A DNA stretch of 32,000 nt from Candidatus Lokiarchaeum ossiferum (GTDB taxonomy: Archaea > Asgardarchaeota > Lokiarchaeia > Sigyniarchaeales > Promethearchaeaceae), in NCBI GenBank assembly GCA_025839675.1, contig CP104013.1, forward strand, positions 2,940,001 through 2,972,000. The letters run 5' to 3'. Positions 1 through 32,000 of the stretch are shown here, piece by piece. The notes below the pieces were generated by a model, which worked only from the letters and a program-made list of their open reading frames with translations, made no database searches and was not told the DNA's origin. Both the position numbers and the translations under genes were made by a program. How positions within the stretch are numbered: the first letter of the stretch is position 1; every line of letters starts with the position of its first letter.

Positions 1-807
1 TTTGATTAAAGATTCAGATTTTTCTTTCTCGACTAAATCAGATTTATTTAATAGGATTAATATGGGGATGTGATTACTTTCAAAACTGGCTGGTGTAGGA
101 AAATATTGTTGGATAACTCTTTCAAATTCTTCTTTAAATTCAAAATCTCGCGTTTCTGACGATGAAACATCCACAACATATATGATTGCATCAGGTTTAT
201 GACAATCTTTAAACCAAGTCTGTCGAATTGCCTTTTGACCCCCCACATCATAAATTTGAAATTGAAAATGCTCAATGGCAGCCCGGAGAATTTGAGTACC
301 TAAAGTAGGGCGGATCTTTGGAGAGAAAGTCCCATATCTTAACAATTCAATTATTGAAGATTTTCCAACAGCTTCAATTCCTAAAAAGAGTAATTGGCCA
401 TAAGGGTGGTCTCCTTCAAATTCTTCAAATTTATTGATTGCTTGACGTAAGAATCGATCGATCTTAGATATCTTCATTTGAATGATTGGGGAGGTTTTAT
501 TCTTATGTGAAAATATCTCTAAAATGTGAGGAATGTTTTTTATTTGTTCAGAAAGATTCTGTAACTCCTTTCTCCAGTTAAAAATTGTATGCTCTTCGGT
601 CAATATTACTGAAATGAGGAGTAATTCATATCCAGTTCGAGCAATTCCAGAGGGAATACTAAATTTAAAATTAAGATATAATGCTTCTTCGTGCTTGACT
701 TCAAAAAAGGGAGCATCTAAATTCAAATCAAAAAGCTTAATTACAATATTTTTATCGGAATCATTAATATTTGAGGGAACAGCATTTAAAATCCACGGAC
801 CAGCCAT
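1..807 (-). CDS. Arf-family-like small GTPase with ~110-aa N-terminal extension (partial; C-terminus lies beyond the left window edge)
   Basis: Not in the ORF track because it runs off the edge. Hand translation of the minus strand (plus-strand triplets starting at 1,4,7...) shows no stop from 1 to 849; TGA complement is at 850-852. ATG at 807-805, with a second in-frame ATG at 477-475. The GTPase part reads LFLGIEAVGKSSII (P-loop, cf. Arf GLDAAGKTT), RPTLGT (switch I Thr), YDVGGQKAIRQTW (Arf-type DVGGQ G3), AIIYVVDVS and LLNKSDL (NKxD G4). Track ORFs 57..275(-) and 533..817(+) are off-frame/antisense to it. Confidence 0.8.
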   Translation of the reverse strand, partial: MAGPWILNAVPSNINDSDKNIVIKLFDLNLDAPFFEVKHEEALYLNFKFSIPSGIARTGYELLLISVILTEEHTIFNWRKELQNLSEQIKNIPHILEIFSHKNKTSPIIQMKISKIDRFLRQAINKFEEFEGDHPYGQLLFLGIEAVGKSSIIELLRYGTFSPKIRPTLGTQILRAAIEHFQFQIYDVGGQKAIRQTWFKDCHKPDAIIYVVDVSSSETRDFEFKEEFERVIQQYFPTPASFESNHIPILILLNKSDLVEKEKSESLIK

Positions 808-994
808 TCGATCATAGTAACTTACAAGTATTTTAACTGGCAAAGAAAATCATGAATACCATAGAATTACATCCAAAAAAGGTTTTTCACGCAAATAACG
901 AAGTTGTTTTTTCTAATCATTAACAAAATTGTTTTTTTGGGGGAAAATATCATTTGAGTATAATTTAATGAAGAAAAAAGGGAGAAAGTGAAAT

Positions 995-2686
995 TCACTC
1001 ATCAGTTATAAAGGATGTCAAGTTAATTTCAAATCCAGCTGTTGGATACTCTAATCCGAAATTTAAAATGACTTCAGGATGAATTTCACCGATATATCCA
1101 ATAATGTGATCTTTATAATGAATTTCGCCTGTTCGCCCGGGAATGAAAGTCGGATTTTCCGCTGGCACTATTTTTATGGCTTGTAATACCCCTAAAGTTC
1201 TTAAATAGTGATCTAAAACGGATTTGATTTCAGAATAATCACTTCCTTCAGAATGTAGGACGCAAGCAAGATGAGATTCCCGACGGGTTTGAGATTGCTC
1301 CTGTTTATCCAGTAGAATGACGTCTCCTACTTCAAATAGGCGGAAAGGTTTTTCCCCAGATCGGTTGAATTGTAAGTTTTTCATCAAACTCACCAGTAGA
1401 CTTCGCCGAACCGTGTTATATTCAAGGGAAACAGGATTTTCCAGAATAATTTCATCCGATTTTTTCATTGGTAAGCGGAGACTTAAATTATCATTTTTGG
1501 AAATTAGGATATTATTGGACATTTCGATACAACCCGTACCTACCATAATATCTCGTGTCTTCTGTTCATTTACCAATACAGGATGATACTTACCTAACCC
1601 TTCCATATTAATTGTCAGATCTAAATTTTGATACCCGTAGCCCATAGCAACTTCTTCGACGATATCCACTTCATGCATGATATCATCCCGATAGGCAGGA
1701 ATAGCGACATCAATCGTGTTGGAATCAACAATTTTGGCATCCAATCGCATTTTTTCTAAGCATTCCATCATTTCTTGGGGGGAGAGATGTAATCCAATAT
1801 AAGAATTAATGTAATCAACTCGAGCTTGCCAGTGTTTTGGAGTTAAATCAGGAGTATACATCGCATTATCGGGCTCATCCTCGTAAATCACTTTCACGGA
1901 CTCAACTTCACCTCCCATATCAGCAAAGGTTGAAGCTAAAATATTTAACGCTACATCCACAGCTTTTTTACTTGTTCCAGTAAGATCTAAGAGTAGATTT
2001 TTAGTTTTATCAGGTGTAACTGTGGTATATGTCCCATTTATCACAGGAGGAAAAGATACTACTTTTCCTTCAGCATCATAGATCATAGGATATTCATTAA
2101 AACCTTCTAATAAGTGGGCATACTGAATTCCCATCGGATGTTCCTCCAAAATTTCCTGAGGGGTTAATTCATAGGCTTCCAAGTGAAGAGCTTTAAATTT
2201 AACACCATCAGGCTTCACAGTGGTGTAAAGATAAGGCCCTTTGACAGTATCATAATCATGAATACCTATTGCAACCTTCTTCCGATCCCTTCCTACAGCC
2301 CAATGCAAGATTTCTTGCATTCGCATGAGAGTAATGACCTGGGTTTCATTAAGAGGTTCTGCAAAGCGAACTAATCCGGACACCACAAACGGACGAACTT
2401 TCCGTACTTTGGCATCTACCTTGAAATATTCCAACCCCTTCTTGACATGATATTCTTGTAACCCTTTTGCAAGACCATAATATCCCGCAAGAACGCGCGC
2501 GACCCCTTCAGGACTTGAAAAATCGGGACGATTGGGATTGAATTCTACCTTAATTATCCCTTCTTCAGGATCATAATCATCAATATCCAAGGATATCCAT
2601 TGTAAATCATATTGGAGTGTTTCATAAGTTAATTCCTTATCCAACAATTCTGATAGCTGGGAAATTTTTAATTCTATCGTAGGCAT
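995..2686 (-). CDS. pheT: Phenylalanine--tRNA ligase beta subunit (archaeal/eukaryotic type)
   Basis: Long ORF directly downstream of pheS. It has the FNPNRPDFSSPEGVARVLAGY motif typical of PheRS beta, and its length (~563 aa) is typical of archaeal beta subunits. I place the start at ATG 2686-2684: a GGGAGGTG Shine-Dalgarno lies ~11-17 nt upstream, and this ATG is 1 nt after the pheS stop (TAA complement 2688-2690). The track's extra 21 codons up to 2749 overlap pheS and look spurious. Confidence 0.9.
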   Translation of the reverse strand: MPTIELKISQLSELLDKELTYETLQYDLQWISLDIDDYDPEEGIIKVEFNPNRPDFSSPEGVARVLAGYYGLAKGLQEYHVKKGLEYFKVDAKVRKVRPFVVSGLVRFAEPLNETQVITLMRMQEILHWAVGRDRKKVAIGIHDYDTVKGPYLYTTVKPDGVKFKALHLEAYELTPQEILEEHPMGIQYAHLLEGFNEYPMIYDAEGKVVSFPPVINGTYTTVTPDKTKNLLLDLTGTSKKAVDVALNILASTFADMGGEVESVKVIYEDEPDNAMYTPDLTPKHWQARVDYINSYIGLHLSPQEMMECLEKMRLDAKIVDSNTIDVAIPAYRDDIMHEVDIVEEVAMGYGYQNLDLTINMEGLGKYHPVLVNEQKTRDIMVGTGCIEMSNNILISKNDNLSLRLPMKKSDEIILENPVSLEYNTVRRSLLVSLMKNLQFNRSGEKPFRLFEVGDVILLDKQEQSQTRRESHLACVLHSEGSDYSEIKSVLDHYLRTLGVLQAIKIVPAENPTFIPGRTGEIHYKDHIIGYIGEIHPEVILNFGLEYPTAGFEINLTSFITDE

Positions 2687-2687
2687 T

Positions 2688-4262
2688 TTAATAGGACACC
2701 TCCCGTAACCATGAGATATTACTTTGATACAAATCTCGAATATCTTCACGTTTAAGCTTTAACATAGCGAGTCGCTCTAATCCTAATCCCCATGCGAGAA
2801 CTCGAACAGGGTGCTTAATGCCCCATGCGTACGTAACTTCAGGTCGGAAAATACCCGATCCTCCCATTTCAAGCCATGCACCCAGTTCTTCACTGTATAC
2901 AGAAACTTCCATGGAAGGTTCAGTATATGGGAAAAATCCGGGGCGGGTGATCACTTTCTTGAATCCCATCCGGCGATAAAATTCAGTAATTTGACCAATT
3001 AGATCACTCAATGAGACATCTTCAGCAATCACGATGCCATCAATTTGCTGAAATTCAGCTAAGTGGGTGCGATCGACCTTTTCGTTCCGAAATACCCGAT
3101 CAATACAGAATACTTTGACAGGCAATTTTTGGTTTTCTAGCCCCACTTTTGCAAGATGACGAATAGTAGTTGCTGTAGTATGGGTGCGTAACAATAATTT
3201 TTTTGCTATATCTTCAGACCAATCATATCCCCACCCAGTAGATCCTGTATCACCTCCATTTTCATGGATATTTTTGATTTGGGACACATATTCCTTTTTA
3301 GGGAGGATTCCTTTGTTAGGTTTTTTAAGATAAAAGGTATCGTGCATTTCTCGAGCGGGATGGCCTTGGGGTTGATATAAACTATCAAAATTGTAAAAAG
3401 CTGTTTCGACAATTGGACCCCGAATTTCTTGAAATCCCATGGAAAAGAACACTTCACGAATTTGATTTTTCACAATCGTCATGGGATGCAACTTACCAAC
3501 TTGAAAGCGAGGTCCTTCAATCCCTACTTCATAATGTTTTAAATTCGCGAGTTTTTCTTTCCATTCACCAGATTTCAGCATATCGGAGGTGATCCTCAAT
3601 ACTTCTTCTTGTACTTCCTCGATCTCAGAAATTTTGATCTTCAGTCCTTTTTCGGTTAATTGAACAATTCTAACCGTTCCTTTTTCTCGACTAACCATTT
3701 TACGCTTGGTTAAGGTTTTGACTTCGTTTTGTAATTCTTTTGGTATGGAAGAGAGAGAAAGGGGTGAATCTTTAGTAAATAATTTTAAAAGATGTTCCAA
3801 AGAAGATTCTTCAGCAGCCTCACTGTAAATAAATATTTGATTTGTTCCAGCTGCATCTGAGGTCACTACCCATTTATTTTTTTTCATATTTGTGAGTGCA
3901 ATAAAGAAGATGTTTTTCTTAAACCCTAAAATCTTTGCAGCTTCAGCCGCTAACTCATCTAAATTCACTTCTTTTCGGCCATCTTTCACAAATAATTTGA
4001 ATAGTTGACGTTCGGGTAGTCCTTTTTCATAATACGAAAGTCCTTCTTTGTTTAATTTTAAGGATATAACTTCACTTTCGGAGAATGTTGCTAACCCATT
4101 TTGCTCTAAAGTATATACGGCGCCCGACATGAGTTTCTCATATCCTAAGTTAAGGTGCTTGCTCAAATCCCATGCTTCCATTGGTTTATTGAGCTTTTGC
4201 AACTCCTTAAGCACGTCCATATATTCCGTTTTTAACGCGATTTTCTGACTGGTGGGTGTCAT
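2688..4262 (-). CDS. pheS: Phenylalanine--tRNA ligase alpha subunit (archaeal/eukaryotic type with long N-terminal helical/winged-helix-like region)
   Basis: Class II aaRS signatures: GHPAREMHDTFYL, LLRTHTTATTIRHL, FCIDRVFRNE (motif 2), GLGLERLAML (motif 3). 524 aa, adjacent to pheT. Confidence 0.92.
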   Translation of the reverse strand: MTPTSQKIALKTEYMDVLKELQKLNKPMEAWDLSKHLNLGYEKLMSGAVYTLEQNGLATFSESEVISLKLNKEGLSYYEKGLPERQLFKLFVKDGRKEVNLDELAAEAAKILGFKKNIFFIALTNMKKNKWVVTSDAAGTNQIFIYSEAAEESSLEHLLKLFTKDSPLSLSSIPKELQNEVKTLTKRKMVSREKGTVRIVQLTEKGLKIKISEIEEVQEEVLRITSDMLKSGEWKEKLANLKHYEVGIEGPRFQVGKLHPMTIVKNQIREVFFSMGFQEIRGPIVETAFYNFDSLYQPQGHPAREMHDTFYLKKPNKGILPKKEYVSQIKNIHENGGDTGSTGWGYDWSEDIAKKLLLRTHTTATTIRHLAKVGLENQKLPVKVFCIDRVFRNEKVDRTHLAEFQQIDGIVIAEDVSLSDLIGQITEFYRRMGFKKVITRPGFFPYTEPSMEVSVYSEELGAWLEMGGSGIFRPEVTYAWGIKHPVRVLAWGLGLERLAMLKLKREDIRDLYQSNISWLREVSY

Positions 4263-4599
4263 GTTATTTCTCCACTACCTTAGTATTTTTTTCTTGATTA
4301 ATCAAATTTATTGAAAATATGGAAATCCACCATCATTACTGGTAGGAATGAGTTATGAGAATAGACACTGATTTCAATTATAAATGAAGATTGCAATTCA
4401 TGAAATCCAAAAGATAAGTGCCATTTTTCTTACTATCTATTTGGGGATCCTAGTGAAAGGATACCAAGATTTATACTGAATTAAATAATTTGAAAGTTTT
4501 TCATGGTTAGAGAAGGAGTTTTAAATCAATTTGGAAAAAATTGAAAAAAATCTTTTTTTTATGCACTTTTCTTTAAATCTCTTTTTGAGGTAAATCAGT

Positions 4600-5037
4600 T
4601 CAAAGAACCACATTAGAATTCTCTCCATACTCAATTTTGCTGAGAATTTCCTTGTCTTCAATTTTTTCCACCCATTGAGCTTTCTGCACCTTTGCTTTCT
4701 GAGATTCAATTGGGGGTCGATAAAAGAACATATAATACCCGATGAATATAAAGACTAATCCACCAATAGATAGGAAAATTCCTCCCATTTCAATAAATGA
4801 AATCCCTAGAAAAAAGAAAACTAATGATACAAGTATAAAAATTATCCCAAATATTTTCCATACTAAAGGGCGTGGGGCAATGAACGAATCATAGAAACAA
4901 GGTGCACATAACATTTCTGAATACCTTGTGGAAATTTCTTTCTTTCTTTTACATTCCACACATACTAAAGAATGGCAATTCTCACATGTTTCAACCGCTA
5001 TCCTGTCGGGGTGAAATTTACATTTTGGATCTGACAT
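4600..5037 (-). CDS. B-box-type zinc-finger membrane protein (2 predicted TM helices)
   Basis: N-terminus CKFHPDRIAVETCENCHSLVCVECKRK...CAPCF fits a C-x2-H-x8-C-x2-C-x4-C-x2-C B-box-like pattern. It is followed by two hydrophobic stretches (WKIFGIIFILVSLVFFFLGISFI, GIFLSIGGLVFIFIGYYMFFY). Confidence 0.6.
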   Translation of the reverse strand: MSDPKCKFHPDRIAVETCENCHSLVCVECKRKKEISTRYSEMLCAPCFYDSFIAPRPLVWKIFGIIFILVSLVFFFLGISFIEMGGIFLSIGGLVFIFIGYYMFFYRPPIESQKAKVQKAQWVEKIEDKEILSKIEYGENSNVVL

Positions 5038-5163
5038 GAATATAATCCCTAGTCTTCTTAAAATTTATAAATTCATTGGTAACACCTTTTTTTCGACTTG
5101 CATTGCTTTCACTTATCATCCAATTGGATTATTTTGGGTATTACTTAGAATTATTTTTACGAT

Positions 5164-5541
5164 TCAACTCTTTTGAGGATATCGATCACATTGCTCAAAA
5201 AACGTAATATCCGCATATCCAGCATATATTCTACCGGAATGAATAACATCCTTAGGAATATAATATCTATCCCCCTTGATAAAAGTATATTTCTTTTCTC
5301 CAATTGTGAGTTCAATGGTTCCTTCCAGAACAAAACCAACTTGAGCAGCATGGGAATGGGCAGGTAAATCTACATCCTTGCTAAACTCCATAAAAATAAT
5401 TTGATGTGTGGACGATTGAGACAAATACGCAGATATTCCACTTATTGGGATGTCTGCCTTGGGAAGATTCAAAATTGGTTCTGGAAAAATACCAAGAGGA
5501 AGTACGTTTCTCTCATCAGCGGTTTGTAATTCATTATCCAT
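5164..5541 (-). CDS. Cupin-domain protein
   Basis: 125 aa with cupin motifs: PAHSHAAQVGFVLEGTIELTIGEKKY (G-x5-H-x-H...E...G-like) and GDRYYIPKDVIHSG (P-x-G-x2-H-like). Confidence 0.7.
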   Translation of the reverse strand: MDNELQTADERNVLPLGIFPEPILNLPKADIPISGISAYLSQSSTHQIIFMEFSKDVDLPAHSHAAQVGFVLEGTIELTIGEKKYTFIKGDRYYIPKDVIHSGRIYAGYADITFFEQCDRYPQKS

Positions 5542-5687
5542 ATTTGATAACTTTTTTTGTAGTTAATCAAATTTGTTAAAATAGAAAACATCCCCAGTTC
5601 CAACGCAAATGGATTCCTTTTTAATTTTTCTATTGATAATTTTTGGCTTAAACATCCTTTATAATCTTTGAAAGATAGCGAGGCTTA

Positions 5688-6554
5688 GTGTTCAAGAAAA
5701 TGGCATCAGAATTAAATAAAAAAAATAAAAAAAAAATGAGCCCAATTTCGTTGTTCTTCCTGCTCAGTTATACTCTCTTTTGGGGATATTTAGTTGTTGC
5801 ATTTGCAATTATTACGATCCTTTCTTTAGATCCGGCGAATCTTCCGGTTTTTGCCGCAGAAATGTTAGGCATTGTCGGATCATATGCTCCAAGCGTCGCG
5901 GCTATCATAGTATTGCTTCAATATAATGATAAACAGGCAATAAAAGCGCTATTGAAACAATATATAAACTTCAAGGCTTCGTGGAAGTTATACTTACTGG
6001 GATTATTACCAATAGTTGTGGCATTCATCAGTGCATTAATTGGGAGAATTTTCATTTCTAATCCACCTGAAATCGTAATGTTATCCTCATTTGCTCCCGC
6101 CATCTTTGTTACTCTGTTGCTCGATGTTGCTAAGGGTCCTATTGGTGAGCAAGCAGGTTGGCGTGGCTTCGGATATGCAAAATTAATGGAAAAGCAAAGT
6201 TTCTTGAAAACTGGTTTGATAATTGGTTTTTTCTGGGCTTTTTGGCACGCACCTCTATGGTTGATGAATGCCTGGTCCATCGGAGAGGTTCTTGGTTTTA
6301 TCCTTACCGCGGTTGCTACAACACTCTTCATGAATTGGATGCGGTTTAAAAACCAAAAATCGTTGATACCTGTGGTGCTGTTTCATTTATCCATGAATTT
6401 TGGCTTGCAATTGGTGACCGATATTGGGTTCAACTTGATTTCTTTGCGTGTTTTGCTTCCGATATACGGAGTAGTGTTTGTTATTTTGGCAACATTATTC
6501 TACGCATCAAATAAATCTCAGCTAATTAACTCTTCTCATTCAAAAATTGAGTAA
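5688..6554 (+). CDS. CPBP family intramembrane glutamic endopeptidase (CAAX protease/Abi-like)
   Basis: Polytopic membrane protein carrying the three CPBP motifs: GEQAGWRGFGY (EExxxR-like), FWAFWHAP (FxxxH) and FHLSMNF (HxxxN). The track start is GTG 5688, with GAGG ~5 nt upstream. The first ATG is at 5700. Confidence 0.75.
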   Translation: MFKKMASELNKKNKKKMSPISLFFLLSYTLFWGYLVVAFAIITILSLDPANLPVFAAEMLGIVGSYAPSVAAIIVLLQYNDKQAIKALLKQYINFKASWKLYLLGLLPIVVAFISALIGRIFISNPPEIVMLSSFAPAIFVTLLLDVAKGPIGEQAGWRGFGYAKLMEKQSFLKTGLIIGFFWAFWHAPLWLMNAWSIGEVLGFILTAVATTLFMNWMRFKNQKSLIPVVLFHLSMNFGLQLVTDIGFNLISLRVLLPIYGVVFVILATLFYASNKSQLINSSHSKIE

Positions 6555-6684
6555 TTCAATCTTTTTTTCTTCTTGTATCCTTTTCACTTAATAACTCCAG
6601 AGCAGAAGAACTCAAGGAATGCGATATAAATTAAAAAGCAAAAGGGTTTTCTTGAAGAAAATTGCTTCTGTTATGGAAAAGAAA

Positions 6685-6772
6685 TGGTGTAGGAGGGGGG
6701 ATTCGAACCCTCGATGAGCTACCTCACTAGCGCCTCAGGCTAGCGCCGTGGACCATGCTTGGCTACCCCTAC
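6685..6772 (-). tRNA. tRNA-Leu (anticodon GAG), class II with long variable arm, genomically encoded CCA
   Basis: Hand-folded reverse complement: acceptor GTAGGGG/CTCCTAC (one G-U), D arm GCC...GGC, anticodon stem CTAGC/GCTAG with loop CTGAGGC (U33, GAG, G37). Variable arm TGAGGTAGCTCATC, T arm GAGGG-TTCGAAT-CCCCC, discriminator A, CCA. Confidence 0.9.
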
Positions 6773-7600
6773 AGAAAAGATAGTATTACTATTAAAAATA
6801 TAGCATAATAAAAAAAACTTTTGATACTAGTAATTCCCATTAAATTTCGAAGGTGCATAGATTTCGTGGGTTGAAGAATTGGACTCATAATCAGAGTATT
6901 TGGACTAAGCATGAAGGTTCATTGTAAAAATTGGAAACAAAGAAAAAAAAACTCAACTCGTCTTGTTTGAAAAAAATGTATTTCTAATTGATCTAATCAT
7001 AGCAGCGATCAAGTCGAACAGGATGATTTTGGGGGACATAACCATAGGAACTATTATAAAATGTTTTTAACCCAGCTTGTAATTCATTAACACAGTTTGT
7101 GTGGTCTTCATTTGAGAATGTTTTTCGTTTAAAGAATTTCATAATTAGACATAGCTAACAAATAGATATTAAACTTATTCTTATAAAAAAAAAAGATACT
7201 ACTAGAACGCAATTATGGAAACCAACCAAAAAAGGATAGAGTAAAAATTACACTTATAAATTTAATGTGGAAAATTCAAATTTCGATTTGTGTATCTTCA
7301 AAATTTTCATAAATTTTCAGTGGAATTCATTACATGCTAGAAAATCTTGTCAAATTGTCGTAATTGTCACAATATCAAATATTTCAAAAGATTTACACCT
7401 AATAGAATGATTTAACTTGATTTCGTGATTAAAAAGTAGGGTTTTTAACCTTAAAACCATATTTAAAGGATAAATGAACCACATATTTTTGGAATAGTTC
7501 ATAACTTTTAACTATCGTGAAGTAGCATCTTTATTTTGAGATAAATTAGAAGTCTACCCAAGCTGCACCACATTATACTCGAAAATCAATTAATTAAAAA

Positions 7601-9550
7601 TTAGATATTTCGTTCTTTTTTCTCTAATTTTTCTGTCGTTGTGGTTTTTTTAACCCCAGATAATTTTTGGATCTCAATTTCTTGGAGAAGCAATGCCAAA
7701 CTGTAGATGATGTAGATAATCCCGATGATGATCATTAATCCAACAACAAGGTTTTGCAATAATTCCGCAGAATCGTCAGGGAAGTATTGGGACCCAACAT
7801 ATAATAGATCAAAGCCAATAAATAGTGAGAATAAAAGAAATATCAATCCAAGTGATAAAACAATACCGAATAAACCATATTTGAGTTTTCGTGATAATAA
7901 TTCACCGCGTTCGGAATGACGAGTAATTCCACCAACAATAACAGTCCCCCCTTCTTGTTTTAGAATTTTCAAAATCCAACTGCGAATTGGGACAACATCA
8001 AAAATAAGGGAGAAAATAGCAATGATGGCCAAGATATTAAAAATATTGGATATTTCTAATCCGGTTTCGGCTCCTAATCGAATATCGATTTTTAATAATT
8101 TTAAAACTAAAACAAAAAGCAAGCTAATTCCCATTTTGCTGCCATAAAGCATAAGTAGTAATCGATCTCGGCGAGCTATTTGGAATAAATAATAGATTCC
8201 TCCCACAACAATTGTTATAACCCCAAATATTATTCCCAAAGTACTTTGTACTGTTGAAAACATTGAAAAAATCAAAATAAGACTGGTGATAATGCTCAAA
8301 ATGGGAATAAAGGGATAGAGAGGAACTTTCCAAGGGCGAATTAAATTCGGGCGGGATTTACGCAATATAATTACTGCGAGGGAAAGAAAAATCATTGAAA
8401 ACAAAAAGATGAAGTTACTCGCTTCTGTTATCAAACTAATATCCATACTCAGGGTAAAAACAAACATCAAAACCCCGGAAATAGTCATGGCAACCCATTG
8501 AACACCATTTTTTTTTTTTTGTACAATGTTGTGAATGAAACCATCCCGAGACATGGAATGTAGGATGTGGGTGGACATTTGAATACCTGCATTTATGGAG
8601 GTAATAGTTGCTACCATTCCAATAAATCCCATAAAATAGATACCGAAATCATTGTTCAGTATTCTGCCAAACATATCAGCTAAAGGAACTTTGGATTCAG
8701 ATTGAATAACGGCATTCCAAGATGGTGAATTTACTTCACCTAAATTGAGAAGAGTGACTAATCCTACCATCCAATAAATAAAAATGGCAATTAGAATCGA
8801 AAAAATGAAGGTCCGAGGAATATTTTTCCGAGGTTTTTTAATCTGATCGAAAGCATTGGTTAAGGATTCAAATGTACTGTTCCACTCATAAACACAATAT
8901 ATGACGAAAGTGTAGCCCGTCATAGATAAAACTTCTCCAAAAGTAAATGGTTCGGATAAAATCTTACCAGAAAAATCTGTATGTTCTATTTGACTTCCCA
9001 CAATTAATCCAATGACAATATAGATAAGAAATCCTCCTAAGATGATCCAAGTTGCAATTTTCATGGCTTTATTTAAGGGAATAGGTTTTTTCAAGTTTAG
9101 AATGAGGAAAACAATGATGATTGATGCACCAATAATATTGATCAGATTCGGATTAATTATGCGGTTAGGGAGAAAAACTTCTAAGGATAATGCAAATCCA
9201 AGACCAGATAGGGCAGCAAATAATAAGTTTCCGATCCAAATTAGCCACCCGATGAGATATCCTTGCCCCCCCCCGATAGCTTCTTTGGAAAAACTATAAC
9301 TTCCACCTTCAATGGGAAGGGAAAGAGCTAATTCAGAGTAAATGAGAACGAAGCCCAACATTAATAAGCCATTTAAAATGAGGGAAATAAGCATTCCACC
9401 CTTCGCGGTCATAATAACCGTTCCTATAATTGCAAATATAGGCCCCCCGATGGTCCCTCCTAAACCTTTACTTAGAAGCTGGCGTAACCCAATTGATTTT
9501 TTTGGTTCCTCAAATTCTTCATCGTCGGTTTGATCGATTTCGCTTCCCAT
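7601..9550 (-). CDS. APC-superfamily amino acid/polyamine permease with extra C-terminal TM region
   Basis: 649 aa and highly hydrophobic. TM1 GGTIGGPIFAIIG and SELALSLPIEGGSYSF are typical APC signatures. An additional ~170-aa hydrophobic C-terminal extension follows. Confidence 0.85.
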   Translation of the reverse strand: MGSEIDQTDDEEFEEPKKSIGLRQLLSKGLGGTIGGPIFAIIGTVIMTAKGGMLISLILNGLLMLGFVLIYSELALSLPIEGGSYSFSKEAIGGGQGYLIGWLIWIGNLLFAALSGLGFALSLEVFLPNRIINPNLINIIGASIIIVFLILNLKKPIPLNKAMKIATWIILGGFLIYIVIGLIVGSQIEHTDFSGKILSEPFTFGEVLSMTGYTFVIYCVYEWNSTFESLTNAFDQIKKPRKNIPRTFIFSILIAIFIYWMVGLVTLLNLGEVNSPSWNAVIQSESKVPLADMFGRILNNDFGIYFMGFIGMVATITSINAGIQMSTHILHSMSRDGFIHNIVQKKKNGVQWVAMTISGVLMFVFTLSMDISLITEASNFIFLFSMIFLSLAVIILRKSRPNLIRPWKVPLYPFIPILSIITSLILIFSMFSTVQSTLGIIFGVITIVVGGIYYLFQIARRDRLLLMLYGSKMGISLLFVLVLKLLKIDIRLGAETGLEISNIFNILAIIAIFSLIFDVVPIRSWILKILKQEGGTVIVGGITRHSERGELLSRKLKYGLFGIVLSLGLIFLLFSLFIGFDLLYVGSQYFPDDSAELLQNLVVGLMIIIGIIYIIYSLALLLQEIEIQKLSGVKKTTTTEKLEKKERNI

Positions 9551-9669
9551 GGTTATCCCTAAATATCTAAAGGTGGAACTTAGATATGATTATTATTGAT
9601 CTTCTCTTACTATATAATTTTCGGCAATCAGCAAAAAATCTTTAACGATGAAATTTCAAGTAAATACAT

Positions 9670-10158
9670 ATGGCAAAGAAAGATGGATTTGAGGAAGAAA
9701 GTAAAGATATGATGGATGATGAGTTACTTGATGACATCCCCGATGATATTTTATTAAATGAAGATTTGGATGATCCTTTGTTAGCAGAAGCAGAAGCCTT
9801 ATTGGGAATTGCCAAGCCAGGATCGAAACCAAAAAAAAACCTCACTCCGAAAAAAACTGAAGAGGATAAGAAATCGATTCAAACAGAACCCAAAATCTTG
9901 AAAAAAGCAGTTATAAGCAAGCAAACTATGAAAGAATTTACCATTTTTATTCTGAAAAAAGCAAAAATCTATGAAGAGATTGCTTTTGAAACGATTCTCC
10001 GAAAATTAAATCCAGCCTGGAATTTTACGGAACCAGTTCTCATTGATGTGTTAGAAGCGATTATCGAATCCAATACCGTGACGGCTATAAAGATGAAAAT
10101 GACGGCAAATTCTCTAAAATTTTATTCCGCCACCCATCCGAAAGATAAAAAGATCTAA
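9670..10158 (+). CDS. Hypothetical protein: acidic N-terminal tail with DDxLL repeats, Lys-rich linker, small C-terminal globular domain
   Basis: 162-aa ORF with an ATG start, divergent from the permease gene. No family recognised. The compositional domain structure is clear from the translation. Confidence 0.5.
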   Translation: MAKKDGFEEESKDMMDDELLDDIPDDILLNEDLDDPLLAEAEALLGIAKPGSKPKKNLTPKKTEEDKKSIQTEPKILKKAVISKQTMKEFTIFILKKAKIYEEIAFETILRKLNPAWNFTEPVLIDVLEAIIESNTVTAIKMKMTANSLKFYSATHPKDKKI

Positions 10159-10272
10159 GGGTAGAGTTTATGATCTATAATTTTTTAAGATAATATTTCG
10201 CTTTTAGATAAGGAAAATTGTTATATGGGGATACGAACAATCAAAATATAATATTAATCGAGTTGAAAACTA

Positions 10273-10785
10273 ATGGCAATGCTACACGACGAAGAACACA
10301 TTTGTAAACACTGTAATAAAAAAACCCCCCACATTCACCACTGCACTCCGGTTGAAGAAGCAAAACGATATACTTGCGGTTTTTGCGGGACTGAAAACAT
10401 AAATCACCGCCACATGTGCAAGGAAAAATTAAATAACATCAAATTTTATTGTGCTAATTGTGGAGCGGTGGGAGTAGAAGAAACGGACATCTGTAATCCT
10501 GTGCCAATTGATGCAGAACAACGAGAACAATGGGATAAAGTGGCATCAAAAACAGATACAGAAGTATTGGATTCTTGCCGAATTTGTGGTCAACCAGTTT
10601 CACCACCCGGTCATTTCTGTGATCCGAAATATCCGTATGTTTGCGAATATTGTGGTGTAAAAGTCGAGACGGGACACCATTTTTGTAAAGAAAAAGTAGG
10701 TAATTGTAAATATGACTGCAAAACTTGTGGTCGGATCGCTATTAAAGCGACAGATGTATGTGCTCCCTTTAAATTTAGAGATTAA
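10273..10785 (+). CDS. Cys/His-rich protein with six CxxC-x8-10-C zinc-knuckle/ribbon-like units
   Basis: 170 aa. Units: CKHCNKKTPHIHHC, CGFCGTENINHRHMC, CANCGAVGVEETDIC, CRICGQPVSPPGHFC, CEYCGVKVETGHHFC, CKTCGRIAIKATDVC. They are arranged as two triplets, each ending in a TD[IV]C unit. Confidence 0.65.
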   Translation: MAMLHDEEHICKHCNKKTPHIHHCTPVEEAKRYTCGFCGTENINHRHMCKEKLNNIKFYCANCGAVGVEETDICNPVPIDAEQREQWDKVASKTDTEVLDSCRICGQPVSPPGHFCDPKYPYVCEYCGVKVETGHHFCKEKVGNCKYDCKTCGRIAIKATDVCAPFKFRD

Positions 10786-10999
10786 TTGGAAAACGATCTC
10801 CCTTTTTTTCATCCTTTTCTCTAGCTGGAAACCTTTATATATTTGAAGTATACTAATAAAATTACGCAATAAGATACGGCTCTAGCTCAAGTACCACGGA
10901 ATTTCCAAATTCTTAATTCCAGAAATGTTGAAAATTCAGCCTACTCCTCCCCGTAGTCTATGCGATTTTACCATAAATTATTTCGAGTTGAACTTATAA

Positions 11000-12517
11000 A
11001 TGGACAATATGTTGATACTACAAATTATCATAGGGATTTGTTTCACAGGAATTGTAGTGACATTATTTTTAGAAAGTAAAGACTACCTTACCTACAGCTT
11101 ATTGTTTTTGTTCATTATTGGTATCAGCTCATACTTTTTAAACAAGGATTTGTTTACAGATCCTGATATTGCAGATAACATTATTTTAGCAATTGATTGG
11201 AATGTGATTGTTTTTTTAGTCTGTCTGTTTTCCATTGTGGAAATTCTAAATGATCAAAAAGTATTTCATGAAATTGCATTGAAAATAGTTAATCGATTTC
11301 ACAATCACCCAAGAAAGATGTTCTATGCTTTGAGTATTACCTCTACCTTTATAGCCACAATAATTGAGGATCTTAGTGTTGCGATTGTCTTTGTTCCGAT
11401 AGTCATCGAAGCATGCAAAAAAATGCGAATTGATCCAACACCATATTTATTTGGAGTGACAATTTGTATCAATCTGGCGAGCACTTTAACACCGTTTGGT
11501 TCCGCAGAAAATATAATCATTGCCAACCATTTTGGGTTATCCCTTCATTGGCATCTTATATATTTAGGGATATATTTTCTCGTAGGATTAGCGATTACTC
11601 TATTCTTTTTGGATATCTTTGTCTTGAAAGGTTATATAAAAAATTTTGAATATTCACAGAAAAGTGCGATTCCAGGATATTTTGATCCAAATGAAGATGT
11701 GGGAATGTCAGAGGTTCATGAAAACCCTCCAATGATCGATAAAATGTTGCATCGAGCTACACTACAGGACATAAAATTCAAATATCTGCAAGAAGGTCCT
11801 AAAGGAGGTGTTTTACAACAAGCGGAACTCATTCAAATTCCAGAAAGTGCTCATATTCTGGATATCAAAATTGAAAAAAGTGTTTTTCGCAAAAATATTG
11901 TTGGTTTGCTCATTTTTGTAGTGGTACTTGTCACAATCTCCAATATTATAATAGCTGGTGTGTTAGGACTTTTGTTGTTTTTATTTCTCAATCCTGTTGA
12001 AATTTTCCCCGGTAAACGTCCTGAGCCTTCTGTGTCAACCTATCTTCATAAAATTGATGCAAAACTCATATACTTCTTTATAATTTTATTCTTAACGGTA
12101 TTTTTTATGGGAAAAGCGGGATTAACAAATATTATTGAAAATTTGGTCGAATCTGTATCACATCACAATACTTTCGTACTCGCTATCGGGTTATTGATAA
12201 TAACATCCCTGCTTTCAGGGTTGCTTGATGATGCACCAATCACCATTTTATTTTTACCAATAATTCAAGACCTAATCAACACGGGATTGTACTCTGATAA
12301 TGCATTATTTATTGCTTTTACCTTAGGGATTAATTTAGGCGGAAATTTCTTACCCCAAGGAGCAGCTTGTGATATGATGACTTTAGAATTGGCGAGAAAG
12401 AACGGTGTAGAAAATTTCACTTATAAAAGTCTAACTATTGTGGGTGGATTATTTGCATTACTCCATATTCTCTTGGGAATCGGCTATATCTATATCTTTA
12501 CGGAATTAATTATTTAA
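11000..12517 (+). CDS. Ion-transporter-superfamily permease (ArsB/NhaD / CitMHS-like) with a central hydrophilic loop
   Basis: 505 aa with two hydrophobic halves separated by a ~90-aa soluble loop. Hairpin-like motifs TLTPFGSAENIIIA and GGNFLPQGAACDMM sit in the two halves, as in ArsB/NhaD-type anion/cation permeases. The family assignment is by eye only. Confidence 0.65.
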   Translation: MDNMLILQIIIGICFTGIVVTLFLESKDYLTYSLLFLFIIGISSYFLNKDLFTDPDIADNIILAIDWNVIVFLVCLFSIVEILNDQKVFHEIALKIVNRFHNHPRKMFYALSITSTFIATIIEDLSVAIVFVPIVIEACKKMRIDPTPYLFGVTICINLASTLTPFGSAENIIIANHFGLSLHWHLIYLGIYFLVGLAITLFFLDIFVLKGYIKNFEYSQKSAIPGYFDPNEDVGMSEVHENPPMIDKMLHRATLQDIKFKYLQEGPKGGVLQQAELIQIPESAHILDIKIEKSVFRKNIVGLLIFVVVLVTISNIIIAGVLGLLLFLFLNPVEIFPGKRPEPSVSTYLHKIDAKLIYFFIILFLTVFFMGKAGLTNIIENLVESVSHHNTFVLAIGLLIITSLLSGLLDDAPITILFLPIIQDLINTGLYSDNALFIAFTLGINLGGNFLPQGAACDMMTLELARKNGVENFTYKSLTIVGGLFALLHILLGIGYIYIFTELII

Positions 12518-12629
12518 TATTATAATCTTTAGAGATATTGCCTCAAAAATATATTGGAGTAAATTTTAAACCCTAATGCATAGATGAGAAACGATTTTTA
12601 GGCTCAGATACCCTGAGTAGTTATCTTCA

Positions 12630-12652
12630 TTCGAGGTTTCTTTCGAGGTTTC
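12630..12652 (+). repeat. Tandem direct repeat TTCGAGGTTTC x2 (12-nt period)
   Basis: Copies at 12630-12640 and 12642-12652, read directly, in the intergenic region upstream of the 471-aa ORF. Confidence 0.8.
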
Positions 12653-12695
12653 GTCGGACTTCCTTCGATATGTATCATCATCGCCATAATGGTAA

Positions 12696-14111
12696 GTGAT
12701 TCTAATCATATCATTTTTTCGATTTCTGGTAGAAAATATTCGAAAGAAAAAGTTGAATATACAAAGTGAAATGAATCTATTAATGGAAAATTTTTGGGAC
12801 TTTGCGAAGTATATAGAATTAAAATATAGATATGATACAACTCCAATGTATCGATCATTACTATCTATCGCAAATGGATTGAATTCACCATTTTTTGAGG
12901 GGAAAAAATTAAATCCTCAACAATTAATAACTAATTCCTTTGATTCCCCCACTACTCAAAAAGGGATCTCAGCTTTTTTTGATTCACCCCAAAAAAAAGA
13001 ATTTCGAGAGTGCTCTCAAGAATCGCTCATTTCTATTGGTTATTATGAACCATACACAAAATCGGCTCTTGATGAAGGTCAAAAACCCATTTTTGGACAT
13101 AAAATGATTATTCAATTTCATTTAGCAATCAGACATATAAAGTTGGGTTATAATATAATTAATCTAGAAGATGAATCCTTGATCGAGAAGATGCCAAAAT
13201 TACTATTATTCGTTTCTTCTACTATCTTAAGTAAAGCTGTGCAACTCAACTTGATTGAATATGTTAGGAAGGGAGGTCATTTATGCATTTTTGGAGATTT
13301 TCCAGTATGTGATGAACAACACCAAACCTATTCCTTAATAAAAGACGAGTACTCTAAAACCCAAAATAGTGGAAAAATCAAATATTTTAAAGGAAATCCC
13401 CTTACTTGTCGTAGAGGTATTCGATATTATCTCGAAGAATTTTCTTTGAAATATAAAAATCAAATATCTCGGCTCAGAATACCAAAAATTTTCTCACCTA
13501 TTAAGGAAAATCTTTCTTTTTCTAAAATTTCTGCAAATATCCTAAGAAAATTTAATCCAACAGAACTTCAAGGCGATAGTCTCAAATCGATCCACCTTCT
13601 CTTACGATTTCTTCAAAAACAAGGGATCACACGTAAAATTGATGTGTCAGTAAGAACAGAGTATATTTTCCGCCACAAAATTGAAGTCTTTGTTTATACC
13701 CATCCTGATAAGGATCTTCTCTACCTTTTTATTTTTAGCAGAGATACTAGCTGGACTCTACCCGTTTCGATTCACCTTTATATCCCAGAGCGTTCTTTTA
13801 GCTTGCGTGTCCGCACAAATATACTTGGACATACTTCACAAGTTCTCCGTATTGAAAATGGTGAATTGAATAATTTCATCTATACTGGGATAAATCCTAT
13901 TTTGCATACCAAAGCTCGGTTATATTTAAAAGTCAATAAAGATACGATTAAAACTTCTGATCCAGTTGATATCATTTATATTCGGAAAGAAAATAGTGCA
14001 GAGATTTATGCGGGCCATGGTAATTTTAAATATAACAAAAAAATATTCTTGAAAGGATTACAAGACCAACCCATTGTGGTTAAAAAAGGGGCTCACAAAA
14101 TTTCTTTTTAG
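12696..14111 (+). CDS. Hypothetical protein; central segment reminiscent of the GH42 beta-galactosidase trimerisation (class-I GATase-like) domain
   Basis: Long ORF with no overlapping alternative. KLLLFVSSTILSKAVQLNLIEYVRKGGHLCIFGDFP resembles the Glyco_hydro_42M pattern, but there is no room for a TIM-barrel catalytic domain. The track start is GTG 12696. The first ATG (MNLLMENFWDF) is at 12771. Confidence 0.5.
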   Translation: MILIISFFRFLVENIRKKKLNIQSEMNLLMENFWDFAKYIELKYRYDTTPMYRSLLSIANGLNSPFFEGKKLNPQQLITNSFDSPTTQKGISAFFDSPQKKEFRECSQESLISIGYYEPYTKSALDEGQKPIFGHKMIIQFHLAIRHIKLGYNIINLEDESLIEKMPKLLLFVSSTILSKAVQLNLIEYVRKGGHLCIFGDFPVCDEQHQTYSLIKDEYSKTQNSGKIKYFKGNPLTCRRGIRYYLEEFSLKYKNQISRLRIPKIFSPIKENLSFSKISANILRKFNPTELQGDSLKSIHLLLRFLQKQGITRKIDVSVRTEYIFRHKIEVFVYTHPDKDLLYLFIFSRDTSWTLPVSIHLYIPERSFSLRVRTNILGHTSQVLRIENGELNNFIYTGINPILHTKARLYLKVNKDTIKTSDPVDIIYIRKENSAEIYAGHGNFKYNKKIFLKGLQDQPIVVKKGAHKISF

Positions 14112-14265
14112 TATCTCTTTTGATCCTTTTCGATCGCTTTTTTTTGAAAGATTGGGGAAATCCTAAATCGATCAATTCACGATGGTGGGTTGGGATAAGC
14201 TTATAAATATGAAGATGACATTTTCGATCATATTGATTTTGTCGATGGATAAAATTAGAAGATGA

Positions 14266-15219
14266 ATGATAATGGTTACAATAGCAGATGGAAGATATTC
14301 TCTTCCCAGTTCTTACCTTTATTCCAAAACCCAGCATGTTTTCTTGGATAAAGTGAAAAAAATTTGTGGTTTAGATCAAATCGGCTATGCTTTTCTTAAA
14401 AAGCCAACAGAAATGCAAATACTAGTTGATAAGGAAGTAAAGGTGGGAGAACCCTTTGTTGCAATAACAACGGATAGAGGGATTTCAACCTTAAATTCAC
14501 CCTGTTCGGGCATATTGAAGACAAAGCATGATGATGCTTTGGAAAAAATGGAAAATGATACCTATGAATATGGTATTCTTGAGTTTGAAGAAATAACTGA
14601 AATTGATACTGCATTAATTACTGGAGCAGACATTGAACCTTGGGCTAATCATGAGGTGCGGTCATTATTAAAAAATGAATATAGCTTCAAGGTAATTTTA
14701 ACCGGAGATTCAGCAGTTGGAAAGACGGCCATTAAAGTCCGCTTTACAGATGACTATTTTAAACAAGACTTAAAGACAACTTTGGGAGTCGATTTTGGTT
14801 CAAAAGAATTGAAGTGCGAATATTTAACAGAAGATATTCTATTTTCTGGGGTGTATAGATTTACTTCAAAAATGAACGTGTGGGATGCTGCAGGGCAAAG
14901 TCATTATGACAAAATTCGAGGCATGTACTACCGAGATGCTAAAGGAGCACTTCTGGTGTATGATGTGAACAATCCTGTATCATTTGATAATTTAGATAAA
15001 TGGATTGAAGAATTAGATGAAAATTTGGGGCATGTGCCTACTTTACTCATTGGGAATAAAACAGATTTGGAGAGATTGGTACCACTTGAAAAAGCCTTGG
15101 AATTTGCGAAAAACCATGGTTTTCTTTATGCAGAATGTTCAGCAAAAACGGGTGATAAAGTTGAGAATGTTTTTCGGAAGTTAGCCATAGAAATCTACAA
15201 AAAAGAAGAAAATTTGTAA
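14266..15219 (+). CDS. Rab/Ras-like small GTPase fused to an N-terminal GcvH-like (single hybrid motif) domain
   Basis: GTPase part (aa ~141-317): GDSAVGKT (G1), TLGVDF (switch I), WDAAGQ (G3), YYRDAKGALLVYDV, GNKTDL (G4), CSAKTG (G5). There is no C-terminal Cys. The N-terminal aa ~17-125 match glycine-cleavage H protein motif by motif (see finding). Confidence 0.85.
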   Translation: MIMVTIADGRYSLPSSYLYSKTQHVFLDKVKKICGLDQIGYAFLKKPTEMQILVDKEVKVGEPFVAITTDRGISTLNSPCSGILKTKHDDALEKMENDTYEYGILEFEEITEIDTALITGADIEPWANHEVRSLLKNEYSFKVILTGDSAVGKTAIKVRFTDDYFKQDLKTTLGVDFGSKELKCEYLTEDILFSGVYRFTSKMNVWDAAGQSHYDKIRGMYYRDAKGALLVYDVNNPVSFDNLDKWIEELDENLGHVPTLLIGNKTDLERLVPLEKALEFAKNHGFLYAECSAKTGDKVENVFRKLAIEIYKKEENL

Positions 15220-15232
15220 ATTTGAGGCTTCG

Positions 15233-15241
15233 TTTTTTTTT
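15233..15241 (+). terminator. Oligo-T tract (T9) downstream of the Rab-like GTPase gene
   Basis: T9 lies 14 nt after the stop codon. Archaeal termination typically uses oligo-T runs. It sits in a 36-bp convergent gap. Confidence 0.4.
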
Positions 15242-15255
15242 CTATGCTTTATTTT

Positions 15256-15735
15256 CTATATCGCTTTAATGTGTACCAAGTATTTATATAAAAGAGTGTT
15301 TAAATCAGGCTCAATTGATTCGTAAATAGACTTATTTGATCGATTGTGGAGAATTTGATCATGAAATTTAGTATAGAAGAGATCTAATCCCGTTTCATAG
15401 AAAGTTGAAATGTGATCTTTTATAATATTTGGTCGAAACATCATTGTCAGAATTAATCCATGTTTCGCAACAATATTCATCTCAATGTTCAAACCTTCGA
15501 TTAGGATACGTTGGATTTTTCCAACATTTTCTTCCCCAAATACATTTAACGCAGCTATGAAATTACTCATCAAAGGAATTTTTATATCAAAATCATCTGT
15601 AAAGGATTTTGAATATAAAATGTCACCGCCTTCACGTGCAATAAATATTCCAATTATGTATTTTTTCAATATTTTATGAAATTTAGAATTTTCAGATAGA
15701 TTTGTCATTGAAGATGAACATGTCGATTTATCCAT
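15256..15735 (-). CDS. Longin-like domain protein, paralog 1
   Basis: 159 aa with an ATG start. The hydrophobic pattern predicts beta-beta-alpha-beta-beta-beta-alpha-alpha. The N-terminal IIGIFIAREGGDILYSKSF resembles longin openings (cf. VAMP7 ILFAVVARGTTILAKH). 99/141 aligned residues are identical to the 17672..18154 protein (hand count). Confidence 0.7.
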   Translation of the reverse strand: MDKSTCSSSMTNLSENSKFHKILKKYIIGIFIAREGGDILYSKSFTDDFDIKIPLMSNFIAALNVFGEENVGKIQRILIEGLNIEMNIVAKHGLILTMMFRPNIIKDHISTFYETGLDLFYTKFHDQILHNRSNKSIYESIEPDLNTLLYKYLVHIKAI

Positions 15736-15880
15736 TCAAAACACTTTTACTATTAGGTATGATAAGCAATATTATAAAAATATCCATTTTTGAAAAGTAA
15801 CTCACAAATATAGGACGAAATCACATAATATGATATTGTTAATATTCTTTATAATACCGATAAGAAAAAACCCAAAAAAA

Positions 15881-17509
15881 TCACGAAAGATAACTTCGTT
15901 TCCAATCATCAATTCGGACCAAATTTGTCTTAATAGTCCGCGGACTTAACCATCGCAAGATATTGAGCTTAGAGCCTGCTTTATCATTGGTACCTGATGC
16001 ACGAGCTCCCCCAAAGGGTTGTCTGCCGACAATAGCACCAGTAGGTTTATCATTAATGTAAAAATTACCTGCGGCATATCTTAACACTTTCTTACTTAGA
16101 GCAATTGCTTCAATATCCGTTGCAAAAATAGCTCCAGTTAGAGCATATGGAGAAGTTGCATCGCATATATGAAGGATCTGCTCAAATTCGTTTTCAGGAT
16201 ATACATAAACCGTAACAATTGGACCAAATATTTCTTCTTCCATCAATCGAGCTCGCGAATCTTTGGCTAGAATAACAGTTGGGTCAATGAACCAGCCTTT
16301 TGTCTCATCAATCTCTCCTCCTGTAATTATTTCATAAGATTCAGGATGATTTTTCGCATAGTTTAAATACTCAACAATTTTTCTAAAGGATTTTTCATCA
16401 ATGATAGAACCACCGGCTACTTCCAAGGAGGAAACGTCCCCATATTTGAAATTTGGGAGGGTTTCCAAAATTATTTGCTTGTAAGAAGACCATTGATTCT
16501 CTGGAATATAGACTCGGGAGGCTGCAGAACATTTCTGTCCCTGATACTCAAAACTCCCACGTATTATATTCATAGCAGTATGTTGTAGTGGGGCAGATTG
16601 ATGAACCATAATAAAATCTTTCCCACCAGTTTCTCCGACAATACGTGGAAAATTTCTGTAACTCCGCAAATTTAACCCGACTTGTTGCCAAATTTTGATC
16701 AAAGTATCATAACTTCCAGTGAAATGGATTCCTGCGAGATTGGGATTATTTATGACAATTCCAGCATCTTGGCTATCAAACGGAACAAAATTAATAACAC
16801 CTGGAGGCAATCCAGATTCCAATAAGACTTCCATGATCTTATAATTGGCAAAAATCACACTTCGAGCAGGTTTCCACAATACCACATTTCCTGCTACAGC
16901 AGGTGCTGCCGCAAGATTGCCACCTATTGAATAAAAATTGAAGGGTGGAATAGCCAGAATAAATCCTTCAAGAGGACGCCATTCAAATTCATTTTCTTCC
17001 CCAACATAACTTTTAGGTTGAATTGCAAACAATTCTTCAAGATATTTGGAGTTATAATTAAGAAAATCAATCATTTCAGCTAAATCAATTTCTGCTTCAT
17101 AGGGAGTTTTGGATTGGTTTAACATTATAGCAGCAATATTTTCAATTCGTTTTGGTCCAGCAAGGAGTTCAGCCGCTTTACGAAATATATTCACACGATC
17201 ACATGCATCTAATTCTGACCATTGTTCGTGGGCATCTAATGCTGACGAAATTGCATCTTTCAAGTGTTCTTTAGTTGCTAAATGAGCCTTAGCAAGGATT
17301 TGAGAGTGATCATGAGGAGAAACAATATCAATCACTTTTGAAGACCGTATTTTTTTCCCATTGATAATTAGCGGAATTTCTTCAACATGGTTTTTCATAC
17401 GTTCGAGTTCTTTAAGGAGCATTGAGCGCTCTTTGGAATTTTTTTTATAAGTTGGGATTTGATCAACATCATTTTCTACTATTTGGGGTACACATTCCAT
17501 ACAAAACAC
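15881..17509 (-). CDS. 1-pyrroline-5-carboxylate (L-glutamate gamma-semialdehyde) dehydrogenase, ALDH4-like
   Basis: ALDH superfamily. PLEGFILAIPPFNFYSIGGNLAAAPAVAGNVVLWKP and FEYQGQKCSAASRVYIP closely mirror ALDH4A1/P5CDH motifs as I recall them, and VGETGGKDF carries the catalytic Glu region. The track start is GTG 17509. The likelier start is ATG 17500, with GAGGTG 7 nt upstream. Confidence 0.85.
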   Translation of the reverse strand: MFCMECVPQIVENDVDQIPTYKKNSKERSMLLKELERMKNHVEEIPLIINGKKIRSSKVIDIVSPHDHSQILAKAHLATKEHLKDAISSALDAHEQWSELDACDRVNIFRKAAELLAGPKRIENIAAIMLNQSKTPYEAEIDLAEMIDFLNYNSKYLEELFAIQPKSYVGEENEFEWRPLEGFILAIPPFNFYSIGGNLAAAPAVAGNVVLWKPARSVIFANYKIMEVLLESGLPPGVINFVPFDSQDAGIVINNPNLAGIHFTGSYDTLIKIWQQVGLNLRSYRNFPRIVGETGGKDFIMVHQSAPLQHTAMNIIRGSFEYQGQKCSAASRVYIPENQWSSYKQIILETLPNFKYGDVSSLEVAGGSIIDEKSFRKIVEYLNYAKNHPESYEIITGGEIDETKGWFIDPTVILAKDSRARLMEEEIFGPIVTVYVYPENEFEQILHICDATSPYALTGAIFATDIEAIALSKKVLRYAAGNFYINDKPTGAIVGRQPFGGARASGTNDKAGSKLNILRWLSPRTIKTNLVRIDDWKRSYLS

Positions 17510-17671
17510 CTCTAATTTTGGAATTTTTCTATATCAAGGACTTAATGTAAAACGAGTAATCTGACTAGTAAAAACTATCAAATCAATATTAAACAAACCC
17601 ATTGCAATAATAAGAAGAATAGGGGATTTGTAAACAAAAAGAAAGAATTATGGAATAAAAAGTAATATCAA

Positions 17672-18154
17672 TTAAAGAGCTTCAATATGCACAAGATATT
17701 CAAATAATAACTCGAACATTTTTGGGTCAAATTGCTCATAAATTGTCTGATTAGTCCGGTTTTGGGCGATTTGTTCTTTAAACTCATCATAAAACATATC
17801 CAATCCAATTTCATAATATTTTGAGATATGATCTTTGACCATATGAGGACGAAACATCATTGTTAGAACCAAGCCATGCTTCGCAACAATATTCATTTCA
17901 ATATCTAAACCTTCTATTAAAATACGCTTGATTTTACCGACATTTTCTTCCCCAAATACATTTAGAGCGGCGATAAAATTACTCATTAAAGGAAGTTTTA
18001 ATCCATCTTGAAATGATTTGGAATACAAAATATCCCCTCCATCTCGAGCTACAAATATTCCCACAAGATACTTTTCCAAAATTTTTTGAAATTTCACATT
18101 TATTGGAACGTAGGGATGATGCGAGGACAGAAAAGAAGTTTTTGTATTTTCCAT
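17672..18154 (-). CDS. Longin-like domain protein, paralog 2
   Basis: Paralog of 15256..15735. The track start at 18190 is a TTG inside a palindromic repeat. I prefer ATG 18154-18152, which is preceded by AGGTGAT (good anti-16S match) 5 nt upstream. Confidence 0.7.
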   Translation of the reverse strand: MENTKTSFLSSHHPYVPINVKFQKILEKYLVGIFVARDGGDILYSKSFQDGLKLPLMSNFIAALNVFGEENVGKIKRILIEGLDIEMNIVAKHGLVLTMMFRPHMVKDHISKYYEIGLDMFYDEFKEQIAQNRTNQTIYEQFDPKMFELLFEYLVHIEAL

Positions 18155-18182
18155 AAAAATCACCTTGGCGATATGATTCGTT

Positions 18183-18230
18183 TTGATCAAATAACCGTTT
18201 GATCAAATAATTGTTTGATCAATATATAAA
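18183..18230 (-). promoter_or_regulatory. Candidate promoter/operator: TATA box (TTTATATATT, complement of 18221-18230) followed by three TTGATCAA palindromes at 16-bp spacing
   Basis: TTGATCAA occurs at 18183-18190, 18199-18206 and 18215-18222. The extended unit is GTTTGATCAAATAA. It lies 29-76 nt upstream of the ATG at 18154. Confidence 0.5.
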
Positions 18231-18287
18231 GTAAACGCAATGTTTACATGGGGATAACTCGGAAATAGAATCCAAAAAAAATGACTT

Positions 18288-19409
18288 TTATTTGCCAATC
18301 AAACCAGATTTTTTCGCAATTTTCAAGAAAGCAAGTTGTAAAATGAAGGTTTCAAATATTGGGGATAATTCTATGATAGGAGAATTGAAGTTAATCATTA
18401 GGACATCGTAATCAGATTTATAAAATGCAGATAAACTCGGATTATTACAAAGAATTACAACTTTTCCCGCTCGAATTTTAATTTGATCAATTAAACGAAT
18501 GAGTGTGTTGTTAGATTCTTCTCCTTCTCTATCTCCAACTAGCATCATACAATTGATAGATTTATCTTCAATTCTGCGTTCAAAAACTTGAAATGGTCCA
18601 TGGAAAAAATGCCCCAAAGCAATTCCTTCAGCGAACTTGCGATGATATGTTTTAGCAATCAGAGCTGCAAACTTCGCACAAGCCAAGGATGATGGATCTT
18701 TTGAGATGAAATATAAATATTGAAGCTCATAGCCCAAAAAATCAGAAATTTGATCAACACTTTTCTCCCAAGATTCACGAAAATCTTTGAGTTCAGAGAT
18801 CAATTCAAAAGATCCTTTCTGGATCGTATCTAAATTAAAATCGGTTCCCACTAACATTTGAGAAACTAAATAAAGCACAAATAAGGTATTTCCAAATGAT
18901 TTCAAGCCAATAACTAATTCTGAATCAACATAAGTATGGAAAACTTGACCGCATTTTTTTGCAACGGGAGAATTTTGCTCATTAGTTATGAGCCAAAGCA
19001 AATTTCTATCAATTTTGAGTAAAGAAAGGTGATCTAGTGCTTTTAATATTAAGCGCGATGACCCAGATCGGGATATAAAAATATAAAGTGTATCTTGGGA
19101 ATCTTCAGGCAAGAAATAATCGTAAAATTCGGTTAATTCGATACATTCCCATGTAAAATCTAAAGCATAGGGTGAATTCATGAATACAAATCGAGGTATG
19201 AAACTGGCGAAGTGATTAAACGTATTTCCAATAAAAACGACTTTTGAAAATTTAATTTGGGAAACGATTTGAATGATACTTTGGACCATTTTCTTACCTT
19301 CTCCAGTAGTATAAGAATTCACACAATCTTGTAATACTTCAGGAGCATTGAGAAAATTCTTAAGTAGGTCATTATAAGAAAAAGGCCAAATTTGCGTTTC
19401 TGGGGTCAC
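18288..19409 (-). CDS. Double-SIS-domain sugar-phosphate isomerase/deaminase-like protein (GlmS isomerase-domain / FrlB / AgaS-like)
   Basis: VVFIGNTFNHFAS and FISRSGSSRL (SIS S-x-S-G motif) mark the first half. LYFISKDPSSLACAKFAALIAKT...FFHGP marks the second. The GTG start overlaps the upstream stop (GTGA), with GGAGGT 9-14 nt upstream. Confidence 0.8.
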   Translation of the reverse strand: MTPETQIWPFSYNDLLKNFLNAPEVLQDCVNSYTTGEGKKMVQSIIQIVSQIKFSKVVFIGNTFNHFASFIPRFVFMNSPYALDFTWECIELTEFYDYFLPEDSQDTLYIFISRSGSSRLILKALDHLSLLKIDRNLLWLITNEQNSPVAKKCGQVFHTYVDSELVIGLKSFGNTLFVLYLVSQMLVGTDFNLDTIQKGSFELISELKDFRESWEKSVDQISDFLGYELQYLYFISKDPSSLACAKFAALIAKTYHRKFAEGIALGHFFHGPFQVFERRIEDKSINCMMLVGDREGEESNNTLIRLIDQIKIRAGKVVILCNNPSLSAFYKSDYDVLMINFNSPIIELSPIFETFILQLAFLKIAKKSGLIGK

Positions 19410-20488
19410 TTTTCAATTACCTCCCGGCGTAGAGCTTGATCTAAAAGCAAATATTGTAATACAATCGTCTCAAAAATAGGAGCTAAAGAAGGATTTTTTG
19501 TAGTGTGTTCAAAAACCCAAACATTTTCATTTGATCTCCCCAACGATGATAACTCTCGGCTGTTATTAATAAGCATCACTTTTCCTGAGCCTAATTTTTT
19601 ACTAACCATCTCAATCAAGCGAAGGGTATCTTCAAGATTAGATTCATCCCCAATAATTAGCACACATCGAAAATCTTCTGGATTAGATTGCACTATTTGA
19701 TAGGGGCCATGGAGAAAAAGACCAATATTTGTTCCTTCTCCATAAATACGGGCATAAGATTTGACACTAAAAGCCCCCCTATACGCAGTTGATAGAGAAG
19801 CACCTTTGGAAATGAAATAAAGAAAATTATAATCTGTTCCTAAAAACTCTGTCAGTGATTTAACATGAAATTCCCAATCTTGGCCGTAAAATTTTATTTC
19901 AAAAATTAATTGGCGAATTTCTTCTTCAATTTTAGACGAGATGACATCGCGATTCATAAATGCTCTGCCTATAAAGTAGAGAACCAGCATTGCATTGACA
20001 TAAGATTTTGTTCCGATAACTTCTTCATCCCCCACAACAGTAGGTAAAATAAAATGAGAGTTTTGAGCCACGAAAGATTCCAGATTATTTGATACACCCC
20101 AAATTTTCTGAGGATCCAGATTTTTATCTTGTAAATGTTGAATTGCAAGTTTTATTTGAGGAGAATTCCCTGAATGCGAAACAAAGCAAAAAACACATTT
20201 TTGCTTCAGCCTACGGGGAGTAAAATATTTGAGAAATTCATCCCCCTCATAAATTTCACAAGTTTTCTTTCTACGATTGATATAGTAAAAAGGGATATAT
20301 GAAGCGAAGAAATTATAACTATGCCCCACAAAAATGATTTGTTCAATATTTTTGGATTGAACATATTGTTTTATTTGATTAATCTTTTGTTTTCCCTCAA
20401 ACGACAAATAATAACGCAAACACTTGAGCATCGCCTTGGGAATGGATTGAAAATCATCCAAGATAGTATCAAATTTCAACTTGGTCAT
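19406..20488 (-). CDS. Double-SIS-domain sugar-phosphate isomerase/deaminase-like protein, paralog of the downstream gene
   Basis: IIFVGHSYNFFAS, FVSHSGNSPQ, LYFISKGASLSTAYRGAFSVKS...LHGP. Same architecture and size as 18288..19409. Confidence 0.8.
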   Translation of the reverse strand: MTKLKFDTILDDFQSIPKAMLKCLRYYLSFEGKQKINQIKQYVQSKNIEQIIFVGHSYNFFASYIPFYYINRRKKTCEIYEGDEFLKYFTPRRLKQKCVFCFVSHSGNSPQIKLAIQHLQDKNLDPQKIWGVSNNLESFVAQNSHFILPTVVGDEEVIGTKSYVNAMLVLYFIGRAFMNRDVISSKIEEEIRQLIFEIKFYGQDWEFHVKSLTEFLGTDYNFLYFISKGASLSTAYRGAFSVKSYARIYGEGTNIGLFLHGPYQIVQSNPEDFRCVLIIGDESNLEDTLRLIEMVSKKLGSGKVMLINNSRELSSLGRSNENVWVFEHTTKNPSLAPIFETIVLQYLLLDQALRREVIEK

Positions 20489-20937
20489 TTCTATATGATT
20501 GTTATTTATTTGTTTAACTCAAAAACCTTAGCTCAAAACATTGTTTGTGATTTTACTCAAAAAAAGAAATTTTAAAAATGAAGGATTAACACCTTAGTAA
20601 AAGTTGTCTACTCGATAATAATTATTAACCGGATGCATATAGAAATTAGTCGGATAACATATCTTAACAATGGAATTTAAATAGGAAGGAGTCAATTTCA
20701 GAATTAAGGCGAAATTTTAATTATAAACTTTTCCTTCCTATAAGAACTTTATTGAGTAAATTTTATAAAGATCATGGTCAATTAAGCACCATATTTAAAG
20801 TATTAACCGCTTACTTTTACGAGAATAACTTATCCGTTAACAAGCCAATTTATATACGATCTCGACAAAAATAGATTTGTGTGTGAATCATTCAATTCAA
20901 GATGATGAATGAATTTTTTTGTGAGGGATAAACTAAA
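20489..20937. other. Candidate replication origin (oriC) upstream of orc1/cdc6
   Basis: 449-bp AT-rich divergent intergenic region next to orc1/cdc6. Repeats: TATTAACCG at 20623-20631 and 20801-20809. TTAACCGGAT (20625-20634) faces an inverted TTAAC-GGATAA (complement of 20830-20841). CGGATAA sits at 20651-20657. A 10-bp inverted repeat ATAGGAAGGA (20681-20690) / TCCTTCCTAT (20732-20741) lies in the AT-rich centre. Confidence 0.45.
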
Positions 20938-22227
20938 ATGTTCGATATTGATGATTATTTTACCGATTTTATGAAGAATGAAAAAATTTTTGAAGATCGC
21001 GATGTATTACGCCCGGAATTTATACCATCTATTTTACCACATCGAGATTTGCAAGTGAAGCGAATTGCCGAAATCGTGGCGTGTACCCTTAAAAATTCTA
21101 TGCCTTCAAATATTTTCATTTTTGGTAAAACCGGAACAGGAAAAACAGCCGTTGTAGGTCATGTTAGCGAACGGTTAAATTATCAATGTCGAAAAGCGGG
21201 AATTACAGAATCTCAATGGATATTTTTAAATTGCCAGGAGGTCAATACAGGATATCGGATCTTAGCTAAAATTTGTGCGGAGATAGACCCTAACGATCCC
21301 GTTCCAATTGCAGGATGGCCCATTGACGTCATTTTCGATAAGCTCGTAGAAAAACTGGATAAATTTGTCGAAGGAATATGTTTTCTTGTTTTAGACGAAA
21401 TAGATATTTTAGTTAAAAATACTAAAAAATCGCATGATGTCCTATATAACTTGGCCCGTATCAACTCTCGCTTGAAAAAAGGGCGAGTGAACCTAATTGG
21501 CATTTCTAATGTATTAAATTTCAAAAGTGCCTTGGATCCACGGGTTCTTAGCAGTCTTGGAGAAGAAGAAATTGTGTTTCCAGCATATAATGCCATGGAA
21601 CTATCAGATATTTTACGCCAACGTGCCCAAAAAGCTTTTAATGAAAATGCACTCGACGATAGTGTGATACCTCTCTGTGCTGCCTTGGCGGCAAAAGAGC
21701 ATGGAGATGCGCGAAAAGCATTAGATTTACTTCGTAAAGCCGGAGAATTAGCTGAACGCCGCAATACACTCACAGTAACCTCTGATCATGTTTATTTTGC
21801 CCAAGCAGATATCGAAAAAGATAAAATGCAAGAATACTGTGAAGCTTTGCCACTCCAAAGTAAAACTATTTTATTAAGCATCTACCATATGCAGAAGTAC
21901 AGAGGGGAACAAGCCATAATTACTGGAGATATCTATAATGCATATTCTGAAATTTCCACTATGGTTCCCGGTCTAAATAAACTTACCCAACGGCGTGTAT
22001 CAGAATTAATCCGAGAATTAGATTTATCCGGGATGGTAAATGCCCGCGTAAAATCAAATGGACGTTATGGTCGGACCAAATTTATCAAGCTAAATATCCC
22101 CCTTAATGATACATCAAAATACTTAAAAAATGAACGCCGCTTAAACGAGCTAATCAATTATCGCCCCATTTGTGTAGGACAAAAAACGATCCAGCACAAT
22201 GGAACAAAATTTCGCAAGTTAGCATAA
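20938..22227 (+). CDS. cdc6: Orc1/Cdc6 replication initiator (AAA+ ATPase with C-terminal winged helix)
   Basis: Walker A GKTGTGKTAV, Walker B FLVLDEIDIL, sensor region HGDARKALDLLRKAGELA and a C-terminal wHTH-like segment RRVSELIRELDLSGMV. 429 aa. Confidence 0.93.
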   Translation: MFDIDDYFTDFMKNEKIFEDRDVLRPEFIPSILPHRDLQVKRIAEIVACTLKNSMPSNIFIFGKTGTGKTAVVGHVSERLNYQCRKAGITESQWIFLNCQEVNTGYRILAKICAEIDPNDPVPIAGWPIDVIFDKLVEKLDKFVEGICFLVLDEIDILVKNTKKSHDVLYNLARINSRLKKGRVNLIGISNVLNFKSALDPRVLSSLGEEEIVFPAYNAMELSDILRQRAQKAFNENALDDSVIPLCAALAAKEHGDARKALDLLRKAGELAERRNTLTVTSDHVYFAQADIEKDKMQEYCEALPLQSKTILLSIYHMQKYRGEQAIITGDIYNAYSEISTMVPGLNKLTQRRVSELIRELDLSGMVNARVKSNGRYGRTKFIKLNIPLNDTSKYLKNERRLNELINYRPICVGQKTIQHNGTKFRKLA

Positions 22228-22261
22228 ACTCAATCTAAGTGAAGCCCAATAATTAACCAAA

Positions 22262-22945
22262 TTATTCAAAGAACCACAATGATTTTTGATAAACGATATT
22301 CCGTAGAAGCTCAATGGTTTTTTCACTGTCTTTAACAAACAATTTCATGAAAATACGAGCAATGTGAATGCAAAACTGCTTTTGGGATTTTCGTAGAGAA
22401 TTATATTCTGGACAAGAGTGAGAAATGGATCGGGCTTTCACATCAATTTTAAAGCGATATGACTGTGAAATTCCGCCATCATCTTTACTTTTAACAATTC
22501 CTTCAATTTTATCGTCAAATGCAACTAAATCCAGTGAAACGGCGGAAGATCTTATTTTCCCGGCTTTTTCAAGAACTGAAACATCAACCAAATCCGACAG
22601 GAGAGCTTGATATGTCATGCTTGGAGTGATATCAATTGGAGGCCGCCATGATTGAGCTAATGCTGCAGCCATGGTTTTTGCTTTTAAAATCCCTTTTTCT
22701 TGCCAAGTGAGAAATTCCTGTTGTAATTCATCACTTAAAGAAATCGACTCGCTTTCTTTATTTTCAGAAAGATATTCCAGATGTATTGCTTGTTGAACTA
22801 TTTTTTTTGTCTTCTCCAAGGGGGCGAGAAATAAATCGAAAGCAATGAAATTATATAACTCATCAACATTAATTTCGGGTTGATCAATAATTTTCCACCA
22901 GTGAAGGACGATATTTTTGAGATCCGAAGGAATTGTAAAGGCCAT
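22262..22945 (-). CDS. SWIM-like zinc-finger protein, co-oriented 24 nt downstream of PolD DP1
   Basis: The C-terminal HSCPEYNSLRKSQKQFCIHIARIF fits the SWIM pattern CxCPx[FY]...CxHIxAxx, with the first Cys replaced by His. The N-terminal half is helical and I do not recognise it. Confidence 0.6.
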   Translation of the reverse strand: MAFTIPSDLKNIVLHWWKIIDQPEINVDELYNFIAFDLFLAPLEKTKKIVQQAIHLEYLSENKESESISLSDELQQEFLTWQEKGILKAKTMAAALAQSWRPPIDITPSMTYQALLSDLVDVSVLEKAGKIRSSAVSLDLVAFDDKIEGIVKSKDDGGISQSYRFKIDVKARSISHSCPEYNSLRKSQKQFCIHIARIFMKLFVKDSEKTIELLRNIVYQKSLWFFE

Positions 22946-22969
22946 TTTTTCTTGTTCCTTTGTATTATG

Positions 22970-24913
22970 TTACATATCAGCAGCTAAATCAATAACTTGG
23001 GGAGTAAATTTGCCATTAACATTAATAATGGTCGGTTTCCCAAAATCAGGTTCAATTCCCAGACTTTTCTGGAAATCAGTTTGACCTTGGAAACAACCTG
23101 AGTTGATTGTTGTGATGCCATGGTAAGTTCCCACGCCATTTTTATGGAGATGCCCGGTATGCAAAATATCTGGCAGGGTACTCATGATCATCCAATCTTC
23201 AAGTAAGGGGGCAATTTCAGTTTTTTTCCCATATGTAGGAGTTAAATCACGCGCTCGAATAAATTCATTCATTGTTTTACAAGGATCTTCGTGAGACATC
23301 CCTGGAATGGACATGTTCATATCAATCAACGAAGTTCCATGAAACATCTGGACCTTGATTCCGTGAAGACTAACCATAGTTGGGCAACCTACCATTGATA
23401 TACCCATTTCATACATTGCGGGAGCCATTTCTTTCGAGATTGCAGGATTGGGCACAGCCTTCCGAACAGCATCATGATCACCAGGGGAAGCAATTATTTG
23501 AATATAATCGGGAATTTGAGAGAGATATTCAGCGGTGGCCTCGTATTGTTTATAAATATCTTTAATAAATAAATGTTTATCTTGATTTGGATAAATTCCA
23601 ATTCCATCAACAATATCTCCAGCAATACAGAGATATTTGATTTTACCCGCTTGCTTTACTTGTTTATCCGATCCCATATTACAATTTAAATAATCAACGA
23701 ATCGATTCCATTCTTTTTCCAGCCAATATTTACTTCCAAAGTGAAGATCGGATACAAAACAGATCGATAGGTCTTCTTGCGGATAATTTATGGGATGGGT
23801 ATTGGGAGAATCAGGAAAGATAATCTTATTGATCATGATAATGCGAGAATTCGTTTTTTTATTCACACTTAAATATCCATCCACAATCACTACATGGTCG
23901 GGTAATAGATAATTCATCAAATCATAAAGTTCTTTAGGTTCTTGTCGCACTAAAGTCATACACGTTCCTGTTAGATCTTCAAATTCTATTAAATAATTCC
24001 GTTTTGAAGTTTGGCGTTTTTCAACTACCATCCCCACAAATTTCACTTCAACTGAATTTTCCAAGCGATTAATCATGTTGATATCCAAGAGACTATGACC
24101 TTCAGGACGTTTCTTTAAAATTTTAGTCAATTTATGAAACTTATCCGCTTGGAGTCCGACGAATTCATCGAGTTTTCCATCGGTGAACATTTTTCCAGTA
24201 GGATCTGAAATGATTTCCACTTCTGCATTATATTCTGAAGCTAATGGGCGAAAAGTTGAAGTTGATTGACGGATTTGAACACGTTGATAACTTTTCTTCT
24301 TTTCTTCCCGAATTCGCAGAATTTCGGTTTCGTCCATCCGCCCTTTACTCGAAGATGGAGTCTCAAGATTCGATTCAGGAGGGAGTTGTTCCGAAACAAC
24401 TTTATCATCCCCTAGATCTATGGTAGGAAGAGGCTTTAATACTTTCTGACCTGGAGGATTTTGAGAAATACTTGGAAACTCGGGAGAATCAGGTGGTTCA
24501 GGAATATCATTCAAATCGTCTATTGGAATCGATTTTTTATTTTTTTTTCCTCGATCTGGAACGAGTACTGATTTTTTTTTAATAAGATTGAGTGAATTCT
24601 TGGAATTACTGGTTTGAGAATTCAAGTTTGTTTCATTGCTACTATTATGATTAGAACGGCCTGAAATATCTTGTGGATGAATGTTTGGGGTAATTTTTGA
24701 TCCATATTCTTGCAATAATATTTCTAAAGTGACATGCGAATTAAAAATCGGTGAGAATGATATTTTTCGGATTAAATCTTCGAGTTCTTGCGCATTAAAT
24801 TTCAAATCTTCAATGTAACACAACGCTTCAGGGGAAATATTAATACGAGAAGCGAGAAATTTCTGAAGAATACTTTCGAGGGGAAATCCTTGAGGTGTTT
24901 GCGCAATGGTCAT
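22970..24913 (-). CDS. polB: DNA polymerase D (Pol II) small subunit DP1, Mre11-like phosphoesterase/exonuclease
   Basis: Calcineurin-like PDE motifs VSDLHFGS, IAGDIVDGIG, SPGDHDA, TGHLHKNG, with an OB-fold-like region before them. There is a short conserved N-terminal domain and then an ~140-aa N/S/P/K-rich linker. The symbol follows the UniProt convention for archaeal Pol II small subunits. Confidence 0.92.
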   Translation of the reverse strand: MTIAQTPQGFPLESILQKFLASRINISPEALCYIEDLKFNAQELEDLIRKISFSPIFNSHVTLEILLQEYGSKITPNIHPQDISGRSNHNSSNETNLNSQTSNSKNSLNLIKKKSVLVPDRGKKNKKSIPIDDLNDIPEPPDSPEFPSISQNPPGQKVLKPLPTIDLGDDKVVSEQLPPESNLETPSSSKGRMDETEILRIREEKKKSYQRVQIRQSTSTFRPLASEYNAEVEIISDPTGKMFTDGKLDEFVGLQADKFHKLTKILKKRPEGHSLLDINMINRLENSVEVKFVGMVVEKRQTSKRNYLIEFEDLTGTCMTLVRQEPKELYDLMNYLLPDHVVIVDGYLSVNKKTNSRIIMINKIIFPDSPNTHPINYPQEDLSICFVSDLHFGSKYWLEKEWNRFVDYLNCNMGSDKQVKQAGKIKYLCIAGDIVDGIGIYPNQDKHLFIKDIYKQYEATAEYLSQIPDYIQIIASPGDHDAVRKAVPNPAISKEMAPAMYEMGISMVGCPTMVSLHGIKVQMFHGTSLIDMNMSIPGMSHEDPCKTMNEFIRARDLTPTYGKKTEIAPLLEDWMIMSTLPDILHTGHLHKNGVGTYHGITTINSGCFQGQTDFQKSLGIEPDFGKPTIINVNGKFTPQVIDLAADM

Positions 24914-25043
24914 AGTTTTTTTTTCCTATCAATTCTTACCAATTTGCATATTTAAAGCCAGACAGCATCGACATTTTTAAAGTTTTACTATGCCATAAGC
25001 GTCCTTGATTTAATTTACATAAATTTCCCATTAAATGTATATA

Positions 25044-25058
25044 TTGTCACGCTGACAA
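25044..25058. promoter_or_regulatory. Perfect palindrome TTGTCAcgcTGACAA in the divergent DP1/DP2 promoter region
   Basis: 6-bp arms with a 3-bp spacer, read directly from the sequence. It lies immediately after an ATGTATATAT TATA-like element, ~110 nt upstream of the DP2 ATG. Confidence 0.3.
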
Positions 25059-25166
25059 ATCCAAATTTAAAGTAACATGTATAAAAGCACATACATAGGA
25101 AAATCATGTGAAAACATTCTTTTCCAAATCCTTCCGATTTTATATTCATCCCATTAGGTAAATATT

Positions 25167-28100
25167 ATGCCCGTCGTAATGTCCGAGAAAAGTAAAAAAT
25201 ATTTTGATAAAATTGAAGAAGATGTCAATAAAATTTATGAATTTGCCAATAAAGCTCGTGCTATAGGAATTGATCCAGCTCCTGAAGTGGAATCACCTCC
25301 TGCCCGAGATATGGCAGGACGGGTTGAAAAGTTAGTTGGACCTGAAGGAATCGCCCAATATTTGCGGGAGTGGAAGGAAGCAGGAGAAGATCAAGATGAA
25401 AGTTGTTTTCGAGCAATGGATTGGATCATCGATGGGAAATTTGGAAAGCAATATGATCCCAATGAAGCGGTTGATCTAGCAATTCGTGTCGCTTTAGCAA
25501 TAAAAACGGAAGGAGTTGTCTCAGCACCCTTAGAAGGTATTGCAAAAGTCGTCATTCGAGAAAATTTAGCAGGGGGAGAACCGTACTTAGCACTTTATTT
25601 TGCAGGACCAATTCGAGCAGCAGGGGGAACAGTCCAAGCTTTTGCAGTATTGTGTGCTGAACACGTTCGTCGAAAAATGGGGATCGCAGAATGGAAAGCA
25701 ACCCCCGATGAAGTGGGACGATTTGTTGAAGAAGTGAAACTTTATGATCGAATTATGAACTTGCAATATCCCTCCACACAAGAAGAGTTAGCCTTTGCTG
25801 TCGAACATCTGACGATTGAACTTAATGGAGATGCAACAGAGACCCAAGAAGTTTCAGCTTATCGAGATTTGCAACGTATTGAAACGAATTTTGTACGGGG
25901 AGGACCTTGTTTAGTTTTGAATGATGGGGTTTTGCTTAAGTCTAAGAAAATTTTACGTGTTATTGATAAGCGGAAGATCGAGGGGTGGGATTGGCTCCGA
26001 AAATTAAAAAAATTGGCTCATGCAGATACTAAAAAGAAAATAGATGAGGACGGGAAAGATAAAGCTAAGGATTATGGAGGAGACACTTACAAAGGTAAAA
26101 AGATCATTGAGGAAGAAGAAAAAGTTGAAGTTATAGCTGAATCCCCAGTGCAAAAACGCCAAGAATACTTGAATGAAAAAAATCCGCCTCTCAATAAATT
26201 CATTGCAGACATTATTGCTGGTCGCCCCGTTTTTGCTTATCCCTCTCGAATTGGAGGTCATCGCATAAGATATGGACGATCACGCAATACAGGTCTTGCC
26301 GCATGTGGCACGCATCCATCCCAAATGATTCTATTAGAGAGATATATGGCTATTGGCACCCAGATCCGAATAGAAAGACCGGGGAAAAGTGGGTCTACGA
26401 TGCCTGTCACATCTATCGAACCACCAATCGTTTTAATGAAAAATGGCGATGTAAAGCAACTTTGGGACATAAAGGAAGCTGCTGATATTGCGGACAATCG
26501 ATTAACGGCTAAAATTCTCTTTTTAGGAGATATGCTTTTTGGGTATGGAGAATTTGCAGAAAATAATCACACAGTTCTTCCATCAGGCTATTGTGAAGAA
26601 TGGTGGGCAGTGGAATTAGAAGATAAAATTCAAAAGATGACCGCTGACGGAGGCACACCCTTTACCGATCTTCCAGAAGATCTATCTCAACCAATAATTG
26701 AAAAAATGATCACAAATCCTTTTGATGAAATTCCCAATGGTCGCCAAGCTCTTGAACTTTCACGTAAGTATGATGTGGGAATCCATCCTCGCAGTTTAGA
26801 TCATTGGGGAAATATTAATGCGGTTGATCTTTTGGCAATTCGGAAGCAATTTGGTTTAGGACTTTGTAAATTATTCAAAGTTGCCAATACATCTGATCTT
26901 TCTATTGAAGCGCCATCTTTAACCCAATTAGAAACTAAGTTCCAGGATGGATTTGACCTTCCCATAACTTCCGAAACCAAAAAATTCTTTGAAACCGCTT
27001 ACACCCCCCATCAAAATTACGATTCATATATACATATTGATCCAAACCGTGCGATTATTTTTTATGAGCTCTTTGGATTTGGGACATCATCCGTTTATAC
27101 TTCCGAAGCAGAACAGAAAGCTCCCGAATTGACGGCATTGGATCTATTTCCTTACCTTACTTCTATCCGAGTTAATGATAAAGCCCCCCACTACATGGGA
27201 AGTCGGATGGGCCGCCCCGAAAAAGCAAAAGAGCGCAAAATGCGCCCTCCTGTTCATGGTTTATTTCCCATCGGACATGATTCCAAACTTCAACGGAGCT
27301 TTCAATCCGCTGCAGGAGTAGCCTACATTGAAGTGGAATTGGGACAAAAATCATGTCCAAAATGTAATTCCAATACATTTTTAAACAAATGTCCAAAATG
27401 TGGAACCTTGACCAACTTTAAAAAAATTTGTTCCCGTTGTAACAAACTGTACGATCAACAAGACACCGAATGTCCCGATTGTAATAGCTTTTTATCCAGT
27501 ACTTCCCTAAAAAAAATCCCTTTCAAGAAATATTTTGAAGTGGCCGCCAGTCATATTGCCAAGACCATCCCCTCCTTGAAAGGCGTTAAAGGTATGACTT
27601 CCGAATACAAAATTCCAGAACCGATCGAAAAGGGTATTCTACGAGGAATTCATGATGTATATGTTTATAAAGATGGTACAATTCGAGCCGATGCTACTGA
27701 TATACCCTTAACCCATTTTACTTGCCGTGAAATCAATACATCGGTCGAGAAAATCCTAGAACTCGGGTATGATCTTGATATCTATGGGAAACCCATTACC
27801 GATGAAAATCAGGTAATCGAGATAAAAGTGCAAGATGTTCTCCTCACCCATCACTTAGGTGATTATTTCGTCAAAGTGGCTAATTTTGTGGATGATGAAC
27901 TTCATTACCTCTACAAACAACCTAAATTTTATAATGTAAAAGATAAATATGATCTTATTGGCCACTATATGGCAGGCTTAGCCCCCCACACTTCGGCCGC
28001 TATCATTGGACGGTTAATTGGCTTTACATATGCGGAATCAGGCTATGCTCATCCTTATTGGCACGCCGCGAAACGTAGAAACTGTGATGGTGATGAAGAC

Positions 28101-28841
28101 GGAATCATGTTGCTCCTGGAATGTTTGCTGAATTTCTCAATGTATTATCTCCCTTCTTCTTTGGGAGGCAAAATGGATGCACCTTTAGTCGTTTCTTTGC
28201 TACTGGATCCCTTAGAAGTAGATGGAGAATCTCATAACGTCGATTATGCAAGCAAATATCCTCTCCGGTTTTATGAAGAAGCACTTACCTACAAAAAACC
28301 TAGCGACATGGACAGTTATATGGTTCTTTTCAAACATAAACTCCGTACCGAAGCGCAATTTGAAGGGTCAATGTTTACCCACCCAACTTCTTCGATTAAT
28401 CTCGGGCCTCGAAAATCTGCCTATACGACACTGGGTACAATGACTGAGAAAATTGAATCGCAATTGTACATGGCAAAAACAATTACTGCGGTTGATGCAA
28501 AGGATGTGGCCCGAAAGGTCATCTCCTCCCATTTTGCTCCAGATATTTTGGGAAATCTTCGCGCATTCTCTACCCAAGGGTTCCGATGTATAAAATGTGG
28601 CGCGAAATATCGTCGAGTGCCTATATCGGGAAAATGTAATAAATGTCGAGCCGGAAAATTGCTCATGACAGTCCATGCGGGGGGGGTCATCAAATATCTT
28701 CCAAAAGCTCAAAAACTTATTAAAGAATTTGATTTAGGGGACTATACTGAACAACGCTGGCAAATAATCGAAAAAAATGTAATGTCACTGACCAATAATC
28801 CCCGTGTGAAGCAAAAATCAATCAAAAGTTTCTTCAAATAA
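25167..28841 (+). CDS. polC: DNA polymerase D (Pol II) large catalytic subunit DP2
   Basis: 1224 aa. The catalytic double-psi-barrel signature is HPYWHAAKRRNCDGDEDG. Zn clusters: CPKCNSNTFLNKCPKCG, CSRCNKLYDQQDTECPDC, CIKCGAKYRRVPISGKCNKC. The sequence is contiguous, with no intein-like insertion. Confidence 0.95.
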   Translation: MPVVMSEKSKKYFDKIEEDVNKIYEFANKARAIGIDPAPEVESPPARDMAGRVEKLVGPEGIAQYLREWKEAGEDQDESCFRAMDWIIDGKFGKQYDPNEAVDLAIRVALAIKTEGVVSAPLEGIAKVVIRENLAGGEPYLALYFAGPIRAAGGTVQAFAVLCAEHVRRKMGIAEWKATPDEVGRFVEEVKLYDRIMNLQYPSTQEELAFAVEHLTIELNGDATETQEVSAYRDLQRIETNFVRGGPCLVLNDGVLLKSKKILRVIDKRKIEGWDWLRKLKKLAHADTKKKIDEDGKDKAKDYGGDTYKGKKIIEEEEKVEVIAESPVQKRQEYLNEKNPPLNKFIADIIAGRPVFAYPSRIGGHRIRYGRSRNTGLAACGTHPSQMILLERYMAIGTQIRIERPGKSGSTMPVTSIEPPIVLMKNGDVKQLWDIKEAADIADNRLTAKILFLGDMLFGYGEFAENNHTVLPSGYCEEWWAVELEDKIQKMTADGGTPFTDLPEDLSQPIIEKMITNPFDEIPNGRQALELSRKYDVGIHPRSLDHWGNINAVDLLAIRKQFGLGLCKLFKVANTSDLSIEAPSLTQLETKFQDGFDLPITSETKKFFETAYTPHQNYDSYIHIDPNRAIIFYELFGFGTSSVYTSEAEQKAPELTALDLFPYLTSIRVNDKAPHYMGSRMGRPEKAKERKMRPPVHGLFPIGHDSKLQRSFQSAAGVAYIEVELGQKSCPKCNSNTFLNKCPKCGTLTNFKKICSRCNKLYDQQDTECPDCNSFLSSTSLKKIPFKKYFEVAASHIAKTIPSLKGVKGMTSEYKIPEPIEKGILRGIHDVYVYKDGTIRADATDIPLTHFTCREINTSVEKILELGYDLDIYGKPITDENQVIEIKVQDVLLTHHLGDYFVKVANFVDDELHYLYKQPKFYNVKDKYDLIGHYMAGLAPHTSAAIIGRLIGFTYAESGYAHPYWHAAKRRNCDGDEDGIMLLLECLLNFSMYYLPSSLGGKMDAPLVVSLLLDPLEVDGESHNVDYASKYPLRFYEEALTYKKPSDMDSYMVLFKHKLRTEAQFEGSMFTHPTSSINLGPRKSAYTTLGTMTEKIESQLYMAKTITAVDAKDVARKVISSHFAPDILGNLRAFSTQGFRCIKCGAKYRRVPISGKCNKCRAGKLLMTVHAGGVIKYLPKAQKLIKEFDLGDYTEQRWQIIEKNVMSLTNNPRVKQKSIKSFFK

Positions 28842-28844
28842 GCC

Positions 28845-28853
28845 TTTTTTTTT
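28845..28853 (+). terminator. Oligo-T tract (T9) right after the DP2 stop
   Basis: T9 begins 4 nt after the TAA stop. Confidence 0.4.
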
Positions 28854-29009
28854 ATTAATTTGAGCTTTACATTTAACAAGGAATTAAATTTATATTGAAC
28901 TTTGTTTCTTGCTAAAACAAAATTTAATTTTACAGTATGGGATATTTGTATTTAATAAATTTTACTTAACAATAATTACAGAATATGAAATTTTTAGTAT
29001 AAAATGTAA

Positions 29010-30065
29010 GTGTTTAAACAAGAATCCTTCTTCTCCAAAGATATGCAACTTGAAGAATTTGTTCCTAAAATGCCAAAAATCGAGCTTCATGTCCATTTGG
29101 AAGGATCCATTCAACCCTCCACTTTACTTCATTTGGCAAAAAAAAATCATGTTTCCTTACCCTCCCAAACCTTAAAAGAGATTTCACAATGGTTCACTTT
29201 TTCAAATATTTCCCATTTGTTCGAAGTTTACCCCAAAATATGTGAATGTATTCAAACTCCCGAGGATATTGAGTACATTACGAAAGAATTTTTAAAGGGG
29301 CAATCTAGCCAAAATATTCTCTATTCTGAAGTAACCTACACCGCTTCCAATCAATGGTACGACAATGGAATACCTTTAAGGGAACAAATTGAGGCGATTA
29401 ATCGGAGTCGTCATTGGGCAGAGAAAAAACTCAATACATCTATGGGTTTGATTATCGATATCCCCCGACAACTATCTCCAGACCAAGGACTAAGTATTGC
29501 CCAACAAGTTGTGGAAAGTCAAAATTTAGGAATCATTGGTCTTGGACTCGGTGGAAATGAACGGGATTATCCTCCAGCAATTTTTCAGGATGCATTTGAA
29601 TATATTAAAGGGACTCCAATTCATAGTGTTCCCCATGCCGGAGAAATGGCAGGACCTCAAAGTATTTGGGATTCAATTCACTTTTTGGGAGCAGAACGGA
29701 TTGGTCATGGTGTTCGATGTGGTGAGGATCCGATGTTAATGGATTTTCTTCGGGAACATCAAATTCCCTTGGAAATATGTCCAACAAGCAATATTTGTTT
29801 GGGAATCTATGAAGAATTCCAAAATCATCCAATCAATCAGCTTTTTCAAGCAGGATTAAATGTTTCCATCAATTCAGATGATCCAACATTATTTAACACA
29901 ACACTTACACAGGAATTCCTAACATTGATTTCAGTTTTCAATTATAGTTTAAACGATCTTAAACGATTTACTGTGAATGCAATTAATGCTTCATTTTCTG
30001 GACCAGAAATGAAAGAAGATCTATTTAAAAGGATAAAAAACGAGTTTTCAAAATTTGATGATTAA
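29010..30065 (+). CDS. add: Adenosine deaminase
   Basis: IELHVHLEGSI, VPHAGE, RIGHGVR, CPTSN and SINSDDP are the canonical adenosine/AMP deaminase metal and catalytic motifs. The track start is GTG 29010. ATG 29043 (MQLEEF...) is the likelier start, ~40 nt after an AGTATAAAAT TATA-like element. Confidence 0.9.
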   Translation: MFKQESFFSKDMQLEEFVPKMPKIELHVHLEGSIQPSTLLHLAKKNHVSLPSQTLKEISQWFTFSNISHLFEVYPKICECIQTPEDIEYITKEFLKGQSSQNILYSEVTYTASNQWYDNGIPLREQIEAINRSRHWAEKKLNTSMGLIIDIPRQLSPDQGLSIAQQVVESQNLGIIGLGLGGNERDYPPAIFQDAFEYIKGTPIHSVPHAGEMAGPQSIWDSIHFLGAERIGHGVRCGEDPMLMDFLREHQIPLEICPTSNICLGIYEEFQNHPINQLFQAGLNVSINSDDPTLFNTTLTQEFLTLISVFNYSLNDLKRFTVNAINASFSGPEMKEDLFKRIKNEFSKFDD

Positions 30066-30082
30066 GATGCAATAATAGCCTA

Positions 30083-30093
30083 TTTTTTTTTTT
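30083..30093 (+). terminator. Oligo-T tract (T11) downstream of add
   Basis: T11 begins 18 nt after the add stop codon. Confidence 0.4.
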
Positions 30094-30567
30094 CATCATA
30101 GCATTTGACAGAATTATTCATTTGATCGCATATTTCTTGATCTAACGGACTTGTGGGTTGATTTTGAGCATCAGGATGCTGCTCTGCAAATAACTTCTGA
30201 GAATTTTTCAATATTTTCTCCACTTTTGAATTTATTTGTGCAATTTCCATATCCGTCTAGATACAAATCAAATTTATTCCATATAGTTTTATTTATTTGT
30301 GTTAACAGTACAGATAGACATAATTGTATCTCCCAATTTTCTTGTAGGTATTAAATTATGGTGCATACTTTACTACTTTAAGAAATTAGTAAGAAAATTT
30401 TGTAGAAATTATCTGAGAAGTAGTATTAATTGATCTTTTTTGATCATCGAATGATTCATTAAAAGAAAATCAAGATATCTTTTGTTTTTCGAGAATTTTT
30501 TAAATACTAGCAATTTTATAATAACAAGCCACCTTGAATGTTGGGATTTCGATGATTTGATGAAATA

Positions 30568-31062
30568 ATGATAATTGAAACAAAATATACAGAAAAAGAT
30601 TACCATAACGCCTTTTCTTCGTATTATTCTTCAGTATGGGTCTTTAAAATATTCCCAATGTTTGGCACTATAGCTTTTGTGCTCCCTTTTATTTTATATG
30701 GCATATATAAAAGGTTAAGTTACCATTTGGGACTCCTCCTTATAGTATCACTCTTTTGTTTTCTTTTTAAATGGATAATTATTACATTTAATGTAAAGGA
30801 AATGAAATCCAATAAAAATTTTGGGAGCGCTAATGTGGTTGAATTCTTTAATGATGGGCGCATTGAGGCTAGATCGGAGAATGCGAAATCCGAATTTCGA
30901 ATAGATAGCTTCATTCATTATAAAGTTTCTAAAGGTTGGATTTATCTATTTATTCAAAAAAATCTTTTTATTCCAATAAGGATTTCCGATGCTACTCCAA
31001 ATGAGTCGTTTGAAGAATTATTAGGATTATTGCATAAATTTGGAATAAAAAAGAAAGGGTAA
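30568..31062 (+). CDS. YcxB-like small membrane protein (two TM helices plus a C-terminal beta-rich domain)
   Basis: 164 aa with two adjacent hydrophobic helices (FPMFGTIAFVLPFILYGIY, LGLLLIVSLFCFLFKWIIITF). The following segment, ...FRIDSFIHYKVSKGWIYLFIQKNLFIPIRISD, resembles the YcxB-like pattern as I remember it. Confidence 0.5.
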   Translation: MIIETKYTEKDYHNAFSSYYSSVWVFKIFPMFGTIAFVLPFILYGIYKRLSYHLGLLLIVSLFCFLFKWIIITFNVKEMKSNKNFGSANVVEFFNDGRIEARSENAKSEFRIDSFIHYKVSKGWIYLFIQKNLFIPIRISDATPNESFEELLGLLHKFGIKKKG

Positions 31063-31393
31063 TAACCGAATCTAATAATTTAGAAAATAATGGAAAATAG
31101 TTGAGAATTAATAGAATTTAGAACAGAATTTTATCCAATATTGTATTATTATTGAAGATACTGGCAAAAATGGTTAGAAAAATGTTGATAGACAGACCAA
31201 ATCACTCCAATCAAAGATTTAGGTGTTGATAGTTTGATTGGCAATGCTCTCCCTATTAGCTCTTTTATCATTTTTTCTTCTCCTATGAAGCCATATAAAA
31301 AGTCCTAAAGTAGGTAGATGCAAAAAAATCGAAAATTTTTATATTGATCTTGTATTAGATTACTTAGATCGTTAATCCGACTAAAAAAACCAT

Positions 31394-31513
31394 GCACATG
31401 TAGCCAAGCTGGTCGACGGCGCTGGACTTGAATTGATCTCTTCAATTTTGAAGGATCTAAAGATATCCAGTAAGCTTACGCTTTCGTGGGTTCGAATCCC
31501 CCCGTGTGCGCCA
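31394..31513 (+). tRNA. tRNA-Ser (anticodon UGA), class II, with a 32-nt intron at the canonical 37/38 position and encoded CCA
   Basis: Acceptor GCACATG/CGTGTGC (one U-G), D arm GCC...GGC, anticodon stem CTGGA (31433-31437)/TCCAG (31476-31480). Loop is CTTGAA|intron 31443-31474|A, giving anticodon TGA at 31439-31441. Variable arm TAAGCTTACGCTTTC, T arm GTGGG-TTCGAAT-CCCCC, discriminator G, CCA. Confidence 0.85.
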
Positions 31514-31765
31514 TCTTTCTTTTATTTCCTTTAATTGTGAGTTAGTTATTTTTGATACTATGGAATAATAGATCAGGAAGTCTAGTGAGTGGAAAGAAAG
31601 CATTTTGAGCTCTATAAATTAGAAAAATTAATTTTCATTTCAAGCGAATAAACTCAAAAAAGGATTAGATTGTTTCTGAAAGGAGATTAAAGTAAATTTT
31701 TGCTATGCAATAGGCTGTTCAAGGAATTTTTTTGGTTGCTTATAATCAGAATTCATGGCACAGGG

Positions 31766-32000
31766 TCAATTATCTGGTATCTCATCAAGCATTTTTTGGG
31801 AACATTCAGGACATAATCCATGAGTAAATTCAGTACCTTTGCTCATGCGAAAATAATCATCTACTGGGAGCCAAGAACCTTCTTCCGAATGGATTTTTTT
31901 ACATGAAGAACATATTGGAAGAATTGATTCGAGGGTGTGAATTTTCATTAAAGCTTCCTGAAGATCATTATTTCGAAAAATTAATTCTAAATCCGTTTCA
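31766..32000 (-). CDS. C-terminal end of a larger protein (N-terminus beyond the right edge) carrying the ICxxCKKI...W...HGxCPxC cysteine motif common at the C-termini of PAS-type sensor proteins
   Basis: The track lists a 60-aa ORF from the ATG at 31948, but the same frame stays open to the window edge (ETDLELIFRNNDLQEALMKIHTLESILPICSSCKKIHSEEGSWLPVDDYF...FTHGLCPECSQKML). Confidence 0.6.
   Translation of the reverse strand, partial: ETDLELIFRNNDLQEALMKIHTLESILPICSSCKKIHSEEGSWLPVDDYFRMSKGTEFTHGLCPECSQKMLDEIPDN

Follow-up and report, generated by a model that had tools for sequence, protein, structure and literature searches.

A predicted longin–Arf-like GTPase fusion protein in Candidatus Lokiarchaeum ossiferum

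A minus-strand gene at the left edge of the window

The window analyzed here, a stretch of 32,000 nucleotides from the genome of Candidatus Lokiarchaeum ossiferum, contains at its left edge a minus-strand frame that is open from position 849 to position 1 and is bounded upstream by an in-frame TGA, as a preliminary description of this DNA had reported. The same description regarded the gene as missed by the list of open reading frames; it is indeed absent from that list, but trivially so, since the listing leaves out frames that are cut by a sequence end. The gene and its upstream bound are located as follows.

Positions 1–843, minus strand: coding sequence, codons 1–281 of 323 (translation; identity to P0156, aa 1–281)
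Positions 850–852, minus strand: in-frame TGA, upstream bound of the open frame (sequence)

The window holds 281 of the 323 codons, and the remaining 42 codons and the stop lie beyond its left edge. Recovery of the C-terminus to the left, which had been suggested as a check, yielded KFSQLFNVNQLPMPHSMSLVSVKENIGVLSAFQWLISKKLME, taken from P0156, an identical protein of full length (323 aa). The peptide quoted in the preliminary description and the motifs GIEAVGKSS, PTLG, DVGGQ and NKSD were all found in the translation. Homologues with both domains comprised five full-length proteins and one fragment (P0001–P0006; 321–323 aa), among which P0001 shared 98% identity with the window protein, and P0004 and P0005 about 50%. 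In the N domain (codons 2–145) dN/dS was 0.077 and 0.18, and in the G domain it was 0.03 and 0.12. The Pfam Arf score of 78.3 bits, the homologues that carry both domains and the dN/dS of 0.03–0.18 in both halves place the arrangement of an Arf-type G domain behind an extra N-terminal domain far above chance.

The gene order pheS-pheT-GTPase-CitMHS was kept in the closest relatives (L001–L003) and not in L004, and comparison of the neighbourhoods of the window gene, L001–L004 and L007 gave no evidence of an operon. A pattern search of genome contigs with close alignment returned 239 matches, none of which was a relative.

The G domain scores best with the Arf family

The G domain and its motifs occupy the following positions.

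Positions 1–408, minus strand: G domain of the Arf family, aa 146–281 of 146–323 (Pfam, PDB and Foldseek)
Positions 358–381, minus strand: G1 (P-loop) GIEAVGKS, aa 155–162 (G155, G160 and K161 invariant in 31 fusions)
Positions 298–309, minus strand: G2 (switch I) PTLG, aa 179–182 (T180 invariant in 31 fusions)
Positions 214–249, minus strand: G3 (switch II) DVGGQKAIRQTW, aa 199–210, of the Arf type DVGGQxxxRxxW (alignment of 31 fusions)
Positions 37–48, minus strand: G4 NKSD, aa 266–269 (N266, K267 and D269 invariant in 31 fusions)

In switch II, D199, G202 and Q203 were invariant among the 31 fusions and R207 and W210 were conserved in at least 90%, and the G5 motif, SVK, lies in the recovered C-terminus beyond the window. 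The distance of 16 residues between PTLG and DVGGQ, the interswitch, which in Arf proteins shifts by two residues in register when GTP binds, equals that in human ARF1. All of the residues required for GTP binding and hydrolysis, including the catalytic Gln203, are present.

Family comparisons agreed with the edge-truncated Arf-type domain proposed earlier. Arf (PF00025; cut-off 22.3, aa 149–277) was the best Pfam family model, at 78 bits versus 43.4 for Roc, 37.7 for G-alpha, 35.2 for Ras and 29.6 for Gtr1_RagA, and the top matches in PDB sequences and folds were all Arl, Arf or Sar proteins. The best sequence matches were Arl3, Arl8, Arf, Sar1 and the Asgard Arf GTPase 8oul, and the best Foldseek matches were Arl1, Arf1, Arl3, Arl6 and Sar1. 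A profile built from the 31 fusions scored 144 bits against Arl3 and 138 bits against 8oul, and its top 60 PDB matches were all from the Arf family except one G-alpha construct, miniGq.

We also considered whether the G domain might be Rag-like, that is, an archaeal relative of Rag/Gtr whose longin or roadblock partner has moved to the N-terminus. Many longin/roadblock GTPases of MK-D1 that are annotated as Arf were classed by Tran et al. as “Rag-like, but also close to Arf”, longin-fused Rag-family GTPases were described by Liu et al., and the best structural matches of the longin domain, given below, are regulators of Rag GTPases. The Gtr1_RagA score exceeds its cut-off of 22; however, Arf beats it by 49 bits, and no Rag chain appeared in the top 60 PDB sequence matches of three queries or in the top 50 fold matches. 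The last residue, 323, lies immediately past helix α5, leaving no C-terminal roadblock, and DVGGQxxIRxxW and NKSD are both of the Arf type, whereas RagA has DCGGQ in switch II and HKMD as its G4 motif. On this evidence, drawn from similarity ranking, motifs and domain content, a Rag-like G domain is improbable.

The G domain resembles those of the Asgard ArfR/AArf proteins (Vargova et al. 2025, Zhu et al. 2025; 8oul, 8ouk, 8oun), which share an Arf-type G domain with DVGGQxxxRxxW, PTxG and NKxD. The characterised ArfR/AArf proteins, however, are membrane-binding, single-domain proteins of 160–220 aa with an amphipathic helix, whereas the window protein has a longin of 145 aa and no Gly2, so that its N-terminus, MPVK, offers no myristoylation site. 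Arfs typically insert a short amphipathic N-terminal helix, usually myristoylated on Gly2, into membranes when they bind GTP. In the helix that precedes the G domain here, the hydrophobic moment is high but the mean hydrophobicity is negative. Since the protein contains neither a myristoylated amphipathic helix nor a lipidation motif, a role as membrane anchor is unlikely.

The N-terminal domain is modelled as a longin

The N-terminal domain corresponds to a single feature.

Positions 409–843, minus strand: longin domain, aa 1–145 (AF2, Foldseek, dN/dS)

AF2 modelled this domain with a pLDDT of 90.2 and a pTM of 0.86 in the topology β-β-α-β-β-β-α-α, with strands at residues 4–11, 15–22, 46–51, 54–64 and 72–82 and helices at residues 28–38, 90–102 and 119–144. 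In a Foldseek search with the model, ranks 1–10 were all chains of GATOR1, SEA or FLCN-FNIP (E 2e-5 to 1e-3, TM-score on the query 0.45–0.65); the matches included 9v0j_A (2e-5), 7t3b_B, 7t3b_C (GATOR1) and 8dhb_J, 6ulg_N (FLCN-FNIP2). The matched GATOR1 longins are NPRL2/NPRL3, and the SEA complex is that of yeast; the top matches to the GATOR1, SEA and FLCN/FNIP2 longins had E values of 2e-5 to 7.5e-4. Further matches were the Lokiarchaeota longin 8yqg and the longins of VAMP7, Sec22b and DENND10. Residues 1–145 had no Pfam or NCBIfam match, including the Pfam families longin, Folliculin and NPR2, and these three families were absent among the 25 commonest matches listed for 63 relatives. 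An HMM search of PDB sequences with N-domain profiles of 7 and 55 sequences (E ≤ 10) returned coiled-coil and low-complexity noise, with no longin and no LokiRag.

As modelled, the N domain falls into the GAP-type class of longins (NPRL2/FLCN/SMCR8), and the protein is almost certainly a longin–Arf-like fusion. The domain had been called unrecognised, a label that is contradicted by the longin fold at pLDDT 90 and by its best PDB matches, the longins of NPRL2/NPRL3, SEA and FLCN/FNIP2. The claim that an extra N-terminal domain replaces the short amphipathic helix did stand: the domain is real and translated, as indicated by dN/dS of 0.08 to 0.18, and has a size of ~145 aa.

The domain combination is already known in Asgard archaea, and the window gene is genuine, not new; longin-GTPase fusions, NPRL2-like longins and longin N-termini of Asgard Arfs have all been published (Liu 2020, Tran 2024, Zhu 2025). 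In the Asgard longin/roadblock GTPases (Liu 2020/21, Tran 2024; LokiRagM, 9m28/8zla; LokiRagO, 8yl2), a longin or roadblock is likewise joined to a G domain, and in MK-D1 this holds for 26 of its 74 small GTPases (Tran et al. 2024). The LokiRag structures, named Rag-like by their depositors, were among the fold matches of the N domain and lay outside the top 60 sequence matches of the whole-protein profiles. The window protein is an uncharacterised member of this documented class of longin/roadblock-fused Asgard small GTPases, from a published cultured organism.

Translation start and candidate promoter

Three possible start codons and one upstream element were compared.

Positions 841–843, minus strand: TTG, inferred true start (aligned starts, N-terminal conservation)
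Positions 805–807, minus strand: ATG of the internal Met13, codon 13, not conserved, used by the public 311-aa annotation
Positions 475–477, minus strand: ATG of the internal Met123 in longin helix α3, not the main start (AF2 helix 119–144; purifying selection)
Positions 875–885, minus strand: A/T-rich element AAACCTTTTTT, candidate archaeal BRE/TATA promoter (conservation at the same spacing)

All homologues share the N-terminus MxVKILVSY, and the start codon at the aligned position is TTG in L001 and L002 and GTG in L004 and L005. The first 12 residues, upstream of Met13, make up β1, the first strand of the longin, and the position of Met13 itself is occupied by I, L or V in homologues (Ile in P0001). 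The ATG at 807, previously proposed as the start, is thus not the beginning of the gene; translation most plausibly starts 12 codons upstream, at the TTG at 843. This start corrects the public annotation P0157 (311 aa, from the ATG at 807, versus 323 aa in P0156), a version that loses strand β1.

These observations bear on the reading that the gene encodes a novel, unrecognised domain translated from the ATG at 807 in place of the Arf amphipathic helix. Such a reading could draw on the start used in the public annotation and on the lack of Pfam and NCBIfam matches to residues 1–145, but it is very unlikely, given the confident longin fold obtained with AF2 and Foldseek, the unconserved Met13 with β1 upstream of it, the published class of NPRL2-like or FLCN/SMCR8-type Asgard longins into which the domain falls, and the longin N-termini already reported in Asgard Arfs. 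Initiation only at the ATG at 477, the second start that had been proposed, would give an Arf of canonical size (~200 aa) and leave the upstream 366 nt as a leader or a decayed gene. Met123 (IIQMK) is conserved in the five closest homologues, but it falls in the middle of helix α3, and a sole product from this codon is contradicted by the purifying selection on codons 2–145 (dN/dS 0.077 and 0.18). The frame is intact in all homologues, AF2 folds the N domain at pLDDT 90, the domain is common to 316 representative proteins, and the promoter-like element lies upstream of 843 and not of 477; exclusive initiation at 477 is therefore scarcely credible. A minor isoform may arise from this internal ATG.

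The element AAACCTTTTTT ends 31 nt upstream of the start, a spacing that is the same in the window, L001, L002 and L005, and it is kept in L002 despite a different upstream gene. It is a candidate promoter whose transcript would have a short leader or be leaderless, and the gene is probably transcribed from its own promoter directly upstream.

A GP motif and an arginine are conserved in the longin family

Two sites in the longin domain stood out by their conservation in the family.

Positions 796–801, minus strand: GP motif, Gly15-Pro16, in the β1-β2 loop directly before β2 (family conservation)
Positions 637–639, minus strand: Arg69 (CGA) in the β4-β5 loop, motif A-R-[G/T], candidate arginine finger (family conservation)

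Gly15 was present in 145 and Pro16 in 146 of 154 longin family members, and Arg69 was found in 148 of them (96%) and in 44 of 50 longin-G fusions. In P0004 and P0005, Glu stands in place of Arg69 and the Gly of the GP motif is absent, with DVGGQ retained. If the Arg served the fused G domain as its finger, loss of the Arg might be accompanied by loss of the switch-II Gln. The 50 fusions showed no such co-loss (34 had both residues, 4 had the Gln without the Arg, and 5 had the Arg without a recognisable switch II), a result that is uninformative for the mechanism.

A GP motif before β2 is likewise found in the eukaryotic GAP longins of GATOR1 (NPRL2-NPRL3), FLCN-FNIP and C9orf72-SMCR8, a group that includes the best fold matches, and the conserved Arg before β5 may correspond to their arginine finger. 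The arginine fingers of the eukaryotic GAP longins are R78 of NPRL2, R164 of FLCN and R147 of SMCR8. With hhalign, comparison of the N domain with the N-termini of human NPRL2, FLCN and C9orf72 gave probabilities of 13%, 0.7% and 27%, and at these weak probabilities the GP and ARG registers aligned with those of the eukaryotic longins; FLCN A163-R164-G165 fell on the ARG of Arg69 (E 0.077, probability <1%), which we treat as a lead. Homology to the eukaryotic GAP longins at the sequence level was not demonstrable by PDB HMM search or hhalign. The numbering of the human sequences fits the published R78, R164 and W33-D34/G38-P39.

The combination of an Arg finger with a GP motif that closes the β1-β2 loop has been described as specific to GAP longins and as present in one class of Asgard longins, the GP motif being absent from non-GAP longins (PMC12290439). 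The Asgard NPRL2-like or FLCN/SMCR8-type longins (Liu et al., asCOGs; PMC12290439), in which L. ossiferum is reportedly enriched (PMC9834061), resemble the window domain in carrying GP and ARG and occur stand-alone or as PAS, HisKA or V4R fusions, whereas the partner here is an Arf-family G domain. The longin family, which carries the GP and ARG motifs, comprises at least 316 representative clusters, and in about one third of them the longin is tied to an Arf-family G domain. Other members are stand-alone or fused to PAS, V4R, HisKA/HATPase (histidine kinase) or GNAT, which indicates that this longin is a general module not dedicated to one G domain. The stand-alone longin locus L007 had no GTPase among its neighbours.

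A possible tethered GAP

Our leading account, which we hold to be rather probable, is that the gene encodes a soluble longin–Arf switch that starts at the TTG at 843 and may be regulated by a tethered GAP. In this account the longin would be a built-in regulatory platform for its own G domain and would dimerise like the longins of GATOR1, FLCN-FNIP and C9orf72-SMCR8. The face bearing the GP motif and Arg69 would be offered to the nucleotide pocket, in trans within the dimer or in cis, so that the longin would act as a tethered arginine-finger GAP of an Arf-family switch. The long last longin helix (aa 119–144) leads straight into β1 of the G domain and stands where Arfs have their N-terminal helix; in this position it could couple the nucleotide state to the orientation of the longin. 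Alignments to Arf/Arl HMMs extended to query residues 137–142, with the end of longin α3 aligned with Arf residues 4–7. Full-length AF2 modelling gave a pTM of 0.51 and a pLDDT below 50 at residues 158–176, at which the domain arrangement is unreliable.

Taken by itself, the tethered-GAP mechanism, the likeliest that we considered, is tentative and rated below even odds. In its favour, Arf-family GTPases hydrolyse GTP negligibly on their own and require an arginine from a GAP. Eukaryotic longin GAPs, on the other hand, are heterodimers within large complexes, which counts against a tethered GAP; their subunits combine the longin with a DENN or another C-terminal domain and act in trans on a separate Rag, Arf or Rab. 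Also set against the mechanism are the retention of DVGGQ without the Arg in P0004 and P0005, the absence of co-loss of Arg and Gln, and the general nature of the longin module. C9orf72-SMCR8 is reported to act on Arf GTPases. In the papers examined here, we found no functional discussion of the pairing of a GAP-type longin with an Arf G domain.

Alternatively, the longin could be a platform for dimerisation or partner binding, or be of the GEF type, with the GP/Arg face binding a protein or ligand and the fused G domain merely reporting or controlling the interaction of the longin, as likened to the C-terminal roadblocks of Rag proteins, MglB, SRX and the longins of TRAPP, Mon1-Ccz1 and DENN. 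The majority of characterised longins are platforms or GEFs, according to PMC3747258, and Foldseek also found the longins of VAMP7, Sec22b and DENND10; the best structural matches, however, are specifically longins of GAP complexes, and the GP motif is reportedly missing in non-GAP longins (PMC12290439). The Arg is absent from P0004 and P0005 but 96% conserved in the family. Fusion of the longin family to PAS, V4R, HisKA and GNAT agrees with this alternative and fits the NPRL2-like longins that Liu et al. describe in fusion with two-component domains, and homodimer models of longin/roadblock GTPases were presented by Tran et al. We regard this alternative to a GAP as possible but doubtful.

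The fusion may also be a “Rosetta stone”. The presence of longin–Arf fusions in about one third of the clusters would point to Arf-related GTPases as the ancestral clients of Asgard FLCN/NPRL2/SMCR8-type longins, and to this protein as a self-contained GTPase-GAP module that inactivates itself; we consider this a speculative and rather unlikely proposal at present. If true, it would answer a question raised in PMC12290439, namely which GTPases, ArfR or Rag, these longins have as partners, and GAP activity, if real, would mean that the longin-GAP/GTPase logic of GATOR1, folliculin and C9orf72-SMCR8 predates eukaryogenesis. The protein offers a compact test object, a single polypeptide from a cultivable Asgard archaeon, for arginine-finger GAP activity of archaeal longins and for the distinction between Arf-like and Rag-like GTPases.

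A second GTPase in the window

A Ras-like GTPase is encoded at positions 14266–15219 of the window. It had no Pfam match and no match to the longin profile, and it carries an N-terminal extension of ~140 aa and no C-terminal Cys. The preliminary description held that both GTPases of the window bear N-terminal add-ons instead of lipid anchors; this applies to both proteins, but the two add-ons are mutually unrelated.

Gene extent and start codon

The minus-strand frame of the edge-truncated GTPase gene was open from 849 to 1, preceded in frame by TGA (852–850), and the peptide, the ATGs at 807 and 477 and the motifs GIEAVGKSS, PTLG, DVGGQ and NKSD given in the preliminary description were all found in it. 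The ORF was indeed absent from the ORF list, as stated there, but solely because ORFs running off the end of the source are not reported. A word-indexed search of 5.8 billion proteins yielded only six relatives with both domains, all of 321–323 aa except one fragment. One of these, P0001, encoded on CP163304.1 (6.27-Mb genome), was 98% identical to the window protein, and its 90% cluster contained two further proteins, both on a 6,035,313-bp contig: P0156 (323 aa), identical to the window protein across all 281 codons, and P0157 (311 aa), which is the P0156 protein begun at ATG 807. The 42 residues missing at the C-terminus, including G5 (SVK) and helix α5, are thus known from P0156.

The N-termini of all homologues read MxVKILVSY or similar, for which the window counterpart starts at TTG 843–841; the aligned start codon was TTG in the orthologous loci L001 and L002, and GTG in L004 and L005. 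Where ATG 807 encodes Met, the three nearest full-length homologues have Ile, Leu or Val; this Met therefore cannot be a conserved start, and initiation there would delete 12 residues that form strand β1 of the fold predicted by AlphaFold2. The start proposed earlier at ATG 807 hence lies 12 codons too far in. Two public gene models exist for this one locus, of 323 aa (TTG) and 311 aa (ATG 807; the NCBI nr/UniRef version), and the latter, which is devoid of longin strand β1, probably has a mis-annotated start.

Comparison of the window with two orthologous loci, by counting synonymous and non-synonymous differences, gave low dN/dS over codons 2–145, indicating that the N-terminal half is a protein under purifying selection. 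Initiation solely at ATG 477, which had been raised as an alternative, is untenable for the main product given this selection upstream of it, and the corresponding Met123 sits inside a helix.

dN/dS of the window gene against orthologous loci
Codons 2–145 (N domain): 0.077 versus L001; 0.18 versus L002
G domain: 0.03 versus L001; 0.12 versus L002

A short element was located upstream of the start codon:
885–875 (−): AAACCTTTTTT, ending 31 nt upstream of the start codon

Its spacing to the start was kept in four loci (the window, L001, L002 and L005; orthologues at 64–98% protein identity), and the gene upstream of it differs in L002, being an aminotransferase. The element may represent an archaeal BRE/TATA-like promoter, a candidate role that would imply a very short leader.

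Arf-family G domain

The G domain matched Pfam Arf (PF00025) over aa 149–277 with 78.3 bits (cut-off 22.3), with weaker matches to Roc, G-alpha, Ras and Gtr1_RagA; the NCBIfam match of the window protein was to the generic small_GTP domain only. A phmmer search of PDB sequences with the full-length protein was led by Arl3, Arl8, Arf3/6/1 and Sar1, and with profiles of 7 and 31 sequences the highest-scoring entries were Arl3 (up to 144 bits) and 8oul, an Asgard 'Arf GTPase' (138 bits); the 60 matches listed were all of the Arf family, one G-alpha construct excepted. Foldseek with the full model was likewise led by Arl1, Arf6, Arf1, Arl3, Arl6 and Sar1, and the switch II (DVGGQKAIRQTW) and G4 (NKSD) motifs agreed. 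The domain is thus of the Arf family by every similarity measure used, as had been proposed. It does not show the hallmarks of Rag GTPases: the protein has no C-terminal roadblock domain, and the Gtr1_RagA match was 49 bits below that of Arf.

The window protein lacks the classical short N-terminal amphipathic helix of Arfs, and has no Gly2. The helix that precedes the G domain (aa 119–144) is amphipathic with a negative mean hydrophobicity, and is the last helix of the N-terminal longin domain; HMM alignments of Arf/Arl chains reached back to residues 137–142, so that the end of this helix aligned with Arf residues 4–7. The earlier suggestion that an extra domain takes the place of the Arf helix holds.

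N-terminal longin domain

No Pfam match was obtained for aa 1 to ~145. AlphaFold2 modeled the N-terminal 145 residues with a pLDDT of 90.2 and a pTM of 0.86, and the predicted elements, β(4–11) β(15–22) α(28–38) β(46–51) β(54–64) β(72–82) α(90–102) α(119–144), follow the order of the longin topology. The leading Foldseek matches in the PDB were GATOR1 NPRL2/NPRL3 chains (9v0j_A, E 2e-5; 7t3b_B; 7t3b_C), together with the yeast SEA complex and FLCN-FNIP2 (8dhb_J, 6ulg_N); Lokiarchaeota longin 8yqg, DENND10 and the Lokiarchaeota Rag-like GTPases 9m28 and 8zla came next, and the VAMP7 and Sec22b longins later.

A profile of the domain detected 316 relatives (E ≤ 1e-3) among 1.84 billion representative proteins, and architectures and motifs were analyzed in 154 proteins, comprising the best 150 of these and the closest homologues from an earlier search. 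The β1–β2 loop carried Gly15 in 145 and Pro16 in 146 of the 154, and the β4–β5 loop Arg69 in 148, mostly as A-R-G. The GAP-type longins FLCN, NPRL2, SMCR8 and C9orf72 are marked out by a GP motif before β2 together with an arginine finger, and both have been reported in one class of Asgard longins (Traffic 2025, PMC12290439); the similarity of the window domain to eukaryotic GAP longins is at the structural and motif level only. Taken with the literature, the model, the Foldseek matches and the GP/Arg motifs identify the domain, described before as unrecognised, as a longin of the recognised NPRL2/FLCN type.

In 50 of the 154 proteins the longin was likewise followed by a G domain, its P-loop lying ~10 residues past the longin and DxxGQ ~45 and NKxD ~110 residues further on; the remaining members were standalone (~150 aa) or joined to PAS, V4R, HisKA/HATPase or GNAT modules. 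Among 63 proteins scanned, the GP/ARG longin preceded V4R (TRAPP/Bet3-like) domains in 13, and occurred with PAS domains in 14 and histidine-kinase modules in 3–4; in some proteins it was C-terminal (for example, P0025 aa 256–393). P0018, P0025, P0058 and P0063 are among the relatives concerned.

These features match published descriptions, including that of Zhu et al., who report Asgard Arfs with longin N-termini, and the architecture and domain class are thus already known for Asgard archaea. 'NPRL2-like longin domain' families were defined there by Liu et al. (bioRxiv 10.1101/2020.10.19.343400), who found many fused to two-component signalling domains and also noted GTPase-longin fusions; the families given as enriched in L. 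ossiferum in its genome paper (PMC9834061) include 'Arf-like GTPase' and 'NPRL2-like longin domain'; and in MK-D1, 26 of 74 small GTPases also contain a roadblock or longin domain, many of these 26 being annotated as Arf (Tran et al. 2024, PMC10933270). For the window gene, our analysis adds the corrected start and the assignment of the N domain to the GP/Arg class, in which fusion to an Arf-type G domain is estimated to be common (50 of the 154 proteins examined).

Possible mechanism

Whether ArfR or Rag GTPases are clients of Asgard GAP-type longins has been asked (Traffic 2025, PMC12290439). The window protein is translated and consists of two domains; its GTP-binding and hydrolysis motifs are all intact, it has no lipid-anchor motifs, and its longin is of the GAP-associated structural class, with the GP motif and, in Arg69, a candidate for the arginine finger. 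It might act as a soluble switch in which the longin forms dimers, binds the G domain or does both, and contributes Arg69 as a tethered arginine finger, and the nucleotide state may pass to the longin via the shared helix. Several observations weaken this scheme: the full-length model had a pTM of 0.51, with pLDDT below 50 in the P-loop/switch-I segment (aa 158–176); in P0004 and P0005, two of the relatives with both domains, residue 69 is Glu and the GP motif has lost its Gly, yet DVGGQ is retained; absence of the Arg was uncorrelated with absence of the Gln across the fusions; the longin class combines promiscuously, with sensor and kinase domains as further fusion partners; and the similarity to eukaryotic GAP longins, as noted above, extends only to structure and motifs. 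In the main rival explanation, the longin serves as a dimerisation or partner platform devoid of GAP activity. We regard a self-contained GAP-GTPase module, marking Arf-like GTPases as ancestral clients of GAP-type longins, as a tentative and rather doubtful reading.

Gene neighbourhood and other window features

The window (GC content 30–40%) contains archaeal-type PheRS α and β genes directly upstream of the GTPase gene, Orc1/Cdc6 and the PolD large subunit, all in keeping with an archaeal source.

Other features of the window
995–2749 (−): PheRS β ORF (GTG start, 584 aa), 62-nt overlap with PheRS α
2688–4262 (−): PheRS α ORF
4600–5037 (−): 145-aa ORF, weak N-terminal match to a B-box zinc finger (E 9e-4, under the Pfam cut-off)
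5688–6554 (+): Rce1-like CAAX-protease-family (CPBP) membrane protein
6685–6772 (−): tRNA-Leu(GAG), adjoining the CPBP gene
14266–15219 (+): second small GTPase, 317 aa (Pfam Ras, 158 bits, aa 142–311)
20938–22227 (+): Orc1/Cdc6
22970–24913 (−): 647-aa metallophosphoesterase
25167–28841 (+): PolD large subunit DP2

A gap of 151 bp separates the GTPase gene from pheS-pheT, which precede it on the same strand; the next gene in close relatives encodes a CitMHS/ArsB-type transporter. An aminotransferase is inserted between pheT and the GTPase gene in L002, and the neighbourhood is wholly different in L004; there is thus no functional operon signal. PheRS β of the sister genome is called as 563 aa, starting just past the α stop, so the window β ORF is probably over-extended at its 5' end.

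The second GTPase had also been said to carry an N-terminal add-on in place of a lipid anchor. It does have a ~140-aa extension before its Ras/Rab-family G domain, and a Cys that could be prenylated is missing from its C-terminus (…IYKKEENL), but the extension is unlike the first: it showed no similarity to the longin profile and no Pfam match even at E ≤ 10. Within it, VGEPFVAITTDRGISTLNSPCSGIL looks like a candidate lipoyl/biotinyl-type hairpin. Neither window GTPase has a CAAX box, and the CPBP protease is therefore not obviously connected with them. The B-box match in the 145-aa ORF may point to a further small domain of eukaryotic type, or may be noise. A cluster of replication genes occupies 20938–28841, in which the metallophosphoesterase may be DP1, the small subunit of PolD, and the intergenic regions flanking Orc1/Cdc6 might hold a candidate replication origin.

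Follow-up and report, generated by a model that had tools for sequence, protein, structure and literature searches.

In Candidatus Lokiarchaeum ossiferum, two paralogous genes bracket a metabolic gene and lie close to the gene of a Rab-like small GTPase, which raises the question of what kind of protein they encode and whether this protein works together with the GTPase. We addressed it by computational analysis of a stretch of 32,000 nucleotides (contig CP104013.1, positions 2,940,001 to 2,972,000 of the forward strand), hereafter called the window, and of related loci. Small GTPases number in the dozens in Asgard archaea, as do longin and roadblock proteins, and, to our knowledge, hardly any regulator has been matched to its GTPase in these organisms. 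Genome layout rarely helps in this matching, since the GTPase genes of strain MK-D1 generally lie outside the operons of roadblock, longin and TRAPPC3 genes (Tran et al., 2024, PMC10933270).

The paralogs and their surroundings

Both minus-strand ORFs of a preliminary description of this DNA, there put at about 70% identity (99/141 residues, aligned by hand), are present and encode the proteins named here paralogs A and B (Table 1); BLASTP aligns them with 104 identical residues out of 156 (67%, E = 1e-78). Paralog A is 100% identical to P0001 and paralog B corresponds to P0006. The mechanical ORF of paralog B reaches a TTG at 18190, and we placed its start at the ATG at 18154 because the N-termini of homologs (MENTK, MEHTK and MENSK) support it. 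At the nucleotide level, the two genes form direct repeats of 277 nt (77% identity, spacing 2416 bp) and 98 nt (74% identity, spacing 2410 bp), both wholly inside the coding regions, and the 25-nt core described previously (15524-15548 = 17940-17964, encoding LNVFGEENV) is exact and constitutes the longest identical run.

Table 1. Features of the locus, with positions given within the window
Feature	Position	Strand	Description
Candidate partner GTPase	14266/14272..15219	+	GcvH-like N-terminal domain and Rab-like G domain
Paralog A (NEF87_002491)	15256..15735	-	159 aa; single domain, predicted longin-type; family clade 1; faster-evolving copy
P5C (L-glutamate gamma-semialdehyde) dehydrogenase	15881..17509	-	Between A and B; TIGR01236, 730 bits (cut-off 613.6)
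Paralog B (NEF87_002493)	17672..18154	-	160 aa; predicted longin-type; family clade 1; slower-evolving copy
Putative promoter/operator of paralog B	18166..18230	-	TATA-like box, then three TTGATCAAAC repeats spaced 16 nt
Two SIS-domain (GlmS isomerase-like) paralogs	18288..20488	-	Upstream of B; Pfam SIS, NCBIfam glmS-like
Elements of the paralog A model (AlphaFold2)	Residues H17-26, E27-34, E39-44, H53-65, E76-79, E84-91, E94-100, H110-129, H135-155		

Paralogs A and B are old, well-conserved copies under purifying selection (dN 0.23; dS about 2.9, saturated), with 70% identity over aligned codons and 47% at third-codon positions. In a neighbour-joining tree, B clusters with P0003, P0007 and the gene at 3539-4066 of locus L002, and the orthologs of A and B in L002 are 84% (A) and 95.6% (B) identical. 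Identity between the two paralogs falls from 80% in residues 27-105 to 56% in residues 106-159. The family to which they belong is small and was seen in Lokiarchaeia only; its conservation is highest in helix alpha1, in the loop after alpha1 and in beta3-beta4, with an invariant arginine (R76) at the start of beta3 and a beta1-beta2 loop of the form R-x-G-G-D, in which G37 never varies and D38 is conserved to 90% or more.

The neighbouring gene, described previously as Rab-like and 37 bp from one paralog, encodes a Ras-family GTPase (Pfam Ras, E = 2e-46) and is convergent with the gene of paralog A, the stop codons being 36 nt apart. The best match of its G domain is the Thorarchaeota Rab 7ezb (4.7e-35), followed by Ypt32 and Rab10/11/1, and the switch II glutamine is kept (DAAGQ). 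The N-terminal GcvH-like domain comprises about 128 residues and is devoid of the lipoyl-lysine; the first eleven matches of its profile are GcvH structures (best E = 2.3e-4), and Pfam GCV_H matches seven of nine orthologs of the GTPase, whose alignments start at M3 (MVTIADGR).

The gene enclosed by the two paralogs is a genuine P5C dehydrogenase, as had been stated, and is probably a passenger gene; it is missing at the equivalent position of L001, where two family genes abut, and present in L002. The SIS pair adjoins the orthologous GTPase gene in L001, L002 and the MK-D1 locus L022. The window contains 10 copies of the TTGATCAAAC motif (1.7 expected), and the B ortholog of L002 has kept the repeats in its upstream region. 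Judging from a TATA-like TTTTTATAAT about 35 nt upstream of its gene and a T-run after the stop codon of the P5C dehydrogenase (ALDH) gene, paralog A appears to have its own promoter.

Predicted fold

Neither A nor B matched the Pfam longin or roadblock models at E <= 1, and the only match of the two proteins in Pfam and NCBIfam searches was a sub-threshold one to TRAM, which we treated as noise. The family profile gave chance-level matches only against PDB sequences. Among 1.84 billion representatives, the same profile retrieved P0089 (E = 3.4e-6), which scores 30.0 bits with Pfam Fuz_longin_1 (gathering score 26.1), and hhalign of the family (alignment A1) against P0089 gave a probability of 95.8% (E = 8e-9).

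The AlphaFold2 model of paralog A (pLDDT 82, pTM 0.79) has the predicted topology alpha0-beta-beta-alpha-beta-beta-beta-alpha-alpha, that is, the longin arrangement plus an extra N-terminal helix. In longin domains, a five-stranded sheet is covered by one helix on one side and by two C-terminal helices on the other; roadblock domains have the topology alpha-beta-beta-alpha-beta-beta-beta(-alpha), with no more than one C-terminal helix. The preliminary description had anticipated the core of this topology and favoured longin over roadblock, both in agreement with the model, but had not foreseen the conserved helix ahead of beta1 (residues 17-26). This helix is the only roadblock-like trait of the two proteins. 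In a Foldseek search of the PDB, the model resembled solved longin domains, the best matches being AP2 mu/sigma, zeta-COP and the VAMP7 longin domain (TMq 0.56-0.58, up to 148-152 columns), with Mon1-Ccz1, Sec22b, TRAPP and BLOC-3 also among the matches; the significance of these matches is modest, since E-values range from 2.5e-4 to 4e-3. The pair of long C-terminal helices, the Foldseek ranking and the transitive sequence link to Fuz_longin_1 together support, on the basis of the predicted model, a fold within the longin/roadblock superfamily that is closest to longin. A profilin fold was discarded, with none among the best 50 Foldseek matches, as was a P-loop, FGEENVGK being only superficially similar to GDSAVGKT, a similarity that misled MAFFT.

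The GTPase neighbourhood and domain fusions

The pairing of this GTPase with a family gene recurs in related genomes; the preliminary description had left to be checked whether the GTPase with both paralogs does. Of the 17 family loci, 12 (L001, L002, L003, L004, L006, L008, L012-L016 and the MK-D1 locus L021) have next to the family gene a GTPase of this subfamily, complete with GcvH-like N-terminal domain; this conserved adjacency of GTPase and partner gene follows an mglBA-like logic. The pair of L021 occupies positions 3001-3954 and 3975-4484. Clade 2 genes are always directly downstream of the GTPase gene, including in the cultured strain MK-D1, and start 5-75 nt past it on the same strand in the loci for which the gap was measured. 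In clade 1, which includes A and B, adjacency is found only in Lokiarchaeum-like loci (the window, L001, L002 and L008); the five of the 17 loci with no GTPase within 5 kb (L005, L007, the MK-D1 locus L009, L010 and L011) are all of clade 1. L. ossiferum has a second copy of the GTPase (62% identical), with a third family member, P0021, 22 nt behind it, and a third copy (L020) with no family gene alongside, as is also the case for the GcvH-Rab-like GTPases outside Lokiarchaeia (L018 and L019). A clade 2 protein has the locus tag NEF87_002034, and GTPases adjacent to family genes have the tags NEF87_002033 and NEF87_002490. In the window itself, A converges on the GTPase gene and shares no operon with it, and B lies 2.4 kb off, behind the SIS genes.

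One natural fusion was observed. P0042 is a single ORF in which a linker joins a clade 1 domain (43% identical to B) to a G domain with 51% identity to the window GTPase; the clade 1 domain occupies the place of the GcvH-like domain. This protein is known from a single 1.9-kb contig (JAANSX010762094.1), and a search for further homologs found P0042 alone. Its AlphaFold2 model, computed from a MAFFT alignment (A4) in which the family rows were misaligned over their last 11 residues, has a pLDDT of 81.8 and a pTM of 0.55, so that the packing of the two domains against each other is not confidently predicted. More remote profile matches (P0086, P0088 and P0095) are fusions with Rag-like or Arf-like GTPases. 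A functional link between the family and the Rab-like GTPase is well supported by the conserved neighbourhood and the one natural fusion.

Tandem duplicates arose independently in L012 (70% identical) and L013 (60% identical), and P0043 carries two family domains per chain, 44% identical to one another, which suggests that family domains may work in pairs.

A proposed role in GTPase regulation

We propose, with a probability of about 0.6, that A and B are single-domain members of a small longin-type family, seen in Lokiarchaeia only, whose dimers would bind and regulate the GcvH-Rab-like GTPase. The ancestral and conserved partner of the family would be the subfamily of Rab-like GTPases with the GcvH-like N-terminal domain. 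If the family behaves like all longin and roadblock modules characterised so far, dimers would form through alpha1 (the central helix) and beta3 (the edge strand), the alpha1 face together with the invariant FGEENVGK-I-x-R loop would meet the switch regions of the GTPase, and binding would set its nucleotide state (in a GAP-like or GEF-like manner) or its localisation. The duplication giving rise to A and B presumably took place within the Lokiarchaeum lineage; the putative dimer/GTPase-binding face is near-identical in both, while the opposite face (alpha2 and alpha3) would have diverged, so that A and B would most likely form homo- or heterodimers that link one GTPase to different downstream partners.

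A and B could instead be small-molecule-sensing or regulatory subunits of the co-oriented genes of sugar and amino-acid metabolism (SIS-SIS-B-P5CDH-A), the proximity of the GTPase being an inherited, uncoupled gene order. The five genes are all on the minus strand, the SIS-SIS pair is followed by a clade 1 gene on one strand also in L001 and L002, several clade 1 loci are devoid of the GTPase, and longin belongs to a broader PAS/GAF fold group that includes ligand binders (PMC4917890). Nevertheless, we regard this reading as unlikely: intergenic gaps of 97-162 nt with T-runs and separate TATA-like boxes argue for separate transcription units, MK-D1 has a GTPase-SIS-SIS arrangement with no family gene there, L001 lacks the P5C dehydrogenase, family domains are fused to GTPases and never to SIS or ALDH domains, and the sister clade 2 is strictly GTPase-linked. 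Similar doubt applies to a roadblock/LC7 (MglB-like) identity, in which a homodimeric GAP would bring catalytic residues of the GTPase itself into place, in the manner of MglB acting on MglA. Neither A nor B matches Robl_LC7 at E <= 1, the two C-terminal helices of the model (110-129 and 135-155) would fit longin instead, and roadblock structures score lower in Foldseek (TMq 0.36-0.41 over about 90-104 columns, against 0.58 and up to 148-152 columns for longins), although MK-D1 Roadblock2/3, LAMTOR proteins and MglB are among the structures returned. Weak matches to MAPKK1_Int (12 of 57) and Robl_LC7 (4 of 57) in remote members also speak for a roadblock, but these roadblock-type Pfam matches all fall short of the gathering score, with no more than 20 bits; the UniRef label of B ('Roadblock/LC7 domain...'), the conserved N-terminal helix ahead of beta1, the mglBA-like layout of clade 2, with the GTPase followed by its partner, and the retained switch II glutamine point in the same direction as these matches.

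The preliminary description had also considered that the A/B pair, as direct repeats, could lead to the deletion or amplification of the P5C dehydrogenase gene between them. The 277-nt and 98-nt repeats, with their 25-nt identical core, do bracket this gene, but such an instability as the main role of the pair is highly improbable, because the repeats are diverged (codon identity of 70%, third positions of 47%, no identical tract above 25 nt), dS is saturated at about 2.9 and the B-ALDH-A order is retained in a related species (L002), with proteins 3-16% diverged. From that earlier interpretation we retain the longin-type fold and the link to the GTPase, and we abandon the recombination-driven instability.

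Stand-alone and GTPase-fused longin/roadblock proteins are already described for Asgard archaea (Klinger et al., 2016, via PMC4917890; Tran et al., 2024, PMC10933270). A and B resemble them in organism group, fold superfamily, size (about 150 aa), predicted dimers and the fusion of some relatives to GTPases. Unlike these proteins, the A/B family is missed by the longin and roadblock models of Pfam and NCBIfam, so that censuses of Asgard longins may undercount it, has an extra N-terminal helix, was seen in Lokiarchaeia only and is syntenic with one GTPase subfamily. A search of a limited set of papers for the locus tags and for Asgard GcvH-GTPase fusions found nothing relevant.

Mon1-Ccz1, Fuzzy-Inturned and HPS1-HPS4 are tri-longin Rab GEFs, whose first longin domains are represented in Pfam by Fuz_longin_1 and Intu_longin_1; in GEFs of the Mon1-Ccz1 type, two paralogous first longin domains pair up into the platform that binds the Rab and exchanges its nucleotide. 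A and B share with them the predicted longin fold, a Rab-like GTPase as candidate partner and a tendency to occur as paralog pairs; a remote relative of the family reaches the Fuz_longin_1 gathering score, and Mon1-Ccz1, BLOC-3 and TRAPP are among the Foldseek matches. However, the GEF subunits have three consecutive longin domains per chain, against one each in A and B, which miss the Pfam models. It is a rather long shot that the A/B pair, or a clade 1/clade 2 pair, forms a minimal two-longin heterodimeric GEF for the GcvH-Rab-like GTPase, the GcvH-like domain relaying a metabolic or redox cue; if true, this pair would be a single-domain archaeal counterpart, and possibly an evolutionary precursor, of the three Rab GEFs.

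In bacteria, the roadblock GAP MglB and the Ras-like GTPase MglA are encoded in one operon, and the family recalls this system in that a prokaryotic small GTPase gene is directly beside a small gene of the longin/roadblock superfamily (with gaps of 5-75 nt in clade 2); it differs in that A and B are longin-type in predicted topology and structural matches, and in that the GTPase is Rab-like and carries a GcvH-like domain. Small GTPases are also acted on by longin domains in pairs in FLCN-FNIP, NPRL2-NPRL3, C9orf72-SMCR8 and Asgard look-alikes, and a GP motif directly before beta2 marks the GAP-type longins FLCN, SMCR8, C9orf72 and NPRL2 (PMC12290439). The A/B family shares with them a conserved glycine just before beta2 and has the invariant R76, which may or may not correspond to their catalytic arginine finger at the nucleotide pocket, but its loop reads G-D, with no proline, and a GAP-type longin was thus rejected.

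By adjacency and one fusion, the A/B family constitutes an exception among Asgard regulators, in which a defined subfamily of Rab-like GTPases is paired with a defined partner of predicted longin type. L. ossiferum and P. syntrophicum MK-D1, the two Lokiarchaeia in culture, both have the pair. Its recurrence provides a concrete GTPase-regulator match to examine, one that bears on GTPase regulation before eukaryotes.

Paralogs A and B and their surroundings

The paralogs A and B of Candidatus Lokiarchaeum ossiferum share 67% identity (104/156 residues; BLASTP, E = 1e-78), and the factual elements of the preliminary description were all confirmed: the two ORFs, their paralogy, the exact 25-nt core (the longest identical run between the two genes), the intervening P5C dehydrogenase (ALDH) gene and the neighbouring Rab-like GTPase. 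At the DNA level the genes resemble each other only inside their coding sequences, in one block of 277 nt (77% identity, offset 2416 bp) and one of 98 nt (74%, offset 2410 bp). Since the codon-aligned genes gave a dN of 0.23, a saturated dS (~2.9) and a third-position identity of 47%, the duplication is old and strongly constrained by purifying selection, and is no recent repeat. The same gene order, SIS-SIS-B'-ALDH-A' facing a convergent GTPase, recurs in a related species (locus L002), where B' is 95.6% identical to B and A' 84% identical to A; A is thus the faster-evolving copy and the gene arrangement is stable. The proposal that the repeats could destabilize the P5C dehydrogenase gene found no support: the saturated dS and the order kept in L002 speak against it.

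Features of the A/B locus and its neighbourhood (positions in the window)
Feature	Position	Strand	Remarks
GcvH-like N-terminal domain of the GTPase	14272-14655	+	Conserved, ~128 aa, related to glycine-cleavage H protein
Window GTPase	14272-15219	+	Ras-family, convergent with A
Paralog A	15256-15735	-	159 aa; 100% identical to NEF87_002491
P5C (L-glutamate gamma-semialdehyde) dehydrogenase	15881-17509	-	Bona fide; TIGR01236 730 bits, cut-off 613.6
Paralog B	17672-18154	-	160 aa; corresponds to NEF87_002493
Region upstream of B	18166-18230	-	TATA-like TTTATATATT, then three TTGATCAAAC repeats at 16-nt spacing
Two adjacent SIS-domain (GlmS isomerase-like) paralogs	18288-20488	-	Conserved neighbours of window-type GTPase
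Orc1/Cdc6 homolog	20938-22227	+	Few kb from A/B locus
DNA polymerase D large subunit (DP2)	25167-28841	+	Few kb from A/B locus

The TTGATCAAAC repeats extend nearly to the start codon of B, are conserved in the related species (L002 3500-3560) and are absent upstream of A; the window holds 10 copies of the motif (1.7 expected). These repeats are probably an operator for some transcription factor. The SIS pair also lies beside window-type GTPases in L001 (3612-5877), L002 (1262-3462) and locus L022 of the cultured strain MK-D1 (3963-6172), in the last with no intervening family gene. On the other side of the window GTPase are a GlmA-like fragment protein (12696-14111) and a CitMHS transporter.

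Fold and classification of the family

No longin or roadblock model of Pfam or NCBIfam matched A or B, and the UniRef label 'Roadblock/LC7' carried by B has no direct model match behind it. The family profile retrieved nothing meaningful from PDB sequences and only 77 proteins (E <= 1e-3) from 1.84 billion cluster representatives. The Pfam comparison, which took in 57 of these 77, gave weak matches to Fuz_longin_1 (10/57, best E = 2.7e-8), MAPKK1_Int (12/57, best E = 6e-4; among the matches listed, none above 20 bits, the cut-off being 25), Robl_LC7 (4/57), Longin and Clat_adaptor_s (2/57 each). One relative, P0089, scored above the Fuz_longin_1 gathering score (30.0 vs 26.1 bits) and aligned to the family profile with an hhalign probability of 95.8% (E = 8e-9).

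The AlphaFold2 model, built from a 30-sequence alignment (pLDDT 82, pTM 0.79), contains, in order, H17-26, E27-34, E39-44, H53-65, E76-79, E84-91, E94-100, H110-129 and H135-155. The predicted fold is a longin beta-beta-alpha-beta-beta-beta-alpha-alpha core with an extra helix in front, which is conserved across the family (I22 invariant, Y26 almost so). Longin-type domains ranked top in the Foldseek search of the PDB (AP2 mu and sigma, zeta-COP, VAMP7 with TMq 0.56-0.58 and at most 148 aligned columns, Mon1-Ccz1, TRAPP, BLOC-3 and Sec22b), and roadblock proteins ranked below them (MK-D1 Roadblock2/3, LAMTOR and MglB; TMq 0.36-0.41, ~90-104 columns). Element order and ranking thus bear out the longin, rather than roadblock, topology predicted earlier. 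We conclude that, within the longin/roadblock superfamily, this is a longin-type family whose one roadblock-like trait is its N-terminal helix.

In some family members (P0031, P0034, P0037, P0039 and P0040; 267-309 aa), the longin-like domain is preceded by a long N-terminal extension rich in lysine and serine, which looks disordered and could be a membrane- or polyanion-binding tail.

Association with a GcvH-Rab-like GTPase

For the G domain of the window GTPase, the top match is 7ezb, a Rab structure from Thorarchaeota, followed by Ypt32, Rab10, Rab11 and Rab1. With a profile of the N-terminal domain from nine orthologs, the first eleven matches were GcvH structures (best E = 2.3e-4), and Pfam GCV_H matches seven of the nine (best E = 4.3e-6). 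Lipoylation is not expected, because R, S, N or Q replaces the lipoyl-lysine. This architecture occurs in 251 homologs (E <= 1e-20), with source names of Lokiarchaeia, Helarchaeota, Hodarchaeota and Sigynarchaeota, and a literature search retrieved no description of it. An insertion of ~10 residues (YLTEDILFSGVYRFTSK; residues ~180-200, window 14800-14870, plus strand) in the beta2-beta3 interswitch hairpin is conserved throughout the subfamily; in eukaryotic Rabs, this hairpin region touches GEFs and effectors.

Adjacency was scored by tblastn and HMM scans over 17 family loci (L001-L016 and L021). A GTPase of the same subfamily, N-terminal domain included, adjoins a family member in 12 of them (L001, L002, L003, L004, L006, L008, L012-L016 and the MK-D1 locus L021). 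The family divides into two clades in a NJ tree. Every clade-2 gene directly follows the GTPase on its strand; the gaps, where measured, are 5-75 nt (L006, 5 nt; L021, 20 nt; L003, 22 nt; L001, 75 nt). Clade 1, including A and B, adjoins the GTPase in Lokiarchaeum-like loci (window, L001, L002 and L008) and lies away from it in MK-D1 and other Promethearchaeum genomes (L009-L011), L005 and L007. L. ossiferum has a second GTPase copy, 62% identical to that of the window, with a third family member (P0021) behind it; no family gene stands beside its third copy, nor adjoins the GcvH-Rab-like GTPases outside Lokiarchaeia (L018, L019).

In L001, clade-1 and clade-2 genes abut and no P5C dehydrogenase is present at the equivalent position; the G+C content of this gene in the window is 0.39, as against 0.30-0.32 on either side, and its place between tandem duplicates may reflect an insertion. 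In three genera, a heterodisulfide-reductase-like cluster (HdrB/CCG, HdrA-like, FlpD/MvhD and ferredoxin) lies beside the GTPase/clade-2 pair (L003 201-4617, L006 1-3847, L021 1-2953), with inverted orientation in MK-D1; together with the GcvH-like domain of the GTPase, this cluster hints at a redox link.

Paired domains and regulatory readings

The link to the Rab-like GTPase, suggested in the preliminary description by analogy with eukaryotic platforms, is strengthened by this adjacency and by a fusion, itself a single observation. In P0042 (384 aa, an uninterrupted single ORF on a 1.9-kb contig), a family domain of clade 1 with 43% identity to B substitutes for the GcvH-like domain and is joined through a helical linker to a G domain that shares 51% identity with the window GTPase; its AlphaFold2 model has good local confidence (pLDDT 81.8), and the pTM of 0.55 fixes no relative placement of the two domains. 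Among remoter profile matches, P0086 is a Gtr1/RagA-like GTPase with a C-terminal family-like domain, and P0088 and P0095 are Arf/Ras-like GTPases with an N-terminal one. A single chain, P0043, combines two family domains (44% mutual identity), and L012 and L013 contain independent clade-2 tandem duplicates (70% and 60% identical, respectively). This independent, repeated pair formation is consistent with dimeric use, short of proof; to our knowledge, all known longin and roadblock modules are used as dimers.

In solved longin/roadblock complexes, dimerization and GTPase binding both use the central helix and the edge strand next to it, as established for MglB-MglA, Ragulator-Rag and Mon1-Ccz1-Ypt7. 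Ten of the 20 invariant family residues fall within positions 55-76, helix alpha1 and the following conserved loop (F66-G67-E-E69-N-V-G72-K-I74-x-R76), and A/B identity is 80% over residues 27-105 versus 56% over 106-159 (helices alpha2 and alpha3). Given these patterns and the interface position in known complexes, A and B would share a dimer/GTPase-binding face, their divergence being on the back face. Heterodimer formation, GTPase binding and GEF or GAP activity are putative properties. The observation is confirmed and its interpretation supported in part. R76 is invariant in the family and might act as an arginine finger. We consider it improbable that the A/B pair represents a minimal Rab GEF built from two longins and ancestral to the Mon1-Ccz1 type. 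A GP motif was proposed as the mark of GAP-type longins (PMC12290439), whereas the family has G-D there.

Longin and roadblock domains are abundant in Lokiarchaeota: 41 longin-like and 38 roadblock domains, some of them in fusions with GTPases, were reported for the first composite Lokiarchaeum genome (PMC4917890). With structures of Asgard roadblock dimers and a model of one longin domain also published (PMC10933270), this kind of protein is already known. New are the family itself, which is distinct, missed by current models and observed in Lokiarchaeia alone, its specific, conserved pairing with the GcvH-Rab-like GTPase subfamily, and its presence in both cultured Lokiarchaeia. MK-D1 GTPase genes generally lie outside operons with roadblock, longin or TRAPPC3 genes (Tran et al., PMC10933270), which makes it hard to match GTPases with regulators; the pair described here is an exception to this rule, and one that is directly testable.
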